Shown here: positions 1-64,000 of the stretch, piece by piece
How positions within the stretch are numbered: position 1 is the first letter of the stretch
How the letters are laid out: each line of letters opens with the position of its first letter
Assembly: GCF_055900595.2 (NCBI RefSeq)
Contig: NZ_CM148325.1
Length of the DNA: 64,000 bases
Strand: one strand, 5' to 3'
The notes under the pieces: model-generated
Databases searched by the model: none
Seen by the model: only the letters and a program-made list of their open reading frames with translations
Told to the model about the DNA's origin: nothing
Translations under genes and position numbers: made by a program

Positions 1-501
1 GAACGCCTGCTTTCCCCATTTCAGGAACACATAACGTTCGTGGTTGCGCTCCATTTCCAGGCGCACGTTTTCTTCAAATGCCTCATCATCACCAAAACGA
101 TCGACGGTCACCGAGTGGTCAATGACCAGGTCGACCGCTGAGAGCGGGTTAACCTTTGCAGTATCGCCGCCGAGGCGTTTAACCGCTTCGCGCATTGCCG
201 CCAGATCAACAACGGCAGGTACGCCGGTAAAGTCCTGCATCAGCACCCTTGCCGGGCGGTAGGCAATTTCACGGTCAGCATGGGCATTTTTCAGCCATCC
301 CACCAGCGCGTAGATATCCTCTTCGGTAACCGAGTTACCATCCTGCCAGCGCAGCAGGTTTTCGAGCAAAACTTTGAGTGACTTAGGCAGACGGGTGATA
401 TCGCCCAGTGATTTGGCAGCAAGCGGCAGGCTGTAGTAGTGGTAAGTTTTATCTTTGGCCTGCAACGTGTCCTTACTGGCTTCTCGTAGGGTTGACGACA
501 T
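1..501 (-). CDS. acnA: Aconitate hydratase A, N-terminal part (gene runs off the window start)
   Basis: Minus-strand ATG at 499-501; translation begins MSSTLREASKDTLQAKDKTYHYYSLPLAAKSLGDITRLPKSLKVLLENLL, matching the recalled AcnA N-terminus; frame stays open to position 1. Confidence 0.88.
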   Translation of the reverse strand, partial: MSSTLREASKDTLQAKDKTYHYYSLPLAAKSLGDITRLPKSLKVLLENLLRWQDGNSVTEEDIYALVGWLKNAHADREIAYRPARVLMQDFTGVPAVVDLAAMREAVKRLGGDTAKVNPLSAVDLVIDHSVTVDRFGDDEAFEENVRLEMERNHERYVFLKWGKQAF

Positions 502-664
502 AGCTCCTCCTTAATGACAGGGTTGCGAAGCCCTGATTCTCTTCAGGGTGAATATTAAAGATAACACAAACATTGCGTAACGATTTGATAACAACCCAAA
601 TTGATAAAAGAGGAGAAACCTTGTGGCAAAGCAAATGAAAACCCCGCCGCAGCGGGGTCAGGGA

Positions 665-745
665 TCAGTGAGTAATGATCCAGAGGAGTTCGGCCCAGAA
701 GAGCATCGACAGAGAAAATGCGCCCATCCAGGACCAATATTTCAT
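665..745 (-). CDS. Small hydrophobic protein, 26 aa (MKYWSWMGAFSLSMLFWAELLWIITH), at the K-12 ymiA/yciX position
   Basis: Short ORF found by manual translation between cysB and acnA; hydrophobic single-helix peptide; below the size cut-off of the ORF track. Confidence 0.4.
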   Translation of the reverse strand: MKYWSWMGAFSLSMLFWAELLWIITH

Positions 746-873
746 ATTTGTGTTGATCATAGGCTACACCCTTAACGGTTATTACTTTGTGTTGAGATAA
801 CTCAACCTGTTATTGCTGCGGTGTATTAAAAGCCCTTTAATTCATTAAAAATGGGTAATAAGAATGATGATAA

Positions 874-1062
874 TTATTGTTTCGGCTGATCATCTACAGC
901 AAACAGTTCTATAAAGGCTTGCTGCTGCGTTGTTAGTTGCCAGTCGTCTGGAATAACGACGGAACATTCCCGTTTCGTTACTGGTTCATTGTCACTATGC
1001 TGACATAATGGTGACGACTCCAGTTGCTCCTGACCGACCATAGTTATCCCCACACTTTCCAA
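874..1062 (-). CDS. Small hypothetical protein, 62 aa, between cysB and acnA
   Basis: ORF track 874..1062; same strand and position as the small-protein genes that sit between cysB and acnA in K-12; no recognisable domain. Confidence 0.35.
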   Translation of the reverse strand: MESVGITMVGQEQLESSPLCQHSDNEPVTKRECSVVIPDDWQLTTQQQAFIELFAVDDQPKQ

Positions 1063-1502
1063 ATCAGCAGTGCGACAACCACCCAGAAAAGTGCAGAACC
1101 AAGAAATACCGCTAGCCAGGCTTTGCGTTTTAATTCAGGGTCCCGGCGGGGTTCCTGATTTCCAGAAGGCATTGCTAACCTCATATAATCGCCATCACTT
1201 ATCAGCAAGACGTTGAACGATTGGTGTAATTAATCATGCGATGAGACAAATCCTAAAGAAACTTTAGTCAAAAATCCAGCGAATTTACGAATCGTCTCCA
1301 GTGAATAATTCAATCTTTTGACCTGAAATAGATATTTGAAAACTGGAGTTTGCGAGGCGGGTAATTAGACACTACTTTACAGGTAATTTACCCTATAAAT
1401 ATGAGGGATAAAAATATTGTGCACGGTATACAAATAAGCAACAAAAGAGAATATATTCCGGCACCTTCGCTACATAAAAGGTGCCGAAAATAACGCAAGA
1501 AA

Positions 1503-2501
<999 letters not shown>

Positions 2502-2686
2502 TCAGAACATCGTTTTTTCGTCACACCTGGCGGGTGACTAATACGATTTAATAATAAAAAAGGTGCTAACTATAACCACTATATCATTTATAGCCTTAGT
2601 GTATAGGTGTGAAGAAAAAATAATATGCAATAAAAAAGGGCCGCTTTCGCGACCCTTTGTTTATAATAACCTGACAGAATTAAAGG

Positions 2687-5284
2687 TTATTTTTTCCCTT
2701 CAACCCATTTGCCATCAACATAAAATGCTGACCAGCCAGTCGCCTTTCCGTCTTTTTCCGAAGAGACATATTGCTGTTTGGTTTTACGGCTAAAGCGAAC
2801 CATGGTCTTATTACCTTCCGGATCCTGCTGTGGCGCATCGGCCAGATAACGCAGTTTTTCCGGCAGACGGTCGCGGAAGCGATAAAGCTCTTCCACCAGT
2901 GGCGCACGTGTTTCACGCGATTTCGGGAAGGTATTGGCCGCCAGGAACACACCGGCAGCACCGTCACGCAGCACGAAATAAGCATCTGATTTTTCGCACG
3001 GCAGCTCCGGTAATGGCACCGGATCTTCCTTCGGTGGTGCCACTTCGCCGTTACGTAAAATCTTACGTGTGTTTTTACACTCTTCGTTAGTGCAGGCCAT
3101 GTATTTACCGAAACGCCCCATTTTCAGGTGCATTTCAGATCCACATTTTTCACACTCAACGATCGGGCCGTCATAACCCTTAATGCGGAATTCGCCCTCT
3201 TCGATCTCGTAACCGTCGCAGGTTGGGTTATTACCACAGACATGCAACTTACGTTTCGGATCGATGAGATAGCTGTCCATCGCCGTGCCGCATTTCGGGC
3301 AACGACGTTTTGCGCGCAGCGCGTTGGTTTCAGCGTCTTCACCTTCCAGCACGTTCAGCACTTCGTTTTCCGGCACCAGGTTGATGGTGGTTTTGCAACG
3401 CTCTTTCGGTGGCAGAGCGTAGCCGGAACAGCCAAGGAATACCCCGGTGCTCGCTGTGCGAATACCCATTTTGCGACCACAGGTCGGGCAGTCGATGCTG
3501 GTCAGAACCATCTGGTTCGGGCGCATACCCCCCTCTTCGGGATCTTTTTCAGCTTTATCTAACTGCTGGGTGAAATCCGAGAAGAAGTGATCCAGTACAG
3601 CTTTCCACTCTGCTTCGTGATTTGCCACCTGGTCGAGGCTGTTTTCCATCTGTGCGGTGAAGTCGTAGTTCATTAACTCACGGAAATTCTCTTCCAGGCG
3701 ATCGGTGACGATTTCGCCCATTTTTTCCGCATAGAAACGACGATTTTCTACTCGCACATAGCCACGATCCTGAATGGTCGAAATGATCGACGCGTAGGTA
3801 GACGGACGACCGATACCGCGTTTTTCCAGCTCTTTAACCAGCGATGCTTCACTGAAACGGGCTGGCGGCTTGGTAAAGTGCTGGGCTGGTGTCAGTTCAA
3901 CGAGCGTCAGAGCATCGCCTTTATCGACTGCCGGTAAGATACGATCTTCATCGCCTTTACGCAGCGCAGGCATCACTTTCGTCCAGCCATCAAAGCGCAA
4001 AATACGACCGCGTGCTTTCAGGCGGAAATCGCCCGCACCAACGGTCAGCGTCGTGGAGTCATATTTCGCTGGGGTCATCTGGCAGGCAACGAACTGACGC
4101 CAGATTAACTGGTACAGTTTCTGCGCATCTGCTTCCATATCCTTCAGCGATTCCGCCATCACATTGACGTCAGAAGGACGAATCGCTTCGTGCGCTTCCT
4201 GTGAGTTTTCTTTGCTGGCGTACTGATTCGGACTTTCCGGCAGATATTTCTTACCAAAATTATCGCTGATATAACCGCGAACCATATTTACTGCGTCCTG
4301 ACTCAGGTTGGTGGAGTCGGTACGCATGTAAGTGATATAGCCTGCTTCATACAAACGCTGCGCCATCATCATGGTTTTTTTCACGCCAAAACCAAGACGG
4401 GTGCTGGCAGCTTGTTGCAGCGTAGAGGTAATAAAAGGAGCGCCAGGTTTACTGGTTGTCGGTTTGTCTTCACGTTCCAGCACGCTGTAGCGCGCTTTTT
4501 CCAGCAGACTTACCGCAGCCTGAGTTTGTTCTTTGTTGACCGGGCGGAACGGTTTGTCGTTCTGATGAGTCACCTGCAACGCCAACGCATCACCAGATGG
4601 CGTGGTCGTGCTGGCATCGACTTCCCAGAACTCTTCCGGTACGAACGCTTTAATTTCACGCTCACGCTCGACCACCAGGCGGACCGCCACCGACTGCACA
4701 CGACCTGCAGACAGACCACGAGCGATCTTTTTCCACAGCAGCGGCGAAACCATATATCCCACCACGCGGTCCATAAAACGACGCGCCTGCTGGGCATTAA
4801 CACGATCAATATTCAGCTCACCCGGTTTGTTAAATGCCTGGCGGATCGCGTTTTTAGTAATTTCGTTAAACACCACTCGGCTATAGCGCGCATCATCACC
4901 ACCAATCACTTCCCGCAGGTGCCATGCAATGGCTTCCCCTTCGCGGTCAAGGTCGGTTGCGAGATAGATGTGGTCGGCTTTTTCAGCCAGTTGTTTCAGT
5001 TCAGAGACGACCTTCTCTTTACCAGGCAACACTTCATAGTGCGCCTCCCAATTGTGCCACGGGTCAACCCCCATACGGTTGACGAGAGCGCCACGTTCAT
5101 CCTTTTTAGGCTTTTTAGCCGTCTTGGTGGAGGTAGAGTCGGCACTCTTTTTGGCAGCTGAGCCACTGGTCGGCAAATCGCGGATGTGACCGACGCTGGA
5201 TTTCACCACGTAGTCACTACCCAGATACTTGTTGATCGTTTTGGCTTTTGCCGGGGACTCAACGATGACAAGAGCTTTACCCAT
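2687..5284 (-). CDS. topA: DNA topoisomerase I
   Basis: ORF track 2687..5326; start set at internal Met ([22 protein letters not shown]) giving 865 aa; C-terminal zinc-ribbon Cys clusters present. Confidence 0.95.
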
Positions 5285-5663
5285 ATTCACCTTACCTAAT
5301 TTGATTCTTCCAGGAATGCGTCGCACGTTGATAAACCTTCCACTGGCAACGAGTTACCGATATGGACTCGTTCTCTGCGGATATCAACCCCTTGTCGTGA
5401 CTCTGTTCACGAAAATTCAGGTGACTGAGTTAACAGGTCTTGGCCTACAGGCGCTATAGCACGACGGAATTTTGGTCGAATGTCAAGCAAATCTATTGCC
5501 AGATTGACGAAAGCGTCACACTGTACCTGATAAAATCCGATACGCAACTTTATTAGCATGCAAAATCCAAAGTTGCCAGTAAGGCGCTCTTGCCACCAGC
5601 GTGGTATATTTGTCTGCAAGCCATGCCTGGCGTAGACTAATGTCCTTGTTTAAGGAGTAAATA

Positions 5664-5915
5664 ATGAACAAAGAGACACAACCCATCGACCGCGAAACGC
5701 TGTTGAAAGAGGCCAATAAAATCATTCGTGAGCATGAGGATACGCTCGCAGGGATTGAAGCCACCGGCGTCTCGCAGCGTAATGGCGTGCTGGTCTTTAC
5801 CGGCGACTACTTTTTAGATGAACAAGGATTGCCAACAGCCAAAAGCACCGCGGTGTTTAATATGTTCAAACACCTGGCCCATGTGCTTTCAGAAAAATAT
5901 CACCTGGTTGATTAA
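5664..5915 (+). CDS. yciN: YciN family small protein
   Basis: 83-aa [33 protein letters not shown], divergent from topA as in K-12. Confidence 0.85.
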
Positions 5916-5950
5916 AGCAAAACGCGAGGTCTTACCCTCGCGTTTGTCTT

Positions 5951-7000
5951 TTACATCAATGGCTTTTGCCCCCGCTGCCACCAGCGTAGCAACAATCGAT
6001 CGGCGCTCTCTGCCGCGCTGCCGGTGAATCGGTCAATGAGTCTTTTACGCTGCATATAGCGTACATTGACCACTTCACGGCCTTCCATCAGGCTAAGAAT
6101 AACTTCATCACTGGTGTTGATTTCATCAACCAGGCCTTTCTCTACCGCCTGTTGTCCGTACCAGTGTTCACCCGTTGCCACCTGTTCAATATCCAGAGAC
6201 GGACGCATACGCTTCACAAAATCTTTAAATAACTGATGCGTTTCGTTCAGCTCTTCGCGGAATTTCTCCCGCCCTTCTTCGGTGTTTTCACCCAGCAAGG
6301 TCAGCGTGCGCTTATACTGCCCGGCGGTGTGCAGTTCGATATCAATATCTTTGCTTTTCAGGAAGCGGTTAAAGTTGGGCATTTGCGCCACCACCCCAAT
6401 GGAACCCACAATAGCAAACGGTGCGGAAACAATTTTGTCCGCCACACAGGCCATCATGTAACCGCCGCTGGCAGCAACTTTGTCTACCGTAACAGTTAAA
6501 GGAATGTTTTTATCACGCAGACGCTGCAGCTGCGAAGCCGCCAGCCCGTAACCATGCACCATGCCACCAGGGCTTTCCAGACGTAGCACAACCTGATCCT
6601 GCGGTTTAAATGCTGCGAGTACCGCCGTTATCTCTTCACGTAGCGAGTTCACTTCATGGGCGTCCATGCTGCCTTTAAAATCCAGCACCCAGACGCGAGG
6701 TTTACTGTCAGTTGCCACCTCGCCCAGTTTGGCTTTCGCTTTTGCGGCTTTCGCTTCTTGCTTGTGCTTTTTCTTCTGCGCTTTATGCCACTGTTTTTGC
6801 TGATGAGTGTCCATCAGCGCCGCGGCCAGTTCTTCTTTCATCTCCTTATACTGTTCGCTGAGATTGTTGACCCGTAATTCGCCACGCTGGCGTTTATTAC
6901 GTTGAGCAACATTGACAATAATGGCGGCAATCGCCGCAATCGCTAGCACAACGGTAACGATTTTCGCCAAAAACAAACCATATTCAGACAACAATTCCAC
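5951..7000 (-). CDS. sohB: S49-family inner-membrane peptidase SohB
   Basis: 349-aa ORF with N-terminal membrane helix and the S49 motif GGYMMACVADKIVSAPFAIVGSIGV. Confidence 0.9.
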   Translation of the reverse strand: MELLSEYGLFLAKIVTVVLAIAAIAAIIVNVAQRNKRQRGELRVNNLSEQYKEMKEELAAALMDTHQQKQWHKAQKKKHKQEAKAAKAKAKLGEVATDSKPRVWVLDFKGSMDAHEVNSLREEITAVLAAFKPQDQVVLRLESPGGMVHGYGLAASQLQRLRDKNIPLTVTVDKVAASGGYMMACVADKIVSAPFAIVGSIGVVAQMPNFNRFLKSKDIDIELHTAGQYKRTLTLLGENTEEGREKFREELNETHQLFKDFVKRMRPSLDIEQVATGEHWYGQQAVEKGLVDEINTSDEVILSLMEGREVVNVRYMQRKRLIDRFTGSAAESADRLLLRWWQRGQKPLM

Positions 7001-7219
7001 GAGTCCCCACCTTGGTTAAACAACGCTTTGGCTCACAGTTTACAACAGGCATGTTAAGCCGTCTCGCAGAGATGTTATTGCAGCGAAAGTATGACAAAGT
7101 ATCCATTTTGCGGTGTTATCGCCCCAGGCTGATTGAAATGCCCTTCTGTTTCAGGCATAAAGCCCCAAAGTCTTAAAGTACACTGGCAGCGCGACAGACA
7201 ACGTCGTTGAGGAGTAGCC

Positions 7220-7978
7220 ATGCATTACCAGCCAAAACAAGATTTACTCAATGATCGCATTATCCTGGTGACGGGAGCCAGCAATGGTATTGGTCGTGAA
7301 GCCGCGATGACGTATGCACGCTATGGTGCGACAGTGATTCTGTTGGGCCGTAATGAAGAAAAATTACGTCAGGTAGCCAGCCACATAAACGAAGAAACTG
7401 GGCGTCAGCCACAGTGGTTTATTCTCGATTTGCTGACCTGCACGTCCGAAGATTGCCAACAACTGGCACAGCGCATTGCCGTTAATTATCCGCGTCTGGA
7501 TGGTGTTTTGCATAATGCCGGATTGCTCGGCGATGTTTGCCCAATGAGCGAACAAAATCCGCAGGTCTGGCAGGACGTCATGCAGGTCAACGTTAATGCC
7601 ACCTTTATGCTCACCCAGGCACTGCTTCCTTTATTACTCAAATCGGACGCCGGTTCACTGGTCTTTACTTCATCAAGCGTTGGACGTCAGGGGCGTGCAA
7701 ACTGGGGCGCTTATGCAGCGTCGAAATTTGCCACCGAAGGGATGATGCAGGTACTGGCCGATGAATATCAGCAGCGCCTGCGCGTCAACTGCATTAACCC
7801 AGGTGGTACGCGCACCGCAATGCGCGCAAGCGCCTTCCCGACCGAAGATCCACAGAAACTTAAAACACCCGCTGATATCATGCCGCTCTACCTCTGGCTG
7901 ATGGGCGATGACAGCCGCCGTAAAACCGGCATGACCTTTGACGCCCAACCGGGCCGTAAACCAGGAATATCCCAATGA
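7220..7978 (+). CDS. yciK: Short-chain dehydrogenase/reductase YciK
   Basis: 252-aa ORF; Rossmann motif VTGASNGIGRE; catalytic YAASK motif; stop overlaps btuR start (ATGA). Confidence 0.9.
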   Translation: MHYQPKQDLLNDRIILVTGASNGIGREAAMTYARYGATVILLGRNEEKLRQVASHINEETGRQPQWFILDLLTCTSEDCQQLAQRIAVNYPRLDGVLHNAGLLGDVCPMSEQNPQVWQDVMQVNVNATFMLTQALLPLLLKSDAGSLVFTSSSVGRQGRANWGAYAASKFATEGMMQVLADEYQQRLRVNCINPGGTRTAMRASAFPTEDPQKLKTPADIMPLYLWLMGDDSRRKTGMTFDAQPGRKPGISQ

Positions 7979-8565
7979 GTGATGAACGCTACCAACAGCG
8001 TCAGCAGCGTGTAAAAGATAAAGTGGATGCCCGTGTGGCCCAGGCCCAGGATGAACGCGGTATTATCATCGTCTTTACCGGCAATGGAAAAGGCAAAACC
8101 ACCGCAGCATTTGGTACGGCAACACGCGCAGTTGGTCACGGAAAAAAAGTGGGCGTCGTGCAGTTTATTAAAGGCACCTGGCCTAATGGCGAACGAAATC
8201 TGCTGGAACCACACGGCGTTGAATTTCAGGTGATGGCAACGGGCTTTACCTGGGATACGCAAAACCGCGAATCTGATACCGCGGCCTGCCGTGAAGTCTG
8301 GCAACATGCCAAACGAATGCTGGCCGATCCTTCACTGGATATGGTTTTGCTCGATGAGCTGACTTATATGGTGGCGTATGACTATTTGCCACTGGAAGAA
8401 GTGGTGCAGGCGTTAAATGAACGTCCACATCAACAGACGGTGATTATCACGGGTCGTGGTTGTCATCGGGATATTCTTGAACTGGCGGATACGGTAAGTG
8501 AATTACGCCCCGTCAAACATGCGTTTGATGCCGGTGTTAAGGCGCAAATCGGGATTGATTATTAA
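7975..8565 (+). CDS. btuR: Cob(I)yrinic acid a,c-diamide adenosyltransferase
   Basis: 196-aa ORF with P-loop GNGKGKTTAAFG; translationally coupled to yciK. Confidence 0.9.
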   Translation: MSDERYQQRQQRVKDKVDARVAQAQDERGIIIVFTGNGKGKTTAAFGTATRAVGHGKKVGVVQFIKGTWPNGERNLLEPHGVEFQVMATGFTWDTQNRESDTAACREVWQHAKRMLADPSLDMVLLDELTYMVAYDYLPLEEVVQALNERPHQQTVIITGRGCHRDILELADTVSELRPVKHAFDAGVKAQIGIDY

Positions 8566-8570
8566 GGGAA

Positions 8571-8608
8571 AGCACCTCAAAAGTTCGCCTCTTGAGGTGC
8601 TAATTTTA
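8571..8608 (+). terminator. Intrinsic terminator downstream of btuR
   Basis: 10-bp perfect stem AGCACCTCAA/TTGAGGTGCT immediately followed by AATTTTA. Confidence 0.5.
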
Positions 8609-8621
8609 GATACTGAATGGC

Positions 8622-8930
8622 TTAATTAGCCACGGCAAAATTAAGAAGAGCTTGAATTTTATTCAAGTGTGCGGGATATTCCATGTCATTATCCGCATTG
8701 ACGTCTTCAATAAACAGTATTAATTCAGTGATCAAATCATTAGCATCTTCATAACTAATACCAGTCAGTTCTGGTGACGTTTGCGAGCCATAATTAATTG
8801 TCAGATTATTCATTACCGACAAAACCAGAATAAAATATTTGTGACATATATCGCAAGTTGTTCGGTTTCCTAAGGCATAGTACAGCATATTGAGCAATGC
8901 CAGTATTCGTCGATTTTGCACATCGTTCAT
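8622..8930 (-). CDS. Hypothetical protein, 102 aa (AT-rich islet, gene 3)
   Basis: ORF track; AT-rich codon usage unlike the flanking core genes; no recognisable domain. Confidence 0.5.
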   Translation of the reverse strand: MNDVQNRRILALLNMLYYALGNRTTCDICHKYFILVLSVMNNLTINYGSQTSPELTGISYEDANDLITELILFIEDVNADNDMEYPAHLNKIQALLNFAVAN

Positions 8931-8939
8931 AATGACCTC

Positions 8940-9296
8940 CTATAACATAACTCCGCTGGCAATAAGAAGTTTTGCCAGCTCCTCTGACGCCTGTAGACCA
9001 CTAATAAATTGAGAACGCAGGATCTCATTCCTACGCTCTAAATCCGCTTTAGAAAGAGATTTATTAGAGTATAAATCTTGTAGATGATTTCCTTTATCCA
9101 TGAAGGCATTAATAGCTTGTATTGCTGGAGCCGCCGGATCAGATGAACGCAATCTGCTTTCATTAAGATTAATTACTGCACTCAAAAATTCCTGTCTACT
9201 CTTTAATGTTTTAAATTCTATGTTTTTAGTATTTGCTCGGGCCTTATTATAGTAATAAAAATTATTGCTGATGTTCGCAAAATTATTCCAATCCAT
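8940..9296 (-). CDS. Hypothetical protein, 118 aa (AT-rich islet, gene 2)
   Basis: ORF track; tightly spaced with the neighbouring islet ORFs on the same strand; Asn/Lys-rich. Confidence 0.5.
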   Translation of the reverse strand: MDWNNFANISNNFYYYNKARANTKNIEFKTLKSRQEFLSAVINLNESRLRSSDPAAPAIQAINAFMDKGNHLQDLYSNKSLSKADLERRNEILRSQFISGLQASEELAKLLIASGVML

Positions 9297-9313
9297 TTGC
9301 TGCTGTTTCGTTG

Positions 9314-9961
9314 CTATATCATCGAGTAAATCTTGTAAATTTCTTTGAAGTCGTGGCCAGTACTACCTACCGTTTTACCAACATTTTCTGATTTAATCTT
9401 CTCTTTATATAATCCATTGAAATATTGAACTAAATCTTTAACAGCTACAGCTGACTTAGTCAGTTCTTCACCTTCTGAAAGGCCAAGTAGTTTTTGGGCG
9501 TTGTTTGCATGATCGAGCGCCTGATTAAGTAATATAATTTGTTTACTATCGTCAACATCCATATCCACCGTCAACAACTCCACATAGGAGCTCATACTGT
9601 TAACGACCTCAAGTGAAGCCAGTAGCTTTTGTTTTTCTGTGGTTGCCAATTGAACTTTAGTAACGTCTTTATACGATGTTTTGTCCCCTTTCTCTGATTG
9701 CATACATAAGGACTCTTTATTAGTATTATTTTCCATAATCGTTTCATAATCAGGTCGCAATGCACAATCCGGATTAGCCGCATAAAAATTAACAAGGAAG
9801 TTTTCACGAGAAGCATAGTATTGTTTAAAGAAACTTGCATTCGCCGCAACCGCCTTGTTACCCGCAGTAATAACAGTTTCAGCTTGTTCATTTTTCAATG
9901 TTTCAGTTGCACAACCTGAAAGCATTAACAGCGATAGAAATAATCCACTATATCTAATCAT
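9314..9961 (-). CDS. Putative lipoprotein, 215 aa (AT-rich islet, gene 1)
   Basis: N-terminal signal peptide with lipobox LLMLSGC; largely helical, Lys/Glu-rich mature region. Confidence 0.55.
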   Translation of the reverse strand: MIRYSGLFLSLLMLSGCATETLKNEQAETVITAGNKAVAANASFFKQYYASRENFLVNFYAANPDCALRPDYETIMENNTNKESLCMQSEKGDKTSYKDVTKVQLATTEKQKLLASLEVVNSMSSYVELLTVDMDVDDSKQIILLNQALDHANNAQKLLGLSEGEELTKSAVAVKDLVQYFNGLYKEKIKSENVGKTVGSTGHDFKEIYKIYSMI

Positions 9962-10090
9962 AACCCACCTCTTGACGTTGAGTTTATCTCAGATAATTAA
10001 ATAGTAATGTGGCTATTCCCTGGCATTATTCATAAGCAAGTATGAAATTAAATTAAAATACTGCGACTATTTATCATGCTTCAAATGAAG

Positions 10091-10115
10091 AAAAGGCCCC
10101 GCAGGGCCTTTATTT
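10091..10115 (-). terminator. Intrinsic terminator downstream of rluB
   Basis: GC hairpin AAGGCCCCGCAGGGCCTT followed by a T-run on the minus strand. Confidence 0.45.
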
Positions 10116-10130
10116 AATACTTAACTTAAA

Positions 10131-11006
10131 TTAACCGTTATTATTACGTCCACCAGAACGACGACCGCCGCTGACCTGGCTGTGACGTTTCACCGCACGA
10201 CGAATTTGATTCGCCTTCATACGACGACGGTCTTTTTCTACAGCAACTTTAGAGCTGGTTTCTGGCGGTAGTTCCACCAGCTCACGCAGATAGTTAGTCT
10301 GGGCAAGATCCAGCTCAGTCCAGCCACCGCGTGGCAGACCTTTCGGCAGTGGGATATCACCGTAACGCACGCGGATCAGACGGCTCACCTGCACACCAAC
10401 AGCTTCCCAAAGACGACGAACTTCACGGTTACGGCCTTCGGTCAGAGTAACGTTGTACCACTGGTTGATCCCTTCGCCGCCGCTGAACTTAATGGTTTTA
10501 AAGGCTGCCGGACCATCTTCCAGCTGCACGCCACGACTCAAATCACGCAGTTTCGCGTCGTCAACCTGACCAAATACACGCACGGCATATTCACGTTCAA
10601 CTTCACGGCTTGGGTGCATTAAACGGTTTGCCAGCTCACCGTCGGTGGTGAACAGCAGCAGACCACAGGTGTTAACGTCCAGACGACCTACGGCAATCCA
10701 GCGTGCGCCACGCAGCTTTGGCAGACGGTCAAATACCGTTGGACGCCCTTCCGGATCGTTACGGGTACACAACTCACCTTCCGGTTTGTAATAGGCCAGA
10801 ACGCGACAAATTTGTTCAGCGGACTCACGTACCGAAATCAGGTGACCATCGATACGGATTTTCAATCCAGGGGTAATTTCAACACGATCGCCGAGTTTAG
10901 CAATTTTGCCATCAACACTCACACGACCGGCTTCAATAATAGATTCGATTTCACGGCGAGAACCGTGGCCGGCACGCGCCAGCACTTTCTGTAGCTTTTC
11001 GCTCAT
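10131..11006 (-). CDS. rluB: 23S rRNA pseudouridine synthase RluB
   Basis: 291-aa ORF; S4 domain N-terminus ([21 protein letters not shown]), pseudouridine synthase core ([17 protein letters not shown]), basic RG-rich tail. Confidence 0.95.
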
Positions 11007-11218
11007 AGAGCTTCCTTTTGGTGTCGCCTTCCCAGGCGTCTGATATGCTTTTGTGCAACAATGAGTCAGAACTTACATCTGACTCACTGATAGTAAAGTC
11101 TGTTTGAACTCTCCTGGCCTTAAGTAAACGACTCGACGTTTTAACTGGCCTGGCTTTGAGGCGCAACATACTACACTATCTTTATGGTTAAAGCTTGTTT
11201 CGATTAACATAAGCTTTA

Positions 11219-13113
11219 TTACCAGCCACCACCGCCTCCGCCACCCGCACCGCCGCCAGCACCACCACCGGAATAGCTTCGCCCCAACAAACTGGTATTG
11301 GCCCCCAGACTCAGGTGCATCTGTAATGAAAACAAAACGCCACTACGGGCAATTTCCGGGGCGTGAACAGCCGCTGTGAGTGACGGCGTGATACGTGCTG
11401 CCCATTCTTTTCCAAGGTTTGCCGAGACTGCCCAACCTAGCAACGCGTAATCCAGTTTCCGTGTTTCCCCTTTCCGCCGACGCCCACTGTGTGTTGCTGC
11501 CTCTTTACGCGCAAGATAGTTAACGATAGCTTCACCGTGGGCATAACGTTGCTGCCCAGTTTGGGTAAACTTTGGCAGAAAAATATACCCCATGCCAGTG
11601 AGATAACCGGTCAGGAAAACAGCGCTAAAATAACCCGCAGGCATATACCAGTAAAAGAATACATCTCCGACATTGATGTAGAGAGAGTAAAAAGCCACAC
11701 CTGAACAAATCAGTGGTAAAAACAAAGTGATGATTACACGATTAACGCAAGGCTTGTCATCATCGCGTGCAAACAAAAGATCAAGGGAACAAAATAAAAA
11801 AGGAAGAAGCCAGCAGATCATAATAAACATATCGCCTACCAGACTCATTCCTGCCCAGCCTACGGGACTCAGGTTACCGTAGAGAATGACCGCCAATATT
11901 GCCATTCCGCCCCATTGCAAAAACGCATCAGGTCGGTAAAACGAAGACTTTTTACGCGGCAGATAAAATTTCTGCATCCGTAAAAATGCCCTGCGTAAGA
12001 CTCTGTTACGCCCCCCGTAAGAACGACCTTGTCGCCTTTACGAAATAACGTTTCCAGTAATATCTGCTCTGCGGGCAGTAATACCGCATTATTCCTGGTC
12101 GCACCTTCATTAACACGGATCAGGGTTTGCTGATTTTTGTCATACTGATCTTCCAGATGAATTTTTCCTTTCACAATCAGATTTACGATATCGGCACAAA
12201 AACCTTTATCGTCGTAAACCAGCTTCGCATCGAGACGTAACATTCCGGGCGTGTAATCTGGCGGAATGACATCGGTTTCAATCACATCTACCGGCGTAAA
12301 TTGCGGCCTGCGCTTCCAGAGATATAACCATCCACACGCCAGGAACAGACACGGAAACCAAATTAACAACGATGACGTAGAGGGTAAAAGAAGATGGCTG
12401 AAAATATTCGTCGTTTGTGGTGCCGGGGCATTACCAAGTAAAGCGTGAGGCCAGCGGTAGAGGACCGTGAAATCTTCACGATAAAACGGATCGCGGGATT
12501 CAATTCTTCCGTCCTCAAGGATGCGGCCATTTCGATATGTGTCGCCCTCTTCTCCGGTAAAGAGATCGATTTCGCTAAATGGATTACCCGCAATTTTAGA
12601 GAACTGGAGAGAAAATCGGGTCTTATAAATTTCAAACGGCCAGTTGTTACCGGTCACGTTCCAGATTAGCAGATCAGAATCCCCCTCACGCAGGAAAGCA
12701 TTTTTAACCTGATAATGAATTTGATAATGATAGTCGCCCTGAGGCAAGAAACGTTGTTTATCGCCCACGACAATGCTCATTAACCCGATATGCCAGTCAA
12801 GATGCCAGGGTTCAGGAACGCCGTCACGGGTGACGCCAACAATACGATAGTTCAGCACTGCTGCGTCCCCATCAGGCTGCATCCAGAGTCGTGGTAAATC
12901 ACGATAAAATCCGTGCTTAATCTGCTGATTTCGCGCCTGAAAATGAATGTTCTCTTTGATGTCGAGCACCCCATCCAGTTGCAGGGTGGCTTCAACATCA
13001 AAGAGCGAGATCCCTTCTTCATAAAAAGGGATCTCCGTGTTTTTCGCATAACTCAACGAAGAGAAAAAAAGCCCAACTATCAACAGCAAAATGCAGCGAA
13101 ACTTCCCTGCCAT
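11219..13113 (-). pseudogene. yciQ: yciQ (DUF2207 membrane protein) split by a frameshift into a 414-aa N-terminal ORF (11869..13113) and a 252-aa C-terminal ORF (11219..11977)
   Basis: Two overlapping minus-strand ORFs in different frames that together approximate the ~631-aa K-12 YciQ; signal peptide at the N-terminus, glycine-rich C-terminal tail; frame change lies within 11869-11977. Confidence 0.6.
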
Positions 13114-13140
13114 AGTCTTCCATCCGTGGAACGCAATTTG

Positions 13141-13761
13141 TTATAAGAAAGGCTTTACATCACCTACGCCTTCACGTATCACGACTGGCGTATCATCGGT
13201 AAGATCGATAACTGTTGTCGGTTTCTGTCCGAGATAGCCACCGTGAATAATCAAATCCACCTGTTTTTCCAGACGGTCTTTAATCTCTTCCGGATCAGAT
13301 TCGGTAAATTCGCTGCCCGGCAGCATCAGTGATGTGGAAAGCATCGGTTCGCCCAATGCTTCAAGCAACGCCTGCGCAATCGGGTTAGAAGGCACACGCA
13401 TACCGATGGTTTTGCGTTTTTCCTGTAGCAGACGGCGCGGCACTTCTTTCGTCCCTTTCAGAATGAAGGTGTAGTTACCCGGCGTGTTGTTTTTCATCAA
13501 ACGAAACGCAACGTTATCGACAAATGAATAGGTCGAGAGTTCAGAAAGATCGCGACACATCAGGGTAAAGTTGTGACCGTCCGGCAGCTGGCGAATACGA
13601 CAAATACGCTCCATGGCGTTTTTATCTTCAATTTTACAGCCGAGCGCATAGCCGGAATCAGTTGGATAAACAATCACCCCGCCTTTACGCACGATCTCCA
13701 CCGCCTGGTTGATCAGACGTTGCTGCGGGTTATCAGGATGAATATAAAAAAACTGGCTCAT
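13141..13761 (-). CDS. yciO: YciO (Sua5/YrdC/YciO family) protein
   Basis: ORF track 13141..13797; start set at MSQFFYIHPDNPQ (206 aa), ATG confirmed at 13759-13761. Confidence 0.9.
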   Translation of the reverse strand: MSQFFYIHPDNPQQRLINQAVEIVRKGGVIVYPTDSGYALGCKIEDKNAMERICRIRQLPDGHNFTLMCRDLSELSTYSFVDNVAFRLMKNNTPGNYTFILKGTKEVPRRLLQEKRKTIGMRVPSNPIAQALLEALGEPMLSTSLMLPGSEFTESDPEEIKDRLEKQVDLIIHGGYLGQKPTTVIDLTDDTPVVIREGVGDVKPFL

Positions 13762-14639
13762 AATTCCCTCTCTGTGGTGTTCTGCGGCTGTTCCCATAGC
13801 TGCCAGACGCCTTCAACGCCTGCGGGCAGCCAGAGTTTACGACCCAGTTCGATCCACGGACATGGCTGATGAAAATCAGATCCTTGTGATGCCCATAAAT
13901 GATGCTGACGCGCAAGTGTCGCCAGCTGGGTGCGTTCATTGGGCGATTGCTGGCACTGCGCGACTTCCATCGCGTCGCCGTGGTGTTCGGCAAAATGCGC
14001 AACCAATCTTTTCAGCCATTTAGCACTAAGATTGTACCGCCCAGGATGAGCTAGCACCGCCTTACCGCCAGAATGATGAATGACATCAATAGCTTGTTCT
14101 ATTGTACACCACTGTGGCGGAACGTATCCGGTTTTCCCGCGCGCCAGATATTTTTTAAAGATATCCGCCATTGAACTGGCTTTGCCACATTCAACCAAGA
14201 AACGAGCAAAATGACCGCGCGTCACCGCACCGCCCTGCGCCAGTCGTTGCGCGCCTTCCAGCGCCCCAGGTATTTGCGCTTTTTCCAGTCTTTCAGCAAT
14301 TAACTTCGCCCGCTGATTGCGCCGTTCTGTCTGCTGCGCGAGGAACTCACACATTAGCGGATGAGTAATATCAATATTCAGCCCGACAATATGAATTTCA
14401 TGATTTTCCCAGACGGTGGATATTTCCACGCCAGGAATAAGATTCAGTGCCAGTCCTGAACGTGAAATTTCTTCTCTTGCTGGCGCGATTGCCGCTGTGG
14501 TGTCATGGTCGGTGATCGCCAGGGTGCCGACGCGCATCTCGACTGCACGGTGCACCAATGCTTCTGGCGTCAGGCAGCCATCGGAAGCTGTGGTATGGCT
14601 GTGCAGGTCATAAATCACTGCGTAATTCGTGTCGCTCAA
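13758..14639 (-). CDS. yciV: PHP-domain phosphoesterase YciV/TrpH
   Basis: ORF track 13758..14720; PHP motif YDLHSHTTASDG; a TTG start at 14639 gives the 293-aa length of the K-12 protein; stop overlaps yciO start. Confidence 0.85.
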   Translation of the reverse strand: MSDTNYAVIYDLHSHTTASDGCLTPEALVHRAVEMRVGTLAITDHDTTAAIAPAREEISRSGLALNLIPGVEISTVWENHEIHIVGLNIDITHPLMCEFLAQQTERRNQRAKLIAERLEKAQIPGALEGAQRLAQGGAVTRGHFARFLVECGKASSMADIFKKYLARGKTGYVPPQWCTIEQAIDVIHHSGGKAVLAHPGRYNLSAKWLKRLVAHFAEHHGDAMEVAQCQQSPNERTQLATLARQHHLWASQGSDFHQPCPWIELGRKLWLPAGVEGVWQLWEQPQNTTEREL

Positions 14640-14713
14640 GGCGCACTCCCGTTTTGGATAATGTTTTTGCGCCGACATCATAACGGTTCTGGCAAATATT
14701 CTGAAATGAGCTG

Positions 14714-14750
14714 TTGACAATTAATCATCGAACTAGTTAACTAGTACGCA
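14714..14750 (+). promoter_or_regulatory. trp promoter with TrpR operator
   Basis: -35 TTGACA (14714-14719), -10 TTAACT (14737-14742), operator palindrome ACTAGTTAACTAGT (14732-14745); the canonical sequence TGTTGACAATTAATCATCGAACTAGTTAACTAGTACGCAAG is present. Confidence 0.9.
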
Positions 14751-14775
14751 AGTTCACGTAAAAAGGGTATCGACA

Positions 14776-14820
14776 ATGAAAGCGATTTTCGTACTGAAAG
14801 GTTGGTGGCGCACTTCCTGA
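14776..14820 (+). CDS. trpL: trp operon leader peptide
   Basis: ATGAAAGCGATTTTCGTACTGAAAGGTTGGTGGCGCACTTCCTGA encodes [14 protein letters not shown] with tandem Trp codons. Confidence 0.92.
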
Positions 14821-14861
14821 AACGGGCAGTGTATTCACCATGCGTAAAGCAACCAGATACC

Positions 14862-14889
14862 CAGCCCGCCTAATGAGCGGGCTTTTTTT
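14862..14889 (+). terminator. trp attenuator (3:4 hairpin and U-tract)
   Basis: CAGCCCGCCTAATGAGCGGGCTTTTTTTT immediately upstream of trpE. Confidence 0.88.
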
Positions 14890-14911
14890 TGAACAAAATT
14901 AGAGAATAACA

Positions 14912-16474
14912 ATGCAAACACAAAAACCGACTCTCGAACTGTTAACCTGCGAAGGTGCTTATCGCGATAATCCGACCGCGCTTTTTCATCAGTTGTGTGG
15001 GGATCGTCCGGCAACGCTGCTGCTGGAATCCGCAGATATCGACAGCAAGGATGATTTAAAAAGCCTGCTGCTGGTGGACAGTGCGCTGCGCATTACAGCA
15101 TTAGGTGACACTGTCACTATTCAGGCACTTTCCGGCAATGGCGAAGCTCTGCTGGCATTACTGGATAACGCCCTGCCTGCGGGTGTGGAAAATGAACAAT
15201 CACCAAACTGCCGCGTGCTGCGCTTCCCTCCTGTCAGTCCATTGCTGGATGAAGACGCCCGCTTATGCTCCCTTTCGGTTTTTGACGCTTTCCGCTTATT
15301 GCAGAATCTGTTGAATGTACCGAAGGAAGAACGGGAAGCGATGTTCTTTGGCGGCCTGTTCTCTTATGACCTTGTGGCGGGGTTTGAAGATTTACCGCAA
15401 CTGGCAGCGGAAAATAACTGCCCTGATTTCTGTTTTTATCTCGCTGAAACGCTGATGGTTATCGATCATCAGAAAAAAAGTACCCGTATTCAGGCCAGCC
15501 TGTTTGGTCAAAATGAAGAAGAAAAACAACGTCTCACTGCTCGCCTGAACGAACTTCGCCAGCAACTGACCGAAACCGCGCCACCGCTGCCGGTAGTTTC
15601 CGTGCCGCATATGCATTGTGAATGTAATCAGAGCGATGAAGAGTTCGGTGGCGTAGTGCGTTCGTTGCAAAAAGCGATTCGCGCCGGAGAAATTTTCCAG
15701 GTCGTGCCATCTCGCCGTTTCTCGCTGCCCTGCCCGTCACCGCTGGCGGCCTATTACGTGCTGAAAAAGAGTAATCCCAGCCCATACATGTTTTTTATGC
15801 AGGATAATGATTTCACCCTGTTTGGTGCGTCGCCGGAAAGTTCGCTCAAGTATGACGCCACCAGCCGCCAGATTGAGATCTACCCGATTGCCGGAACACG
15901 TCCACGAGGACGTCGCGCCGATGGTTCACTGGACAAAGACCTCGACAGCCGCATTGAACTGGAGATGCGTACCGACCATAAAGAGCTTTCTGAACATCTG
16001 ATGCTGGTGGATCTCGCCCGAAATGACCTTGCGCGCATTTGCACTCCTGGCAGCCGCTACGTTGCCGATCTGACCAAAGTTGACCGTTACTCTTACGTGA
16101 TGCATCTCGTCTCCCGCGTGGTCGGTGAGCTGCGCCACGATCTTGACGCCCTGCACGCTTACCGCGCCTGTATGAACATGGGTACGTTAAGCGGTGCCCC
16201 GAAAGTGCGCGCCATGCAGTTAATTGCCGAAGCGGAAGGTCGTCGACGCGGCAGCTACGGCGGTGCGGTAGGTTATTTCACCGCACATGGCGATCTGGAC
16301 ACCTGCATTGTCATCCGTTCGGCGCTGGTGGAAAACGGTATCGCCACCGTGCAAGCCGGTGCTGGCGTAGTCCTTGATTCTGTTCCGCAGTCGGAAGCCG
16401 ACGAAACCCGTAATAAAGCCCGCGCTGTACTGCGCGCTATCGCCACCGCGCATCATGCACAGGAGACTTTCTGA
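14912..16474 (+). CDS. trpE: Anthranilate synthase component I
   Basis: 520-aa [31 protein letters not shown]; stop overlaps trpD start. Confidence 0.96.
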
Positions 16475-18069
16475 TGGCTGACATTCTGCTGCTCGATAAT
16501 ATCGACTCTTTTACTTATAACCTGGCAGATCAGTTGCGCAGCAATGGACATAACGTGGTGATTTACCGCAACCATATCCCAGCGCAAACATTAATTGAAC
16601 GTCTGGCGACCATGAGCAATCCGGTGCTGATGCTTTCTCCTGGCCCCGGAGTGCCGAGCGAAGCCGGTTGTATGCCGGAACTCCTCACCCGCTTGCGCGG
16701 CAAGCTGCCAATTATCGGCATTTGCCTCGGTCATCAGGCGATTGTCGAAGCTTACGGGGGCTATGTCGGTCAGGCGGGCGAAATTCTTCACGGTAAAGCG
16801 TCGAGCATTGAACATGATGGTCAGGCGATGTTTGCCGGATTAACAAACCCGCTGCCAGTGGCGCGTTATCACTCGCTGGTTGGCAGTAATATTCCGGCCG
16901 GTTTAACCATCAACGCCCATTTTAATGGCATGGTGATGGCGGTGCGTCATGATGCGGATCGCGTTTGTGGATTCCAGTTCCATCCGGAATCCATTCTCAC
17001 CACCCAGGGCGCTCGCCTGCTGGAACAAACGCTGGCCTGGGCACAACAGAAGCTGGAGCCGACCAACACACTGCAACCAATTCTGGAAAAACTGTATCAG
17101 GCGCAGACGCTTAGCCAACAAGAAAGCCACCAGCTGTTTTCAGCGGTGGTGCGTGGCGAGCTGAAACCGGAACAACTGGCGGCTGCATTGGTCAGCATGA
17201 AAATTCGCGGCGAGCACCCGAACGAAATCGCCGGGGCAGCAACTGCCCTTCTGGAAAATGCTGCGCCGTTCCCACGCCCTGATTATCTGTTTGCCGATAT
17301 CGTCGGCACCGGCGGTGACGGCAGCAACAGTATCAATATTTCTACCGCCAGTGCGTTTGTCGCCGCTGCCTGTGGGCTGAAAGTGGCGAAACACGGTAAC
17401 CGCAGCGTCTCCAGTAAATCCGGCTCGTCGGATCTGCTGGCGGCATTCGGTATTAATCTTGATATGAACGCCGATAAATCGCGCCAGGCGCTGGATGAGT
17501 TAGGCGTCTGTTTCCTCTTTGCGCCGAAATATCACACCGGATTTCGCCATGCGATGCCGGTTCGCCAGCAACTGAAAACCCGCACCCTGTTCAACGTGCT
17601 GGGGCCACTGATTAACCCGGCGCATCCGCCGCTGGCGCTAATTGGTGTCTACAGCCCGGAACTGGTGCTGCCAATTGCCGAAACCTTGCGCGTGCTGGGG
17701 TATCAACGCGCAGCGGTGGTGCACAGCGGGGGGATGGATGAAGTTTCATTACACGCGCCGACAATCGTTGCCGAACTGCATGACGGCGAAATTAAGAGCT
17801 ATCAGTTGACCGCTGAAGATTTTGGCCTGACACCCTACCATCAGGAGCAACTGGCAGGCGGAACACCGGAAGAAAACCGTGACATTTTAACACGCTTGTT
17901 ACAAGGTAAAGGCGACGCAGCCCATGAAGCAGCTGTCGCGGCGAATGTCGCCATGTTAATGCGCCTGCATGGCCAGGAAGATCTGCAAACCAATGCGCAA
18001 ACCGTTCTTGAGGTACTGCGCAGTGGTTCCGCTTACGACAGAGTCACCGCACTGGCGGCACGAGGGTAA
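16474..18069 (+). CDS. trpD: Bifunctional anthranilate synthase component II / anthranilate phosphoribosyltransferase
   Basis: 531-aa [25 protein letters not shown]; glutamine amidotransferase N-domain plus PRT C-domain. Confidence 0.96.
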
Positions 18070-19431
18070 ATGATGCAAACCGTTTTAGCGAAAATCGTCG
18101 CAGACAAGGCGATTTGGGTAGAAGCCCGCAAACAGCAGCAACCGCTGGCCAGTTTTCAGAATAAGGTTCAGCCGAGCACGCGACATTTTTATGATGCGCT
18201 ACAGGGTGCACGCACGGCGTTTATTCTGGAGTGCAAGAAAGCGTCGCCGTCAAAAGGCGTGATACGTGATGATTTCGATCCGGCACGCATTGCCGCCATT
18301 TATAAGCATTACGCTTCGGCAATTTCTGTACTGACTGATGAGAAATATTTCCAGGGGAGCTTTGATTTCCTCCCCATCGTCAGCCAAATCGCCCCGCAAC
18401 CGATTTTATGTAAAGACTTTATTATCGACCCTTACCAGATCTATCTGGCGCGCTATTACCAGGCCGATGCCTGTTTATTAATGCTGTCGGTGCTGGACGA
18501 CGATCAGTATCGCCAGCTCGCTGCTGTAGCCCACAGTCTGGAGATGGGCGTGCTGACCGAAGTCAGTAATGAAGAGGAGCTGGAGCGCGCCATTGCATTG
18601 GGAGCAAAAGTCGTTGGCATTAACAACCGCGATCTGCGTGATTTGTCGATTGATCTTAACCGTACCCGCGAGCTTGCGCCGAAACTGGGGCACAACGTGA
18701 CGGTAATCAGCGAATCCGGCATCAATACTTACGCCCAGGTGCGTGAGTTAAGCCACTTCGCTAACGGCTTTCTGATTGGTTCGGCGCTAATGGCCCATGA
18801 TGATTTGAACGCCGCCGTGCGCCGGGTGTTGCTGGGTGAGAATAAAGTGTGTGGTCTGACGCGTGGGCAAGATGCTAAAGCAACTCATGACGCGGGCGCG
18901 ATTTACGGTGGATTGATATTTGTTACAACGTCACCCCGTTGCGTCAGCGTTGAACAGGCGCAGGAAGTGATGGCTGCGGCACCGTTGCAATACGTTGGCG
19001 TGTTCCGCAATCACGATATTGCCGATGTGGTGGACAAAGCTAAGGTGTTATCGCTGGCGGCAGTGCAACTGCATGGTAATGAAGATCAGCTGTATATCGA
19101 CACTCTGCGTGAGGCTCTGCCAGCAAACGTCGCCATCTGGAAGGCTTTAAGTGTCGGTGAAACTCTTCCCGCGCGCGATTTTCAGCACATCGATAAATAT
19201 GTATTCGACAACGGTCAGGGCGGGAGCGGACAACGTTTCGACTGGTCACTGTTAAACGGTCAATCGCTTGGCAACGTTCTGCTGGCGGGTGGCTTAGGCG
19301 CAGATAACTGCGTGGAAGCGGCACAAACCGGCTGCGCCGGGCTTGATTTTAATTCTGCTGTAGAGTCGCAACCGGGCATCAAAGACGCACGTCTTTTGGC
19401 CTCGGTTTTCCAGACGCTGCGCGCATATTAA
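18070..19431 (+). CDS. trpC: Bifunctional indole-3-glycerol-phosphate synthase / phosphoribosylanthranilate isomerase
   Basis: 453-aa [32 protein letters not shown]. Confidence 0.95.
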
Positions 19432-19442
19432 GGAAAGGAACA

Positions 19443-20636
19443 ATGACAACATTACTTAACCCGTATTTTGGTGAGTTTGGCGGCATGTACGTGCCACAAA
19501 TCCTGATGCCTGCTCTGCGCCAGCTGGAAGAAGCTTTTGTCAGCGCGCAAAAAGATCCTGAATTTCAGGCCCAGTTCAACGACCTGCTGAAAAACTATGC
19601 CGGGCGCCCAACCGCGCTGACCAAATGTCAGAACATTACAGCCGGCACTAACACTACGCTGTATCTGAAGCGTGAAGATTTACTGCACGGTGGCGCGCAT
19701 AAAACTAACCAGGTGCTCGGTCAAGCTTTACTGGCGAAGCGGATGGGTAAAACTGAAATCATTGCCGAAACCGGTGCAGGTCAGCATGGCGTGGCTTCTG
19801 CGCTTGCCAGCGCCCTGCTCGGCCTGAAATGCCGTATTTATATGGGTGCCAAAGACGTTGAACGCCAGTCGCCTAACGTTTTTCGTATGCGCTTGATGGG
19901 TGCGGAAGTGATCCCGGTGCATAGCGGTTCCGCGACGCTGAAAGATGCCTGTAACGAGGCGCTACGCGACTGGTCCGGCAGTTATGAAACCGCGCACTAT
20001 ATGCTGGGCACTGCAGCTGGCCCGCATCCTTACCCGACCATTGTGCGTGAGTTTCAGCGGATGATTGGCGAAGAAACGAAAGCGCAGATTCTGGAAAGAG
20101 AAGGTCGTCTGCCGGATGCCGTTATTGCTTGTGTTGGCGGCGGTTCGAATGCCATCGGCATGTTTGCTGATTTCATCAACGAAACCGACGTCGGGCTGAT
20201 CGGCGTGGAGCCTGGTGGTCACGGTATCGAAACTGGCGAGCACGGCGCACCGTTAAAACATGGTCGCGTGGGCATCTATTTCGGTATGAAAGCGCCAATG
20301 ATGCAAACCGAAGACGGGCAGATTGAAGAATCTTACTCGATTTCTGCCGGACTGGATTTCCCGTCAGTCGGCCCGCAACACGCTTATCTCAACAGCATTG
20401 GACGCGCTGATTATGTGTCAATCACCGATGATGAAGCTCTGGAAGCCTTCAAAACGCTGTGCCTGCACGAAGGGATTATCCCGGCGCTGGAATCCTCCCA
20501 CGCGCTGGCCCACGCACTGAAAATGATGCGCGAAAACCCGGAAAAAGAGCAGCTACTGGTGGTTAACCTTTCCGGTCGCGGCGATAAAGACATCTTCACC
20601 GTTCACGATATTTTGAAAGCACGAGGGGAAATCTGA
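19443..20636 (+). CDS. trpB: Tryptophan synthase beta subunit
   Basis: 397-aa ORF; PLP-binding region [22 protein letters not shown]. Confidence 0.96.
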
Positions 20637-21442
20637 TGGAACGCTATGAATCTCTGTTTGCCCAACTGAAGGAGCGCAAAGAAGGCGCATTCGTTCCTTT
20701 CGTCACCCTCGGTGATCCGGGCATTGAGCAGTCGCTGAAAATTATCGATACGCTAATTGAAGCCGGTGCTGACGCGCTGGAGTTAGGTATCCCCTTCTCC
20801 GACCCACTGGCAGATGGTCCGACGATTCAAAACGCCACACTGCGTGCTTTTGCGGCGGGAGTAACCCCGGCGCAGTGCTTTGAGATGCTGGCACTCATTC
20901 GCCAGAAGTACCCGACCATTCCGATCGGCCTTTTGATGTATGCCAACCTGGTGTTTAACAAAGGCATTGATGAGTTTTATGCCCAGTGCGAAAAAGTCGG
21001 CGTCGATTCGGTGCTGGTTGCCGATGTGCCCGTGGAAGAGTCTGCGCCCTTCCGCCAGGCCGCGTTGCGCCATAATGTCGCACCTATCTTTATTTGCCCG
21101 CCGAATGCCGACGAGGATTTGCTGCGCCAGATTGCCTCTTATGGCCGTGGTTACACCTATTTATTGTCGCGTGCGGGCGTGACCGGAGCTGAAAACCGCG
21201 CCGCGTTACCTCTCAATCATCTGGTTGCGAAGCTGAAAGAGTACAACGCTGCGCCTCCATTGCAAGGATTTGGTATTTCCGCCCCGGATCAGGTAAAAGC
21301 AGCGATTGATGCAGGAGCTGCGGGCGCGATTTCTGGTTCGGCAATTGTTAAAATCATCGAGCAACATATTAATGAGCCAGAGAAAATGCTGGCGGTACTG
21401 AAAGCTTTTGTACAACCGATGAAAACAGCGACGCGCAGTTAA
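20636..21442 (+). CDS. trpA: Tryptophan synthase alpha subunit
   Basis: 268-aa [32 protein letters not shown]; start overlaps trpB stop. Confidence 0.96.
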
Positions 21443-21448
21443 TCCCAC

Positions 21449-21476
21449 AGCCGCCAGTTCCGCTGGCGGCATTTTA
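21449..21476 (+). terminator. trp operon terminator
   Basis: Hairpin GCCGCCAGTTCCGCTGGCGGC followed by ATTTT directly after the trpA stop. Confidence 0.8.
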
Positions 21477-21822
21477 ACTATCTTTAATGAAGCAGGAAAA
21501 ATCCTAAATTCATTTATTATTTATCTTTTTACCGTTTCGCTTACCCCTGACGTACGTCAACTTACGTCATTTTTCCGCCCAAAAGTAATATAATCAAACA
21601 AATTAATCCCGCAACAAAACACTACTAAAATCAATAATTTTCTCTAACCCACTTATTTCTTGGGTATTTATGAATATATCGAAAGTTTTTTTCAAAATAT
21701 ATTTTTCACATTCCTTCTCACTTTGCTCAATTTGACTAATCCTCATTACCGACTAATTTTAATGAGTGTCGACACACAACACTCATATTTATGAAACAAT
21801 ACAACGCAACGGGAGAAATAAC

Positions 21823-22002
21823 ATGGCCGAACATCGTGGTGGTTCAGGAAATTTCGCCGAAGATCGTGAGAAGGCATCAGACGCAGGCCGTAAAGGCGGT
21901 CAACACAGCGGCGGTAATTTTAAAAATGATCCGCAACGCGCATCCGAAGCGGGTAAAAAAGGCGGTCAGCACAGCGGTGGAAATAAATCAGGAAAATCCT
22001 GA
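21823..22002 (+). CDS. yciG: Stress-induced small protein YciG
   Basis: ORF track 21766..22002; start set at MAEHRGGSGNFAEDREKASDAGRKGGQHSGGN with a GGGAG Shine-Dalgarno at 21811-21815. Confidence 0.85.
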   Translation: MAEHRGGSGNFAEDREKASDAGRKGGQHSGGNFKNDPQRASEAGKKGGQHSGGNKSGKS

Positions 22003-22093
22003 TCCGCCGTTAATTATTAATATCAGCTGACGTTGATAAAGATAATTGCATCTGCGGGCCGTATGGCTCGCAGTGATTTCACTGGAGAAAAAT

Positions 22094-22594
22094 ATGAATA
22101 TGAAGTCCATTGAAGATGTATTTATTCACCTGCTTTCAGACACCTACAGTGCAGAAAAACAATTAACACGGGCACTAGCAAAACTCGCCAGAGCAACATC
22201 AAACGAAAAATTAAGTCAGGCTTTTCATGCACACCTCGAGGAAACTCATGGACAGATTGAACGTATTGATCAAGTTGTGGAGTCCGAATCGAACCTGAAA
22301 ATTAAGCGCATGAAATGTGTGGCAATGGAAGGTCTCATTGAAGAAGCTAATGAGGTCATCGAAAGCACCGAGAAAAACGAAGTGCGTGATGCCGCACTGA
22401 TTGCCGCTGCACAGAAAGTCGAGCACTATGAGATCGCCAGTTACGGGACCTTAGCGACGCTGGCTGAACAATTAGGTTATCGTAAAGCAGCGAAGCTTCT
22501 GAAAGAAACCCTGGAAGAAGAAAAGGCCACCGACATCAAATTGACTGATCTGGCCCTTAATAACGTAAATAAGAAAGCCGAAAATAAAGCCTGA
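22094..22594 (+). CDS. yciF: Ferritin-like DUF892 protein YciF
   Basis: ORF track 22046..22594; start set at MNMKSIEDVFIHLLSDTYSAEKQ (166 aa) preceded by GGAG. Confidence 0.88.
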   Translation: MNMKSIEDVFIHLLSDTYSAEKQLTRALAKLARATSNEKLSQAFHAHLEETHGQIERIDQVVESESNLKIKRMKCVAMEGLIEEANEVIESTEKNEVRDAALIAAAQKVEHYEIASYGTLATLAEQLGYRKAAKLLKETLEEEKATDIKLTDLALNNVNKKAENKA

Positions 22595-22639
22595 AATATG
22601 AACTTTAACTTTTAGTCATTTTATAAAGAGGACATTTTC

Positions 22640-23146
22640 ATGAATCGTATTGAACATTATCATGACTGGTTACGTGACGCCCACGCAATGGAAAAGCAAG
22701 CCGAATCTATGCTTGAATCCATGGCCAGCCGCATAGATAATTATCCTGAGCTACGCGCTCGTATTGAACAACATCTTAGTGAAACCAAAAACCAGATTGT
22801 ACAACTGGAAACTATTCTTGATCGTAATGACATTTCACGCTCAGTCATTAAAGATTCTATGAGTAAAATGGCTGCACTTGGGCAGTCAATCGGTGGTATA
22901 TTCCCTTCTGATGAAATAGTCAAAGGCTCTATTAGCGGATATGTCTTCGAGCAATTTGAAATCGCCTGTTATACCTCACTCTTAGCAGCAGCAAAAAATG
23001 CCGGTGATACAGCCTCAATTCCGATTATCGAAGCGATTTTAAATGAGGAAAAGCAAATGGCCGACTGGCTGATTCAGCATATTCCGCAAACAACGGAGAA
23101 ATTTTTAATTCGCTCTGAAACTGATGGCGTAGAAGCGAAGAAATAA
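22640..23146 (+). CDS. yciE: Ferritin-like DUF892 protein YciE
   Basis: 168-aa ORF MNRIEHYHDWLRDAHAMEKQAESMLESMA. Confidence 0.88.
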   Translation: MNRIEHYHDWLRDAHAMEKQAESMLESMASRIDNYPELRARIEQHLSETKNQIVQLETILDRNDISRSVIKDSMSKMAALGQSIGGIFPSDEIVKGSISGYVFEQFEIACYTSLLAAAKNAGDTASIPIIEAILNEEKQMADWLIQHIPQTTEKFLIRSETDGVEAKK

Positions 23147-23170
23147 TACCCTTTATACCATGTCCTTATT

Positions 23171-23196
23171 GACCCCGTAATTACGGGGTCATTTTT
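23171..23196. terminator. Bidirectional intrinsic terminator between yciE and ompW
   Basis: Palindrome GACCCCGTAATTACGGGGTC followed by ATTTTTGTG on the plus strand. Confidence 0.6.
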
Positions 23197-23204
23197 GTGC
23201 GGAA

Positions 23205-23320
23205 TTAAAAACGATATCCTGCTGAGAACATAAACACCCACGGATCAAGACGTACGCTATCGTGTTGCTGCGCACCACCCAGCTTATAATTTGCGGTGGT
23301 GTCAATATCCATGTACCAGA
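23205..23320 (-). pseudogene. ompW: ompW 3' fragment (last ~38 codons); the gene is interrupted by prophage integration
   Basis: Minus-strand translation ...VWYMDIDTTANYKLGGAQQHDSVRLDPWVFMFSAGYRF-stop matches the recalled OmpW C-terminus; similarity stops at about 23320, beyond which the sequence is AT-rich phage DNA. Confidence 0.8.
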
Positions 23321-23671
23321 CTGGCAGGTTTTAAAAAATCAAATAAGATATTGTATCTGAAAGAAAAAACAGGATTTTGAGATGCTTTTTTATACCGTTT
23401 TTCAGCGTTTTTAACTGCCTGATTTTATTGAAATCTTTTTTAGTTTTGCAGAAAGGATTTTTTGATCGATTGCTTTAATTTTATACATTCCTGATAACGG
23501 AAATTTTTTACCCGTTGACAGTTTTTATCCTCCGGGGCTATATTTCCAACGCGTCAGCAAAATCTGGCGTCGGGATTGGAACCCCGGATGTTTACGGAGC
23601 GATATGAGACGCGCCCGCGTCTTTTTTCATATCGTTTGCACAGTCACATTCGCGATTTATGGCGGGCTGTG

Positions 23672-23697
23672 TGGGGGAGCCGAAAGGCTCGCCGGTT
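23672..23697 (+). repeat. 26-bp direct repeat copy 1 (TGGGGGAGCCGAAAGGCTCGCCGGTT)
   Basis: Exact 26-bp match to 24412..24437; contains a GAGCC-GAAA-GGCTC tetraloop hairpin. Confidence 0.7.
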
Positions 23698-23791
23698 TCC
23701 GTACCCGGTAGTTCCAACCCCGCACAGTTCGCCACCATGATGATTGGAACCTGAAGGTGGCGATAATTTTCAAATGTACGGAGTTATCGTT

Positions 23792-24352
23792 ATGCCCACT
23801 CAAATTTCTGTCGACACTCTTCCTGCAATCACCCACAACCAGGTCCCCGTTATTACAACTGAACTTCTGGCGCAGTTATACGGAACAAAAATCAAAAACA
23901 TTTCTGATAACTTTCTGAACAACACGACGCGATTCGTGGTAGGAAAGCATTACTTTAAAATTGAAAAAAACGAATTACGCGAGTTTAAGAACAGACCCGA
24001 AACAATCGGGTTAGTTGGTAAAAATGCCCGCTCCCTTATCCTCTGGACAGAACGTGGCGCAGCCCGCCATGCCAAAATGCTCGAAACCGATCAGGCATGG
24101 GAAGTGTTCGAAAAACTGGAAGACTGTTATTTCAGCCAAAAACAACCACCAGCAACACAAAACTCACCCACCCCAAATGATGGATGCGCATTACTGATCC
24201 ACTTTGATAAACACGGTCAGGTAGAGTTCACAGAAAAAGTCCCCGCCGATGCGATGGTATGCACTCTGGAACGGTTTAAATTTTATCTGGAGCAACACGG
24301 CTGGCTCGTTGCCCGTAAAGAACAACTGGTGGAAAGGCTGATGCAGCTTTAG
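23792..24352 (+). CDS. ORF6N-domain phage regulatory protein (antirepressor-like)
   Basis: ORF track 23744..24352; start set at MPTQISVDTLPAI preceded by GGAG; N-terminal motif PVITTELLAQLYGTKIKNISDNFLNNTTRFVVGKHYFKI resembles the ORF6N/Rha-like DNA-binding domain. Confidence 0.6.
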   Translation: MPTQISVDTLPAITHNQVPVITTELLAQLYGTKIKNISDNFLNNTTRFVVGKHYFKIEKNELREFKNRPETIGLVGKNARSLILWTERGAARHAKMLETDQAWEVFEKLEDCYFSQKQPPATQNSPTPNDGCALLIHFDKHGQVEFTEKVPADAMVCTLERFKFYLEQHGWLVARKEQLVERLMQL

Positions 24353-24411
24353 CAGATATAACAAGTGTTTTTTCTCGTATGCACGCGCACATATGAATTA
24401 TTGTGGGGCGC

Positions 24412-24458
24412 ATGGGGGAGCCGAAAGGCTCGCCGGTTCAACTCCCGCCAGCTCCACC
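24412..24458 (+). repeat. 26-bp direct repeat copy 2 fused to a tmRNA (ssrA) 3'-end-like sequence GGTTCAACTCCCGCCAGCTCCACCA
   Basis: Exact repeat of 23672..23697, then a 25-nt stretch matching my recollection of the E. coli ssrA 3' terminus (T-arm, acceptor 3' strand, CCA). Confidence 0.55.
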
Positions 24459-24730
24459 ATTTTTGACAGGACTGCAACCGGACATCGACAATAAAAACAG
24501 ATAATTACGGACACTGACCAGACAACAAACAGACCTGAACAAGACAAAAATATACACGTGAAATGCACGTGCACTTTATAAAAACCCCAGATTTCACAGT
24601 CTGGGGTTTTTCTGTTTGTAAATAATGGTAACAAAAACACATCACCTTTTGGCGTTCCGTTCCTCTTGACACTGTTTATCCATACAGTTAAAAATAACAC
24701 TGTATACAAACACAGTGTAGAGGGATTTTT

Positions 24731-24979
24731 ATGCGTATTGAAATCTGTATCGCTAAAGAAAAATTCAGTAAAATGCCAAAAGGCTCTGTACCTGCTCTAC
24801 AACAGGAAATGTCTAGCCGTATCAGAAAACGATATGACGATGTGGAGGTTATAGTAAAATCCGCCAGTAATGACGGACTGACCATTTTAAGAGCCGTAGA
24901 TAAAGAAAACGCTCAGAAGTTCATACAGGAAACGCTGCAGGAAGTCTGGGAAACTGCTGATGACTGGTTTTTTCACTAA
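24731..24979 (+). CDS. DinI-family protein
   Basis: 82-aa [15 protein letters not shown]...[17 protein letters not shown]; the C-terminal ETWExADDWF motif is typical of DinI. Confidence 0.75.
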
Positions 24980-25362
24980 TCAGGACGTCAAATAAATAAC
25001 AACTGTAATTATTCTCTCCAAATTAACAATCTCTGTATACATACTCAGGCGTGTTCACGCATACAACACGCCTTTCTGATATTTAATTGTTTACAGAAAT
25101 ATTGCCGAATAAAAATATAAACCATAGTCTTAAAAAAATAATAATTCCACTATAGCTATCCCAGAACAACCAGTACAAATAATAAAAGACATATCACAGC
25201 AACACTCCACACTGACAGCGCAAAAATAAATGCCGCCTTTGTTATCTTCATATACAAGCAACCTGTCCTGATAATCACCAACTCATGTTTTATTCTTAAC
25301 CATTCGTCACAAATACAACAAAAAATAACAGCAGCAGCACCGATATCACAATATAAGATACA

Positions 25363-25818
25363 TTATTCAACACCTGAATCCCCCGCCGCTTCTCTCCCCT
25401 TTATAAAACGCCCCTTCCGGAATCCAGACCGCTGCAGTGCACGACGAAGATGACCGTATACCGTCTTGTCATTCTGCCCCGTCTCTTCTGTAATCTCCGC
25501 AATACTTAAACCTCTGTAATACCGGTTCAGTACCGCTCTGCGCTCTTCCAGCGTCAACACACCTCCGGCCGCTCTCAGATTCATCATCGACTTATTCAGA
25601 ATACAGCAGGCCTCTCCGGTAAAAAGAATACGAACAATATCTGTATACTCATCATCACAGAATACAAAATAATATCTGAATGACCTGCCTGACTGCACCC
25701 TTCTTCTGTCTGATATGGCATCTTCTATATATCTGATTCGACTGCTTACGGTTCCAAATATCTCTCGCAGGGCTTTTTCAAAATAAATATCTCTCGTCGC
25801 CAGGATTATATCCAGCAT
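25363..25818 (-). CDS. LuxR/GerE-type helix-turn-helix transcriptional regulator
   Basis: 151-aa ORF; C-terminal LTLEERRAVLNRYYRGLSIAEITEETGQNDKTVYGHLRRA resembles the GerE HTH; sits immediately downstream of the adhesin gene. Confidence 0.6.
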   Translation of the reverse strand: MLDIILATRDIYFEKALREIFGTVSSRIRYIEDAISDRRRVQSGRSFRYYFVFCDDEYTDIVRILFTGEACCILNKSMMNLRAAGGVLTLEERRAVLNRYYRGLSIAEITEETGQNDKTVYGHLRRALQRSGFRKGRFIKGREAAGDSGVE

Positions 25819-25879
25819 CTCTGTACCTCATTATATCCCGGGGGACTCCCCCCGGGACAGATATCTAAATCCTGACCTG

Positions 25880-27520
25880 TCAGAACTCAAAATTCACACC
25901 AGCATTCCACGATGCGGATGACCCACCTGCAGCAACTGCAACTTTTCCTGCCACATTCTCTGTGAAACGGTAGCCCACGCCCACCGCAATGGCCTGCTCA
26001 TCACGGTAACCACCAACGGCTGCTGTCGCGTTAAATTTTCCAACACTGTATGGCTGGAAAAGACCGGCCAGTGCCGCGCTCTGGGCTGCACTCTCCCTTA
26101 ACTCCTTCCGGTTCTCTTTAATCTGCTCCTGCATATTATTCATTCTCTCTGTCGCCATCTTCTGCCAGGCTTCCGTCAAATCCAGACGATGACTGTTATT
26201 CCTTATCGCTGCTGTATTTGAGGCTATTGCTGCATCCGTCTGCGCCACCGCTGCCGATGTGACTGCAATAATATCCCTGCTGAGTTCATCACGTACTGCT
26301 GTAACCTGACTGTCAGTATGAGCACGGGCATCTCTGTATACACCGCCTATCTCACCACGCAGACTGTCTCCCTCTGCCTTCAGTTCATCACGTACTGCTG
26401 TGACCTGACTGTCAGTATGAGCACGGGCATCTCTGTATACACCACCTATCTCACCACGCAGACTGTCTCCCTCTGCCTTCAGTTCATCACGTACTGCTGT
26501 GACCTGACTGTCAGTATGAGCACGGGCATCTCTGTATACACCGCCTATCTCACCACGCAGACTGTCTCCCTCTGCCTTCAGTTCATCACGTACTGCTGTG
26601 ACCTGACTGTCAGTATGAGCACGGGCATCTCTGTATACACCACCTATCTCACCACGCAGACTGTCTCCCTCTGCCTTCAGTTCATCACGTACTGCTGTGA
26701 CCTGACTGTCAGTATGAGCACGGGCATCTCTGTATACACCGCCTATCTCACCACGCAGACTGTCTCCCTCTGCCTTCAGTTCATCACGTACTGCTGTGAC
26801 CTGACTGTCAGTATGAGCACGGGCATCTCTGTATACACCACCTATCTCACCACGCAGACTGTCTCCCTGTGATTTCACTTCAACCCCAAGGTTGCGGGTA
26901 CGATTATCCAGCTCCACGACGAATTCTTTAACAGGGACTGTCTGAGCATTTCCGTCAGCCCTTCCGTCAGCAGTGATTCGGCCTGATGAATCCAGAACAA
27001 AATTCTGGCCTTCAACTACATTTTTATACAATGATGACAATCCCGATGTTGTATTACTAATTTTAATAAAATCCTCAGCGGTACCACCAGCATTAACAGC
27101 GGCGATATAATCATCCTTGTTTTCTGGCTTGATTATTTTTTGTAGTGATTCTTTTGTATCAACAATGGACTTTATATCTTCTGCTTTTATATTTCTGATG
27201 TTTTCGGCTTTTAATGCATCTGAGTAGATGGGGTAAGTTAGCAAATCCTGAGCAACAATATGCCTAGCATTCTCAGGAGCTGCTAATATAGCACGCGTAA
27301 TAGAATCATTCGGGACAATACGCCCTGTATTAGCTCCAGTAATAGTATTAATAAGATTAACATCATTACCTTTTGATATTACTGCCGCACCATTATCATA
27401 CAGAGTAACCTCATATCCATCTACATTAAAACTCTCTTCTGCCATAACCCCCACAGAGTAACATAACAGCGCACCGGTAACCGCCATTGCCAATACATTC
27501 TTTGCCATTATAAATTTCAT
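25880..27520 (-). CDS. YadA-like trimeric autotransporter adhesin (Eib immunoglobulin-binding-family-like)
   Basis: 546 aa; signal peptide; six tandem 33-aa coiled-coil repeats; C-terminal anchor [63 protein letters not shown] resembles YadA/Eib membrane anchors. Confidence 0.75.
26283..26872. repeat. Six tandem copies of a 99-bp repeat (two alternating variants) inside the adhesin gene
   Basis: GTCAGTATGAGCACGGGC recurs at 26312, 26411, 26510, 26609, 26708 and 26807 (period exactly 99); variants alternate CACCGCC/CACCACC. Confidence 0.9.
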
Positions 27521-27915
27521 ATGGTATATCCTGTTAAGAAGATTAAACTGTAACCCCCCCTGAATAAGCAGGCGAGATTCTTTTCCAGGATACCTTTCAG
27601 AGTCACCACTGCATTGATTTTAACAATCAATACAGTTAACATGGAATTATAGGATAAATGCACCCCGATAAAACAATATGAGCGTTCTTGTCCCCATATG
27701 TCAGCAGAGCATTCAGATATAGCTGTCAGAATAACCGTTTCCTACATCAGTCATTCATCACAGACTCAATTGTGAATCAGTTCACCTTTTTTGCAATTCC
27801 TTTATTGATCGAAAGCAGTTAATCACAGAAATTAATTACCGGAGTGAAAGCATTTGCTATGTAAACATTCCCAGAAGACATCTTCATGTTGAATATTATT
27901 CCCTTATTGACTACA

Positions 27916-27948
27916 CCCCTCTGACAGAATTTTCAGAGGGGTTTTTTT
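27916..27948 (+). terminator. Plus-strand intrinsic terminator-like hairpin between tfa and the adhesin gene
   Basis: CCCCTCTGA-CAGAATTT-TCAGAGGGG followed by TTTTTTT. Confidence 0.4.
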
Positions 27949-27955
27949 ATCAGTT

Positions 27956-28531
27956 TCACCATCCAACCCTGTACGCCAGAATGGTTTCACTGTCACTCAG
28001 TTCTGCTATTGCCTTTTTCATCTCCCTTTGCCTTATATGTATTTCAAGGCCTTTCCTGAACATCGCTTTACCAGCAGCATCACTCAGGGATATCAGTTCA
28101 TCTGCCGTCATCGGTACATCATTATTCTCTGCGTCCGTCCAGAAAAATCCTTCCGGCAACACACCGCCTCTGGCCGCTGATGCCGACATTCCAAGACGTG
28201 TCATGGCTTCCTTTCCATAATCCCATTTCCGTCCTCTGTGCTCAAAAACATACCCTGACGCCTCCATCGCATCACGCCAGGCATTTATCTCCGCGTTTTT
28301 CATCCTGCGTGCTTCTTCCACAGCCATATCATCATTTGCCCGGTACTCACCTACCGGCCCTGCATCACCTCTTATGCAGGCTTCAAATATTTCACGACCG
28401 TAAGACTCAGGATCATCCGCACTTGCTGTAAATACACATTCTGTTTCCGCGTCTGAAAACTTCACTATACAGTTTATGGTCGTATGACCCCTGTCAGCCC
28501 ACACTGGTGACGTGATTTTATCGACCTTCAT
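27956..28531 (-). CDS. Tail fibre assembly protein (lambda Tfa-like)
   Basis: 191 aa, immediately downstream of the side tail fibre gene; Tfa-like composition and conserved Trp/Asp pattern. Confidence 0.75.
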   Translation of the reverse strand: MKVDKITSPVWADRGHTTINCIVKFSDAETECVFTASADDPESYGREIFEACIRGDAGPVGEYRANDDMAVEEARRMKNAEINAWRDAMEASGYVFEHRGRKWDYGKEAMTRLGMSASAARGGVLPEGFFWTDAENNDVPMTADELISLSDAAGKAMFRKGLEIHIRQREMKKAIAELSDSETILAYRVGW

Positions 28532-28545
28532 TCATTTCTCCCCTG

Positions 28546-30396
28546 TCACCGTATTCTCTGAAACAGGCCCCAAATCGTCCCAATGATATTATTGACTGTC
28601 ATGTTAGTTGTGCATAACATCCATGTACCAAGCATATGATTGCCAAATAAAAAGCGGATATCTGTAAGTTTATCCGATGACGACGACACAATAACGGCCT
28701 GTCTGATACGATACCCGGGTATTTCACGGGTATTTGTTACCTCATGATTTCGTTCTATGATCCCCAGAACATAAGACCCCACGGAATAAACACTTCCGAC
28801 GCTCGCTGGCTGCCCCGGCTGTCCCTGCGGACCTGCCGGGCCGCGTGCACCTGTATCGCCCTTTAGTCCCTGAGGACCTGCCGGGCCGCGTTCACCTGTA
28901 TCCCCCTTTAGTCCCTGTGGACCTGCCGGACCGCGTTCACCTGTATCGCCCTTTGGTCCCTGTGGGCCACGCTCCCCCTGGGCTCCCAGCTCTTTCCATT
29001 CAGACCAGGGGCCATTACCGGTAAAATTACCAGTAACAGTTCTTACGAACTTTCGTGGTGGGTTCCAGGTTGTATATTCATGCTGGCAATATCCCCATGC
29101 ACCAACTCTTACCTGAAGATAACCCGCTCTCTGAATCGGATAATTATTTTCTCGTGTAGCCCCACTGTCTGATGGCTGATAATAATCACCCTGATCGGTC
29201 ACTCGTCCCAGTCGGTTCAGATCACCATTCAGCAGTTGTCCACGGGCTGACTCTCCTCTTGGTCCCTGAGGGCCTTCCGGACCACGTGCACCTGTTTCGC
29301 CCTTTGCTCCCTGTGGACCTGCCGGGCCGCGTTCACCTGTTTCACCTTTTGGTCCCTGTGGACCTGCCGGGCCGCGTTCACCTGTATCCCCCTTTAGTCC
29401 CTGTGGACCTGCCGGACCGCGTTCACCTGTTTCACCTTTTGGTCCCTGTGGTCCTGCCGGGCCGCGTTCACCTGTTTCACCCTTTGCTCCCTGTGGACCT
29501 TCCGGGCCACGTTCACCTGTATCGCCCTTTAGTCCCTGTGGACCTGCCGGACCGCGTTCACCTGTTTCACCTTTTGGTCCCTGTGGACCTCCCGGATCTC
29601 CTTTATCCCCCTTAGGGCCTTTTTCTCCTCGCTCACCCTTTTCTCCCTTCAGACCCTGAGGGCCTTCCGGACCACGTGCACCTGTTTCGCCCTTTGCTCC
29701 CTGTGGACCTGCCGGGCCGCGTTCACCTGTTTCACCTTTTGGTCCCTGTGGACCTGCCGGGCCGCGTGCACCTGTTTCACCCTTTGGTCCCTGAGGACCT
29801 GCCGGGCCGCGTTCACCTGTATCGCCCTTTAGTCCCTGTGGACCTGCCGGACCGCGTTCACCTGTTTCACCTTTTGGTCCCTGTGGTCCTGCCGGGCCAC
29901 GTGCTCCTGTTTCACCTTTTGGCCCCTGTGGCCCGGTAATGCCTCTTTCACCACGTGCGCCGGTATCCCCTTTCTCTCCTCGTGGTCCCCGGGCAGATGC
30001 AGCTCGTTTCCGGGCTTCCTCCGCCTCAGATGCCGCGGACTCTGCTCTGTGCAGTATGGACTGCACCACAGCCTCCAGCTCTGACAACGCCTTCGGATAA
30101 TAAGGAGCATCTTCCATCTCCATCAGAAATTTATTCAGTGTTCCCGGTGAAGAATCCTCCCTGACCACGATATCTCCCACATACGAAGGACGGTAACCTT
30201 CTGTATTGAGTGTCACCCTGTATATTCCTGGCTCCACATCCATACTGTAACTCCCCGTCTCTTCCGGCATGCCATAAGCCACTGTCGTGGCGATGACTGT
30301 CTCGCTGGTTCTCTTCGCTTTCAGCTCAATAATGCATCCCGGTACCGGTTTTCCGGTTCCGTCCCTCAGCACGCCTGAAATTTTTACAGCCGCCAT
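28546..30396 (-). CDS. Side tail fibre protein with collagen-like Gly-X-Y repeats (lambda Stf-like N-terminus)
   Basis: 616 aa; N-terminus [29 protein letters not shown] resembles lambda Stf; long [19 protein letters not shown] collagen-like tracts. Confidence 0.85.
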
Positions 30397-30468
30397 ACTC
30401 GCTCCATAAAAAATAATCCCGCAAAATTGCGGGCGTCGTCATTCATTTACAATCGGGTGTTTTTATGA

Positions 30469-30714
30469 TTACTTCACGCACGAAACTTTCGTAAACATAT
30501 CTTCACTCACCCACTGACCATAAAATCTCGGAGCTGATACTTTATACACAGTGCCGCTTTTCGTTTCTATTTTCCCTGTAAGATCTACCGTATAAGCTCG
30601 CTGTAAAACCCCGGGACTCAGCACACCGGTGCACCGGACTCTCTCCGTAACGGAACGGTACCCCGCGCAACCTGATACAAGAAACAGCAAAAAAGTGCAG
30701 ACGATTATTTTCAT
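30469..30714 (-). CDS. Small lipoprotein, 81 aa (possible Cor-like superinfection-exclusion protein)
   Basis: Signal peptide with lipobox LVSGC; size and position just distal to J match Cor-type lipoproteins of lambdoid phages; sequence similarity unverified. Confidence 0.45.
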   Translation of the reverse strand: MKIIVCTFLLFLVSGCAGYRSVTERVRCTGVLSPGVLQRAYTVDLTGKIETKSGTVYKVSAPRFYGQWVSEDMFTKVSCVK

Positions 30715-30735
30715 TACATGCCCTCAACATAACTA

Positions 30736-31398
30736 TCAGTACGCATCATAAATTTCTGCATTTATGTAATAACAGAGGTTATTAACAACACCTGAATTAT
30801 CATTGGGCGCCGCTACGTTATCTTCAGCAAAAGTTGACTGACGCCATAACTGTGAGTTTCTGGCATTAAAACTGGCGGTATACCAGTAATAACTCTCCCC
30901 TTCCTGAACTGTCGTCCACTGGGTACACCCCGGCATTACGGCCACATCATGTCCCACACTGATCGGTACATCCTTTTCCCATATTCGCGTCATTTTTACT
31001 TCCAGTGGCAGCATTTCCGTGTTCCAGACCACCCTGCCATGACTGTCGCACAACTGTATTCCCCATTGCGGCCATACATTCACCATGTTGGCAAAAACAT
31101 AAACAACATATGTGCTGTCCTGTTCCATGCCCGGCTCCTGCCCTGTACCAGCGCTGAAAATGTCATACTGCCAGGTACCGTTAAGCTGAACCATTTCACC
31201 ATGGAAGGACTGATTACCGCTTATCTGTTTAATAAAAATCACGCAACGATAATTCGTCGGCACCCCGGTGTCGATAAACTGCATCACCGCATCACGCGCA
31301 CTCAGTGTGAAATGAAAACGGCGCACAAGGTTCAGTGGCGGCGCAACAGGTGATATCCATTCTCTCCCCCGCTCATCAGTTAATTTAAGTGCAAACAT
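30736..31398 (-). CDS. Hypothetical phage protein, 220 aa
   Basis: ORF track; Trp/Tyr-rich; sits where lambda carries lom. Confidence 0.5.
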   Translation of the reverse strand: MFALKLTDERGREWISPVAPPLNLVRRFHFTLSARDAVMQFIDTGVPTNYRCVIFIKQISGNQSFHGEMVQLNGTWQYDIFSAGTGQEPGMEQDSTYVVYVFANMVNVWPQWGIQLCDSHGRVVWNTEMLPLEVKMTRIWEKDVPISVGHDVAVMPGCTQWTTVQEGESYYWYTASFNARNSQLWRQSTFAEDNVAAPNDNSGVVNNLCYYINAEIYDAY

Positions 31399-31658
31399 CA
31401 GATCCCCCTTATCATGACCAGCACGGGTCTTAGCCAGCTTGTGTTGGCATAGTGCACTGTCCAGCCGGATACACTGGCACTGGTATGACTTCCCTGACCG
31501 TTAATCAGAATGGCCGGTGAACAGACTTCCAGACGCCAGCCCTGCAAAGGAGTATAAGAACGCTGCCCCGTCCCTTCAGTGATCACATCCAGCACCCCTG
31601 TTGGGTTTATTTCATGTGTCACAAGGCGCCCTTTGCGCCATACCCGGACTCCGAACAT
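31398..31658 (-). CDS. Hypothetical phage protein, 86 aa
   Basis: ORF track; start overlaps the J stop; coupled to the downstream ORF. Confidence 0.45.
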   Translation of the reverse strand: MFGVRVWRKGRLVTHEINPTGVLDVITEGTGQRSYTPLQGWRLEVCSPAILINGQGSHTSASVSGWTVHYANTSWLRPVLVMIRGI

Positions 31659-34600
31659 TACAGTCTCCCCAGTCGTACTCTTAACACATTGTTATCGTCA
31701 TATACGTCGATTCGCTCGCCATTGAAAAACAGGCGGCCTGCGCCGGGCCTTCCTGAGTTAATTTCAAGGCTGCCGTTTCTTGATAAACGCCACCCCGGAC
31801 TACCGGAATGAAAATTATCTGACCGGATATCTCCCGTCACTCTGGCAAAATCCACGGTCAGTTTTTTCATGAAAACATCATTCATGAACAGCTGATCACC
31901 CTGAGCCACAAACAAAGGTGTTGTATTGCCATTTTCCGGGTTAATCATCACAATACGATCTGCCTGCATCAGGATCTGACTCTGAATTCCGTCAGACGTA
32001 TTTTCGATTCCGGCACCAATACCTGCAATATAGAGACGTCCATCCCGTGTCTGCTGCAGCTTCACAGCCCACATGCTGTTCAGGTTCCGGCGCGTGTCCT
32101 CCTGAACTTTCTGTATCTGCTCAATGCTGGCATTCCAGGATCCCAGTTTTTTATCCGTGCTCTGTTTGATCTGACTTCCCTTATCATCAACATACTGTCT
32201 GATCTGCGCTATCTGTCGGCTGTTCTCCTCCGTGCTCCTGCTTACTGTCTGCCGGATTTCGCTGCCCATCCTGTCAACTTTTCTGTCAACTTCCGCAATG
32301 GCCATTGACTGTTCACCGCTCTTTTTCGCCACAACCGTACTTATTTCCGCACTTTTATCATCAACATACTGCCTGACCTGCGCTATCTGTCGGCTGTTCT
32401 CCTCCGTGCTCCTGGTTACTGTCTGCCGGATTTCACTGCTCACGCTGTCAACTTTCCTGTCGACTTTCGCAATGGCCAGCGACTGTTCACCGCTCTTTTT
32501 CGCCACCAGTTCCGTTATGCTGTTTTCAGACGCCGTGATTTTTTTCGTCACCTCTGCGATATCACGCTCCGCACGCTGCCTCACATCTTTCTCCAGCTGC
32601 GTCATTTCGCGGTTAATCTCATTCTCCAGTTGCTCAACTTCAGTGCGCAGTGCAGAGGCATCAATGCGTTCATTGATCTCCCGTCCCAGATGCGTTTTAT
32701 TTATCGCCCCCCTGAAAAAATTAAGGTAAGCGGCAGGATCATTACTCGGTTGACCGACTGCCTCCACGAATGCCGATTTACCGACAGTGTTAACACTGCG
32801 GATATAAAAGTAATAATCATGGCCCGGCTTAATATTGATACTGGCGGCTATCCAGTACAGCGCCGTGCCAAGATAGCGGGCTGTGGTTTCAACCTGCCTG
32901 ATATCGGTAATCCGCGTTTCCGAGAACCAGAACTCAAACTGTACCGTCGGGTCATAAACGGCAAGATGCGGCGTGGCGGTTATCTGAAAATAGCCCGGCG
33001 TCAGCTCAATCCGCGACGGCGCTGCCGGTGCGGCAATCCGGAACGATACCGACGCCGGGTCTCCCTGCTGCCCCCGGGCATTTACCGCCCGGACCGTCAG
33101 CGTGTAACGCCCCAGCGCCAGTTGCCTGAAGCGGTATGTGGTTTCCGTCGTCCGGGCCGTGCTGACCAGCCGCTCACTGCCGTCATCCGCTGCCACGGTC
33201 AGGCGAAGCAGGAAGCTCACGCCCTTCACCACCTTCGGCGTGTCCCAGCGCGCCAGCACCTGATATTCCCCGCTGTCTGCGGTGACTTCTGCGGTCAGGT
33301 GCTGCACCGCTGGCGGCGTGACACCATTCACCGTTCCGCTCTGGTCGCCGTCAAAGTGCGCCCCGTTATCCACGATGGCCTCTTTTTCCGGTACATGCTG
33401 CACGGCAGTGATGGCATACGTGCCGTCGTCGTTCTCACGGATACTCACGCAGCGGAACAGGCGCTGGCGCAGCGTCGGCAGCTTCAGCCCCCACACGCTG
33501 TATTCAGCAACGCCGTCAGGAACACTGCTCACTTTCACCTTCACGCCGTCAGTGACGGACTGAACCTCCACGCTGACCGGATTGCCACTTCCGTCAACCA
33601 GGCTTATCAGCGTGGTACCGGAGGATGGCAGCGTGATTTCACGATCGAGCGTCAGCGTCCGGGTCTGGCTGTTCACCGCCAGCACGCGCCCACCGGTGCT
33701 GATACCGGCATAGTCATCATCACAGATTTCAATGACATCGCCCGGCACATGGCGAAGCCCTTCGGCACCCACGCTGAAGTCCACGGTCTGCGTTTCCAGC
33801 AGCTCCGTTTTAATCAGCCACAGCCCGGCGCGGTGTGCCTGCCCCCGGCTGGTACAGCCAAAGGCATCCATCTTCGTGACGTTACGACCGTAACGGGCAA
33901 TGGCCTGCGTGTCCTCCACAAGCTCTGTCGCCGTCTCCTGGCCGTTATCCGGGTCACTCCAGTTCACCTCAACGGCATTATGGCGGTCCTTCAGGGCGCT
34001 GAAGCTGTAGCGGAACGGCGCGCCATCATCCGGCATCACCACATTACTGCGGTTATAGGTCCACACCTTATCCGACGGTCGGTCCTGCACGAACGTCAGC
34101 GTCTGCCCGTTCCATACCGGCATACAGCGCATCGCCGAGCAGAAATCACTGAGCACATCCCACGCCTTACGCTGCCTGGTCAGCCAGGCATTACAGGTGA
34201 TGCGCGGCTCCGTGCCACCAGAGCCGTCCGGCACCGACTGGTCGCAGTACTGGCCGATGACATACAGCGCCCATTTGTCCACATCCGCTGCGCCAACACG
34301 TTTCCCCATGCCGTAGCGCGGGTGGGTCAGCATATCCCACAGACACCAGGCCGGGTTATCGCTGTATGCCGGTTTAAACGTTCCGTCCCAGATACCGCTG
34401 TATTGCCGCGTCTGCGGGTTATAGTTCGACGGCACCTGCAGAATGCGCCCGCGAAAATGATAATTACGGCTCACCTGCTGGCTGCCGAACTCCTCCGAAT
34501 CCACCTGCACACCGACCAGTGCCGTGTTCGGGTAGCACTGTTTCACATCGATGATTTCGGTGTATGACGACCAGAGCGTTTTGTTCTGCAGCTGGTCTGT

Positions 34601-35167
34601 GGTGCTGTCCGGTGTCATCCTGCGCATCCGGATATTGAACGGGCGCGGCGGCAGGTTATCCACCACCACCGAAGCCAGATACTGTGAAGTGGTTTTTCCC
34701 TTAATGGTGATGTCTTTTTCCGTTAACCAGCGACCGTTACGCTGTATCTGAACCAGCAGGCGGACTTCCGACGGATTCCGGTCCCCCTTTGAGGTGGTTT
34801 CCACCAGTGCCTGCACACCGAAGGTCAGGCGCAGACGGTCGATGTTTGCCGACGTGATGGTCCGGGTAATCGGCGTGTCGTACTTCACTTCCGTACCCAG
34901 CACCGTCTCGGAGCCGGAGGATTCAAATCCCTCCGGCGGCGTCTGCTCCTGCTCACCGGCCCGGAACACCACCGTGACGCCGGAGATATTGGTATTCCCC
35001 TCACTGTCCAGCACCGGCGTACCGTTCAGCAGCACGCTTTTTAATCCATCCACCGGTCCTTGTATCGGCCCTTCGCTGATGACATCGATCACACTCAGCA
35101 ACTGCGTGGACTTCAGGTTGTCCTTCGCTTCGCGCGGGGTATGCCCCTTACTGCTGCCTTTACCCAT
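31658..35167 (-). CDS. Tail tip host-specificity protein (lambda J-like)
   Basis: 1169 aa; N-terminal two-thirds resemble lambda J; C-terminal region divergent with an internal duplicated ~49-aa segment. Confidence 0.9.
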
Positions 35168-35227
35168 TCCTCACGCTCCATAAACGACAAAACCGCCCGG
35201 AGGCGGTTTCACATAAAACGTTTTTCA

Positions 35228-35869
35228 TCAGCGACCAATCACCACAACCTGACCACCATCACCTTCATCTGCTGTGCTGATCTCCTGAGATACCACACGT
35301 GATCCCACGCGCATTTCACCGTACAGAACGGGCAGAACATTGCCCTGGGCAACCATATTATCCAGTGAAGAAGAATAGGTGTTCTGTTTGCCGTTATCCG
35401 TTGTCTGTGTGCGGGGGGTTTTGGGTTTAGGGGCCAGCATCTGTGCAACACCGCCAAGCGTCATACTGGCACCGAGAGAAAACAGCAGATTACTCGCCAT
35501 AATTCCTACCCCCGGCATCCATATAGCAACCGCCATAACAGCCGCCCCCAGCACAGCCTGAAACACACCACCACGTTTGGCTCCCGCCAGACGCGGCACG
35601 ATGTGGATCACGGCACCATTTGCCAGCGGTTCATTAAGACGGGCTGATAATTCGTTTTCGCCTGTATCACGCCCGGCAATACGCACCTGATACCAGCCGT
35701 CGCTCAGTTTCTGACGAAACGCAGGGAGCTGCGTGGCCAGCGCCCGGATGGCTTCGGCTCCCGTTTTCACACGAAGGTCGATGCGGCGGCCAAATCGTTG
35801 CAAATCCCCGTAAAGGCAGATGCGTGCCATGCCCGGTGACGCCAGAGGGAGTGTGTGCGTCGCTGCCAT
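35228..35869 (-). CDS. Tail assembly protein (lambda I-like)
   Basis: 213 aa; overlaps the K gene 3' end as in lambda; hydrophobic central segment. Confidence 0.8.
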   Translation of the reverse strand: MAATHTLPLASPGMARICLYGDLQRFGRRIDLRVKTGAEAIRALATQLPAFRQKLSDGWYQVRIAGRDTGENELSARLNEPLANGAVIHIVPRLAGAKRGGVFQAVLGAAVMAVAIWMPGVGIMASNLLFSLGASMTLGGVAQMLAPKPKTPRTQTTDNGKQNTYSSSLDNMVAQGNVLPVLYGEMRVGSRVVSQEISTADEGDGGQVVVIGR

Positions 35870-36510
35870 TTGTCGGTATACCTCTCTCGTTTGCTCAGTT
35901 GTTCAGGAATATGGTGCAGCAGCCCGCCGTCGCCGCAGTAAATGGCGGCATGATTCGGCACCGATGAACCAAAACAGCACAGCAGCACGTCGCCGGGCTG
36001 CGCCTCTGTCAGTGCGACACGGTAAAAACCAGTCGCCTCCATATTGTCAAGATAGAGATTCTGACCGTTACGCCACCAGTCATCCCCGCGATGAAAATCC
36101 GGCATCTCAATTCCCGCCAGATGGTAAGCATCCCGGAACAGCGTGTAACAGTCCGTCACCCCGTGCTCAAAGCACCGCCCGGTGAGATGCGGCACACAGC
36201 GGAACTTGTGAATCGCCCCCCGGCAGACCAGCCACCACGGCAAATCACTCTGCACCTGCAGCCGCCGGTCGGCCTCACTCAGCCAGGGCAGACCACCGGG
36301 GTGACTGTGGACCAGTGCCACAATCTCACCCTGCATCTCTGCCTGCAGCCAGTCCTCCGGCGACATCCGGAAATACGCCTCCGGCTCACCGGAGATATTC
36401 ACGCAGGGGAAATATCTTTCCCCCTCCGGCGCTCTCACCACGAAGCCGCACGACTCCGCTGGCGCACATCGCCGGGCGTGCGCCAGAATCGCTGATTCTG
36501 TCTCTGTCAT
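35767..36510 (-). CDS. Tail assembly protein K (NlpC/P60-type)
   Basis: ORF track 35767..36552; start set at MTETESAILAHARRCAPAESCGFVV (247 aa), near-identical to recalled lambda K. Confidence 0.9.
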   Translation of the reverse strand: MTETESAILAHARRCAPAESCGFVVRAPEGERYFPCVNISGEPEAYFRMSPEDWLQAEMQGEIVALVHSHPGGLPWLSEADRRLQVQSDLPWWLVCRGAIHKFRCVPHLTGRCFEHGVTDCYTLFRDAYHLAGIEMPDFHRGDDWWRNGQNLYLDNMEATGFYRVALTEAQPGDVLLCCFGSSVPNHAAIYCGDGGLLHHIPEQLSKRERYTDKWQRRTHSLWRHRAWHASAFTGICNDLAAASTFV

Positions 36511-36514
36511 GGGA

Positions 36515-37213
36515 TTACTGCGAAAGTTTGTTAATGGAAAGGAAGCCGCCAAAGTTGCCGACGTTATTGCGAAACTTACAGCCGCTCAGGCATTTGCTGC
36601 ATTTATCCTTCGTGATATCGGACGTCGGCTGGTCATATTCATCCGCGACTGCCGGACCGTGATAACCGCACTCATCACCGCGATAGGTCCAGGTGCAGGT
36701 GTTGGCCAGCATGATACGTCCCGGAAAAACAGCGCCATCCGTTTCCGTCGGCGTGGCCAGTACAAAGGTCGCGCTGACCGCTGTCAAATCACTGCACTGC
36801 TCGATGCGCCAGCGGCTGATCACCTCCTGCTCCGGATCGGCGTCACTGTTTCCGTTGACGAAGTTCACCGCATCCAGAAAACGGGCGTAAACCTTACGCC
36901 GGACCACCGTTCCGCCGACCAGACTCTGCATATCTTCCGCCATCCCGGTGACCATACCGTACAGGTTAGAAACCGTCAGCGTGGGGCGCGTACTGGTGCC
37001 TTTGCCATTCAGTTCAAAACCGCTCCCCTGAATGGGATACGGCTGATACTGTCGCACCTGCCAGGTGACCGGCTCACCTTTTTCGTTCTGCTCATTACAG
37101 AAAAAATAACGTTCTCCACCGACCTCTGTCAGGTCGATTTCCCAGAGCACCACGCTGGCCGACTGCTCCGCACGGGTGCATTCATTCAGTGTTTCCTGCC
37201 GGATATCCTGCAT
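36515..37213 (-). CDS. Minor tail protein L
   Basis: 232 aa MQDIRQETLNECTRAEQSASVVLWEIDLTEVGGERYFFCNEQNEKGEP, near-identical to recalled lambda L; ATGA overlap with M. Confidence 0.92.
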   Translation of the reverse strand: MQDIRQETLNECTRAEQSASVVLWEIDLTEVGGERYFFCNEQNEKGEPVTWQVRQYQPYPIQGSGFELNGKGTSTRPTLTVSNLYGMVTGMAEDMQSLVGGTVVRRKVYARFLDAVNFVNGNSDADPEQEVISRWRIEQCSDLTAVSATFVLATPTETDGAVFPGRIMLANTCTWTYRGDECGYHGPAVADEYDQPTSDITKDKCSKCLSGCKFRNNVGNFGGFLSINKLSQ

Positions 37214-37542
37214 CAGTTCACCACCTGTTCAAACTCTGCGCTGAACTCAACACGCAGCATACTGACCCGCGACGACCATTTTGCGCAGGTCACCTTTATC
37301 TGCCGCCACTCATAAGGCGGCGTCCACAGAAAGGCTTTCCAGCCCCCGTGCTCTTCCAGAAACGACTCCAGCGCCGTGGCCTCCCAACGGGGGACAGAAA
37401 GCGTCACGCTGTACGTTTTCAGGTTGGCATTCAGCCCGGCAGGCGCTCGCTGGGAATAGCCATCACCAAAGCGCACCTTTCTTACAGAAGGGGCCGAAGC
37501 CACATCCATACCGGGTTTCACTTTCCAGCGGAAGGTTTTCAT
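37213..37542 (-). CDS. Minor tail protein M
   Basis: 109 aa MKTFRWKVKPGMDVASAPSVRKVRFGDGYSQRAP, lambda M-like. Confidence 0.9.
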   Translation of the reverse strand: MKTFRWKVKPGMDVASAPSVRKVRFGDGYSQRAPAGLNANLKTYSVTLSVPRWEATALESFLEEHGGWKAFLWTPPYEWRQIKVTCAKWSSRVSMLRVEFSAEFEQVVN

Positions 37543-40118
37543 CGTCCACCTCCGGAGAACAGGCCACCATCGCGCATCTGTGCCTGGATTTCATCACGGG
37601 CACCCTTGCGGGCCATGTCATACACCGCCTTCATCATCTGTGGACCTGGCAGACCATTCGTACCGTCGTTCTGAATCACCACGTTGTTGTTCTGCTCAAA
37701 CCTGATACCCTCTGAACGCCGCATTTGCGCCGGACTTCCGGTGCCACCGACATAACCGCCGGTGGCATAGCCGCGCATCAGCCGGTAGAGATTTCCCACG
37801 CCAATCCGGCTGGTTGCCTCCTTCGTGAAGACAAACTCACCACGGTGAACAATCCCCGCTGGCTCATATTTGCCGCCGGTTCCCGTAAATCCTCCGGTTG
37901 CAAAATGGAATTTCGCCGCAGCGGCCTGAATGGCTGTACCGCCTGACGCGGATGCGCCGCCACCAACAGCCCCGCCAATGGCGCTGCCGATACTCCCGAC
38001 AATCCCCACCATTGCCTGCTTAAGCAGAATTTCTGTCATCATGGACAGCACGGAGCGGGTGAAGCTGCGCCAGTTCTGTTCACTGCCGGTCAGCATCGCC
38101 GCCATATTCTGCGCAATACCATCAAAGGTCTGCGTGGCAGCACTTTTAACCTGCGACATACTGTCCGTGGCGCTCTCTTCCCACTCACTCCAGCCGGACT
38201 TCAGGCCTGCCATCCAGCTCCCGCGAAGCAGGTCTTCAGCCGCCCAGGTCTTTTTCTGCTCTGACATGACGTTATTCAGCGCCAGCGGATTATCGCCATA
38301 CTGTTCCTTCAGGCGCTGTTCCGTGGCTTCCCGTTCTGCCTGCCGGTCAGTCAGCCCCCGGCTTTTCGCATCAATGGCGGCCCGTTTTGCCCGTTGCTGC
38401 TGTGCGAATTTATCCGCCTGCTGCGCCAGCGCGTTCAGGCGCTCCTGATACGTAACCTTGTCGCCAAGTGCAGCCAGCTGGCGTTTGTACTCCAGCGTCT
38501 CATCTTTATGCGCCAGCAGGGATTTCTCCTGTGCAGACAGCTGGCGACGTTGCGCCGCCTCCTCCAGTACCGCGAACTGACTCTCCGCCTTCCACAAATC
38601 CCGGCGCTGCTGGCTGATTTTCTCATTTGCTCCGGCATGCTTCTCCAGCGTCCGGAGTTCAGCCTGAAGCGTCAGCAGGGCAGCATGAGCACTGTCTTCC
38701 TGACGCTCTCCCGCAGACACCTTCACGCCGGACTGTTTCGGCTTTTTCAGCGTCGCTTCATAATCCTTTTTCGCCGCCGCCATCAGCGTGTTGTAATCTG
38801 CCTGCAGGATTTTCCCGTCTTTCAGTGCCTTGTTCAGTTCTTCCTGACGGGCGGTATATTTCTCCAGCGGTGTCTGCAGCCGTTCGTAAGCCTTCTGCGC
38901 CTCTTCGGTATATTTCAGCCGTGATGCCTCAGAGTCGGCCCAGTCCTTTGCTGCCATCTCTCTGGCCTTTTCAAGATCGGCCTGCAACGTGGCGGCTGAA
39001 AGCCCAAGTTGCGCATTCGCTCTGTCCTCCCATGCTCCCCGGAGATTGGCAAGAAATGCTGAGGTTTTACCGCGCCGGTGGCTCCGGCTCTGATACCACT
39101 GCCATTTTTTGTCCGCCTCATCAAAAGCCTTTTCTGCTTTCTCCAGCATTTCCCGGGCAGTGTCCGGGCGACCAATATCCAGCACCGAATCCCACATGGA
39201 TTTGAATGCCCGCGCTGTCCTGTCTGCCCAGGTCTCCAGCGTGCCCATGTTCTCTTTCAGGCGGCGGGTCTGGTCATCAAACCCTTTCGTTGCGGCCTCG
39301 TTCGCCGCCTGCAATGCCCCTGCCTCATCGCCGGAACGCTGCAACTGAGCAACATACGCAATCTGCTCCGCCGTCACGTTATGGAACTGGCGCGCCATCG
39401 CCGTCAGCCCCGACGTCGGGTCTGTGGTCAGCTTCCCGAAGGCTTCAGCGACCTTGTCCACCTCCACGCCGGATGCAGAGGAGAAACGCGCCACACTCTG
39501 GCTGATGGACGCAATCTGAGCCTCACCGCTTACCCCCGCCTTAACCAGTGCGCTGAGTGACTCGCTGGTCTGGTTAAACGTCAGCCCTGCCGCCTGCCCG
39601 GCTCTGGACAGGACCAGCATACGATCTGCCGTCAGACCCGACTGATTGCCGGAAAGGACCAGCGTTTTGTTGAAATCGGACAGGGTTGAGTTGCCCTGAT
39701 ACCAGGCATACGCCAGCGCACCGGTCGCCACCGCCAGCGAGGTGGCCCCGACCATCGGCAGGGTGATCGCACCGGCAAGCCCCCTGAACATGGGGATCAT
39801 CCCGCCGAAGGAGTCCTTCACCTGACCGCCCTGTTGCAGCAGGATCAGCCACGGACTCTGCCCGCCTGCAAGCTGTGTGGCCACGTCGGTGAACTGTGCA
39901 GGCAGCATACGCATGGCGGCTTTATACTGTCCGACGGAAATCCCCGCTTTCTGTGCAGCCAGCGCCTGTCGGCTCAGCGACTGTTCAACGACTGCCGCTG
40001 TTTTTTTCGCATCACTTTCCGTACCGGAAAAATGACGCCTGACTCTGGCCATCTGCTCGTCAAATCTGGCCGCATCCAGACTTAAATCAACGACCAGATC
40101 GCCTACCGGTTCAGCCAT
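37539..40118 (-). CDS. Tail tape measure protein (lambda H-like)
   Basis: 859 aa MAEPVGDLVVDLSLDAARFDEQMARVRRHF; coiled-coil-rich; lambda H-like length and sequence. Confidence 0.92.
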   Translation of the reverse strand: MAEPVGDLVVDLSLDAARFDEQMARVRRHFSGTESDAKKTAAVVEQSLSRQALAAQKAGISVGQYKAAMRMLPAQFTDVATQLAGGQSPWLILLQQGGQVKDSFGGMIPMFRGLAGAITLPMVGATSLAVATGALAYAWYQGNSTLSDFNKTLVLSGNQSGLTADRMLVLSRAGQAAGLTFNQTSESLSALVKAGVSGEAQIASISQSVARFSSASGVEVDKVAEAFGKLTTDPTSGLTAMARQFHNVTAEQIAYVAQLQRSGDEAGALQAANEAATKGFDDQTRRLKENMGTLETWADRTARAFKSMWDSVLDIGRPDTAREMLEKAEKAFDEADKKWQWYQSRSHRRGKTSAFLANLRGAWEDRANAQLGLSAATLQADLEKAREMAAKDWADSEASRLKYTEEAQKAYERLQTPLEKYTARQEELNKALKDGKILQADYNTLMAAAKKDYEATLKKPKQSGVKVSAGERQEDSAHAALLTLQAELRTLEKHAGANEKISQQRRDLWKAESQFAVLEEAAQRRQLSAQEKSLLAHKDETLEYKRQLAALGDKVTYQERLNALAQQADKFAQQQRAKRAAIDAKSRGLTDRQAEREATEQRLKEQYGDNPLALNNVMSEQKKTWAAEDLLRGSWMAGLKSGWSEWEESATDSMSQVKSAATQTFDGIAQNMAAMLTGSEQNWRSFTRSVLSMMTEILLKQAMVGIVGSIGSAIGGAVGGGASASGGTAIQAAAAKFHFATGGFTGTGGKYEPAGIVHRGEFVFTKEATSRIGVGNLYRLMRGYATGGYVGGTGSPAQMRRSEGIRFEQNNNVVIQNDGTNGLPGPQMMKAVYDMARKGARDEIQAQMRDGGLFSGGGR

Positions 40119-40545
40119 ACCGGACTCCTCCTGCGATCCCTTCTGATACTGTCATCAGCATTACGTCATCCTCCGTCATGTCCGCCACATCCGTGGATGC
40201 AGGGATAACTTCATTCCCGTCCGGACCAAAGCGGACGCCTCCGGCAAGCCCTGCCGCTTTCTGCATCAGCACATCATCTTCAGGCTCTTCGTCAGCCTCG
40301 CGCCGGTTCAGCAGACTGAAATCCAGCGGATGCATCTCCGGATCGCTGAAAAACAGGCTGAGCACGGTGTACGTCAGCCCGGAAAAGTGCATATCCAACA
40401 GAACATCATGAAAATAATGGGTACTGTAAAAACGGTGCCAGTCGGCATACTCCGTGGATGACATCCCGGCAAGCATGGCACGCCAGTCGGGTCGCCCCAT
40501 CTCACGCGCCAGTTTCAGGGCAAAACTCAGCTCACCGTCGAACAC
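40111..40545 (-). CDS. T-frame segment of the tail assembly chaperone GT (expressed by -1 frameshift from G)
   Basis: 144-aa ORF in the -1 frame overlapping the G 3' end; lambda T-like sequence. Confidence 0.75.
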   Translation of the reverse strand: MFDGELSFALKLAREMGRPDWRAMLAGMSSTEYADWHRFYSTHYFHDVLLDMHFSGLTYTVLSLFFSDPEMHPLDFSLLNRREADEEPEDDVLMQKAAGLAGGVRFGPDGNEVIPASTDVADMTEDDVMLMTVSEGIAGGVRYG

Positions 40546-40949
40546 TTTCCCGCAGAAACAGGCTCTGCAGGCCCGGCGTCCTCTGTCTGTTCAGGGGCAT
40601 TATTCACAACAAACTCATACATACCAGACAGCCGGTACACCACGTTTTCAGCATGAGAAATTGCCTCCGTGGGCCAGGTGGTAAGCACTTCCTGCTCAAT
40701 CTGTTTAACGGCTTCATTCATGGAAGGCAGCTTTGTCTTCTGCGGATGGTTATGCCACAGGGACATCGCCACCACAAAAGCACCGGTTCTGATGGCGTCT
40801 TCCACAGTAAACTTCCGGTTGCTGTCTGACTCCGCCTGTTCTGCCTGCCGTTTCATCAGGGCGAGATGCTCAATACGCTGCAGGGCTGACAGTTCAGAAA
40901 GCGTGACGGTCACACCGTTATGTTCAAATGATTCGGTTTTCAGGAACAT
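40527..40949 (-). CDS. Tail assembly chaperone G
   Basis: 140 aa MFLKTESFEHNGVTVTLSELSALQRIEHLALMKRQ, lambda G-like. Confidence 0.88.
   Translation of the reverse strand: MFLKTESFEHNGVTVTLSELSALQRIEHLALMKRQAEQAESDSNRKFTVEDAIRTGAFVVAMSLWHNHPQKTKLPSMNEAVKQIEQEVLTTWPTEAISHAENVVYRLSGMYEFVVNNAPEQTEDAGPAEPVSAGKCSTVS
40545..40551 (-). other. Programmed -1 ribosomal frameshift slippery heptamer GGGAAAG (G to GT)
   Basis: Minus-strand GGGAAAG (plus CTTTCCC) at the G/T overlap, as in lambda. Confidence 0.7.
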
Positions 40950-40964
40950 CGCTGACTCTCCGGA

Positions 40965-41705
40965 TTAACTGGCGGTGACGTTGATTTCTGCAACCGCAGC
41001 AAGTTCACCATTACCGGATACGACCGGAATGTTGACCTTGCCTGCAGCAACGCCGTTCACGGTGATGGTCATACCACTGACCGACACGGTGGCTTTTGTT
41101 TTATCCGCAGACACCGCACGGAAGCTCTTGTCGGTTGCGCCTTCCGGCTGGAATGCCACGGTCAGCGTCGTGCTCTTCCCTTTCACCACCGAGGTGCTGG
41201 CAGGCGTCACGGTCATGCCGGTTGCCGCTGTTACCGTGCTGCGATCTTCTGCCATCGACGGACGTCCCACATTGGTGACTTTCACCGTGCGGGTGATCAC
41301 TTCCTTCGCCGTCACCGCCTTACCGATACTGCTGACCCAGCCGCGGAACACATCGATCGTGCCGTTCGGGAAGCGGATTTTATAGGCACGGGTATCACCT
41401 TCATTAAACCACGCCAGCAGCGCCTGCTGCCCCTGCTCTCCGGGCATCCACGCCAGCGTGAAGCTGGTATCTCCGGCAGATTTCTGCCCCTGTCCGGTCG
41501 CGGTCCAGTCCGCATCTTCATCATCGAGATAACTGTCGTCATAGGACTCAGCGGTCAGTTCGCCGGGCGTCAGGTCTTTAACCTTTGCCAGACGCGACCA
41601 GTCATTGTCTGAAAGCGGGTTTGCATAAGGGTCGCCGCTCCCGTTATAAACCCACAGTGTGGTCCCGGCCCCTTTCACCGGTGCCAGAGGATTTGGTGTT
41701 GGCAT
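40965..41705 (-). CDS. Major tail protein V
   Basis: ORF track 40965..41735; start set at [20 protein letters not shown] (246 aa); lambda V-like including the C-terminal Ig-like domain. Confidence 0.9.
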
Positions 41706-41712
41706 ATCGTCC

Positions 41713-42108
41713 TCACATTTCATAGGTAATGACATAAGTCAGATCGGCTGAACTCCACAGGCCCGCATCATCGTCGCGCCGGTAGTCATAGCCACTGGCC
41801 ACCATACTGGTGATCAAATCTGACAGTGCCGGGATATCGCTCATCACCGGATAAATCCGGGACTCCATCCACGCATCCAGCTCTGAATCCGGCACCTGAG
41901 CAGGCAGGAAAACTTCAATATGCAGCTCCGCCTGCCAGGTATCGCTGTCCAGCTCTTCGCCCGTGTATTCAGCGCCGGTGAGATAAACGGCAACTGCCGG
42001 AAAATCCGCCTCATCAAAAACAGCGGGGCGACCATCAAAAAACGTCGCCCCGGTGTCATGCTTCTCCAGTGCATCCAGTACGGCTGTACGGATATCAGTA
42101 TTTTTCAT
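41713..42108 (-). CDS. Tail terminator protein U
   Basis: 131 aa [33 protein letters not shown], lambda U-like. Confidence 0.9.
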
Positions 42109-42680
42109 CGCTTTATTACAATCCTCAGTTGTTGTTTCAGCGCATAGCTCAGTTCTTTTGGCAGACGTTCGCGTCGGATACGGTTAACGTTCTCATCAAA
42201 AGCCTGTTTCAGTGGGGCCGACATCGGAATTTTCACCACCTGAATGGGAAGACGATTACGCTTTTTCCTTCCCTTATCGTCATTGCCCTTCGCATACCTG
42301 GCTTCTGGCAGACGTTGCATAACATGCCAGCGCCCATTATTCAGTCGCTGGATGAATGCCCGCTGATAACGATGCTGACCGGCTTTGAGTATGCTGTTCG
42401 GGCGACGTCCCAGCATCCTGATCCCCAGCTTAATCACAGGAAGATCGCCGCGGTTAACGATAATTTTTGCGTTCGGATTTCTGACCGTAGCCCGTTTCAG
42501 TCTGGATCGCTCTTTAACAAGTTTTCTCGGCACCCGGGTTTCACGGGCGACCTGAGACGAAGACTGATTAATCGCCGTTGTGGCCACGCGGTTAATGGCC
42601 ATTGCTGACGCACCGGGCACCGCCGTTCTGCTGATACGGCTGAGGTTTTCAACGGCCTGCTCAAGACCCTGTATGGCCAT
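42105..42680 (-). CDS. Tail completion protein Z
   Basis: 191 aa, lambda Z-like; stop overlaps U start. Confidence 0.88.
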   Translation of the reverse strand: MAIQGLEQAVENLSRISRTAVPGASAMAINRVATTAINQSSSQVARETRVPRKLVKERSRLKRATVRNPNAKIIVNRGDLPVIKLGIRMLGRRPNSILKAGQHRYQRAFIQRLNNGRWHVMQRLPEARYAKGNDDKGRKKRNRLPIQVVKIPMSAPLKQAFDENVNRIRRERLPKELSYALKQQLRIVIKR

Positions 42681-42691
42681 ACATCCCCCTT

Positions 42692-43054
42692 TCAGCGGCG
42701 ACGATTAACGGCAGGCGGTACGCCCCGCCCAAGCCAGAGATGACAGCTTCCGCCATCATCCGGCGAAATCCGGTCTATCCAGAAGTTTTCCTCACCGATG
42801 GTCAGCGTGTCGCCACGCCGCAGTTGCCGCACATCATCAGTCCGGACAAACAGGGACGGGCTGGAGCCTTCAACGCGCACGCCCTGTCCGGCATAGCTGA
42901 TATTTTCAGGGTCATCAAAAACACCACGTATTACTGCGCCGGGCTGCTCACCGGATGTAATGGTGGCTGACGTTCCCATGTACCCGCGTATCGTTTCATC
43001 AGCCCGGGCAATGGCTGTATCAAAACCGTTATCCCTGATATTAATAACTTTCAT
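42692..43054 (-). CDS. Head-tail connector protein FII
   Basis: ORF track 42692..43090; start set at MKVINIRDNGFDTAIARADETIRGYMGTSATITSGEQ; lambda FII-like downstream of a divergent N-terminus. Confidence 0.82.
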   Translation of the reverse strand: MKVINIRDNGFDTAIARADETIRGYMGTSATITSGEQPGAVIRGVFDDPENISYAGQGVRVEGSSPSLFVRTDDVRQLRRGDTLTIGEENFWIDRISPDDGGSCHLWLGRGVPPAVNRRR

Positions 43055-43403
43055 CTGTAACAAGCCCCTCCAGGACAAGTTCCGCAACATTCACTGGATC
43101 AACTCTGACAGTCATACCTGTAACAACAATCTCCATATCACTGTCATCATGCGGATGTTTTCCCGCCACATGCAGGGTTTTGAGTACACGAACAGTGCTC
43201 ATTTCATCCCCGCCAGTGGAGTGGCTATACGTCATCAAATGCCTTTCGTTCTCATCACTCGCCTGGTTTTTGTCCTCTGCTTCCTCTTCCCATTCCGCCA
43301 CCCGCTGCGCTATCTCTGCGGCACTCCCGGATATATCCGGCTCACGCCCCAGAATCCGGGCCAGTTCATCAAGCCGTTTCAGATTTTGCTCTTTCGTTGC
43401 CAT
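43041..43403 (-). CDS. FI-like DNA-packaging/head-completion protein (divergent from lambda FI)
   Basis: ORF track 43041..43451; start set at MATKEQNLKRLDELARILG with an AGAGG Shine-Dalgarno; acidic; FI position between E and FII. Confidence 0.6.
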   Translation of the reverse strand: MATKEQNLKRLDELARILGREPDISGSAAEIAQRVAEWEEEAEDKNQASDENERHLMTYSHSTGGDEMSTVRVLKTLHVAGKHPHDDSDMEIVVTGMTVRVDPVNVAELVLEGLVTDESY

Positions 43404-43454
43404 ATCAGGCCTCTGTGAAAAAAGACACGGGGGCATTTCGCCCCCGCTCACGGA

Positions 43455-44483
43455 TTATTTCACCTGTACCACCACAAACTCATCCGGGTCCGGCAACACC
43501 ATCAGCGGCGCGGACTGCGTCATGGTAAATTCACGGGCGGGATCCCCCACCGTCAGCCAGTGTTTCGGATAACGGGAAGAGGCCACCACTCCTTCAGACA
43601 ACGCCTGTGCATCCTGAATGGCACCGTAACAACGGATCCCATCTGCAGCAGTATTCCCCAGGACCAGCGTGCCGTCTGGCAGATAACGTTTTTCGGTACC
43701 GTCCTCTGCCACATAAGACGTTTTCGCCACCACAATGGCCAGATCACCGTAATACCCTTTGAAAGACACCACCGCCCCCAGGTCTTTCACTGCCGTTTCG
43801 AGTTGCGAATTTGAACCGCGACGGGTATCCAGTTTTTCGCGGAACAGCTTAAAACCATTCAGCAGACGCCAGACGCTACCGTCCATAATGGCAATATTCA
43901 CAAGGCCGCTGGCCTGGTCGCAGTAGAGGTCAATATCATGCGCAGGATCGAACGTGTCACGATCGTGCTCAGACCATTTTTTACCACTGGCCTGCGTAAT
44001 GTTATTCGCCGGCGATCTGCCAAAATCGACCTCAATTTTCTCGAACTGGTCTCCTTCCATGGTGTATTTGCCATACAGCACGGCATTTACCGCCTGCATT
44101 TCTTCCACCTGGACAATCGCGTACTCTTCCTGTTTGAGGTTATCGGTAATGATACGCAGACGGCGGTAAGCCGGATCGTTCAGTTGAGCCGGATCTTCAC
44201 CAGGAAGGCGCTCAACCGCCTGCCGGGAATTAAATTCGTGTTTCGGCTTGACGTAGCCCGGACGCAAGACGCGGGTTTCACCACCACGATGACGCAGCAC
44301 TTTTCCTTCAACAACCGGGGAGACATAGGCCGCCACCGGCGTTTTTCCGGTAATTTTGTCCAGCATCACCTCTTCGGTATGGAAATTCACCGTACGGCGG
44401 AAAAACAGCTCCAGAAACAGCGCACGAAATTTCACTTTTTGTTCGGTATAACCGAGTAACTGGCGGGTCGTAAACAATCCCAT
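43455..44483 (-). CDS. Major capsid protein E
   Basis: 342 aa; lambda E-like along the whole length (KLDTRRGSNS, YPKHW, GDPAREFTM motifs). Confidence 0.9.
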   Translation of the reverse strand: MGLFTTRQLLGYTEQKVKFRALFLELFFRRTVNFHTEEVMLDKITGKTPVAAYVSPVVEGKVLRHRGGETRVLRPGYVKPKHEFNSRQAVERLPGEDPAQLNDPAYRRLRIITDNLKQEEYAIVQVEEMQAVNAVLYGKYTMEGDQFEKIEVDFGRSPANNITQASGKKWSEHDRDTFDPAHDIDLYCDQASGLVNIAIMDGSVWRLLNGFKLFREKLDTRRGSNSQLETAVKDLGAVVSFKGYYGDLAIVVAKTSYVAEDGTEKRYLPDGTLVLGNTAADGIRCYGAIQDAQALSEGVVASSRYPKHWLTVGDPAREFTMTQSAPLMVLPDPDEFVVVQVK

Positions 44484-44540
44484 AAATCAGTTCCTTTCAT
44501 TCAGAAATCAGTCAGGCCACCGCGGTGGCCTGATAACGTG

Positions 44541-44888
44541 TTACGGCAGCGCCGCGTGACTCAGGGCACTGCCAGCAAAGGCGTTGGCCTTTTTGTGTTC
44601 ATCCACACTGTCAGGCCAGCGGATTGCCTCCGTCGCAAAAGTCCCCGACTTGTAATACGTCAGCACCGTCTCTGTGCCTTCAAGCGGCAGTACCAGTATG
44701 CCAACCGCACCTCCGGCTTTCTGTCCGTCCCAGACCACCAGTTTCCCGGTGGCTTCATCCAGCATCAGGGGCGTCAGTGCCGGTGTTGCCGAGGAAATCC
44801 CGCTGCTGCCTGTGGCGGTGTGAGCCGGATCATTACCGGCAAAAATACGTACTTCCGCACGCTGTTCAGTGATGGTTTTCGTTACCAT
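44541..44888 (-). CDS. Head decoration protein D
   Basis: 115 aa with DPAHTAT and TPLMLD motifs, lambda D-like. Confidence 0.85.
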   Translation of the reverse strand: MVTKTITEQRAEVRIFAGNDPAHTATGSSGISSATPALTPLMLDEATGKLVVWDGQKAGGAVGILVLPLEGTETVLTYYKSGTFATEAIRWPDSVDEHKKANAFAGSALSHAALP

Positions 44889-44924
44889 ATTGTCAAAACC
44901 TCCTATTGATGGTCAGCACTGACT

Positions 44925-46430
44925 TCATGGCATGGCCATGAGCATTTTCACGTCCGCATCACCGTCTGCTGACGTCTGTGGCACGCCACCCTGTACCGCT
45001 GCCGGTGAATGGTTCGCCATGAAATGTTCAAACATGGCGGTTGTGGATGCAGAGACCGGTTCTGCCTTACCTGATCCCGCAGCCAGCACAGCCCGGGCGT
45101 TCTCCACGGTCATTCCCGGGCAGGCAGCCAGCTGTTCAGCCTGCGCCTCAGCCCCTTTTGCCTCATCCAGGGCCATGATCTGATCACGGAGTGATGGTCC
45201 GGCATCCGCCTGCGGTGAAGCTGCCAGGATCGGGCGGGCTTTTTCCACCGTCATCTCCGGCATCGCCGCCAGCGTTGCCGCCAGTTGTTCACGACCTTTC
45301 GCCTCTTCACACGCCATAATGCGATCGGCTTCACTCTGCGCGGATGCCACCGGCTGCTGTGGTGCCGCCGCGGCCAGGATCTCCCGGGCCTGTTCAACGC
45401 TCATGCCCTGTTGTCCCGCCAGCATCGTGGCAAGCTGTTCACGTCCTTTCGCTTCCTTACTCGTCAGGATCCCCATCACTCGCTGGTTCTCCTGCGCGGC
45501 GGCTTCCGTTGCAGTTAATTGCGGCATAGTGCCTCCTGTATCATGTGTGTACAGCGCCGTGGTCATCACACTGATGGCATCCGACGCATTGACTAATTCA
45601 TCCGCCAGCCCGGCCTCAATGCCGGACTGACCTTCAAAAACGGCGGCCTCTGTTCCCGTGACCACATCCACAGACAGCCCGGTATACATCGCCACTTTTT
45701 CGGCAAACATCCGGTGTGCCGCATCAATGCGCTGCTGCATGTCCTGACGCACCTCTTCCGGTAAGGCTTCAAACTGATTGCCATCCACCTTGTGCGCCCC
45801 GGCATAAATCAGCGTGATATCCACACCGGCCTGCGCCAGATGACCGGCATAGCTGAGATGGCTCATCATCACGCCAATGGAGCCGATACGGGATGTCTGG
45901 GTAACCAGCCGTCGGGAGCAGGCCGACGCCAGCAGCATGGCTGCAGAACAGGCCGTGTCATTGCACAGTGCCCAGACCGGCTTCTGCTGACGGAGGCGGT
46001 AAATCATGTCAGCGCAGTCAAACGCGCCTGCGGCCTGCCCGCCCGGACTGTCAATGTCCAGCAGTACGCCCCGGACAGCGGTGTCCGCCATTGCCTGCTG
46101 AAGACAGGCGACAATGCCGTCATAGCCTGTCATTCCGGAAAATGGCCGCATACCACCCAGCCGGTGCACCAGCATGCCGGTCACCGGCAGTACAGCAATA
46201 CCGTTCACCACCCGGTAAACACGGGCCGGTCGTTTACCTCCGGCCATGTACTCGTCCGTTTCAGCCAGCATTCCGGGAGCATCAAGCTGTACCTGCTGTT
46301 GTGGTACCGAAAGACTTGCTGCCCCCATCTCGCGCCCGAGCGCGCAAAAGAAAACCCGCGCATAGGCGGGCTCCAGAAGCAGCGGTTCATTGAATGCTGC
46401 GGCAATAATGTGTGAAAGATTACGTCTCAC
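44925..46430 (-). CDS. Head maturation protease C with scaffold-like C-terminal repeats (lambda C/Nu3-like)
   Basis: 501 aa; lambda C-like N-terminus (AFNEPLLLEPAYARVFFCAL), S49 protease core, repeated EAKGREQLA...TVE.AR.ILAA segments. Confidence 0.85.
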   Translation of the reverse strand: MRRNLSHIIAAAFNEPLLLEPAYARVFFCALGREMGAASLSVPQQQVQLDAPGMLAETDEYMAGGKRPARVYRVVNGIAVLPVTGMLVHRLGGMRPFSGMTGYDGIVACLQQAMADTAVRGVLLDIDSPGGQAAGAFDCADMIYRLRQQKPVWALCNDTACSAAMLLASACSRRLVTQTSRIGSIGVMMSHLSYAGHLAQAGVDITLIYAGAHKVDGNQFEALPEEVRQDMQQRIDAAHRMFAEKVAMYTGLSVDVVTGTEAAVFEGQSGIEAGLADELVNASDAISVMTTALYTHDTGGTMPQLTATEAAAQENQRVMGILTSKEAKGREQLATMLAGQQGMSVEQAREILAAAAPQQPVASAQSEADRIMACEEAKGREQLAATLAAMPEMTVEKARPILAASPQADAGPSLRDQIMALDEAKGAEAQAEQLAACPGMTVENARAVLAAGSGKAEPVSASTTAMFEHFMANHSPAAVQGGVPQTSADGDADVKMLMAMP

Positions 46431-48012
46431 GTGGTGTTGTCTCCTCTTCCGGCCTGCGACTCGCCGCTATCTGCTGCTGATACGCCTGCGCTATCCACAC
46501 CGGACGTGAGAGTCCGGCTTTTTCCCGCTCTGCAGATTCCCTGACCTGCTGGCGGAAAATGTCCTGATAATCCTCACCCATCAGCGCCAGCTCTTTCTCA
46601 TACGTGCTCAGTCCGGCCTCAATGCGCATCACCGATTCCTGGACCTCCTTGAGCCCGTCAATGGCCATTCTTCCGGCTCCAATCCACTCTGCCCGTGACC
46701 AGGATGAACGCGCCTGATAAAAATCAAAACGCGCCCGTGGCGGACGAATAATCCCCCGCAGAAGAGCCTCTTCCAGCCAGCAGGAAAACATCTGCGTGGC
46801 CAGCCGGGCCGCAATAAATTTTCGCCGCCCCATAAAATAGCGCCACGACTCATTGGCGGAGGCGCGGGCACTTGAATAACTGACCTTCGAGTAATCACGG
46901 GACAACTGTTCGTAGGAAACGCCAAGACCGGCGGCGATATACCGCAGCAGCGCCTGTTCAAGCGCAGAAAATCCATTGTCTGAATCCTGCGCAGTCTGTA
47001 GTTTCAGATCATCACCGGGGAAAAGGTGCGGAATTTTGACACCGCCCAGTGTCACGTTATTCGTGTCATACCAGCTGGAAAACTTCTCCAGAATATTAAT
47101 AAGCGGATTATCCTTCTGCTCCTGCGGCGCACCGGCGATATATTCAAAGGCCTTTTCGGTATCAAGTTCACTTTCAATCGTCGCTGCATACATGGCCCTC
47201 ACTATGGCCGACTGAAGCTGTGTTGCCTGCAGGGAATCGAGCATCTTCAGCCGTTCCATGACGCTGTAAAACTGATTAGCCCCACGGGTCTGCCCGTCCT
47301 CCACCGGCTCGAAAATATGCAGCATGGCCGGACGCCCGGTGGGAAGTTCACGCGGGATCCGTTCCCATCGTCCACTACCAGAGAACGGAAAATCATCCTC
47401 ACAGATATGGTACGCGACGGCACGGCCATATCGATCGACCTCCACACCGGCCCGCAGAAAACGGTTCCCCATACCGTGTCCTGGCGTGTCCACCCGTTTC
47501 GGACTCACGGCTTTAAAACGCGTACGGAATAACTGCGTGGTTTCCGTATCCCAGACCGGCTGAACAAAGATTTCGCCGTTAAACGCATGAACGCCCACAC
47601 CTTCACGGATAAATTCCGTGAACGTGCGTTTTCCTTCCACATCGATCTCGCCAGACATCCCTTCGGCGTATTCCGACCAGGCCGCCTCCACCTCATCGAC
47701 AAAGCTTTTTGCTGCGGTCTCCCGCATCCCCAGCCAGCGCCAGTTCGGACGGTAGCTGATCAGAAACATATGCCCGACTATGTGATCCTTATGCAGAGCC
47801 ACCGCATTAGCCGCTATTCCGTTATTGCGCACCAGATCATCTGCCCGGGCATTCCCCAGACGCAACGCGGGCAGCAGGGCCGCATCGACACTCTGTGCCG
47901 GTGGCAACCACTCCTCCATTTGCCCGCCAAATCCTGCGCCGCCCCCGTTGTAGCTGAGACTCTCACGAAGCGGAACGCCGTTCACATCAATCAGGACAGG
48001 CGTTCTTTTCAT
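46420..48012 (-). CDS. Portal protein B
   Basis: 530 aa, lambda B-like length and sequence. Confidence 0.9.
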   Translation of the reverse strand: MKRTPVLIDVNGVPLRESLSYNGGGAGFGGQMEEWLPPAQSVDAALLPALRLGNARADDLVRNNGIAANAVALHKDHIVGHMFLISYRPNWRWLGMRETAAKSFVDEVEAAWSEYAEGMSGEIDVEGKRTFTEFIREGVGVHAFNGEIFVQPVWDTETTQLFRTRFKAVSPKRVDTPGHGMGNRFLRAGVEVDRYGRAVAYHICEDDFPFSGSGRWERIPRELPTGRPAMLHIFEPVEDGQTRGANQFYSVMERLKMLDSLQATQLQSAIVRAMYAATIESELDTEKAFEYIAGAPQEQKDNPLINILEKFSSWYDTNNVTLGGVKIPHLFPGDDLKLQTAQDSDNGFSALEQALLRYIAAGLGVSYEQLSRDYSKVSYSSARASANESWRYFMGRRKFIAARLATQMFSCWLEEALLRGIIRPPRARFDFYQARSSWSRAEWIGAGRMAIDGLKEVQESVMRIEAGLSTYEKELALMGEDYQDIFRQQVRESAEREKAGLSRPVWIAQAYQQQIAASRRPEEETTPRET

Positions 48013-48215
48013 AACCTCACTCCCAGCGGACGACGGCGACGTCGGGTTGTCCCCAGTACCGACTCCGCATCATTGATCGCCCGGTTAAGCTCATCCAGAG
48101 AAGCCGCCGTATATTCAATTCTGCGACCATCTTTCTGGACAGACACCACCCGTTTACCGGTTAATAAATCAAGGCGCGCCTGACGCAGCGCCTGCAGTTC
48201 AGCGACTGTAACCAT
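48009..48215 (-). CDS. Head-tail joining protein W
   Basis: 68 aa with LTGKRVVSVQKDGRRIEYTAASLDEL, lambda W-like. Confidence 0.85.
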   Translation of the reverse strand: MVTVAELQALRQARLDLLTGKRVVSVQKDGRRIEYTAASLDELNRAINDAESVLGTTRRRRRPLGVRL

Positions 48216-48546
48216 TCACTCCTCCGGACAGCTTCGCTGCCAGTTCTTTAAGGGTTGGCCGGGTCGTCTCTTCTTCCCGGGATTTTGCCAGTACAGCCAG
48301 ATCAAGCTGCCAGCGTTGCACGGACACACGTAATGCCGCGTAGGCATACACCAGGCAGTCCAGCGCTTCGTTACGCCGCTTTTTGTTATCCCACAGCAGA
48401 CGCATCTTTCCTTTTTCCCACTTCTCCACAAGCTCTTCCGCGGCCAGTTGCTGCGCCTCTGTCTGCGAAAAAATCTCCGGATCATCAGGAAAACGGATGG
48501 CATACGACGTGGCTTCATCCGCAGGCGTGGGATCGGCTTTCATACG
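48199..48546 (-). pseudogene. Terminase large subunit A, C-terminal fragment (separated from the rest by an IS insertion)
   Basis: Translation MKADPTPADEATSYAIRFPDDPEIFSQTEAQQLAAEELVEKWEKGKMRLLWDNKKRRNEALDCLVYAYAALR matches the lambda gpA C-terminus; abuts the IS left end at 48547. Confidence 0.85.
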
Positions 48547-48599
48547 GTAACCGGCTCATTTAAACCGTCTGGTCTGTTTCCTCCGGCTCTACAAAAATA

Positions 48600-49277
48600 A
48601 TGTCCATCATTTTTAATGGACACTATCGTATGAAACACCGGACCTGGATCACTGAAGCTTTACGTCTTCACTTTGAAGAACATTTACCCCGGGTTGTGGC
48701 CGGGCGTCGCCTGGGTGTACCAAAATCAACAGTTTGTAGTATGTTCGTGCGCTTTCGGAGAGCTGGCCTTTCGTGGCCTTTGCCCGCAGGCATGTCGGAG
48801 CAGGAACTTGATGCCTGCCTTTACGGACAATTTTCCACGGTACCAGTCGTACGTCCTGAAAGCACCGTTATATCCGAAGCCCCCGTGGTAAAAAAACGTC
48901 CCCGGCGGCCCAACTTCCCTTATGAGTTTAAAATCGCCTTAGTGGAGCAGTCACTGCAGCCCGGAGCCTGTGTGGCGCAGATCGCCCGGGAAAACGGAAT
49001 CAACGATAACCTGCTCTTCAACTGGCGCCATCAATACCGGAAAGGTGGCCTGCTGCCTTCCGGAAAAAATATGCCGGCACTGCTTCCCGTGACGTTAACG
49101 CCGGAGCCGGATAATAAAATCCCGGCCCCCGCACAGGAACCAGAGCGGATAAATACACCGTCCGACAGTCTGTGTTGTGAGCTGGTTCTGCCGGCCGGAA
49201 CTCTCAGGCTTAAAGGTAAACTGACGCCGGCGTTATTACAGACACTTATCCGCGAAATAAAAGGGAGCAGCCACTGA
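48600..49277 (+). CDS. IS66-family accessory protein (orfA/TnpA-like)
   Basis: First ORF of the IS; start uncertain (alternative Met at 48630); HTH-like N-terminal region. Confidence 0.65.
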   Translation: MSIIFNGHYRMKHRTWITEALRLHFEEHLPRVVAGRRLGVPKSTVCSMFVRFRRAGLSWPLPAGMSEQELDACLYGQFSTVPVVRPESTVISEAPVVKKRPRRPNFPYEFKIALVEQSLQPGACVAQIARENGINDNLLFNWRHQYRKGGLLPSGKNMPALLPVTLTPEPDNKIPAPAQEPERINTPSDSLCCELVLPAGTLRLKGKLTPALLQTLIREIKGSSH

Positions 49278-49624
49278 TGATATCTCTCCCTGCAGGTTCG
49301 CGTATCTGGCTGGTTGCAGGTATCACCGATATGCGAAATGGCTTTAACGGCCTGGCATCAAAAGTTCAGAACGTCCTGAAGGATGACCCGTTCTCCGGAC
49401 ACCTGTTCATCTTCCGCGGACGCCGGGGTGACCAGATAAAAGTGTTGTGGGCTGACAGTGACGGACTGTGCCTCTTCACCAAACGCCTGGAGCGGGGCCG
49501 CTTCGTCTGGCCAGTCACCCGTGACGGCAAGGTGCACCTTACTCCGGCTCAGTTATCCATGCTTCTTGAAGGTATCAACTGGAAGCACCCGAAACGAACG
49601 GAACGCGCTGGAATCCGCATATAA
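49277..49624 (+). CDS. IS66-family Orf2/TnpB protein
   Basis: 115 aa MISLPAGSRIWLVAGITDMRNGFNGLASKVQNVL, a signature IS66 Orf2 sequence; overlaps orfA stop. Confidence 0.85.
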   Translation: MISLPAGSRIWLVAGITDMRNGFNGLASKVQNVLKDDPFSGHLFIFRGRRGDQIKVLWADSDGLCLFTKRLERGRFVWPVTRDGKVHLTPAQLSMLLEGINWKHPKRTERAGIRI

Positions 49625-49643
49625 CCCGTTGTAAAGTGAGGAT

Positions 49644-51215
49644 ATGGACACCTCACTTGCTCATGAGAACGCCCGCCTGCGGGCACTGTTGCAGACGCAA
49701 CAGGACACCATCCGCCAGATGGCTGAATACAACCGCCTGCTCTCACAGCGGGTGGCGGCTTATGCTTCCGAAATCAACCGGCTGAAGGCGCTGGTTGCGA
49801 AACTGCAACGTATGCAGTTCGGTAAAAGCTCAGAAAAACTTCGTGCAAAAACCGAACGGCAGATACAGGAAGCACAGGAGCGAATCAGCGCACTTCAGGA
49901 AGAAATGGCGGAAACGCTGGGTGAGCAATATGACCCGGTACTGCCATCCGCCCTGCGCCAGTCTTCAGCCCGTAAACCGTTACCGGCCTCACTTCCCCGT
50001 GAAACCCGGGTTATCCGGCCGGAAGAGGAATGCTGTCCTGCCTGTGGTGGTGAACTCAGTTCTCTGGGATGTGATGTGTCAGAGCAACTGGAGCTTATCA
50101 GCAGCGCCTTTAAGGTTATCGAAACACAACGTCCGAAACAGGCCTGTTGCCGGTGCGACCATATCGTGCAGGCACCAGTACCTTCAAAACCCATTGCACG
50201 CAGTTATGCCGGAGCGGGGCTTCTGGCCCATGTTGTCACCGGGAAATATGCAGACCATCTGCCGTTATACCGCCAGTCAGAAATATACCGTCGTCAGGGA
50301 GTGGAGCTGAGCCGTGCCACACTGGGGCGCTGGACAGGTGCTGTTGCTGAACTGCTGGAGCCGCTGTATGACGTCCTGCGCCAGTATGTGCTGATGCCCG
50401 GTAAAGTCCATGCTGATGATATCCCCGTCCCGGTCCAGGAGCCGGGCAGCGGTAAAACCCGGACAGCCCGGCTGTGGGTCTACGTCCGTGATGACCGTAA
50501 CGCCGGTTCACAGATGCCCCCGGCGGTCTGGTTCGCGTACAGTCCGGACCGGAAAGGTATCCATCCACAAAATCACCTGGCCGGTTACAGCGGTGTGCTT
50601 CAGGCCGATGCTTACGGTGGTTACCGGGCGTTATACGAATCCGGCAGAATAACGGAAGCCGCGTGTATGGCTCATGCCCGGAGAAAAATCCACGATGTGC
50701 ATGCAAGAGCGCCCACCTACATCACCACGGAAGCCCTGCAGCGTATCGGTGAACTGTATGCCATCGAGGCAGAGGTCCGGGGCTGTTCAGCAGAACAGCG
50801 TCTGGCGGCAAGAAAAGCCAGAGCCGCGCCACTGATGCAGTCACTGTATGACTGGATACAGCAACAGATGAAAACACTGTCGCGTCACTCAGATACGGCA
50901 AAAGCGTTCGCATACCTGCTGAAACAGTGGGATGCACTGAACGTGTACTGCAGTAATGGCTGGGTGGAAATCGACAACAACATCGCAGAGAACGCCTTAC
51001 GGGGAGTGGCCGTAGGCCGGAAAAACTGGATGTTCGCGGGTTCCGACAGCGGTGGTGAACATGCGGCGGTGTTGTACTCGCTGATCGGCACATGCCGTCT
51101 GAACAATGTGGAGCCAGAAAAGTGGCTGCGTTACGTCATTGAACATATCCAGGACTGGCCGGCAAACCGGGTACGCGATCTGTTGCCCTGGAAAGTTGAT
51201 CTGAGCTCTCAGTAA
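49644..51215 (+). CDS. IS66-family transposase (orfC)
   Basis: 523 aa with leucine-zipper N-terminus, CxxC zinc motif (CPACGG) and DDE core. Confidence 0.88.
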
Positions 51216-51245
51216 ATATCAATACGGTTCTGACGAGTCGCTTAC

Positions 51246-52834
51246 TTCATACGGGCATAGAGAATTTCTTTTGCGGTGTCCGTCCCCACTTCACACAGAT
51301 ACACGCCCCGCTGATTGCGGGTTTTTGGCATGGTGATCACCGGCTTGCCATAGACAGATGCGCCTTTTACCGGCAGCACCCGGAAAACACCGTGTTTTTT
51401 TGACCTCTGATAAACGATTTCGCCATCGATCCCCCCGATGTCCCAGCAGACACGGGAAATGGTCATTTCGGTTCCGTCTGCATGGCGGTATTTTTTGTTG
51501 ATCGCTGCATCCACACGTAACAGCGTCTCTTCCTCATCGGGACGTCCCATAATAATGATTTTATCCACCAGAAAGGCTTCCTCTCCCGGAGCCCATCCCC
51601 AGACATACATCTCAAAACGGTTTCGCTGCGAGTCAATGCCCGCCGTCAGATAAACCACCCGGGCAGGCACCGCCGCCGTGTAACGCACAACCTTATCCAT
51701 CAGTACCTGGTGATCGAGTTTTTCGCCCACGGCCTCTTCCCAGGTCTCGCCCAGCGTGGTGTTCACAAAGGTTTTCAGGCCGTTGGGATCTTTCAGTGCA
51801 TCCAGCCAGTCATAGACTATCTGTACCCAGGTGGTGAACGGACTGTACGCCGTCCAGATATGGAAAGTGATGGAGCGCGGCGGCGGAATTTCATCACCCC
51901 GGGCGCTGAAAAACATCAGGCCGTCACGGGTCCACATGCCCGTGTTTTCAGAGATCCACCGCCCGTTACTCTGGTCAAGCTCAGACTGATGGATCACACA
52001 GCCATGATGCTCACAAAGGTAGAAAACGCTTTCGGGGCTGTCCTTCTCCCATTTAAGGCCAAAAGGCGTGGATTCATCGCCAAATTTCAGATACTGCTCC
52101 TCCCCACAGTGCGGGCAGGGCACATAAAAACGCATGAAATGTGCCGACTCGTTAGCGGCTTTTTCGATCTGGCAGGAGCCTTTGATTTTAGGCGTCGAGC
52201 CGCGAATGGATTTTGGCCATACAGAGCCCTCAATACGCTTATCCCCCAGCAGGGTTGGCGAGCCCTCTTTTTCAACATCAGGTTCAAACGATGAGAGTTC
52301 GTCATAGCAGACCACGTCCACGGATTTTTCACGGTAGTTTTTTGCTGCCGCACCACCCAGGCACCAGAAGCCCACACCCGATGAAAAGCGTTTCAGCGTG
52401 AGAGTATTGTCACGATGTTTACGCCCCAGCCATGGAGAAAGGTCTTTCAGACATGGCACATCCCGAATCGTCGCCTCCACGTGAGACTTCATAAAATCTT
52501 CAGCGGCAGAATCCGTGGGCTGAAAAAGCAGACTGTTTCGGGATTTATGCTCAATAAAATACCCGACCACCCCCAGCAACATCTTTGTATAACCAACACG
52601 GGCAGATTTAATCAGGTTAACAGTGCGAATCAGATCGTTGCCCATACAGTTCATGATGGCGATCTGGAACGGCAGCGTTTTCCATTCTCCCTCACCATAT
52701 GAAGATTCTTTAGGCAGATAATAATTTTGATCAGCCCATTCAACTGCCGTCACCGGCAATGCCCTTATCAGGGGCTGTAATGCTGTTGTGACAGCACTCA
52801 TCATATTATTCAGTTGTTGCTCTGATATATTCAT
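51246..52834 (-). pseudogene. Terminase large subunit A, N-terminal fragment (truncated by the IS insertion)
   Basis: ORF track 51242..52891; lambda gpA-like from MNISEQQLNNMMSAVTTALQ through ...GTDTAKEILYARMK, then a stop contributed by the IS end (GTAAGC). Confidence 0.85.
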
Positions 52835-53315
52835 CGAGTAAATCCGGTAATTTATCCCCTGCCCGCGCACACTGATTTGCCCCCTTCGCAATAAGGGTTT
52901 TCAGATGGTCAAGATGGCGCGGTGTTAAATCAGGAAACTGTCGTTGCATGGATAAAGGGATGGAATCAAGCGTACTGGATAACGCCATTGCCAGCTTGCT
53001 GAGGGCAAAAATACAGAACCCGGTGTCAATAAGTTTTCCTTTTGACACCTCATTTTTTAACTGCTGTGTAACAGCCTGTTCTGCTGTCAGTTCCCATCTG
53101 GCAATAAGCAATTTCTCCTCATAGTCGTCTTCGCTATCGCCATCAGGCACATCGTTTTTACTTCTTCTCAGATACGATATGTAAAAATCACGCCAGGCAT
53201 CCAGATCCAGTTGCCCTCGCTTATTCGATATCGGGGCACCCGGCAATTTCTGCAGTCTGCGAAGCTGGCGATCGGTCAGACTCAAATGCCTGGCAACTTC
53301 AGTCTGCGTAGCCAC
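52806..53315 (-). CDS. Terminase small subunit Nu1
   Basis: 169 aa; N-terminal HTH MATQTEVARHLSLTDRQLRRL; C-terminal half lambda Nu1-like; 3' end overlaps the A start. Confidence 0.82.
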   Translation of the reverse strand: MATQTEVARHLSLTDRQLRRLQKLPGAPISNKRGQLDLDAWRDFYISYLRRSKNDVPDGDSEDDYEEKLLIARWELTAEQAVTQQLKNEVSKGKLIDTGFCIFALSKLAMALSSTLDSIPLSMQRQFPDLTPRHLDHLKTLIAKGANQCARAGDKLPDLLDEYIRATTE

Positions 53316-53479
53316 TGTTCACCTCGCAAAAAATCTCCCCTCATGCGTTTTAAACATGCATCTTGCGAGCAACTTTATGCAAACGCACGCATATGTCCGG
53401 TTTGTTTGTACATTTTTTGCACATGTCCGGTTCGCAGAAAGCATGTTTTTATATTTTTCATATAGTTAACTTGCAGAGA

Positions 53480-53545
53480 AACCGGACATGGATCCCGGAA
53501 AATTTTCATAAATAGCGAAAACGCGCGAGGTCGACGCCCCGTAAC
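53480..53545. other. cos site (cosN cohesive-end region)
   Basis: Minus-strand GGGCGTCGACCTCGCGCGTTTTCGCTATTTATGAAAATTTTCCGG closely matches the lambda left end GGGCGGCGACCTCGCGGGTTTTCGCTATTTATGAAAATTTTCCGG; cosN 12-mer at 53528-53539, about 210 bp upstream of Nu1. Confidence 0.85.
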
Positions 53546-53690
53546 CTGTTGGATCGCCGGAAAGGACCCGAAAAAAACGAGAATAATTATCACTTACAGC
53601 AAGAATCGAATCTGATCTATTCTGATGCTTGCTATTATGTGCCGGCACAAGTGCGTCGTTTACCGTCATTTCACACAGAGGCATCATCAA

Positions 53691-53942
53691 ATGAAAATCA
53701 GAAATATTCTCGCTATCTCCCTTGCAACATCATCCTTCAGTTGCCTGGCATTTAAACCCTCGCCCAATGTGCTACCAGGACCAACGAATCAACTAACTGC
53801 GGTAGAAAGTAAAATTATCGGACATTTTTATGCCCCACACAGTGCATTACCCGGAACAACCATCACAGGGACATGTGACGCCTCCCCCATTCCGGGATGC
53901 ACCTGTCCGTTTTGTACTATGCTGCGTAGCCAAAACCGATAA
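53691..53942 (+). CDS. Small secreted cysteine-rich protein, 83 aa
   Basis: ORF track 53625..53942; start set at MKIRNILAISLATSSFSCLA (signal peptide) with an AGAGG Shine-Dalgarno; C-terminus GTCDASPIPGCTCPFCT has five Cys in 17 residues; opposite strand to the late operon. Confidence 0.45.
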   Translation: MKIRNILAISLATSSFSCLAFKPSPNVLPGPTNQLTAVESKIIGHFYAPHSALPGTTITGTCDASPIPGCTCPFCTMLRSQNR

Positions 53943-62852: not shown

Positions 62853-63025
62853 TCATCACCCCACTCATCACAATATGCTTCGACCGGATTTTTTCCTGCT
62901 TCATAATCATCACGCCATGCTTCAGCATCAGCAGCACTGCCACCACGTAACTCTGCATAGTCCATTAACAGTTCATGCCATTCTTCAAAACTGACGTTGT
63001 ATTTAGTTGAACCAAAATCAGCCAT
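62849..63025 (-). CDS. Hypothetical small acidic protein, 58 aa
   Basis: Manual translation MADFGSTKYNVSFEEWHELLMDYAELRGGSAADAEAWRDDYEAGKNPVEAYCDEWGDE; stop overlaps the downstream start. Confidence 0.35.
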   Translation of the reverse strand: MADFGSTKYNVSFEEWHELLMDYAELRGGSAADAEAWRDDYEAGKNPVEAYCDEWGDE

Positions 63026-63200
63026 TTTGCTCTTCCTCTTCGTCTTTTATTTCGTGATATGAGTAATTGCAGTAGTTAAAGAAAATTTCTTTTGCTTCGT
63101 CATGAATTTCATCAGGTGTTGCGTCATCGTCCACTTCGAATACATCCTCAAAATCTCCACCAGCTATTCCAGTTTCAATAATTATTTTGAACTTTCGCAT
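63018..63200 (-). CDS. Hypothetical small acidic protein, 60 aa
   Basis: ORF track; highly acidic. Confidence 0.35.
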   Translation of the reverse strand: MRKFKIIIETGIAGGDFEDVFEVDDDATPDEIHDEAKEIFFNYCNYSYHEIKDEEEEQNG

Positions 63201-63293
63201 TTCACTACCGCCCTTTCGGGTGGCCTCCTGCTGTTCTGAAGGTGCAGAAATCCCTCCGGTTAAGGATTAAATTTTTAACAGTGCTAAATTTAA

Positions 63294-63650
63294 TTATTCA
63301 GTTCTGGATTTTGTCACCCTGCGTATCCGCGCTTTCGCGTTACGCTCAATCTGAATTAGCTTTTCTATATTTTTTCGCCTTTCCCGTTCCTCCTGGCGCA
63401 AGAGCCTTACATCATCTGCCAGTCTGGTTTCTCTTTTCGCCACAGAGAGCATCCAGTCAAATGGCTCCACAACTGCACCGCAGATTTTACAGCGGACCTG
63501 ACGCTCTTTTTCGTCAACGCGGACAGAGGCGTGATGACAATATGGTCTTTCCGATGGCTCATAAAGAAAATTAACCTGATTACGTGGGTCATCCTCTTTT
63601 ACCGGAAATAAAACAATATTACTTAACTCATCTTCTGGTTTTATTTCCAT
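63294..63650 (-). CDS. Hypothetical protein with CxxC zinc-finger-like motif, 118 aa
   Basis: ORF track; CHH...CKIC motif and basic C-terminal tail. Confidence 0.45.
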   Translation of the reverse strand: MEIKPEDELSNIVLFPVKEDDPRNQVNFLYEPSERPYCHHASVRVDEKERQVRCKICGAVVEPFDWMLSVAKRETRLADDVRLLRQEERERRKNIEKLIQIERNAKARIRRVTKSRTE

Positions 63651-63703
63651 GCTCCTCTCCTTTGATGCGAATGCCAGCGATAATTGAAGCCTGATAGCTA
63701 ATT

Positions 63704-64000
63704 TTACTCACAGCCCCCCTGATAATTTCCCTGATAAAACGCCAGCACGCGCTGCATAACTTCGCTCTTCCTGCACTCGCAACAGATTATGTTCTGACGC
63801 CTGTCGTAGCGGCGTATTTCTCCGTCTGGTAATGACCAGATAAGGTCAGGATCAACCACAACCGGTTTTTTCACCTTTTCCCTTGATAGTTTTTTGCGGG
63901 CGTTTTGCCAGTCTTTACGCGCCTGCTCAGACGGGAATAATCCGTAGCCTGAATTGTATACATCACCACTGGCAACCAGCTCTCTGGCAAGAACGCTCAG
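63704..64000 (-). CDS. Hypothetical nin-region protein, 3' part (gene continues beyond the window end)
   Basis: Open minus-strand frame ending ...QGGCE-stop at about 63704 and running to the window edge. Confidence 0.3.
   Translation of the reverse strand: MSVLARELVASGDVYNSGYGLFPSEQARKDWQNARKKLSREKVKKPVVVDPDLIWSLPDGEIRRYDRRQNIICCECRKSEVMQRVLAFYQGNYQGGCE

What the first reader, a model, noticed from the sequence alone, without database searches (positions are those of the whole stretch)
27916..27948. Orphan plus-strand terminator between tfa and the adhesin gene
A strong hairpin plus T-run is oriented against all neighbouring genes (both flanking genes are on the minus strand). It may block antisense read-through into the tail operon or mark the 3' end of an unannotated plus-strand small RNA originating in the 27521-27915 spacer.
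Basis: seen in the sequence. Interest (0 to 1): 0.2.

Follow-up and report, generated by a model that had tools for sequence, protein, structure and literature searches.

The report
Backward-facing terminator after prophage tail gene
A textbook transcription-stop hairpin sits just after the last tail-fibre gene of an E. coli prophage but faces the wrong way; relatives carry the same arrangement, so it is probably a one-way barrier keeping stray antisense transcription out of the tail genes, which is ordinary but real.

Summary
At 27915-27942 there is a perfect 10-bp, GC-rich hairpin followed by T7 (27942-27948) on the + strand. It ends 7 nt before the stop codon of the minus-strand tfa-like gene. 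Under strict criteria it is one of only two such sites in the 64-kb window, against none in shuffles.

The locus is an Eib-type lambdoid prophage end: J, stf, orf-191/DUF4376 tfa, hairpin, YadA-like adhesin, sigma-r4-like regulator.

The main new result is comparative. In seven of ten flank types from 49 viral contigs, and in seven published phage records, the tfa stop codon is followed within 8-17 nt by an A-run and then a GC hairpin. This is a terminator facing away from the tail operon. The hairpin sequences differ, and the cargo beyond them differs.

Where no cargo is inserted, a convergent gene (CxxCxxCC protein) runs into this hairpin. So it most likely began as the terminator of a convergent accessory operon. 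It now acts as a one-way barrier at the cargo insertion site.

I found no support for a discrete small RNA: no Rfam match, no promoter, and no structured body. RNA data would be needed to exclude it. This is an ordinary, unannotated intrinsic terminator and of low interest.

The parts
27915..27942 (+). Terminator hairpin: arms ACCCCTCTGA / TCAGAGGGGT with loop CAGAATTT
   Evidence: The stem is kept in three alleles across 370 E. coli genomes, including a paired change on both arms that turns the 10-bp stem into a perfect 9-bp stem.
27942..27948 (+). T7 tract (U-tract of a + strand transcript). It reads as an A-run ahead of the hairpin on the tail-gene strand.
   Evidence: All alleles seen keep 6-7 T. 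The tract ends 7 nt before the tfa stop codon (27956-27958).
27789..27914 (.). Block conserved together with the hairpin. 27789-27853 is invariant in the 7 loci aligned; 27854-27912 is variable, with a 26-nt deletion in the ~76%-identity group of 116 genomes.
   Evidence: There is no significant fold on either strand and no convincing promoter.
27956..28531 (-). orf-191-type tail fibre assembly-like gene (DUF4376), the last gene of the tail operon
   Evidence: Pfam PF14301, E 1.5e-20. It is 56% identical to ORF-191A of prophage P-EibA.
28546..30396 (-). Side tail fibre gene (phage_tail_N plus collagen repeats)
   Evidence: annotated as prophage tail fiber in strain Ch1.
25880..27520 (-). YadA-anchor trimeric autotransporter adhesin (Eib-like cargo gene) with an AGGA ribosome-binding site
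   Evidence: The C-terminal 200 aa are 43% identical to EibD. A 99-bp tandem repeat x6.1 lies at 26283-26882.
25363..25818 (-). Sigma-70 region-4-like HTH protein (weak ORF-156 counterpart), always found next to the adhesin
   Evidence: gene neighbourhoods.
24731..24979 (+). dinI-like gene, the nearest upstream + strand gene. A weak terminator-like hairpin lies at about 25047-25073.
   Evidence: The hairpin has a 9-nt loop and only 4 T in the next 8 nt, so it could be leaky (read from the sequence).

Best explanation
This is a genuine Rho-independent terminator that acts only on + strand transcripts. It belongs to the phage backbone at the 3' edge of the tail-fibre operon, not to the adhesin cassette. 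In the ancestral layout it ended a convergent accessory operon (dinI / CxxCxxCC-type genes) that runs towards the tail genes from the prophage end. The adhesin-plus-regulator cargo was later inserted behind it, which left it without a + strand gene of its own.

In its present place it works as a one-way valve. RNA polymerase coming from the AT-rich adhesin control region, from antisense starts inside the cargo, or from read-through of the ant-dinI unit is released at about 27946-27949, before it enters tfa/stf in antisense. Tail-operon transcription on the minus strand meets a hairpin with no U-tract and passes on into the cargo.

What is shown: the motif, its strength, its one-sidedness, its positional conservation, and the convergent gene in relatives. 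What is inferred: that it terminates in vivo, and which transcripts it stops.
For: - **Motif quality.** The motif is canonical and far beyond chance.
- **One-sidedness.** On the tail strand, 6-7 of the 8 nt before the hairpin are A and only 1-3 of the 8 nt after it are T.
- **Positional conservation with different sequences.** Among 49 IMG/VR loci encoding DUF4376 tfa homologues, the stop codon is followed within 8-17 nt by A5-7 and a GC hairpin in seven of ten flank types. One further type (L017) is bidirectional, with the stronger T-run on the tail strand, and two lack it.
- **Published phages.** The same arrangement is seen in P-EibA, P-EibC, P-EibD, PhiR5_1, GER2, phiSTEC1589-Stx1c and 1720a-02.
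- **Independence from cargo.** Downstream genes are co-oriented adhesins, a co-oriented 563-aa protein, or host DNA.
- **Convergent gene in relatives.** In L026/L028 a convergent CxxCxxCC gene (PF03692) stops about 130 nt before the hairpin, and I saw no other terminator-like hairpin in between. Sakai Sp15 has dinI and a CxxCxxCC remnant converging on the tail fibre, with a hairpin carrying runs on both sides.
- **Stem maintained.** Three alleles in 370 genomes keep the stem, including a change on both arms that preserves perfect pairing.
- **Possible source of + strand transcripts.** The spacer is 37% GC. From my own knowledge, DNA of this kind in E. coli is prone to spurious and divergent initiation.
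Against: No RNA data were available, so termination in vivo is unproven.

No + strand promoter was found between the dinI hairpin (~25070) and 27915 that stands out from chance: 10 promoter-like hits against 8.6 expected.

In about 350 genomes the hairpin survives in an island remnant that has no tail operon left to protect. Its persistence there cannot be due to that function and may simply reflect recent common descent.

Some of the flank types share flanking sequence (ACAGA[CT]AAAAA), so they are not all independent.

Lambda itself has a hairpin after tfa but no A-run.
Confidence: 0.6

Rival explanations
1. The hairpin is the terminator of a discrete, unannotated + strand small RNA, possibly Hfq-binding, made from the conserved block 27789-27914 or from a start just upstream of the hairpin.
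For: - The 3' module fits an Hfq-type sRNA: a stable hairpin, 7 U, and an A/U-rich stretch (UUAUUCCCUUAUU) just 5' of it (criteria as cited in the reference list of PMC4104026).
- The pattern of an invariant 65-nt block (27789-27853), then a variable segment, then a conserved terminator resembles some sRNA genes.
- A -10-like TATTAT lies at 27894-27899, and -10-like hexamers precede the hairpin in other families.
- Convergent short sRNAs are documented at another cargo insertion site of lambdoid prophages (PMC4104026).
Against: - No Rfam family matches at gathering score or at E <= 10 beyond generic terminator matches.
- No sigma-70-like promoter with a usable -35 is found in the spacer on the + strand.
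- The block has no fold beyond chance (z -0.08).
- Sequence left of 27789 differs completely between loci that share the hairpin.
- The Sakai Hfq peaks I checked are not at tfa ends.
- A start at about 27906 would give only a 42-nt bare hairpin.
Confidence: 0.15
2. The hairpin is an evolutionary leftover with no present function: the terminator of a convergent gene that was displaced by the adhesin cassette and is carried along passively.
For: - There is no + strand gene for 2.8 kb upstream, and dinI has its own hairpin.
- The element persists unchanged in about 350 island remnants with no tail genes. This is what neutral hitch-hiking over a short time would give.
- One flank type with co-oriented cargo (L032) has a much weakened 4-bp stem.
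Against: - Strong stems and 5-7 T are retained in most cargo-bearing families with unrelated hairpin sequences.
- Paired changes in the AR0089 allele keep a perfect stem.
- Two + strand terminators in tandem in P-EibA/PhiR5_1 and GF60-type loci suggest there is + strand transcription to stop.
Confidence: 0.15
3. The hairpin works on the minus strand. It would act as the end of the tail-operon mRNA, either as a weak terminator or as a 3' stem-loop that protects the processed late transcript from exonucleases.
For: - It lies 13 nt after the tfa stop codon and folds equally well on the minus strand (-19.8 kcal/mol, z -5.5).
- Two related flank types and Sakai Sp15 do have T-runs on the tail strand as well (L013, L017, Sp15).
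Against: - On the minus strand the stem is followed by GUGUAGUC, with 3 U in 8. By the accepted rules for intrinsic terminators, efficient termination is therefore not expected.
- This reading does not explain why 5-7 A precede the hairpin in family after family.
- The stem is too short for an RNase III site (my own knowledge).
Confidence: 0.1

Closest known systems
Rho-independent (intrinsic) transcription terminator of E. coli
   Same: It has a GC-rich 10-bp stem, an 8-nt loop and a 7-U tract directly after the stem, and its energy lies well beyond shuffled controls.
   Different: No annotated gene or known RNA on the same strand ends here, and both neighbouring genes are on the other strand.
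Bidirectional terminators between convergent genes (A-tract, hairpin, U-tract; described from full-length RNA profiling in E. coli, recalled from my own knowledge and not checked in a paper here)
   Same: The hairpin sits at the junction of two transcription domains. In relatives the domains are convergent (L026/L028, Sakai Sp15), and some related hairpins carry runs on both sides.
   Different: Here the run is on one side only, and the flanking genes are co-oriented, so it is a one-way element rather than a two-way one.
Moron / cargo insertion sites of lambdoid prophages, including the convergent sRNA pairs next to cargo downstream of PR' (Juhala et al. 2000 as cited in, and Tree et al. 2014 = PMC4104026)
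   Same: A backbone gene, then an oppositely oriented terminator-bearing element, then variable cargo. The Eib prophages P-EibA/C/D have the same gene order: orf-191, adhesin, orf-156.
   Different: This is a different insertion site (after tfa, not after PR'). No sRNA has been shown here, and there is no sequence similarity to any Rfam family.
Hfq-binding 3' module of enterobacterial sRNAs (hairpin preceded by a U-rich stretch and followed by >=7 U)
   Same: Hairpin plus 7 U, with an A/U-rich stretch upstream.
   Different: No promoter, no conserved structured body and no expression evidence.

Membership tests
Intrinsic (Rho-independent) terminator | GC-rich stem of about 5-14 bp with a short loop | tested here: met
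   Perfect 10-bp stem, 6 G-C pairs, 8-nt loop; -18.6 kcal/mol, z -4.2.
Intrinsic (Rho-independent) terminator | U-rich tract immediately 3' of the stem | tested here: met
   T7 at 27942-27948 on the + strand. On the minus strand only 3 of 8.
Intrinsic (Rho-independent) terminator | Transcripts actually end at the U-tract | not testable with these tools
   No RNA 3'-end data were available; this needs Term-seq, 3' RACE or a reporter assay.
Intrinsic (Rho-independent) terminator | Lies at the 3' end of a transcription unit on the same strand | tested here: not met
   There is no + strand gene or Rfam RNA within 2.8 kb upstream. In relatives L026/L028 a convergent gene does end about 130 nt before the equivalent hairpin.
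Bidirectional terminator of a convergent gene pair | A-tract 5' and U-tract 3' of one hairpin, so that both strands carry a U-tract | tested here: not met
   Only the + strand has the run.
Bidirectional terminator of a convergent gene pair | Located between convergent genes | tested here: not met
   tfa and the adhesin are both on the minus strand.
Trans-acting small RNA gene (Hfq-type) | Own promoter or defined 5' end | tested here: inconclusive
   No sigma-70-like + strand site in 27521-27915 reaches 9 of 12. Only isolated -10-like hexamers are present. A consensus scan cannot exclude a promoter.
Trans-acting small RNA gene (Hfq-type) | Match to a described RNA family, or a conserved body with structure | tested here: not met
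   No Rfam hit; the block 27789-27914 gives z -0.08.
Trans-acting small RNA gene (Hfq-type) | Terminator hairpin with >=7 U and an upstream U-rich stretch | tested here: met
   Sequence at 27895-27948.
Eib-type prophage cargo locus (orf-191, trimeric autotransporter adhesin, orf-156) | The same three genes in the same order after the side tail fibre gene | tested here: met
   tfa is 56% identical to ORF-191A. The adhesin C-terminus is 43% identical to EibD with a YadA anchor. The regulator is only weakly like ORF-156D (21% identity, E 4e-4)..
Eib-type prophage cargo locus (orf-191, trimeric autotransporter adhesin, orf-156) | Immunoglobulin binding by the adhesin | not testable with these tools
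   The passenger domain is not similar to EibD outside the stalk and anchor.

The most novel reading that the evidence does not exclude
The anti-tail hairpin is the 3' end of a family of short prophage RNAs made at the cargo insertion site after tfa. This would parallel the convergent anti-sRNAs found next to cargo downstream of PR'. The conserved 27789-27853 block or the variable 5' segment would act as a seed. A weaker version is that backward-facing terminators are a selected design rule marking and insulating this insertion site in Eib-type lambdoid prophages.
Probability: 0.15. Interest if true: 0.4.

Novelty: new member of a known kind. Interest (0 to 1): 0.17.

Why it matters
Taken alone this is an unannotated terminator and changes little. 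Its modest value is comparative. The same backward-facing terminator abuts the last tail-fibre gene in many E. coli prophages that carry adhesins or other cargo there. That marks the backbone/cargo boundary precisely and explains how cargo can be read through from the tail operon while the tail genes are shielded from antisense transcription.

It is a useful landmark for annotating prophage ends and remnants. A 247-bp piece containing it survives in about 6% of complete E. coli genomes. It is also a cheap, testable example of a one-way transcriptional insulator.

Tried and rejected
- **Known RNA family.** Rfam at gathering score over the whole window, and at E <= 10 over 27300-28200, gave only generic terminator-shaped weak matches (best E 0.64). 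Rejected.
- **Dispersed repeat (REP-like).** The hairpin occurs once in the window. Elsewhere I found it only with YadA-like loci: all eight neighbourhoods inspected have such a gene or a disrupted remnant of it. Rejected.
- **Small + strand ORF.** A 12-aa ORF (27887-27925) ends in the stem, and a 44-aa TTG ORF lies at 27688-27822. Neither is conserved: the stop is lost in L060 and the left spacer differs between loci. Rejected.
- **Small minus-strand ORF or type I toxin.** The 22-aa ORF (MKMSSGNVYIANAFTPVINFCD) is not hydrophobic and is removed by the 26-nt deletion allele. Rejected.
- **HnrS / EcOnc sRNAs of EHEC.** HnrS is described within the late genes of Sp9/10/12, mainly in EHEC/EPEC. 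The EcOnc peaks I looked up (04, 06, 22, 31, 43, 47, 54) are not at tfa 3' ends.
- **Phage and plasmid databases for the same DNA.** There is no near match in phages. Only tfa coding similarity at about 70% was found, plus one plasmid copy.
- **Exact-pattern scan of viral contigs for this hairpin.** Only one contig was found, which I already had.
- **EibG expression paper.** It has no promoter or terminator mapping.
- **Lambda as a comparator.** It has a hairpin after tfa but no A-run, so the feature is not universal.

Full report
**1. The observation**

The + strand at 27915-27949 reads ACCCCTCTGA CAGAATTT TCAGAGGGGT TTTTTTA. That is a perfect 10-bp stem with six G-C pairs, an 8-nt loop and seven T.
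- The consensus scan ranks it first among terminator-like sites in 25000-31000.
- The inverted-repeat finder gives 100% complementary arms.
- The RNA folds at -18.6 kcal/mol, z = -4.2, with no shuffle folding as well.
- Under strict criteria (perfect stem >=8, >=4 GC, >=6 T in the next 8), the whole 64-kb window holds only two such sites on either strand. The other, at 23170-23191, follows yciE. Thirty dinucleotide shuffles gave none.
- On the minus strand the hairpin folds equally well. There it is preceded by A7 and followed by GUGUAGUC, so the run needed for intrinsic termination is on the + strand only.

The T-tract ends 7 nt before the stop codon (27956-27958) of the minus-strand gene 27956-28531. 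The next gene to the left, 25880-27520, is also on the minus strand.

**2. Where we are**

The window is E. coli chromosome, 100% identical over the tested stretch to the poultry isolates Ch1 and GF4. It holds a lambdoid prophage next to trpA-yciGFE and an ompW remnant.

On the minus strand the order is:
- J;
- the side tail fibre gene (phage_tail_N plus collagen repeats);
- a 191-aa DUF4376 protein;
- the hairpin;
- a 546-aa protein with a YadA membrane anchor;
- a 151-aa sigma-70 region-4-like protein.

This is the layout of the Eib prophages of strain ECOR-9: J, lom, orf-401, orf-191, eib, orf-156. The 191-aa protein is 56% identical to ORF-191A. The adhesin's last 200 residues are 43% identical to EibD. 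The small regulator resembles ORF-156D only weakly.

Further left, on the + strand and pointing towards the tail genes, are isrK, C4, an ORF6N antirepressor, a two-sided terminator and dinI. dinI is followed by a weak terminator-like hairpin at about 25047-25073.

**3. Distribution of this particular hairpin**

A 247-bp piece, 27789-28035, occurs in 370 of 5426 complete E. coli genomes. It comprises a 126-nt block, the hairpin, and the last ~80 nt of tfa.

Only 21 genomes have the intact tfa. In the rest the piece is a remnant. In the six such loci I inspected it lies beside a transposase fragment, near a YadA-like gene (or a disrupted remnant of one), usually with the sigma-like gene, in a chromosomal island.

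Left of 27789 the sequence differs completely between locus types.

Three alleles of the hairpin exist, and all keep at least 9 perfect pairs and 6-7 T. In the allele carried by the ~76%-identity group of 116 genomes, both arms have changed so that a perfect 9-bp stem closed by A-T results. The 60 nt just upstream in that allele carry a 26-nt deletion and many substitutions.

**4. The comparative result**

I collected 49 viral-contig loci that encode relatives of the DUF4376 protein and read the DNA after each stop codon. The flanks fall into about ten sequence types.
- **Seven types:** the stop codon is followed within 8-17 nt by five to seven A and then a GC-rich hairpin. Only 1-3 T lie in the 8 nt beyond it, except in the L013 type, which has 5. 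This is a terminator that faces away from the tail operon.
- **One type (L017):** runs on both sides, with the stronger T-run on the tail strand.
- **Two types:** no such terminator (L025 has no hairpin, and L055 has a hairpin without runs).

The hairpin sequences differ between types. Examples are GGGGCGCTCCAGCCCC, ATGGGGGACCATCACCTCCCCCAT and GGGGGTGATACCTCACCCCC. Three types share flanking sequence and so are not fully independent.

The same arrangement is present in seven published phage records: P-EibA, P-EibC, P-EibD, PhiR5_1, GER2, phiSTEC1589-Stx1c and 1720a-02. Lambda has a hairpin after tfa but no A-run.

What lies beyond the hairpin varies:
- co-oriented YadA-like adhesins;
- a co-oriented 563-aa protein of unknown family;
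- in L026/L028, a convergent CxxCxxCC (PF03692) gene whose stop codon is about 130 nt before the hairpin, with no other terminator-like hairpin that I could see in between.

In Sakai prophage Sp15, dinI and a remnant of that CxxCxxCC gene converge on the tail fibre genes, and the hairpin there has runs on both sides.

The simplest reading is that the hairpin belongs to the tfa backbone and began as the terminator of a convergent accessory operon. Cargo cassettes such as the adhesin pair have since been inserted behind it.

**5. How it most likely works here**

The element is one-way.
- **+ strand transcripts** would terminate at about 27946-27949, just outside tfa. These could be read-through from ant-dinI past a weak hairpin, antisense starts inside the cargo, or divergent starts in the 37%-GC spacer.
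- **Minus-strand tail-operon transcription** meets a hairpin with no U-tract and should continue into the adhesin gene.

That termination happens in vivo, and which transcripts it acts on, are inferences. I give this reading 0.6.

**6. Rival readings**

- **A discrete small RNA (0.15).** The 3' module looks right for Hfq, and prophages are known to encode short convergent sRNAs next to cargo at the PR' site (PMC4104026). Against this, there is no Rfam match and no + strand promoter in the spacer above chance level. The conserved block has no structure beyond chance. Seven Hfq peaks of strain Sakai that I looked up do not lie at tfa ends.
- **A functionless relic (0.15).** This fits the survival of the piece in islands without tail genes. 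It fits less well with the retention of strong stems and T-runs across unrelated hairpin sequences, or with the tandem + strand terminators seen in some loci.
- **A role on the minus strand (0.1).** Acting as an mRNA end or stabiliser does not explain the recurrent A-run.

**7. Comparison with known kinds, and verdict**

By sequence criteria this is a standard intrinsic terminator. It fails only the criterion of having a same-strand transcription unit in this window. It is not a bidirectional terminator, because the run is one-sided and the neighbours are co-oriented.

It is unannotated in the RefSeq and GenBank records I inspected. In those records the Eib authors marked other stem-loops but not this one.

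I class it as a new member of a known kind and of low interest (0.17). The recurrent backward-facing terminator at the tfa/cargo boundary is a tidy comparative observation, not a surprise.

Noticed in passing
window 26283-26882: The adhesin gene contains a 99-bp tandem repeat in 6.1 copies (98% matches), encoding 33-aa stalk repeats. The allele in strain Ch1 is 198 bp (two units) shorter, so repeat number varies between otherwise identical prophages.
   Followed up: partly
window 27789-28035; loci L003-L008: A 247-bp prophage remnant (block, hairpin and last ~80 nt of tfa) occurs in about 350 of 5426 complete E. coli genomes. In the six loci inspected it lies next to a YadA-like gene (intact or disrupted), usually with a sigma-like gene, beside a transposase fragment and (in five of the six) a transketolase/PTS operon. 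Only 21 genomes keep the intact tfa. Some poultry isolates have up to 7-8 copies, and one conjugative plasmid (NZ_OP290546.1) also carries it.
   Followed up: partly
L002 about 3840-3880 (GF60-type loci); L009 3355-3395; L011 2965-2995: Several related loci carry a second terminator-like hairpin with its T-run on the same anti-tail strand, 120-290 nt before the tfa-proximal one. Examples are CCGCACG..CGTGCGG + T6 and GGGGAGCGCGCACTCCCC + T7. Tandem same-direction terminators hint at real transcription towards the tail genes, or at a short unit between them.
   Followed up: no
window 27608-27636: An AT-rich inverted repeat (12-nt arms, 92% complementary, 5-nt gap: ACTGCATTGATT / AATCAATACAGT) lies about 90-115 nt upstream of the adhesin start codon. 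It could be a regulator binding site.
   Followed up: no
window 23551-24979: The prophage end carries an isrK-like RNA (72.7 bits), a C4 antisense RNA (78.9 bits), an ORF6N antirepressor gene, a two-sided terminator at 24580-24611 and dinI. All are on the + strand and point towards the tail genes. This is the isrK/C4/ant immunity-type module known from Gifsy-1 and P1-like phages.
   Followed up: partly
window 631-833; 14797-14890; 57612-57762; 61048-61223: Other Rfam hits in the window are STnc180, the trp leader, two tRNAs and a sok antitoxin RNA (a hok/sok-type locus near 61 kb).
   Followed up: no
L023 3913-5604; L048 3925-5616: In some related prophages the cargo after the tfa hairpin is a co-oriented 541-563-aa protein (MPYIDITTMRGMMPGV...) with no Pfam match.
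   Followed up: no
L064 1680-1800 (Sakai Sp15, NC_002695.2 about 2896680-2896800): Read by eye from the DNA, there appears to be an unannotated remnant of the CxxCxxCC (PF03692) gene between dinI and the tail fibre genes of Sp15. It converges on a hairpin that has runs on both sides. I did not test it by alignment or translation.
   Followed up: partly

Follow-up and report, generated by a model that had tools for sequence, protein, structure and literature searches.

A length-variable collagen-like tract, split by a predicted knob domain, in the side tail fibre gene of a lambda-like prophage

The fibre locus and its domain layout

The window (the whole 64-kb stretch of DNA that was analysed) carries a lambda-like prophage adjoining the trp operon, and its fibre module is encoded on the minus strand, a correction to the initial annotation as regards the fibre gene; all features described below lie on that strand unless stated otherwise. 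Upstream of the module lies the central tail fibre and host specificity gene J (31658-35167; phrog_31 'central tail fiber J', E 0), which is followed by three small genes, the side tail fibre gene (28546-30396; a single intact open reading frame of 616 aa) and a 191-aa accessory gene of the DUF4376 family (27956-28531; PF14301, E 1.5e-20; phrog_1141 'tail fiber protein', E 5e-62). This order recurs in related loci, where the J counterpart is annotated as gpJ, and in prophage P-EibA, where the counterpart of the DUF4376 gene is orf-191A. In all related loci the DUF4376 gene follows the fibre gene; it occupies the tfa position of lambda, though the gene itself differs, the Tfa protein of lambda being of another family than DUF4376. 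A PDB sequence search with the DUF4376 protein returned no solved homologue, while its exact sequence was found unchanged on 595 contigs in a collection of ~15 billion proteins; the exact 616-aa fibre sequence was absent from the same collection, with or without its stop codon. Adjoining cargo genes of the prophage encode an Eib-like autotransporter and a Cor-like lipoprotein. Separately, the large terminase gene is abutted at its 3' end by an IS66-family element, and because of the element's position the prophage may be defective.

The fibre protein matches phrog_366 ('tail fiber protein', E 2e-124), and its homologues are annotated in RefSeq as 'prophage tail fiber N-terminal domain-containing protein'. 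Its N-terminal domain (aa 1-136; 29989-30396) comprises a Stf-type collar (~aa 3-94) and a stretch that runs up to the first Gly-X-Y triplet. The Pfam model of the prophage tail fibre N-terminal domain, PF08400, covers aa 3-133 (E 4.6e-40), and aa 3-94 match the collar of the Ur-lambda Stf fibre (PDB 9E7M chain Ta, E 7.7e-29); by its sequence and by comparison with Ur-lambda, the stretch between the collar and the first triplet is probably a helical neck. Together with the position downstream of J, these two matches bear out the side tail fibre identity that had been proposed from the sequence.

Behind the N-terminal domain, runs of triplets define a first collagen-like tract, Col1, of 82 triplets with one interruption. 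Its first part holds 45 triplets (aa 137-271; 29584-29988) with a 45-bp period in the DNA, a single residue then breaks the register (Gln 272 in the motif G-D-P-G-G-P-Q-G at aa 266-273; 29581-29583), and a second part adds 37 triplets (aa 273-383; 29248-29580). An 87-aa globular, non-collagen domain (aa 384-470; 28987-29247), discussed below, splits the tract, and 20 more triplets follow as Col2 (aa 471-530; 28807-28986), which is identified by its triplet run, by Tandem Repeats Finder and as the best PF01391 stretch. The collagen triple helix model PF01391 matches the fibre with E 8e-51 (170 bits vs a cut-off of 27), and across all frames of the 64-kb window there is no further Gly-X-Y run of at least 6 triplets. 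In the triplets, position X is Pro in 44%, Asp/Glu in 36% and Ala in 10% of cases, while position Y is mainly Lys/Arg, Thr, Gln or Ala and only 4% Pro. The collagen-like tract that the initial annotation had recognised in this gene is thus well founded, with runs of 45, 37 and 20 triplets. Its extent, given there as 28800-29960, is real in substance but runs from 28807 to 29988, slightly past that end, and the ~1.1 kb of repeats described are not continuous, since 921 of the 1182 nt encode Gly-X-Y and the remainder consists of the 261 nt of the globular domain and one break codon.

The C-terminal domain (86 aa; 28549-28806) shows pairwise similarity to other prophage collagen-like fibres. No Pfam model matched it even at E 10, and a word-indexed protein search returned four partial proteins, all on tiny contigs. 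It aligns with the C-terminus of P0034, an E. coli prophage fibre of the EPclB type (Col-Pf2-Col) that served as stand-in for ECs1228 and gp61 in this comparison, at 29% identity (E 2e-9), and with P-EibA ORF-401 at 35% identity (E 7e-15) in an alignment that includes collagen triplets too. On these alignments, the domain appears to be distantly related to that of other prophage collagen-like fibres, and it may be a counterpart of the PfC-type trimerisation domain of EPcl proteins.

We consider it very probable that the tract forms the collagen-like shaft of a side tail fibre belonging to a lambda-type prophage. Collagen-like repeats also occur in bacterial surface adhesins, and a gene of that kind, comparable to streptococcal Scl or Legionella Lcl, could be carried by a prophage as cargo and not as a virion component; the NCBIfam Lcl, SclA and SclB models do match the fibre with E 1e-59 to 1e-64, and surface-protein cargo lies next door in the form of the Eib-like and Cor-like genes. 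However, these matches arise via the collagen repeats and score far under the curated cut-offs (217 vs 500, 206 vs 400 and 201 vs 325 bits), the N-terminus is a Stf collar domain that binds phage tails, no LPXTG anchor motif was seen in the fibre sequence, and the gene occupies the stf position, with J on one side and the gene in the tfa position on the other. An adhesin is therefore hardly credible here.

The mid-shaft knob and relationships to known fibres

The middle domain of the fibre gave no direct match to Pfam (E up to 10) or NCBIfam models. An exhaustive search collected 251 clusters related to it, and a profile built from 34 of these matches Knob2 of the R2/R1 pyocin fibre (PDB 6CL6, 6CT8, 6CL5; E 9e-10). 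AlphaFold2 run on the single sequence was unusable (pLDDT 37), and an alignment of distant homologues was needed to obtain a model with pLDDT 90.1. The top three Foldseek matches of this model are again 6CL6, 6CT8 and 6CL5 (probability 1.00, TM 0.58-0.64); against Knob2, which has a five- or six-stranded beta-sheet fold, it reaches TM 0.63 over 85 columns. Judged by sequence profile and predicted fold, the 87-aa domain is a pyocin-type knob. The Pf2 repeat, PF03406, was not detected by Pfam search between the collagen tracts of the window fibre. The initial annotation had overlooked both the knob that splits the tract and the prior description of this class of protein.

The R1/R2 pyocin fibre (PDB 6CL5, 6CL6 and 6CT8) shares with the window fibre the Knob2 sequence signature and fold, as well as a thin rod between knob and C-terminal domain (Buth et al. 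2018, PMC6116203). The pyocin rods, however, consist of helix-plus-turn and iron-binding shaft domains, whereas those of the window are collagen-like, and the pyocin fibre differs further in its two tandem knobs, its lectin-like foot and its place on a contractile particle (PMC6116203).

The fibre is one of the prophage collagen-like proteins, a class known from earlier work on E. coli (Ghosh et al. 2012, PMC3368898) that includes EPclA-D of EHEC prophages. Closest is the EPclC type as typified by ORF-401 of prophage P-EibA (AF151091), whose PfN domain is ~75% identical to that of the window. Both have two collagen tracts, a G-X-P-G-G-P-X-G motif in the first and no long PCoil domain; for EPcl proteins, the published rule is one such interruption, placed in the first collagen domain of the two (PMC3368898), and the register break in the window follows it. 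The residue preferences at X and Y are also alike (in prophage collagen-like proteins, X is Pro in 48%, Asp/Glu in 36% and Ala in 10%, and Y is Pro in 7%; PMC3368898), and in both the tracts differ in length by multiples of three residues. P-EibA and the window further share the order J, cargo gene(s), fibre, 191-aa gene and Eib-type autotransporter. They differ between the tracts, where the window has the pyocin-type knob, ORF-401 a Pf2-like motif and EPclB a Pf2 repeat; in the length of Col1, at 247 aa in the window vs 117 aa in ORF-401, which places the window among the longest (published maximum 322 aa; PMC3368898); and in the C-terminal stretch, which is related but only ~35% identical.

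Two further groups of fibres are informative. The Stf fibre of Ur-lambda (PDB 9E7M/9MGH; PMC12617516) has a homologous collar and is likewise encoded downstream of J; it is trimeric and hinge-jointed (PMC12617516), whereas the window fibre has a mid-shaft knob, which would be trimeric and might act as a joint. [quoted passage not shown] The EPclB-type fibres of short-tailed Stx phages, i.e., Sp5 ORF67/ECs1228 and phi24B gp61, resemble the window fibre in having a long collagen-like shaft interrupted mid-way and a small C-terminal globular domain; gp61 is a lateral fibre of phi24B, and an antibody to Sp5 ORF67 labels the ends of virion tails. Their location on the virion tail has been shown experimentally. 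They differ in having short tails, a coiled-coil N-terminal region and a Pf2 repeat or coiled-coil interruption in place of the knob. The layout of collar, collagen, pyocin-type knob, collagen and C-terminal domain hence joins modules previously described in separate fibre families, and is a small addition to what was known.

The repeat array and its variation among prophages

At the DNA level, Tandem Repeats Finder detects a 45-bp (15-aa) period: the stretch 29259-29931 holds 15.3 copies, and Col2 has 3.2 copies at 28821-28965 (93% matches). A repeat search found 17 in-register copies at 45-nt spacing, save for one step of 75 nt and one of 306 nt. Exact direct repeats of 24 nt or more number 29 in the fibre gene, all with offsets that are multiples of 3, and the longest, of 114 nt, is shared between the second part of Col1 (29264-29377) and its first part (29654-29767). 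None of 20 codon shuffles produced an exact repeat of at least 24 nt, and 100 protein-preserving synonymous-codon shuffles gave a mean of 1.1 and a maximum of 5, the longest being 38 nt. With 29 repeats observed vs about one in the synonymous shuffles, the repetition in the DNA therefore exceeds what the protein repeat demands. The tract had been described as a nest of 27- to 63-bp repeats; the near-identity of the repeats is confirmed, while the basic unit is 45 bp and the exact repeats span 24-114 nt. The motif quoted in that description occurs five times in the fibre.

Three other readings of the array were set aside. A phase-variable (on/off) gene was ruled out, given that the unit is 45 bp long and all repeat offsets are divisible by 3. 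The plus-strand open reading frames inside the tract (29172-29615 and 29676-29939) were treated as artefacts, being stop-free antisense of GC-rich repeats. Finally, import of the 25-codon block with the register break from another fibre family is unsupported by the distribution of the corresponding 121-nt segment, which at ≥97% identity is confined to this one fibre family (21 genomes); matches in other fibre genes lie at 72-80%.

For comparison we took 13 loci of complete E. coli genomes together with 33 protein clusters. The non-collagen domains measure 136, 87 and 86 aa and are constant where present, and in the 11 full-length alleles, all of the same architecture, they are 97-100% identical to those of the window. 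The collagen tracts vary in length, in frame and mostly by multiples of five triplets: Col1 has 19, 24, 29, 34, 39 or 44 triplets in some homologues, while in others 35, 45 or 55 triplets precede the break and 17 to 63 follow it, and Col2 has 10 to 21. Two loci (L006 and L011) are without the knob, their two tracts being fused in frame. Fibre lengths across related prophages, the comparison that had been proposed as a check, thus differ through the shaft, in frame and in 45-base steps, and the expectation of a hot-spot for in-frame length variation holds, with the other domains fixed.

Because exact repeats reach 114 nt in a 45-bp periodic array, it is plausible that the tract is easy to misassemble, and the repeat count of the window might itself be an artefact of collapsed or expanded units, the 616 aa then not being a real allele. 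Many public relatives are partial proteins that stop inside or beside the tract on very short contigs (221-2302 nt), and the exact fibre protein is absent from the public collections searched. Against this, the window's reading frame is intact, its architecture is shared by 11/11 full-length alleles from complete genomes, and E. coli Ch1, an independent complete genome, has an equally long allele that aligns without gaps at 98.6% identity, with the same layout of 45 + 1 + 37 + 20. We accordingly regard an artefact as improbable. Substitutions between the window and the Ch1 allele are concentrated in the shaft, 22 of the 26 lying in Col1 (Fisher p 4.9e-6).

Individual pairs of alleles illustrate how the array changes. 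L002 and L010 differ solely by one 45-nt unit in Col2. In strain LH50-c, which carries two prophages with such fibres (L004 and L005), Col1 differs at 1/696 nt, but the two genes are unlike in the N-terminal part, in Col2 and in the C-terminal part; L005 is in turn identical outside Col1 to an allele of another strain (L003), from which its Col1 differs at 22/696 nt. This mosaic pattern, with a Col1 shared between co-resident prophages, supports recombination between prophages and is direct evidence for it, as the initial annotation had anticipated. Further, the triplet register is kept in 11/11 full-length alleles from complete genomes and in the 33 protein clusters, and the fact that every full-length allele is in frame and in Gly-X-Y register shows purifying selection on a functional rod.

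The length changes may be a neutral by-product, arising mainly by slippage within one gene, and neither a selected tuning of reach nor mainly the result of exchange between prophages; we hold this to be quite possible, at somewhat short of an even chance. The single 45-nt difference between L002 and L010 fits one slippage or unequal-exchange event, and the loss of the knob in otherwise intact reading frames indicates that the shaft design tolerates large changes. Yet exchange does happen, as the LH50-c prophages with near-identical Col1 and different flanking fibre domains demonstrate, and the rod is under purifying selection, although neutrality of shaft length itself could hold within that constraint.

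A proposed model of the fibre and its significance

In the model that we propose, the N-terminal domain would dock the fibre onto the tail tip in the manner of the Ur-lambda collar, and three chains would wind into a collagen triple helix, forming a thin rod of ~71 nm (Col1) with one register break, followed by a trimeric knob and a second rod of ~17 nm (Col2). We infer triple-helix and trimer formation from EPclA, which is trimeric, has a collagen domain that is thermally stable and looks like a dumbbell in electron microscopy. The C-terminal domain would presumably trimerise the fibre or bind the host surface, a receptor-binding role of either this domain or the knob being putative, and the downstream 191-aa protein probably acts as an accessory in assembly or at the tip. 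Presence in virions is likewise predicted, and any fitness effect of shaft length is putative, as is the choice of receptor-binding domain.

The DNA of the shaft amounts to ~20 near-identical 45-bp units on which unequal crossing-over, replication slippage and gene conversion can act, within the gene or between the fibre genes of co-resident prophages. Whole 15-residue units (~4.3 nm each) would then be gained, lost or swapped with the frame intact, such that shaft length and unit order change and the attachment and distal domains do not. Two separate binding sites, knob and foot, have been proposed for R-type pyocin fibres (PMC6116203). The collagen rods could similarly be adjustable spacers between binding sites on the knob and the C-terminal domain, their length being a selected host-range character and not the outcome of neutral drift; we think this unlikely. 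If it were true, reach and contact spacing would be tuned to the thickness of the host's surface layers by steps of one 4.3-nm unit and by gene conversion among co-resident prophages.

These findings leave current understanding unchanged, and their significance is mainly for annotation and assembly quality. Short-read assemblies break at the collagen-like tracts of prophage fibres, and co-resident prophages exchange sequence there; allele lengths in draft genomes therefore call for caution. The alleles from complete genomes, for their part, provide clean examples of single-unit deletion, knob loss and gene conversion between prophages. Together, they make a further case of modular tail-fibre evolution, in which attachment and distal domains are fixed and the rod between them changes in 15-residue steps.

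The side tail fibre gene and its prophage

A single intact open reading frame (ORF) of 616 aa (28546-30396, minus strand) begins with the 'Prophage tail fibre N-terminal' domain (PF08400; residues 3-133, E 4.6e-40) and matches chain Ta of PDB 9E7M over residues 3-94 (E 7.7e-29). Chain Ta is the collar that forms the N-terminus of Stf, the Ur-lambda side fibre; twelve such collar domains surround the tail tip and hold four trimeric fibres in place (PMC12617516). The top PHROG match is likewise a tail-fibre family (E 2e-124). On the minus strand, gene order runs from the central fibre gene J (31658-35167) through three small genes (30469-31658), one of them for a Cor-like lipoprotein, then the fibre gene itself, a 191-aa DUF4376 gene (27956-28531), and a YadA/Eib-like autotransporter (25880-27520) to a sigma-like gene. 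In the deposited sequence of prophage P-EibA from ECOR-9, the top match in the phage collection, the genes follow this same order (J, lom, orf-401, orf-191A, eibA). Lambda-type head, tail, and lysis genes and a Q antiterminator surround the fibre gene, in a prophage adjoining trpEDCBA and yciEF. Together, these domain matches, gene order, and setting leave the sequence-based designation as a side tail fibre gene, made in the initial annotation, well supported.

Several further features of this prophage were observed. Downstream of the fibre module, the eibA position is taken by the autotransporter gene, whose 546-aa product is of the trimeric type with a YadA anchor. Within it, a 99-bp (33-aa) unit is repeated 6.1 times at 98% identity (26283-26882), and the gene measures 1641 nt versus 1410-1443 nt for homologues annotated in related prophages, so its length differs between prophages. 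The small genes between J and the fibre gene occupy the lom site of lambda and P-EibA, where some related prophages carry lom and some nothing. Of their products, the 81-aa one is a lipoprotein with a weak match to the Cor superinfection-exclusion family, the 220-aa one matches phrog_425 ('membrane associated protein'), and the 86-aa one matches phrog_557; none has a Pfam match. The C-terminal part of J carries 1.9 copies of a 174-bp unit (32181-32506, minus strand; 92% identity) encoding a duplicated segment that reads like a coiled coil. The portal gene and the large terminase gene (51242-52891, minus strand) are separated by an IS66-family element (~48600-51215, plus strand) that comprises a 523-aa DDE transposase and an HTH transposase-accessory ORF. 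Because the terminase ORF terminates right at this element and its nuclease domain covers only profile positions 3-221 of 294, the prophage is probably unable to package DNA; in several related genomes, IS66 copies flank or cut the fibre module. Finally, the trpE-trpC flank (14912-19431, plus strand) reaches at most 98.5% identity with complete E. coli genomes and just 90-95% with 4239 of 5422 matching records, so the host may be an atypical Escherichia lineage or its trp region unusually divergent.

Collagen tracts and a 45-bp repeat array

The collagen-like tract is real: the fibre contains uninterrupted Gly-X-Y runs of 45 (residues 137-271; 29584-29988), 37 (residues 273-383; 29248-29580), and 20 triplets (residues 471-530; 28807-28986), all on the minus strand, and the Pfam collagen model matches with E 8e-51. 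The motif quoted in the initial annotation occurs five times, and no comparable run exists in any frame elsewhere in the window. The tract was correctly placed within the fibre gene, while its limits (28800-29960) need correcting to 28807-29988 and the gene lies on the minus strand. Triplets account for 921 of these 1182 nt, the other 261 nt (28987-29247) encoding a globular domain. The G+C content is 62-69% in the collagen tracts versus 43-53% in the remainder of the gene. Two antisense stop-free ORFs of 147 and 87 aa (29172-29615 and 29676-29939, plus strand), themselves composed of repeats, could be wrongly called genes; we regard them as a side effect of the GC-rich triplets.

At the DNA level, near-identical repeats had been described as 27-63 bp. 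The array is present, while its unit measures 45 bp: Tandem Repeats Finder counts 15.3 copies at 29259-29931 and another 3.2 at 28821-28965. A repeat search found 17 in-register copies at 45-nt intervals with two exceptional steps, one of 75 nt, corresponding to a 25-codon block bearing a register break, and one of 306 nt, spanning the non-collagen insert. In all, 29 exact direct repeats reach 24 nt or more (up to 114 nt), each with an offset that is a multiple of three. None of this size arose in 20 codon shuffles, and 100 synonymous-codon permutations that preserved the protein gave a mean of 1.1 (longest 38 nt). The protein repeat thus requires far less repetition than the DNA shows, which points to recent duplication or homogenisation.

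Relatives of the fibre and its mid-shaft knob

This class of protein was described in enterohaemorrhagic E. coli prophages as EPclA-D, with a PfN domain and one or two collagen domains whose lengths differ from copy to copy by a multiple of three residues (Ghosh et al. 2012, PMC3368898). Those with two domains carry a conserved G-X-P-G-G-P-X-G interruption in the first, and the class has characteristic X/Y preferences (X is Pro 48%, Asp/Glu 36%, Ala 10%; PMC3368898). The window protein shares the interruption (G-D-P-G-G-P-Q-G) and a similar X-position composition (Pro 44%, Asp/Glu 36%, Ala 10%), and its layout is closest to that of EPclC, without the long PCoil domain. The long first tract (Col1) measures 247 aa, within a published range reaching 322 aa (PMC3368898); at 0.288 nm per residue, the two rods would be ~71 nm and ~17 nm, and one 45-bp unit 4.3 nm. 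Recombinant EPclA is a dumbbell-shaped trimer with a stable collagen domain (Ghosh et al.), and related collagen-like fibres have been seen by immuno-electron microscopy at the Sp5 tail and by cryo-electron microscopy on phi24B. NCBIfam models of bacterial collagen-like adhesins matched via repeats only, with scores far under their cut-offs.

The initial annotation overlooked the 87-residue knob (residues 384-470; 28987-29247, minus strand) that separates Col1 from the second tract (Col2). The knob has no Pfam or NCBIfam match. Searching 1.8 billion cluster representatives exhaustively gave 251 related clusters, some of the proteins having several copies. A profile built from 34 diverse members matched Knob2 of R2/R1 pyocin fibres (PDB 6CL6, 6CT8, 6CL5; E 9e-10), and the AlphaFold2 model from that alignment (pLDDT 90.1) returned only these three structures as confident Foldseek PDB matches (probability 1.00, TM 0.58-0.64), the next, T4 gp34, being much weaker. 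Variability in pyocin fibres falls on Knob2 and the C-terminal domain, the likely surface-binding parts (PMC6116203). ORF-401 of P-EibA and EPclB have a Pf2 repeat instead of this knob. No Pfam model covers the 86-aa C-terminal domain, which resembles the C-terminus of an EPclB-like fibre (29% identity, E 2e-9) and the end of ORF-401 (35%, E 7e-15, over a stretch that includes collagen triplets), all three sharing a ...GTW...LFQRI ending.

Length variation and exchange between prophages

The fibre gene is present in 23 of 5426 complete E. coli genomes (megablast), and lengths were compared across 13 complete-genome loci and 33 close protein clusters. Non-collagen parts, where present, are always 136, 87, and 86 aa, and in 11 full-length alleles their DNA is 97-100% identical to the window. 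Tract lengths differ among these related prophages, with 19, 24, 29, 34, 39, or 44 triplets in uninterrupted Col1, 35, 45, or 55 before and 17, 23, 27, 32, 37, or 63 after the break in interrupted Col1, and 10, 11, 15, 16, 20, or 21 in Col2, bearing out the proposed in-frame variation. A single 45-nt Col2 unit is the sole difference between two alleles (L002 and L010). Two others, L006 (NZ_CP128970.1) and L011 (NZ_CP029741.1), lack the knob, their tracts being fused in frame (55+23 and 55+63 triplets, respectively). L011 is an incomplete pseudogene in RefSeq, yet reads as an intact ORF of ~577 aa.

Caution is warranted as to whether the repeat count of the window is an assembly artefact, given exact repeats of up to 114 nt and public partial proteins that stop at the collagen tract on contigs of 221-2302 nt. 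However, the window ORF is intact, and the independent complete genome of strain Ch1 has an allele of equal length and layout that aligns without gaps, 22 of the 26 substitutions falling in Col1 (Fisher p 4.9e-6). Among ~15 billion catalogued proteins, none is an exact copy of the 616-aa allele; the neighbouring DUF4376 protein has unchanged copies on 595 contigs.

Recombination between prophages, also proposed initially, is borne out by two separate prophages of one LH50-c chromosome (L004 and L005), which differ at 1/696 nt of Col1, 3/408 nt of the N-terminal part, and 6/261 nt of the C-terminal part and have unequal Col2 lengths. Outside Col1, L005 matches L003 of another strain exactly; within Col1, 22/696 nt differ. 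The pattern is the signature of collagen-tract gene conversion between co-resident prophages.

The initial interpretation of the tract holds, for a fibre of a described class whose in-frame collagen-domain length variation is already in the literature. To this, our analysis makes modest additions: it identifies the mid-shaft knob, defines the 45-bp unit, and supplies clean complete-genome examples of change by a single unit, of knob loss, and of inter-prophage conversion.

What the first reader, a model, noticed from the sequence alone, without database searches (positions are those of the whole stretch)
30469..31658. Non-lambda three-gene module between J and the side tail fibre, including a Cor-like lipoprotein candidate
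Where lambda has lom, this prophage has an 86-aa ORF translationally coupled to a 220-aa Trp/Tyr-rich protein and then an 81-aa lipoprotein (lipobox LVSGC). The position immediately distal to the receptor-binding tail genes is where lambdoid phages place superinfection-exclusion lipoproteins such as Cor, and other accessory genes. None of the three has a function I can assign from sequence.
Basis: inference. Interest (0 to 1): 0.45.

Follow-up and report, generated by a model that had tools for sequence, protein, structure and literature searches.

The report
Phage receptor-binding genes plus Cor lipoprotein
The three small genes after the tail-tip gene J of this E. coli prophage are a very divergent copy of the known phi80/N15/T1 "gp22-gp23-cor" cassette: two proteins that most likely form the phage's detachable receptor-binding tip, and a lipoprotein that most likely blocks the same receptor from inside the cell. 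It is a known kind of module whose receptor is still unknown.

Summary
On the minus strand, J (31658..35167) is followed by an 86-aa ORF (TAATG overlap with the J stop), a 220-aa ORF (TGATG overlap), an 81-aa lipoprotein (VSGC lipobox), an intrinsic terminator, and then the side tail fibre.

The module is not an orphan. It has the same gene order as J-gp22-gp23-cor-tail fibre in phi80 and N15, and the same genes follow J in T1 (cor inverted there). All three proteins are significant but remote homologues of that cassette, at 17-34% identity.

ORF81 is a true Cor homologue. Its mature part alone scores 23 bits against a Cor profile, and 0 of 500 shuffles reach that.

ORF220 is only 19% identical to the FhuA-linked gp23 proteins, which share 52-64% with each other. 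The receptor is therefore undetermined.

Verdict: a new, divergent member of a known kind.

The parts
31658..31852 (-). Last 64 codons plus stop of J: a phi80-type C-terminal end (...[19 protein letters not shown]), the probable docking site for the separate receptor-binding proteins.
   Evidence: Protein similarity to a lambda-type J (L020) stops at ...FMKKLTV, 64 aa before the end. The lambda-type J continues for about 195 aa and is followed by Lom. The megablast breakpoint lies at about window 31857. Every J-like protein that precedes a gp22/gp23 pair ends in I-x-V-x-D-x-(N/S)-(G/N)-x-L-R-V-x-(I/V)-G-(R/K). The end aligns with the phi80 J C-terminus.
31398..31658 (-). ORF86: a gp22-like small protein (phrog_557), the probable N-terminal or adaptor half of a two-chain receptor-binding protein.
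30736..31398 (-). ORF220: a gp23-like protein (phrog_425), the probable receptor-binding protein body.
30469..30714 (-). ORF81: a Cor-family outer-membrane lipoprotein, the probable superinfection-exclusion factor. It is not annotated in RefSeq.
   Evidence: Signal peptide plus VSGC lipobox, with two conserved mature Cys residues (C28, C79). PHROG Cor E 8e-7 and phrog_27799 E 1.2e-8. NCBIfam lamb_exclu_cor scores 28.4 bits against a cutoff of 31. It is 32% identical to phi80 Cor, E 1e-9. The mature-only profile score is 23.1 bits, with 0 of 500 shuffles reaching it. PGAP has no CDS here.
30721..30725 (-). GAGGG ribosome-binding site, 6 nt upstream of the ORF81 ATG.
   Evidence: Read directly from the minus-strand sequence.
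30408..30433 (-). Intrinsic terminator (CCCGCAATTTTGCGGG plus a T-run) between the lipoprotein gene and the side tail fibre gene.
   Evidence: Terminator scan. phi80 and N15 each have an annotated terminator at the equivalent place after cor.

Best explanation
The region is a host-recognition cassette of the phi80/N15/HK022/T1 type (gp22-gp23-cor), present here as a very divergent allele.

Proposed mechanism:
1. J in this prophage lacks the lambda-type C-terminal receptor-binding domain. It ends instead in a short phi80-type segment.
2. ORF86 and ORF220 are translated in tandem with J through overlapping stop/start codons. They assemble into a two-chain, all-beta receptor-binding protein that docks on that J end and binds an outer-membrane beta-barrel protein of E. 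coli to trigger DNA injection.
3. [quoted passage not shown] There, like Cor and T5 Llp, it binds the same receptor from the periplasmic side. Incoming phages that use that receptor, and progeny released at lysis, then cannot adsorb.

The last 64 codons of J and the three genes appear to move together as one exchangeable unit.

Shown here: the gene anatomy, the homology of all three proteins to the cassette, the predicted fold match of ORF220 (and of ORF86+ORF220) to a solved RBP, and the mosaic boundaries.

Inferred: virion location, heterodimer formation, docking on J, exclusion activity, and the receptor. My estimates for the receptor are a TonB-dependent transporter about 0.55, and FhuA specifically about 0.35.
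For: - Gene order: it is identical to phi80 and N15 (J, about 100 aa, about 224 aa with overlapping start, cor, terminator, tail fibre). The same genes follow J in T1, Fostie and Midgardsormr38.
- Homology: ORF220 hits phrog_425 at E 3.3e-27, ORF86 hits phrog_557 at 2.8e-4 and scores 20.5 bits against a shuffle maximum of 7.0, and ORF81 hits Cor models at about 1e-6 and scores 23.1 bits mature-only against a shuffle maximum of 4.7.
- Size and register: the Oekolampad RBP gene encodes 321 aa, close to 86+220=306, and lies next to its exclusion lipoprotein downstream of J. A weak profile match (E 0.03) falls in the register expected for gp23 corresponding to the C-terminal two thirds.
- Protein features: neither ORF86 nor ORF220 has a signal peptide or TM segment.
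- Co-transfer: the whole triad recurs at 48-63% identity behind the tail-tip gene of Stx-phage-like prophages. The J 3' end plus the three genes occur in only 7-9 of 5426 E. coli genomes, while the first ~2.5 kb of the J gene (about 820 codons) matches in 4628. GC content drops from about 0.6 to 0.45-0.5 across the unit.
- Replacement of the lambda domain: a lambda-type J with the same body carries an extra ~195-aa C-terminal domain followed by Lom.
- Literature: the locus downstream of gpJ encodes RBPs with cognate exclusion lipoproteins (PMC8594841; bioRxiv 10.64898/2026.04.02.716166). The RBP and the exclusion factor were shown structurally for LptD (bioRxiv 10.1101/2025.07.07.663478). The cor cassette is consistently linked to FhuA use (PMC13164509).
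Against: - No experiment or virion proteomics for gp22/gp23-like proteins was found. The T1 in-situ structure does not resolve the distal tip.
- The link to the Oekolampad RBP is at fold level only (10-11% identity). Sequence and profile searches of the PDB do not find it, and hhalign gives only E 0.03.
- The heterodimer rests on a single-chain AlphaFold2 model with an artificial linker and only 10 paired rows. I could not inspect coordinates or PAE, so the gain in aligned residues could come partly from a better ORF220 model.
- ORF81 is below the NCBIfam Cor cutoff (28.4 against 31 bits).
- No promoter above chance was found for ORF81, so expression from the repressed prophage is not shown.
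- The authors of PMC13164509 suggest that the two upstream proteins are membrane proteins involved in exclusion.
Confidence: 0.75

Rival explanations
1. It is simply a classical FhuA-specific cor cassette. ORF86/ORF220 bind FhuA, and ORF81 excludes FhuA-dependent phages (T1, T5, phi80), exactly as in phi80, N15 and HK022. This is a special case of the best explanation, with the receptor fixed.
For: Every characterised phage with the full gp22-gp23-cor triad uses FhuA: T1, HK022, N15, ES18, phi80 and 10 BASEL phages (PMC13164509). ORF81 is almost as close to phi80 Cor (34%) as T1 Cor is (38%).
Against: ORF220 is 19% identical to phi80, N15 and T1 gp23, which share 52-64% with each other. At a 30% threshold its cluster holds only itself and two uncharacterised E. 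coli relatives, so it falls outside the >30% identity criterion used to define the FhuA RBP family (10.64898/2026.04.02.716166). Relatives of gp23 occur in Stx phages without cor. A Cor-plus-gp23-like locus is reported for BtuB-using phages. The same fold binds LptD in Oekolampad.
Confidence: 0.35
2. ORF86 and ORF220 are not virion proteins. [quoted passage not shown]
For: The PHROG family names, and the assumption stated in PMC13164509. The genes are tightly linked with cor in many phages.
Against: Neither protein has a signal peptide, lipobox or hydrophobic segment. They are translationally coupled to J within the late tail operon. The pair occurs without any cor gene in Yersinia phage P400, Klebsiella phage Roth93, JenP2 and Stx phages. 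The predicted fold matches a solved RBP.
Confidence: 0.1
3. ORF81 is an unrelated moron lipoprotein, for example a Bor-like or Lom-like host-fitness factor, with no role in phage exclusion.
For: It sits at the moron-prone position between J and the side tail fibre. It scores below the curated NCBIfam Cor cutoff.
Against: It shows significant similarity to Cor in the mature domain alone (23.1 bits, 0 of 500 shuffles). The Cys pair, size and position are conserved. It is inherited together with the RBP pair in a different prophage type. No Pfam family, including Bor and Ail/Lom, matches it.
Confidence: 0.07

Closest known systems
gp22-gp23-cor cassette of phi80, N15, HK022, ES18 and T1 (the 'extended cor cassette')
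   Same: The gene order, sizes and overlapping gp22/gp23 start match. So do the position between J and the side tail fibre, the terminator after the lipoprotein gene, and the phi80-type J C-terminal end. All three proteins are detectable homologues.
   Different: Identity is only 17-22% for ORF86, 19% for ORF220 and 28-34% for ORF81. The gap before the lipoprotein gene is 21 nt here, against about 110 nt in phi80 and N15. The receptor is unknown, whereas all characterised members use FhuA.
Oekolampad (Bas18) RBP bas18_0025 with exclusion lipoprotein bas18_0026 (PDB 9RPT; Rtp45 for phage Rtp)
   Different: The Oekolampad RBP is one chain, whereas here there are two. There is no significant sequence similarity. 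The Oekolampad genes are convergent to J. Its exclusion lipoprotein is unrelated to Cor (-0.5 bits). Its receptor is LptD.
T5 pb5 (RBP) with Llp (exclusion lipoprotein) acting on FhuA
   Same: The logic is the same: a separate RBP at the tip of a straight fibre, plus a small outer-membrane lipoprotein that blocks the receptor from the periplasm (PMC9586334, cited).
Lambda-type J C-terminal receptor-binding domain followed by lom
   Same: It occupies the same place in the tail operon. The body of J is about 92-95% identical at DNA level to lambda-type J genes in 4628 E. coli genomes.
   Different: In lambda-type phages the receptor domain is the last ~195 aa of J itself and Lom follows. Here J stops 64 aa after the shared region, and separate genes take over. 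None of the three proteins shows Lom homology.
orf63/orf64 of short-tailed Stx phages (VT2-Sakai, 933W group)
   Same: A gp22-like and gp23-like pair follows a tail-tip protein that ends in the same VRIGRL motif. A variant of these prophages carries the closest known relative of the whole triad seen here.
   Different: Canonical Stx phages have lom and no Cor-like gene after the pair. ORF220 is 21% identical to orf64.

Membership tests
Cor superinfection-exclusion lipoprotein (PHROG 1119; NCBIfam NF047972 lamb_exclu_cor) | Signal peptide with lipobox Cys; small mature protein (total 75-90 aa) | tested here: met
   The N-terminus is MKIIVCTFLLFLVSGC, the protein is 81 aa, and +2 is Ala.
Cor superinfection-exclusion lipoprotein (PHROG 1119; NCBIfam NF047972 lamb_exclu_cor) | Two conserved Cys residues in the mature part (one near the N-terminus, one near the C-terminus) | tested here: met
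   C28 and C79 are invariant in the alignment with phi80, N15, T1 and tonn Cor.
Cor superinfection-exclusion lipoprotein (PHROG 1119; NCBIfam NF047972 lamb_exclu_cor) | Profile score above the curated family threshold | tested here: not met
   NF047972 scores 28.4 bits against a cutoff of 31 (E 1.2e-6). Homology itself is significant: PHROG Cor E 8e-7, and the mature-only score of 23.1 bits is reached by 0 of 500 shuffles. ORF81 is therefore a divergent homologue and not an 'equivalog'.
Cor superinfection-exclusion lipoprotein (PHROG 1119; NCBIfam NF047972 lamb_exclu_cor) | Gene located next to the gp22/gp23 pair downstream of J | tested here: met
Cor superinfection-exclusion lipoprotein (PHROG 1119; NCBIfam NF047972 lamb_exclu_cor) | Confers exclusion of FhuA-dependent phages and inactivates FhuA | not testable with these tools
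   This needs plating assays with cloned ORF81.
gp23-like protein (PHROG 425, 'membrane associated protein') | Full-length profile match and conserved core and C-terminal motifs | tested here: met
   E 3.3e-27 over residues 1-218 of 220. Y100, F102, A153, I212 and Y217 are invariant across 41 sequences.
gp22-like protein (PHROG 557, 'outer membrane protein') | Profile match, N-terminal (Y/F)G-x-x-x-W motif, and a gene immediately before and overlapping gp23 | tested here: met
   PHROG E 2.8e-4. Its own profile gives 20.5 bits against a shuffle maximum of 7.0. The motif and the overlap are seen.
FhuA-specific RBP family of Drexlerviridae and relatives (as defined in bioRxiv 10.64898/2026.04.02.716166) | [quoted passage not shown] | tested here: not met
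   ORF220 is 19% identical to T1, phi80 and N15 gp23, which share 52-64% with each other. I take gp23 to be the protein that paper calls the FhuA RBP; that step is an inference.
Oekolampad-type RBP fold (PDB 9RPT chain C) | Structural similarity well above background | tested here: met
Oekolampad-type RBP fold (PDB 9RPT chain C) | Detectable sequence homology | tested here: not met
   A profile search of the PDB finds nothing. hhalign gives E 0.03 with probability 1.7%.
Ail/Lom outer-membrane protein (what lambda has at this position) | Pfam Ail_Lom match; beta-barrel with signal peptide | tested here: not met
   No Pfam hit for any of the three proteins. ORF86 and ORF220 have no signal peptide.

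The most novel reading that the evidence does not exclude
This allele recognises an outer-membrane protein other than FhuA, possibly one not yet known as a coliphage receptor, and ORF81 is a Cor-type lipoprotein retargeted to that protein.

More generally, the gp22+gp23 pair of T1, phi80 and N15 would be a two-chain form of the same RBP fold that Oekolampad uses as a single chain on LptD. In that case the RBP families downstream of gpJ that are currently described as 'unrelated' would share one origin, and the long-unidentified FhuA-binding protein of T1 and phi80 would be this heterodimer.
Probability: 0.3. Interest if true: 0.55.

Novelty: new member of a known kind. Interest (0 to 1): 0.33.

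Why it matters
- **Annotation:** the three genes are labelled 'hypothetical' on roughly 1000 E. coli contigs, and the lipoprotein gene is missing from RefSeq annotation. They can now be named a gp22/gp23-type receptor-binding pair plus a Cor-family exclusion lipoprotein.
- **Phage biology:** the allele is far from every cultured phage (28% identity or less across 50,697 phage records). It is therefore a candidate for a new receptor specificity with a matching exclusion factor, which is useful for receptor-prediction models and for swapping host-range modules.
- **Structure:** the fold match to the Oekolampad RBP supports the RBP role of gp22/gp23 against the rival view that they are exclusion accessories. 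It suggests a split/fused relationship between RBP families that have been treated as unrelated.

Tried and rejected
**Searches that found nothing or too little**
- DNA-level search of the module against 50,697 phage records gave no match.
- Pfam gave only sub-threshold noise, Inhibitor_I78 and RHS.
- Sequence searches of the PDB with each protein found nothing usable.
- A profile of 41 gp23-like proteins against the PDB hit only neopullulanase, at E 1.2.
- The Cor profile against the PDB hit T5 Llp only at E 0.11, mostly through the signal peptide. I do not claim Cor/Llp homology from this.
- The word-indexed protein search found only 2 clusters. The exhaustive search was needed to reach the family.
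- hhalign of the gp22 and gp23 alignments against the Oekolampad RBP gave E 0.16 and 0.03. These are not significant, and I use them only as consistent with the expected register.
- The promoter scan found 1 site against 2.3 expected by chance. Reading the 3' end of ORF220 by eye gave no convincing sigma-70 promoter for ORF81.
- BFVD fold hits are all uncharacterised proteins, so they give no functional information.

**Literature dead ends**
- The T1 in-situ structure does not resolve the distal tip.
- The J. Virol. 2023 FhuA paper treats J itself as the RBP.
- Wietzorrek et al. 2006 is not held in the library.
- The mEpimmI paper and the lambdoid co-transfer paper had nothing on gp22 or gp23.

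**Readings considered and rejected**
- Lom or Bor analogue, a spanin, and chance ORFs.

Full report
**1. What is in the sequence**

All genes lie on the minus strand, in this order:

| Feature | Coordinates | Note |
|---|---|---|
| J | 31658..35167 | 1169 aa |
| ORF86 | 31398..31658 | ATG overlaps the J stop (TAATG) |
| ORF220 | 30736..31398 | ATG overlaps the ORF86 stop (TGATG) |
| GAGGG ribosome-binding site | 30721-30725 | in the 21-nt gap before ORF81 |
| ORF81 | 30469..30714 | lipoprotein |
| Intrinsic terminator | 30433..30418 plus T-run | |
| Side tail fibre | 28546..30396 | collagen-repeat |
| Tail-fibre assembly protein | 27956..28531 | DUF4376 |

- ORF81 begins MKIIVCTFLLFLVSGC, a signal peptide plus lipobox.
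- ORF86 and ORF220 have no hydrophobic segment. ORF220 is 9.1% Trp+Tyr.
- The host is E. coli, and the prophage lies next to mltF-tadA-yfhH.
- RefSeq calls ORF220 and a shortened 74-aa ORF86 'hypothetical', and does not call ORF81. In public protein sets all three are 'hypothetical' or 'uncharacterised' on about 1000 E. coli contigs.

**2. The ORFs are real genes**

A 52%-identical relative of ORF220 (P0002) sits in E. coli prophages with the gene order of short-tailed Stx phages. There it follows a 421-aa tail-tip protein and is flanked by an 86-aa ORF (63% identical, same overlapping ATG) and an 81-aa lipoprotein (48% identical; lipobox and Cys pair retained).

The conserved first 12 residues show that the 86-aa start is correct, not PGAP's 74-aa start.

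**3. What the module is**

phi80 and N15 have the same order: J, gp22 (100 aa), gp23 (224-225 aa, overlapping start), cor (77-78 aa), terminator, tail fibre. T1 has ST33(J)-ST32-ST31, with cor on the opposite strand. Fostie and Erwinia phage Midgardsormr38 have the same triad. The Drexlerviridae phage tonn has lipoprotein-gp22-gp23 convergent to J.

The window's proteins are remote but significant homologues:

| Protein | Evidence of homology |
|---|---|
| ORF220 | phrog_425 E 3.3e-27 over its full length; aligns end to end with 40 relatives |
| ORF86 | phrog_557 E 2.8e-4; 20.5 bits against a profile of eight other gp22 proteins (maximum of 500 shuffles 7.0) |
| ORF81 | PHROG Cor E 8e-7; NCBIfam Cor E 1.2e-6 (28.4 bits, just below the curated cutoff of 31); 32% identical to phi80 Cor (BLASTP) |

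With the signal peptide removed, ORF81 still scores 23.1 bits against a profile of mature Cor domains. None of 500 shuffles reaches that (maximum 4.7), and the unrelated Oekolampad exclusion lipoprotein scores -0.5.

No Lom, Bor or other Pfam family matches any of the three.

**4. What ORF86 and ORF220 do**

The PHROG names ('outer membrane protein', 'membrane associated protein') are not backed by any export signal.

- An AlphaFold2 model of ORF220 built on the 41-sequence alignment is confident: pLDDT 89.3, pTM 0.87, all-beta.
- That RBP is encoded directly downstream of the J-like gene of Oekolampad, next to its exclusion lipoprotein. It is 321 aa long, close to 86+220=306.
- I then modelled ORF86-(G4S)6-ORF220 on an alignment with 10 paired rows plus unpaired gp23 relatives. 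The result had pLDDT 79.8 and pTM 0.80 despite a disordered 30-residue linker.
- A weak profile hit (E 0.03) places the family's core motif Y-x-F-x-N...G...N..G...PL on Oekolampad residues 197-255. That is the register expected if gp23 corresponds to the C-terminal two thirds and gp22 to the N-terminal third.

Together these results suggest that the gp22/gp23 pair is a two-chain version of the single-chain Oekolampad RBP. This is an inference from predicted structures. I could not inspect coordinates or PAE, and sequence methods alone do not detect the relationship.

**5. How the pair is attached**

The first ~2.5 kb of the J gene (about 820 codons) is ordinary lambdoid J, present at 92-95% DNA identity in 4628 of 5426 complete E. 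coli genomes. One breakpoint lies at about window 32690-32710, where GC falls from about 0.6 to about 0.5. A second lies at about 31857.

Beyond the second breakpoint, the last 64 codons of J plus the three genes are found in only 7-9 genomes.

A sister J (L020) shares the sequence up to ...GDQIFMNEVFLKYLT. It then continues with about 195 aa of lambda-type C-terminal domain and is followed by Lom.

The window's J instead ends in ...[19 protein letters not shown]. All eleven J-like proteins I checked that precede a gp22/gp23 pair end in the same I-x-V-x-D-x-N-G-x-L-R-V-x-(I/V)-G-R motif.

So the lambda-type receptor domain plus lom has been replaced here by a docking end, a separate RBP pair and a lipoprotein. 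This fits the published picture that RBPs are attached non-covalently to J-like proteins and are encoded downstream with cognate exclusion proteins (PMC8594841). It also fits the finding that the J tip co-varies with the RBP (bioRxiv 10.64898/2026.04.02.716166).

**6. The lipoprotein**

By homology, ORF81 should act like Cor: an outer-membrane lipoprotein that inactivates the phage receptor from the periplasmic side. Cor is reported to exclude FhuA-dependent phages, and T5 Llp does this structurally on FhuA (PMC13164509; PMC9586334). For LptD, the analogous Rtp45 was shown to bind inside the barrel (bioRxiv 10.1101/2025.07.07.663478).

I found no promoter for ORF81 above chance. It may therefore be made mainly with the late tail operon, protecting progeny from debris as proposed for Llp and Cor. 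Expression in the lysogen remains to be shown.

**7. Which receptor**

This is not settled.

- All characterised carriers of the full triad use FhuA.
- However, ORF220 is 19% identical to phi80, N15 and T1 gp23, which are 52-64% identical to each other. At a 30% threshold it clusters only with two uncharacterised E. coli relatives.
- The exhaustive search of 1.84 billion representatives found only 41 relatives at E<1e-3, the nearest at 50% and then 31%.
- No cultured phage in the phage collection exceeds 28% identity.
- The gp23 fold family is not tied to one receptor. It is reported with BtuB users, it occurs in Stx phages without cor, and the same fold binds LptD.
- ORF81 is nearly as close to phi80 Cor (34%) as T1 Cor is (38%), which keeps FhuA or another TonB-dependent transporter plausible.
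- A side observation points the same way. In the locus of the nearest outgroup (P0006, 31% identical), the place of cor is taken by a secreted 85-aa TonB_C-domain protein.

My estimates are: TonB-dependent transporter about 0.55, FhuA specifically about 0.35.

**8. Comparison with known systems and novelty**

The cassette as a kind is known (Wietzorrek 2006 as cited; PMC8594841; PMC13164509). This copy is a new, highly divergent member with no characterised close relative.

Membership in the gp22, gp23 and Cor families is met at the level of homology. It is not met for the curated Cor 'equivalog' threshold or for the FhuA-RBP identity criterion.

Two things here may go beyond the papers I could read:
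- the fold link between gp23 (plus gp22) and the solved Oekolampad RBP. The 2026 preprint calls the RBP families unrelated, and the KanT1 paper reports no structural hits;
- the demonstration that the triad together with the J end is exchanged between lambdoid siphovirus-type and Stx-type prophages.

**9. Verdict**

The two upstream genes are not unassignable accessory genes; they are most likely the phage's receptor-binding tip.

This is an ordinary kind of module in an unusual allele. Interest is moderate to low (0.33). It would be higher only if the receptor proves to be new.

Noticed in passing
L021:3696-3953 (minus strand), NCBI GCA_020268605.1 CP084225.1: Next to the gp22/gp23-like pair of the nearest outgroup of ORF220 (P0006, 31% identical) there is a convergent gene in the position where T1 has cor. 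It encodes an 85-aa secreted protein made of a TonB C-terminal domain (Pfam TonB_C, 51.3 bits against a cutoff of 24.6). It could be a different kind of exclusion factor, a TonB mimic acting on a TonB-dependent receptor.
   Followed up: partly
window 30469-30714: The Cor-like lipoprotein gene is not annotated in the RefSeq/PGAP record of an identical prophage (NZ_CP100500). In the same record ORF86 is called 12 codons short, from a GTG, which cuts off the conserved N-terminal motif.
   Followed up: yes
window 26283-26882, within ORF 25880..27520 (minus strand): There are six near-perfect 99-bp tandem repeats (33-aa units) inside a YadA-like adhesin gene at the prophage end. The protein is 546 aa here and 469 aa in strain LH50-c, so the copy number varies between strains.
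   Followed up: partly
window 28821-29931, within the side tail fibre gene 28546..30396 (minus strand): Long arrays of 45-bp repeats encode collagen-like Gly-X-Y triplets in the side tail fibre. The gene length differs slightly between carrier strains (616 aa here, 604 aa in LH50-c).
   Followed up: no
window 32181-32506, within J: A 174-bp unit is repeated 1.9 times (92% match) in the coiled-coil part of J ([18 protein letters not shown]...[20 protein letters not shown]). This part lies inside the lower-GC mosaic segment of J.
   Followed up: no
window 31658-31720, 31600-31658, 31340-31398; also L003, L004, L011, L019: The J C-terminus ([12 protein letters not shown]), the gp22-like N-terminus (FGVRVWRKGRLV; YGIQTWDASGKP in phi80) and the gp23-like N-terminus (FALKLTDERGREW) share a short pattern, h-x-h-x-(D/W)-x-x-G. 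The same pattern opens the Oekolampad RBP (GAGILIDYNDGRP). It may be a repeated beta-hairpin used for chaining the three proteins; this is unexplained.
   Followed up: no
L005-L008 (E. coli prophages with Stx-phage gene order): In these prophages the canonical orf63-orf64-lom segment is replaced by the 86/220/81-aa triad, followed by a hok/gef toxin gene. This shows exchange of the whole host-recognition cassette between phages with different tail types.
   Followed up: partly
window 25363-25818 (minus strand) and about 24,000-25,000: A sigma-factor-like HTH protein and a DinI-like gene sit at the prophage end, beyond the YadA-like gene. phi80 and Fostie also carry a dinI-like gene just after their tail fibre genes.
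   Followed up: no

What the first reader, a model, noticed from the sequence alone, without database searches (positions are those of the whole stretch)
32200..32560. Internal duplication in the divergent receptor-binding end of the J-like protein
The N-terminal two-thirds of the 1169-aa J-like protein are lambda-like, but the C-terminal region differs and contains two copies of a ~49-aa segment ([44 protein letters not shown]). This suggests a different receptor from lambda's LamB and recent domain shuffling.
Basis: partly seen in the sequence, partly recalled or inferred. Interest (0 to 1): 0.3.

Follow-up and report, generated by a model that had tools for sequence, protein, structure and literature searches.

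The report
Repeat-length variation in tail-fibre shaft
The duplicated segment is real, but it lies in a helical shaft of a prophage's central tail fibre, not in its receptor-binding end. Its copy number varies between E. coli strains, which is an ordinary kind of tail-fibre length variation.

Summary
The J-like gene (window 31658-35167, minus strand, 1169 aa) holds two tandem copies of a 174-nt / 58-aa unit (aa 888-945 and 946-1003). The copies share 146/174 nt and 45/58 aa.

The repeat is not in the receptor-binding end. It sits in a ~175-aa alpha-helical shaft (aa 837-1011) that lambda J lacks, between the lambda-like hub and Ig domains (aa 1-836, 94% identical to lambda) and the beta-prism 'tail tip' domain.

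The shaft has an older 29-residue periodicity, and its hydrophobic period is 3.625 residues, which equals 29/8. The 58-aa unit is therefore two older repeats. Near-identical E. coli alleles carry 1, 2 or 3 copies, and some also carry 11-aa or 29-aa duplications. The same shaft occurs with two different distal ends.

The F-pyocin 'fold-switch' reading is possible by position and by profile homology, but its sequence motif is not enriched here.

Verdict: a new member of a known kind, of low interest.

The parts
31658..35167 (-). J-like central tail fibre gene, 1169 aa, intact ORF
   Evidence: ORF list. Pfam domains FNIII-A_GpJ, Phage-tail_3, Ig_J, Ig_J_second and Phage_Tail_Tip. NCBIfam lambda_TipJ scores 1981.6 bits against a cut-off of 1950.
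32660..35167 (-). Lambda-like hub, FNIII and Ig part of J (aa 1-836)
   Evidence: 783/836 residues identical to lambda J with no gaps.
32135..32659 (-). Alpha-helical shaft (aa 837-1011) that lambda J lacks; built of 29-residue repeats
   Evidence: Lambda goes from aa 836 to 841 where this protein has about 175 aa. AlphaFold2 gives a continuous helix over aa 838-975 with block-mean pLDDT 81-92 over aa 840-959. The hydrophobic period is 3.625 residues, and a 29-aa self-similarity persists after copy 2 is removed (0.66 versus shuffled 0.09 +/- 0.12).
32333..32506 (-). Repeat copy 1 (aa 888-945), 174 nt / 58 aa
32159..32332 (-). Repeat copy 2 (aa 946-1003), 174 nt / 58 aa
   Evidence: It shares 146/174 nt and 45/58 aa with copy 1.
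31856..32134 (-). Beta-rich 'tail tip / central straight fibre' domain (aa 1012-1104), shared with lambda J 841-934
   Evidence: 55% identity to lambda 841-934. The Pfam PF09327 match spans aa 1015-1140. Beta strands in the AlphaFold2 model. The domain ends at the shared junction FMNDVFMK(K/R)L.
31658..31855 (-). Short T1-type distal end of J (aa 1105-1169, ...[15 protein letters not shown]) plus stop codon; replaces lambda's LamB-binding domain
   Evidence: Aligns to the very C-terminus of T1 gp33, within a match of 25% identity, E 5e-23. The same ending is seen in most distant homologues.
31398..31658 (-). 86-aa ORF directly after J (RefSeq calls a 74-aa version); same position as T1 gp32
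   Evidence: ORF list. Annotated as hypothetical in relatives. Only a weak match to phrog_557, E 2.8e-4. No pairwise similarity to T1 gp32.
30736..31398 (-). 220-aa candidate separately encoded receptor-binding protein (T1 gp31 / phrog_425 family)
30469..30714 (-). 81-aa lipoprotein, Cor-like candidate superinfection-exclusion protein
   Evidence: Sequence starts MKIIVCTFLLFLVSGCAG. phrog_1119 Cor at E 8e-7. NCBIfam Cor scores 28.4 bits, below the cut-off of 31. 28% identity to T1 Cor.

Best explanation
The repeat is a length polymorphism in the alpha-helical, presumably trimeric coiled-coil shaft of the central tail fibre protein J.

The shaft (aa 837-1011) is inserted, relative to lambda J, between the second Ig/FNIII domain and the beta-prism 'tail tip' domain. 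It is built from old, degenerate 29-residue repeats. Each spans eight helical turns at 3.625 residues per turn.

An older duplication of two such repeats (58 aa, 174 nt) produced the two copies seen here. Recombination or replication slippage between the copies still adds and removes whole units. Near-identical prophage alleles therefore carry 1, 2 or 3 units, and some also carry 11-aa or 29-aa duplications.

Because the changes are whole multiples of the core periodicity, the hydrophobic seam stays in register and the protein should still assemble (inferred). Each 58-aa unit would lengthen the fibre by about 8.6 nm, assuming about 0.148 nm per residue (inferred). This would move the distal tip further from the tail tube.

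The shaft is a separate module from the receptor-recognising end. Here that end is a short T1-type tip, probably capped by the 220-aa protein encoded just downstream, with a Cor-like lipoprotein beside it.

Whether the extra length changes adsorption, for example reach through O-antigen or capsule, or is neutral was not tested.
For: **Shown by the sequence and by computation**
- The repeat exists.
- It lies in a segment that lambda J lacks.
- AlphaFold2 predicts that segment as one long helix, aa 838-975, with block-mean pLDDT 81-92 over aa 840-959.
- The hydrophobic period is 3.625 residues, and a 29-aa self-similarity survives removal of copy 2.

**Copy-number variation**
- The FFxG...MWAVK segment is 162 aa with one unit (P0007, P0015-17, and the 46%-identical relatives P0023 and P0026).
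- It is 220 aa with two units (window, P0002, P0003, P0011, L005).
- It is 278 aa with three units (P0005; L002 and P0006 also carry three copies).
- L002 and P0005 reached three copies by duplicating different units.
- The one-copy allele has a copy-1 head and a copy-2 tail, as expected from a crossover between the copies.
- An exact 33-nt duplication flanked by CTGGAGAA occurs in L002 and L003. P0083 has an independent 29-aa duplication.

**Age**
- Copy 1 versus copy 2 is 146/174 nt in every allele. The same copy across alleles is 170-174/174 nt. The extra copy in L002 is 173/174 to its neighbour.

**Modularity**
- The same shaft is joined either to the T1-type end plus the downstream cassette (L002, L003, window) or to a lambda-type end plus lom (L004, L005).

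**Family context**
- T1 gp33 has its own 33-aa tandem repeat in the equivalent shaft.
- 14 of 101 diverse homologues have a tandem repeat there.
- F-pyocin central fibres have a solved trimeric coiled coil at this position (bioRxiv 10.64898/2026.02.24.707460; PMC12874032). A profile of this region matches F2-pyocin fibre residues 841-1199 at E 1.6e-70.
Against: - No trimer could be modelled, so the coiled-coil state is inferred from a monomer prediction, the periodicity and homologues.
- The AlphaFold2 model has low confidence for aa 973-1029, which covers the second half of copy 2 and the link to the prism.
- No functional effect of length has been shown.
- The prophage looks defective: an IS66-family element lies against a truncated terminase gene. 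This copy of J may therefore be under no selection.
- The shaft variant is rare, found in 22 of 5426 complete E. coli genomes.
- Repeat periods in other homologues (for example 32 and 38 aa) are not all neat multiples of 7 or 11. The register-preserving rule is not strict across the family.
Confidence: 0.75

Rival explanations
1. Fold-switch spring. The shaft is a metastable coiled coil that converts to a beta-prism on receptor binding, as shown for the F7 pyocin central fibre. The 29-residue repeat would correspond to one strand plus turn, so the 58-aa duplication would add one beta-hairpin per chain and more stored energy.
For: - The shaft occupies exactly the position of the F-pyocin switching segment, directly upstream of the conserved MWxVK...AGIGLG prism seed.
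- A profile of this region matches F2-pyocin fibre residues 841-1199 at E 1.6e-70 and T1 gp33 at E 2.6e-112.
- T1-like phages (TLS, Shfl1) are in the set predicted to switch (PMC12874032).
- In the F7 pyocin, 163 residues form 5-6 strands, about 27-33 residues each, close to the 29-aa quantum seen here (PMC12874032).
- The low-confidence stretch aa 973-1029 next to the prism would fit conformational ambiguity.
Against: - The published SxSxxMxxLxS pattern, as I encoded it, is not enriched here: 1 hit against 1.03 expected. It is enriched in T1 (6 against 0.8) and F2 pyocin (7 against 1.6).
- Alanine is 7% here against 15-21% in those two, and 35% of residues are charged.
- The window sequence alone does not hit the F2-pyocin fibre.
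- AlphaFold2 with an alignment predicted helix rather than strands, although only as a monomer.
- The authors state that lambda and T5 do not show this extensive switch.
Confidence: 0.12
2. Neutral slippage product. The copy-number changes are selectively irrelevant by-products of recombination between direct repeats in prophages that are often defective, and have no effect on host range or adsorption.
For: - The prophage has an IS66-family element against a truncated terminase large subunit. Relatives also carry IS elements in or next to J and the fibre genes.
- The variant is rare.
- Between the copies, 13 codons differ non-synonymously and 7 synonymously, which gives no sign of strong constraint.
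Against: - All observed length changes are in frame and are whole multiples of 11 or 29 residues.
- The ORF is intact over 1169 codons.
- Tandem repeats recur independently in this shaft across distant lineages. This suggests length changes are at least tolerated in functional fibres.
Confidence: 0.2
3. The duplication is part of the divergent receptor-binding region and reflects recent shuffling that changed the receptor.
For: The C-terminal third differs from lambda, and lambda's receptor-binding domain is absent.
Against: - The identical two-copy shaft occurs on J proteins with a lambda-type C-terminal domain (L005, P0011).
- The repeat lies more than 100 residues upstream of the point where the alternative ends diverge, at aa ~1101.
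- The two copies are older than the allele divergence.
- A separate candidate receptor-binding protein is encoded downstream.
Confidence: 0.04

Closest known systems
Lambda gpJ (central tail fibre / tip attachment protein J; NCBIfam lambda_TipJ)
   Same: - aa 1-836 are 94% identical to lambda J.
- The hub, FNIII and Ig domains are the same.
- The gene sits in the same place, after the tape-measure, L/K/I-like genes.
- The beta-prism domain is homologous (55% identity to lambda 841-934).
   Different: - It has a ~175-aa helical shaft where lambda has about 5 residues.
- It lacks lambda's LamB-binding domain (aa 935-1132).
- It is followed by a small-gene cassette rather than lom.
T1 gp33 / N15 gp21 / HK022 gp24 type J-like fibres, with separately encoded tip proteins and Cor
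   Same: - The C-terminal ~270 aa align to the last residue of T1 gp33 (E 5e-23).
- The gene order is the same: J, a small ORF, a ~220-aa 'membrane associated protein' (phrog_425), and a Cor-type lipoprotein.
- T1 also has a tandem repeat (33 aa) in its shaft.
- This architecture, a J-like fibre plus a downstream RBP locus and an exclusion factor, is described in PMC8594841, PMC12309495 and bioRxiv 10.64898/2026.04.02.716166.
   Different: - The N-terminal 836 aa are lambda-like, not T1-like.
- The downstream proteins are only 22-28% identical to those of T1, so FhuA cannot be inferred.
- Cor is on the same strand as J here and on the opposite strand in T1.
- The repeat unit differs in sequence and in period (29/58 aa versus 33 aa).
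F-type pyocin central fibre protein (PA0641 / F7 CFP): coiled-coil shaft that switches to a beta-prism
   Same: - A long helical shaft lies between the FNIII domains and a beta-prism seed.
- There is profile-level homology over the whole C-terminal region.
- A separate adhesin attaches at the distal end (PA0642 there; the 220-aa protein is inferred to do so here).
   Different: - The SxSxxMxxLxS pattern is not enriched, alanine is low and charge is high.
- Side fibres there dock on the shaft. Here the side fibre has the lambda Stf-type N-terminal domain (PF08400), which in Ur-lambda docks on gpV/gpM (PMC12617516).
- There is no evidence of switching here.
RBP of phage Oekolampad (Bas18) bound to LptDE (PDB 9rpt chain C)
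   Different: - Sequence identity is only 11%.
- Foldseek did not find the match significant (E 0.59, TM 0.42).
- The model is of moderate quality (mean pLDDT 70).
- Receptor specificity cannot be transferred.

Membership tests
Lambda TipJ central tail fibre | N-terminal hub, FNIII-A, Phage-tail_3 and two Ig-like domains | tested here: met
   Pfam PF24801, PF13550, PF24421 and PF24489, all with E < 1e-38. NCBIfam lambda_TipJ scores 1981.6 bits against a cut-off of 1950. 94% identity to lambda J over aa 1-836.
Lambda TipJ central tail fibre | C-terminal LamB-binding receptor-binding domain (lambda aa 935-1132) | tested here: not met
   BLASTP finds no alignment to lambda 935-1132. The protein ends 65 aa after the shared prism domain.
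Lambda TipJ central tail fibre | Position in a lambda-type tail gene cluster | tested here: met
   The tape-measure gene (37539-40118), the L/K/I-like ORFs and the lambda-family portal, protease and terminase genes lie upstream on the same strand.
T1/N15/HK022-type J-like fibre with separate tip RBP and Cor | J ends in the T1-type distal segment (...GWRL..G..E.N....G.GR......I.V.D.....RV..G.L) | tested here: met
   End-to-end alignment with the T1 gp33 C-terminus. The same consensus appears in a 25-sequence alignment.
T1/N15/HK022-type J-like fibre with separate tip RBP and Cor | A ~200-230-aa 'membrane associated protein' (phrog_425, T1 gp31 family) encoded directly downstream | tested here: met
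   phrog_425 at E 3.3e-27 over the full length. T1 gp31 at E 3e-6. 17 invariant columns across 6 homologues.
T1/N15/HK022-type J-like fibre with separate tip RBP and Cor | A small (~75-100 aa) protein between J and the ~220-aa protein (T1 gp32 family) | tested here: inconclusive
   An ORF of the right size and position exists. The only support is phrog_557 at E 2.8e-4. There is no pairwise similarity to T1 gp32 or to the PhiR5_2 homologue.
T1/N15/HK022-type J-like fibre with separate tip RBP and Cor | Cor lipoprotein (superinfection exclusion) | tested here: inconclusive
   A lipobox-like N-terminus is present. phrog_1119 at E 8e-7. NCBIfam Cor scores 28.4 bits, below the cut-off of 31. 28% identity to T1 Cor. 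No tblastn hit in the phage collection.
T1/N15/HK022-type J-like fibre with separate tip RBP and Cor | The downstream protein is physically at the fibre tip and binds an outer-membrane receptor (FhuA for T1) | not testable with these tools
   [not shown]
Fold-switching coiled-coil central fibre (F-type pyocin CFP type) | Long helical or coiled-coil segment immediately upstream of the beta-prism seed | tested here: met
   Predicted helix aa 838-975. Hydrophobic period 3.625 residues. The segment ends at MWAVK...AGIGAG, which aligns with the F2-pyocin MYSVK...AAGWQLG.
Fold-switching coiled-coil central fibre (F-type pyocin CFP type) | Sequence homology to the F-pyocin CFP C-terminal region (the authors used BLAST E < 1e-6) | tested here: inconclusive
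   A profile built from this region and its homologues hits the F2-pyocin fibre at E 1.6e-70. The window sequence alone does not hit it at E <= 1.
Fold-switching coiled-coil central fibre (F-type pyocin CFP type) | SxSxxMxxLxS pattern in each prospective strand | tested here: not met
   With my regular-expression version of the published pattern: 1 hit against 1.03 expected here, 6 against 0.8 in T1, and 7 against 1.6 in F2 pyocin.
Fold-switching coiled-coil central fibre (F-type pyocin CFP type) | Both coiled-coil and beta-prism conformations are obtained (trimer prediction or cryo-EM) | not testable with these tools
   Only single-chain AlphaFold2 was available, and it gave helix.

The most novel reading that the evidence does not exclude
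[quoted passage not shown] The one-, two- and three-unit alleles would then be a natural series of 'spring lengths' on an otherwise lambda-like tail. That would give a ready-made genetic system to test whether the switch exists in a lambdoid coliphage and how stored energy or reach scales with length.
Probability: 0.1. Interest if true: 0.55.

Novelty: new member of a known kind. Interest (0 to 1): 0.22.

Why it matters
- **Annotation.** In this class of J proteins the receptor determinant should be sought in the short distal end and the genes just downstream. The repeat-bearing shaft is not the place to look, and a 'divergent C-terminus' of J is in fact three separable modules: shaft, prism and tip.
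- **A natural allelic series.** Alleles with 1, 2 or 3 units of 58 aa exist on a 94% lambda-identical hub, in otherwise near-identical shaft sequence and joined to two kinds of tip. They could be moved into lambda to measure how central-fibre length affects adsorption through O-antigen or capsule. They could also test the recently proposed fold-switch mechanism.
- **Overall.** Apart from that, the feature is an ordinary tail-fibre repeat polymorphism in a probably defective prophage.

Tried and rejected
- **Assembly artefact.** Rejected. The two-copy form is present in 21 complete genomes, the copies differ at 28 positions, and one- and three-copy forms come from independent sources.
- **Duplicated side-fibre docking site, as on the F-pyocin shaft.** Considered unlikely. 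The side fibre here has the lambda Stf-type N-terminal domain PF08400, which in Ur-lambda docks on gpV/gpM rather than on J (PMC12617516).
- **Receptor identity.** This led nowhere. The 220-aa protein has only 22-28% identical relatives among sequenced phages and only two clusters in the large protein database. It has no sequence hit among solved structures. The lipoprotein has no tblastn hit in phages. FhuA, LptD or another receptor cannot be assigned.
- **Strict 'periods are multiples of 7 or 11' rule for shaft repeats.** Only partly borne out across the family: periods found were 10, 21, 32, 33, 38, 49 and 84 aa.
- **Long plus-strand ORFs inside J** (32232-32729 and 32630-34567). Treated as antisense artefacts of the J reading frame. 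They were not examined further.
- **Specialised diversification machinery.** None was seen: no reverse transcriptase or invertase among the neighbouring ORFs that were scanned.
Full report
**1. The observation**

The J-like ORF runs on the minus strand from 35167 to 31658 and encodes 1169 aa. Tandem Repeats Finder reports a 174-nt period with 1.9 copies, 92% matches, no indels and score 568, at 32181-32506. The repeat finder reports 152 nt at 92% identity with 174-nt spacing.

In the protein the unit is 58 aa. Copy 1 is aa 888-945 (window 32333-32506) and copy 2 is aa 946-1003 (window 32159-32332). They share 45/58 aa and 146/174 nt, and most differences fall in the last eight codons.

**2. 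Where the repeat sits**

BLASTP against lambda J divides the protein into four parts:
- aa 1-836 are 94% identical to lambda J, with no gaps.
- aa 837-1011 have no lambda counterpart; lambda goes from residue 836 straight to 841.
- aa 1012-1104 are 55% identical to lambda 841-934.
- aa 1105-1169 are a short end. Lambda's receptor-binding domain (935-1132) is absent.

Pfam agrees. It finds FNIII-A, Phage-tail_3 and the two Ig-like J domains, and then Phage_Tail_Tip at aa 1015-1140. The repeat therefore lies in an inserted segment between the Ig/FNIII domains and the beta-prism 'central straight fibre' domain. It does not lie in the distal end.

**3. What the segment is**

AlphaFold2, run as a single chain with a 25-sequence alignment, predicts one continuous helix over aa 838-975, with block-mean pLDDT 81-92 over aa 840-959. 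Confidence is low for aa 973-1029, and the model is beta-rich from there on.

The hydrophobic residues have a sharp periodicity of 3.625 residues, which equals 29/8. The segment is also similar to itself at a shift of 29 aa as well as 58 aa. The 29-aa signal remains after copy 2 is removed (mean BLOSUM 0.66 against 0.09 +/- 0.12 for the best shift of shuffled sequences). When the sequence is written in rows of 29 residues, conserved I, A and V columns are visible across aa 859-1032.

The shaft is therefore an array of old 29-residue repeats, and the 58-aa unit is two of them. I infer a trimeric coiled coil from three things: this periodicity, the three-fold symmetry of J in lambda and T1, and the solved coiled-coil shaft at the equivalent place in F-type pyocins (bioRxiv 10.64898/2026.02.24.707460; PMC12874032). 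A trimer could not be modelled with the tools available.

**4. Copy number varies**

Near-identical alleles in complete E. coli genomes and in the protein database differ in unit number.

| Length of the FFxG...MWAVK segment | Units | Examples |
|---|---|---|
| 162 aa | one | P0007, P0015, P0016, P0017 |
| 220 aa | two | window, P0002, P0003, P0011, L005 |
| 278 aa | three | P0005 |

L002 (NZ_CP033635) and P0006 also carry three copies. More distant relatives at ~46% identity (P0023, P0026) also have one unit, so one copy looks ancestral.

Further points:
- The one-copy allele within the close group has a copy-1 head and a copy-2 tail. This is what a crossover between the two copies would leave.
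- L002 has the order 1-1-2 and P0005 has 1-2-2, so the expansions were independent.
- L002 and L003 carry an exact 33-nt (11-aa) duplication, LENAINREMTQ, flanked by CTGGAGAA.
- P0083 has an independent 29-aa duplication in a diverged lineage. P0001 has a further 29-aa duplication, but it comes from a single short contig and should be treated with caution.

On age: copy 1 versus copy 2 is 146/174 nt in every allele, whereas the same copy in different alleles shares 170-174/174 nt. The extra copy in L002 is 173/174 to its neighbour. The two-copy state is therefore older than these alleles, and only the later gains and losses are recent.

This shaft variant is rare. It occurs in 22 of 5426 complete E. 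coli genomes, many from poultry, and often in more than one prophage per genome.

**5. The shaft is a module separate from the receptor end**

The same two-copy shaft is joined to two kinds of end:
- the short end seen here, followed by the small-gene cassette (window, L002, L003);
- a lambda-type C-terminal domain followed by lom (L004, L005, P0011).

The sequences diverge at a shared junction, FMNDVFMK(K/R)L. This is also where the similarity to lambda ends. The distribution contradicts the idea that the duplication belongs to, or reports on, the receptor-binding end.

**6. The actual distal end and its neighbours**

The last ~270 aa of J align to the very C-terminus of T1 gp33 (25% identity, E 5e-23). 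In T1 the order is gp33, gp32 ('outer membrane protein', 101 aa), gp31 ('membrane associated protein', 229 aa) and Cor. Here J is followed by three genes:
- An 86-aa ORF. Its only support is a weak phrog_557 match, with no pairwise similarity to T1 gp32.
- A 220-aa protein. It matches phrog_425 at E 3.3e-27 and T1 gp31 at E 3e-6.
- An 81-aa lipoprotein. It matches phrog_1119 Cor at E 8e-7. NCBIfam Cor scores 28.4 bits, below the cut-off of 31. It is 28% identical to T1 Cor.

Published work proposes that in T1-like, Dhillonvirus and phi24B-like phages the J-like fibre lacks a receptor-binding domain and is capped by proteins encoded in this locus, with exclusion factors alongside (PMC8594841; PMC12309495; bioRxiv 10.64898/2026.04.02.716166; bioRxiv 10.64898/2026.04.10.717836).

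I conclude, as an inference, that the 220-aa protein is the receptor-binding cap. The receptor itself cannot be named. Identities to characterised phages are only 11-28%, and no closer relative was found.

**7. Mechanism proposed**

Shown:
- a register-compatible repeat array in a predicted helix;
- in-frame gains and losses of whole units among close alleles;
- independence of the shaft from the tip module.

Inferred:
- The changes arise by unequal recombination or slippage between the 174-nt copies and at short direct repeats.
- Each unit adds about 8.6 nm of fibre (58 x ~0.148 nm), which lengthens the distance between the tail tube and the tip protein.

Not tested: any effect on adsorption or host range.

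The prophage appears defective. An IS66-family element lies against a terminase large-subunit gene whose nuclease-domain match stops at position 221 of 294. Neutrality is therefore a real alternative for this particular copy.

**8. The fold-switch alternative**

A 2026 preprint shows that the 163-residue coiled coil of the F7 pyocin central fibre refolds into a beta-prism of five to six strands. It also predicts the same behaviour for many siphophage fibres, including T1-like phages (PMC12874032).

In favour of that reading here:
- The shaft occupies the same position, directly before the conserved prism seed.
- A profile of this region matches the F2-pyocin fibre over residues 841-1199 (E 1.6e-70).
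- The 29-residue quantum is close to the per-strand length implied for F7.

Against it:
- The published SxSxxMxxLxS pattern, as I encoded it, is not enriched here (1 hit against 1.03 expected). It is enriched in T1 (6 against 0.8) and in F2 pyocin (7 against 1.6).
- The shaft is poor in alanine (7%) and highly charged (35%).
- The window sequence alone does not hit the pyocin fibre.
- The monomer model is helical.

I give this reading about 10-12%.

**9. Comparison with what is known, and verdict**

Tandem repeats in this shaft recur in the family. T1 gp33 has a 33-aa repeat, and 14 of 101 diverse homologues have one. Lambdoid phages with a J-like fibre plus a downstream cassette and Cor, such as N15 and HK022, are named as the relatives of T1 gp33, gp32, gp31 and Cor in the notes of the T1 GenBank record.

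The protein passes the NCBIfam lambda_TipJ threshold but fails the one lambda feature that matters for receptor choice. Its distal end belongs with the T1 type.

This is a new member of a known kind: a mosaic J with a polymorphic repeat shaft. Its interest is low. Its main value is a natural one-, two- and three-unit allelic series on a lambda-like hub, which could be used to test how central-fibre length, or a putative fold switch, affects infection.

Noticed in passing
window 25880-27520 (minus strand); repeat array 26283-26882: A 546-aa protein with a YadA-like membrane anchor (PF03895), so probably a trimeric autotransporter. It contains 6.1 tandem copies of a 99-nt / 33-aa unit at 98% identity. 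It lies downstream of the tail-fibre genes and is a second repeat-bearing, probably coiled-coil, surface protein in the same prophage.
   Followed up: partly
window 28546-30396 (minus strand); arrays 28821-28965 and 29259-29931: A 616-aa side tail fibre with the lambda Stf-type N-terminal domain (PF08400) and long collagen triple-helix repeats (45-nt period). The equivalent gene is 442 aa in L003 and 601 aa in L005, so side-fibre length also varies between close relatives.
   Followed up: partly
window 48600-52891: An IS66-family element (HTH transposase ORF at 48600-49277, IS66 transposase at 49644-51215) lies directly against the terminase large-subunit gene (51242-52891, 549 aa). The terminase nuclease-domain match stops at profile position 221 of 294. 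The prophage is probably unable to package DNA.
   Followed up: partly
[not shown]
   Followed up: partly
L009 (phage T1), gp33 at about aa 905-1000: T1's J-like protein has its own 33-aa tandem repeat (DIREVIATETEALSREIDQLKAQIGDDIQASLT) in the equivalent shaft, with a hydrophobic period of about 3.675 residues. Across 101 diverse homologues, 14 have shaft repeats, with periods of 10, 21, 32, 33, 38, 49 or 84 aa.
   Followed up: partly
P0001 (E. coli, single 2974-nt contig): This allele has a 29-aa duplication in the shaft and a second duplication of about 27-29 aa inside the beta-prism domain ([27 protein letters not shown] twice). It could be real or an assembly error.
   Followed up: no
window ~31856-31880 (J aa ~1096-1104) and the same site in L004, L005 and lambda: The conserved motif FMNDVF(M/L)K(K/R)L marks the exact point where alternative distal ends (T1-type or lambda-type) are joined to the shared prism domain. 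It looks like a recurrent recombination junction.
   Followed up: partly
L002, L004 (E. coli relatives): In related prophages, IS elements (IS1414, IS66) interrupt the J C-terminus or the side-fibre gene, so this tail-fibre region is a frequent insertion target.
   Followed up: no
window 32232-32729 and 32630-34567 (plus strand): Long antisense ORFs (165 and 645 aa) overlap J. They are most likely by-products of the J reading frame rather than genes.
   Followed up: no

Follow-up and report, generated by a model that had tools for sequence, protein, structure and literature searches.

In phage lambda, the C terminus of the terminase large subunit (TerL) carries the endonuclease centre, a coiled-coil helix and the portal tether (PMC9026076). 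The mutation Aam42, a nonsense codon at the fifth-to-last position of the lambda gene, prevents binding to the prohead and leaves a very low yield; the defect is recessive and complemented in trans (PMC4856287). Among resident prophages, Sp4 of Escherichia coli O157:H7 Sakai carries an IS that disrupts nu1, which encodes the small terminase subunit, and Sp4 DNA is still packaged, probably by the terminase of Sp14; the defective prophages of this strain have also been found to recombine (PMC2669165). The insertion sequence ISCro1, named from Citrobacter rodentium ICC168, is widespread on the plasmids and chromosomes of E. coli, Shigella, Salmonella and Klebsiella. It has a published length of 2699 bp and an 8-bp target duplication (PMC12115866), and in C. 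rodentium it has multiplied to 24 copies (PMC3072379).

The window analysed here is a stretch of 64,000 nucleotides from contig NZ_CM148325.1 (assembly GCF_055900595.2), which includes the late genes of an E. coli prophage of the phage-21/lambda type integrated at ompW. Very probably, ISCro1 has inserted by transposition into the gene for the large terminase subunit of this prophage and has thereby blocked self-packaging. The gene has the GpA_ATPase and GpA_nuclease domains in common with lambda gpA and with gene 2 of phage 21, and it lies in the same gene order, cos-Nu1-A-W-B; its identity is 66% in amino acids over 639 residues to the former and 94% in nucleotides to the latter. While lambda gpA is uninterrupted, the frame of about 641 amino acids expected of a gpA of this type is absent here, the gene being disrupted after codon 530 of 642, and the product is without the equivalents of lambda residues 531-641.

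Two pieces of gpA are present on the minus strand. The N-terminal fragment (51242..52834; codons 1-530 plus TAA) is read from 52834 to 51245 as 530 amino acids ending in ...ILYARMK, and its TAA stop is supplied by the GTAA of the right IS end. It aligns with lambda gpA residues 1-530 and contains the Nu1-binding and ATPase part (Pfam GpA_ATPase, E 4e-55) and most of the nuclease domain (GpA_nuclease positions 3-221 of 294). The C-terminal fragment (48199..48546; the duplicate of codons 529-530 followed by codons 531-642 and the stop) is read from 48543 to 48202 as MK-ADPTPADE... and aligns with lambda residues 531-638. It covers GpA_nuclease positions 230-287 and, with the domain layout taken from PMC9026076, contains the KKRRNEALDC motif (the region of lambda E586), a predicted coiled-coil helix and the portal-binding tail. 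In the alignment, the insertion point after codon 530 corresponds to lambda T530/L531. The sequence-only reading had placed the break between ...ILYARMK and ADPTPADE..., and the fragment reads, Pfam, tblastn and the lambda alignment all agree with that position. A search of PDB sequences with the restored gpA gave no match, and the domain mapping is therefore based on Pfam, on the alignment with lambda gpA and on published work. The C-terminal fragment has been deposited as the NCBI TPA record HFT1107433.1, "terminase gpA endonuclease subunit, partial [E. coli]".

Between the two pieces lies a complete 2699-bp element (48547..51245, plus strand), present once in the window and 100% identical over its whole length to copies annotated as "IS66-like element ISCro1 family transposase" on E. 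coli chromosomes and on plasmids, the latter from several enterobacterial genera. The name ISCro1 is given through these copies, named "ISCro1 family" by NCBI PGAP, and through the published length. The three-gene order of the IS66 family and of ISCro1 is found on the plus strand: tnpA, encoding an accessory protein of 225 amino acids (48600..49277; Pfam HTH_Tnp_1, E 9e-15) and annotated as tnpA in the identical copies; tnpB, encoding an Orf2-like accessory protein of 115 amino acids (49277..49624; TnpB_IS66, E 5e-40), whose start overlaps the tnpA stop in TGATG; and tnpC, encoding a DDE transposase of 523 amino acids (49644..51215; DDE_Tnp_IS66, E 2.5e-103). In TnpC, positions 1-283/284 of the DDE_Tnp_IS66 profile are covered, and LZ_Tnp_IS66, zf-IS66 and DDE_Tnp_IS66_C are also recognised. 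The terminal inverted repeats are GTAACCGGCTCATTTAAACCGT on the left (48547..48568, 22 nt) and GTAAGCGACTCGTCAGAACCGT, given as reverse complement, on the right (51224..51245). Both open with GTAA and they are imperfect, with 16/22 matches (73% complementarity) and 18/30 over a longer span. Both the family assignment and the imperfect GTAA ends proposed in the sequence-only reading are thus borne out, the former by the Pfam domains of the three ORFs and the ISCro1 identity. ISEc8, with which a comparison had been suggested, is ruled out as the identity of the element, since annotated ISCro1 copies are 100% identical. In length, gene layout, 8-bp duplication and sequence this copy is the known ISCro1, from which the insertion site alone differs. 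From its three intact ORFs and its identity to widespread copies, it may be taken as able to transpose. A promoter scan of the IS and its junctions found no promoter-like site, and terminator-like sites in the same region were not more frequent than in shuffled sequence.

The element is flanked on both sides by an exact copy of TTCATACG (48539..48546 and 51246..51253), as had been read from the letters; the odds that an 8-bp match occurs by chance at two fixed positions are about 1.5e-5. The unoccupied sites in four related E. coli prophages have a single TTCATACG with contiguous flanks, and in these empty-site relatives the flanks of the search query form one stretch of 4094 bp, that is, 6801 less 2699 less 8. 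Duplications of 8 bp were also found at seven other ISCro1 copies examined. When the IS and one copy of the duplication are removed in silico, an ORF of 1929 nt is restored. In E. coli GF4, a sister prophage that occupies the same ompW site has an intact gpA to which this ORF is identical at 1929/1929 positions; in colinear alignment with the intact gene of GF60, 1916/1929 positions are identical. Precise excision would thus regenerate an intact terminase gene, as the sequence-only reading had claimed. The insertion is recent and the only lesion of gpA, because the restored ORF does not differ from the GF4 allele; its recency, also proposed earlier, is further supported by the identity of the IS to other copies and by the exact duplication. 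No ISCro1 insertion at the same site was found among 5426 complete E. coli genomes, and the exact 39-nt pattern of the right junction had no match in 100,044 species-representative genomes, a set to which the source genome does not belong.

The rest of the late region is well preserved within the window. The intact Nu1 gene (52806..53315, minus strand; Pfam Phage_Nu1) has the 510-nt length of its annotated counterparts in GF60 and GF4. A cosN-like site, GGGCGTCGACCT (53528..53539, minus strand), differs at one position from the cosN pattern of lambda, GGGCGGCGACCT. It lies in a cos region that is presumably lambda-like and whose flanks probably match cosQ and I2 of lambda. The lambda-type context cos - Nu1 - A - W - portal is completed by W (48009-48215) and the portal gene B (46420-48012), both on the minus strand. 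The remaining head and tail module (27956..48215, minus strand) is full length and free of stops by tblastn and comprises W, portal B, protease C, D, E, FI, FII, Z, U, V, G, T, H, M, L, K, I, J, two small ORFs, the tail fibre and the tail-fibre assembly gene. Altogether, full-length alignments with proteins of the related LH50-c prophage were obtained for 25 late-gene products, a series that begins with Nu1 and ends with the tail-fibre assembly protein, gaps being limited to the divergent ones, namely Nu1, the tail fibre and gpI. Q, Rz, an endolysin and a holin-like ORF are also in the window, the last with matches to holin families only below the Pfam cut-off. An exact look-up of the YadA-like protein of the prophage returned no record. 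The earlier claim that all other morphogenetic genes are intact and that the inactivation is a single hit stands for the 25 full-length late genes, with the single hit holding for the in-window part only.

The insertion of ISCro1 has duplicated TTCATACG and breaks the 642-codon gene between codons 530 and 531. Since the IS end gives an immediate TAA, the N-terminal product consists of exactly residues 1-530. It is thus without the final portion of the nuclease centre (the motif of lambda E586) and without both the predicted coiled-coil helix and the tail that binds the portal at the C terminus. From lambda genetics, a protein of 530 residues would be expected neither to complete cos cleavage nor to dock on the prohead, so that the DNA of the prophage would stay unpackaged. 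The prophage is therefore probably unable to package its own DNA when acting alone, a loss deduced by homology from the 66% amino acid identity to lambda gpA and the 94% nucleotide identity to phage 21 gene 2. Upon induction, lysis and the production of proheads and tails would still be expected from lambda genetics, because Q, the lysis genes, Nu1, cos and the in-window head and tail genes are intact. The predicted defect resembles that of lambda Aam42 and other C-terminal truncations of gpA, in which the C terminus is likewise missing; in Aam42, however, a nonsense codon removes the last few residues, whereas here the loss, caused by an IS, amounts to 112 residues and extends into the nuclease centre. 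Sp4 of Sakai is also a lambdoid prophage with a terminase knocked out by an IS and with cos kept, and it provides a published precedent for this type of lesion and for rescue in trans; its lesion is in the small subunit rather than in the large one, and it has several other defects, while here the in-window late genes are otherwise intact. The IS in the Sp4 nu1 gene reportedly belongs to a different family.

The consequence of the insertion might nevertheless be smaller than this scheme suggests. It is a distinct possibility, if not the expected outcome, that the prophage is not dead for packaging and that transfer is little affected, either because a terminase of a co-resident lambdoid prophage, compatible also in its cos specificity, acts in trans or because recombination with such a prophage readily restores gpA. 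The routes of escape would be precise excision between the 8-bp repeats or recombination with another lambdoid gpA, which would reverse the lesion, and the supply of a compatible terminase in trans, which would bypass it. Nu1 and cos are intact, close relatives of gpA are very common (the region is matched in 3507/5426 E. coli genomes, many at 95-99% identity), and both the trans complementation of Aam42 (PMC4856287) and the packaging of Sp4 together with the recombination of defective prophages (PMC2669165) serve as precedents. Against this, tblastn found no second gpA, intact or otherwise, within the window; moreover, rescue would alter the consequence of the insertion, not its nature.

A further reading, rather unlikely in our judgement, is that the IS is not the only or the first lesion and that it struck a prophage already defective, for instance in early, integration or replication genes beyond the window, the hit in gpA then being a single stage of a more extended decay. 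Judging from GF4, about 9 kb of the prophage with its early, replication and integration genes (in GF4 P, an O-like gene, cro/cI, an exonuclease gene, xis and int) lies beyond position 64000. The GF4 sister prophage, with its intact gpA, has itself decayed, with a deletion of 18.5 kb in the head and tail genes and with rem reduced to a pseudogene, and the holin candidate below the Pfam cut-off is a possible weak point within the window. On the other hand, all late genes checked in the window are full length, the region of late regulation and lysis matches that of GF4 at 99.8% identity without gaps, and the absence of any substitution in gpA relative to the intact allele disfavours a long neutral decay.

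ISCro1 has entered this module in other prophages as well. Among the 5426 complete E. coli genomes, a search that detects one relative orientation only found three independent insertions elsewhere in gpA; one, 32 bp away, has the duplication GTCCGTCC, and the other two have CCACGGCC and GCATTAGC. Other copies interrupt the S49 protease gene, lie upstream of Nu1 or sit at a deletion in the portal. Ten matches in complete E. coli genomes that looked like an IS together with a terminase, nine of which were checked, are at other sites and were rejected as same-site insertions. If hits in packaging and head genes were recurrently selected, the host would keep the prophage cargo, such as the YadA-like adhesin, and the immunity while dropping infectious particles. 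Such selection, or a target preference of ISCro1 for the module, is quite improbable. By our own rough estimate, the number of insertions found, four independent ones in gpA including the present one and the others in the module, is close to the random expectation given the many ISCro1 copies.

That the IS was misplaced during repeat resolution and the true genome has an intact terminase gene is scarcely believable and already largely refuted: many E. coli genomes have ISCro1 as a multicopy repeat (a median of 2 matching places and a maximum of 34) and misjoins classically arise at repeats, but a misjoin would not produce an exact 8-bp duplication around a complete element at a site that is empty and unduplicated in relatives, and a misassembly is unlikely because both junctions occur, 100% identical to the window, in the independent short-read assembly SRR27886137, two contigs of which stop 30 bp into the IS, one at its left end and one at its right, while the same C-fragment gene is present in an NCBI TPA assembly. 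There is likewise next to no chance that both pieces of gpA are made and reassemble into a working enzyme: the left duplication, CGTATGAA on the minus strand, does supply an in-frame ATG (codon 529) for an ORF of MK plus residues 531-642, the N-terminal fragment ends cleanly at K530 and Q-antiterminated late transcription would probably read through the IS, but the 22 nt upstream of the ATG (GTTTAAATGAGCCGGTTACCGT) have no recognisable ribosome-binding site, the scan of the IS and junctions revealed no promoter-like site, the break falls within the nuclease domain (Pfam positions 221/230 of 294) rather than at a domain boundary, and to our knowledge a split gpA has no precedent.

The disruption of gpA by ISCro1 is an ordinary instance of IS-driven prophage inactivation, an already known kind of prophage decay, and its importance beyond annotation is little. 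In annotation, the two gpA pieces represent one pseudogene interrupted by ISCro1, and the exact junction could serve as a clonal marker of the lineage that carries it. The prophage is best scored as probably deficient in self-packaging, otherwise complete in its late genes, and a potential candidate for rescue through a helper terminase or through recombination. It offers a clean case of prophage decay, in that the GF4 sister, with an identical and intact gpA, has instead shed an 18.5-kb part of its head and tail genes; one and the same prophage is therefore being disabled by different routes in different hosts.

The phage-21/lambda-type prophage integrated at ompW carries a copy of ISCro1, a member of the IS66 family, at 48547-51245, within the gene of the large terminase subunit (gpA, TerL). 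On the plus strand the left junction reads ...GGCTTTCATACG, followed from 48547 by GTAACCGGCTCATTTAAACCGT..., and the element ends with ...ACGGTTCTGACGAGTCGCTTAC at 51245, after which the prophage resumes with TTCATACGGGCATAGAG. Reading of the window sequence bore out the description and the coordinates of the insertion proposed in the sequence-only reading, and by script the element measures 2699 bp, the octamer TTCATACG is present at both 48539-48546 and 51246-51253 as the exact 8-bp duplication that had been claimed, and the two pieces of gpA join in frame. The terminal inverted repeats, described as imperfect and beginning with GTAA, match at 16/22 and 18/30 positions, with GTAA at both ends. 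From a coding perspective, the element contains three plus-strand open reading frames (ORFs) of 225 aa (48600-49277, Pfam HTH_Tnp_1), 115 aa (49277-49624, TnpB_IS66, E 5e-40) and 523 aa (49644-51215, DDE_Tnp_IS66 over the whole profile, E 2.5e-103), the last of which also has the IS66 leucine-zipper, zinc-finger and C-terminal domains; these matches uphold the assignment to the IS66 family. The element is ISCro1, and ISEc8 is ruled out, because it is 100% identical over 2699 bp to copies annotated as IS66-like element ISCro1 family transposase, TnpA or TnpB, which occur on E. coli chromosomes as well as on Escherichia, Shigella, Salmonella and Klebsiella plasmids, and because ISCro1 has been described as 2699 bp long with an 8-bp duplication (PMC12115866). 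It was named in Citrobacter rodentium, where 24 copies are present (PMC3072379); the window holds one.

Transposition of ISCro1 duplicated 8 bp and cut TerL short at residue 530. The N fragment (minus strand, 52834 to 51245, 530 residues) contains GpA_ATPase and positions 3-221 of the 294 of GpA_nuclease, and the C fragment (minus strand, 48543 to 48202) contains positions 230-287 of the same Pfam profile, which bears out the split of gpA. Read on the minus strand, the GTAA end of the element gives AAG TAA; since this supplies the stop codon, the N fragment terminates exactly at ...ILYARMK(530), with zero foreign residues. The left copy of the duplication reads CGT ATG AA on the minus strand, and its in-frame ATG gives rise to the ORF MKADPTPADE... 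of the C fragment. Precise excision would indeed restore the gene: in silico deletion of the element and one copy of the duplication yields an uninterrupted ORF of 1929 nt (642 codons plus stop). The restored gene shows 66% amino acid identity to lambda gpA over 639 residues. At the nucleotide level it is 94% identical to the large terminase gene of phage 21 (gene 2) and 96% identical to the corresponding sequence in the inducible PhiR12 phages. The break point aligns to lambda T530/L531, and the KKRRNEALDC motif of the C fragment aligns to lambda residues 581-590, E586 among them. Arens et al. 2019, a study cited in PMC9026076, reportedly found E586 to be required for cos cleavage. A second gpA was sought across the 64-kb window and was not found.

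Misassembly of the element into gpA is very unlikely, because both junctions recur in a separate short-read assembly, SRR27886137, where two contigs match the window at 100% identity for 3655 and 6378 bp and, as is expected at a repeat, break off 30 bp into the right and the left end of the element, respectively, and because the C-fragment protein is itself in NCBI (TPA HFT1107433.1, terminase gpA endonuclease subunit, partial [Escherichia coli]), the record from which the organism name is taken. Relatives of this prophage in which the site is unoccupied occur commonly; for a 6.8-kb query their flanks are contiguous within a 4094-bp stretch (6801-2699-8), and the site, ...GGCTTTCATACGGGCATAGAG..., has a single octamer in four of these loci (L003, L005, L006 and L011). 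ISCro1 at exactly the 48547 site was absent from the complete E. coli RefSeq genomes (n=5426).

The closest relative is the prophage of E. coli GF4 (L011, NZ_CP172217.1 913948-957148), which lies between yciE and ompW and thus at the same chromosomal site, and is 99.8% identical to the window prophage over 12.7 kb (22 mismatches, 0 gaps). Its gpA is intact, whereas that of the window prophage is split, and a stretch of about 18.5 kb that corresponds to 28353-46877 of the window, from the portal through the tail-fibre assembly gene, is missing in GF4. The intact GF4 allele and the restored gpA are identical at 1929/1929 nt; therefore the interrupted gene has not changed since the insertion, in agreement with the recency that had been claimed for it. 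In the adjacent trp genes identity falls to 94.6%, which points either to hosts of different lineages or to recombination in the trp region. The chromosomal flank at 1-23330 (topA to the trp operon, yciG/F/E and a partial ompW) reaches at best 98.8% identity among the 5426 complete E. coli genomes, and the host lineage is thus not closely represented in them.

As regards packaging, the endonuclease centre of lambda TerL is followed by a predicted coiled-coil helix and, at the C terminus, by a tether that binds the portal (PMC9026076). The Aam42 nonsense mutation, which affects the fifth-to-last codon, is already enough to prevent binding to the prohead and to reduce the yield to a very low level, a defect that is rescued in trans (PMC4856287). 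A 530-residue TerL would be unable to support packaging, and the prophage acting alone would consequently make no filled heads. Late transcription is antiterminated by Q and thus probably reads through the element, so that proheads, tails and lysis would still be expected. Two routes of reversal are possible, precise excision between the 8-bp repeats, restoring the ORF, and recombination with another lambdoid gpA, the latter being probably the likelier. A direct precedent for rescue in trans of a lambdoid terminase hit by an IS is Sp4 of strain Sakai, whose nu1 is IS-disrupted and which was nevertheless packaged, probably by the terminase of Sp14 (PMC2669165).

The prophage lies on the minus strand and extends leftward from past 64000 to about 23.3 kb, in the order Q (57973-58668), two tRNAs, holin-like ORF, lysozyme (endolysin), Rz, ORF with a TonB-C domain, cos, Nu1, split gpA, the genes from W through tail-fibre assembly, and lastly the cargo. 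The other morphogenetic genes are intact, as had been proposed: all 25 late-gene products of LH50-c, an annotated related prophage, taken without gpA, align full length to the window, with gaps only in the divergent Nu1, tail fibre and gpI. The cos region (context 53490-53570) resembles that of lambda, with a cosN (minus strand, 53528-53539, GGGCGTCGACCT) that differs from the lambda pattern at one position and flanks that presumably correspond to lambda cosQ and I2. Intactness was judged within the window; by analogy with GF4, about 9 kb of early genes, comprising replication genes, cro/cI, exonuclease, xis and int, would follow past 64000, and a full ompW past the integrase end.

Between Q and the lysis genes lie a phage-borne tRNA-Lys(UUU) (57609-57685) and a CAT-anticodon tRNA (57687-57762), called Met by ARAGORN and tRNA-Ile in the GF4 annotation, both on the minus strand. 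The lysis cassette (minus strand, 55730-57193) is phage-21-like in appearance and includes Rz; the hydrophobic stretch at the N terminus of its endolysin resembles a signal-anchor of SAR type. About 650 bp upstream, a 90-aa holin-like ORF matches HP1 and P21 holins only below the Pfam cut-off, and between it and the endolysin a 125-aa ORF lies on the opposite strand (56387-56764), its GF4 equivalent being annotated as an incomplete pseudogene. By correspondence with the GF4 annotation, an offset places a nin-like region at about 60430-61053, with putative hokD (type I toxin) and rem, the latter annotated with an internal stop in GF4. At the tail-fibre end the minus-strand cargo comprises a 546-aa YadA-like trimeric autotransporter (25883-27520, YadA_anchor, E 1e-16), with internal repeats at an offset of about 99 bp (26283-26882) and 77 residues more than its LH50-c homologue (78% identity), together with a protein of 151 aa whose HTH is sigma-70 region-4-like (25366-25818). 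At the prophage-chromosome junction (23200-24352) chromosomal homology to other E. coli stops at 23330, the position of a partial ompW copy in GF4; past it, an ORF6N-domain ORF (23744-24352) is intact in the window and frameshifted in GF4.

Ten apparent hits for the element together with terminase in complete E. coli genomes, 9/10 of which were checked individually, are all independent ISCro1 insertions at other positions, and their own 8-bp duplications accompany 7/7 complete copies among those checked. Three lie elsewhere in gpA, one of them merely 32 bp from the window site (duplication GTCCGTCC), two in the S49 head protease gene, and one each upstream of Nu1, between the lysis genes and the TonB-like gene, and at a portal-to-tail deletion. 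These insertions, in related lambdoid prophages of other E. coli, occupy 3079-5777 of locus L002, 3529-6227 of L008 and 4605-7303 of L007, and the others are in L001, L006, L004, L005 and L009.

The element is a known IS, its target belongs to a gene family that has been studied well, IS inactivation of terminase genes in lambdoid prophages has been published before, and the exact allele is already in public data, annotated as partial. The count of such ISCro1 hits, from a search covering one orientation, is by rough estimate close to the random-insertion expectation. An enrichment of ISCro1 hits in lambdoid packaging and head genes, the sole less ordinary reading, is unlikely, and the finding is correct, tidy and ordinary.
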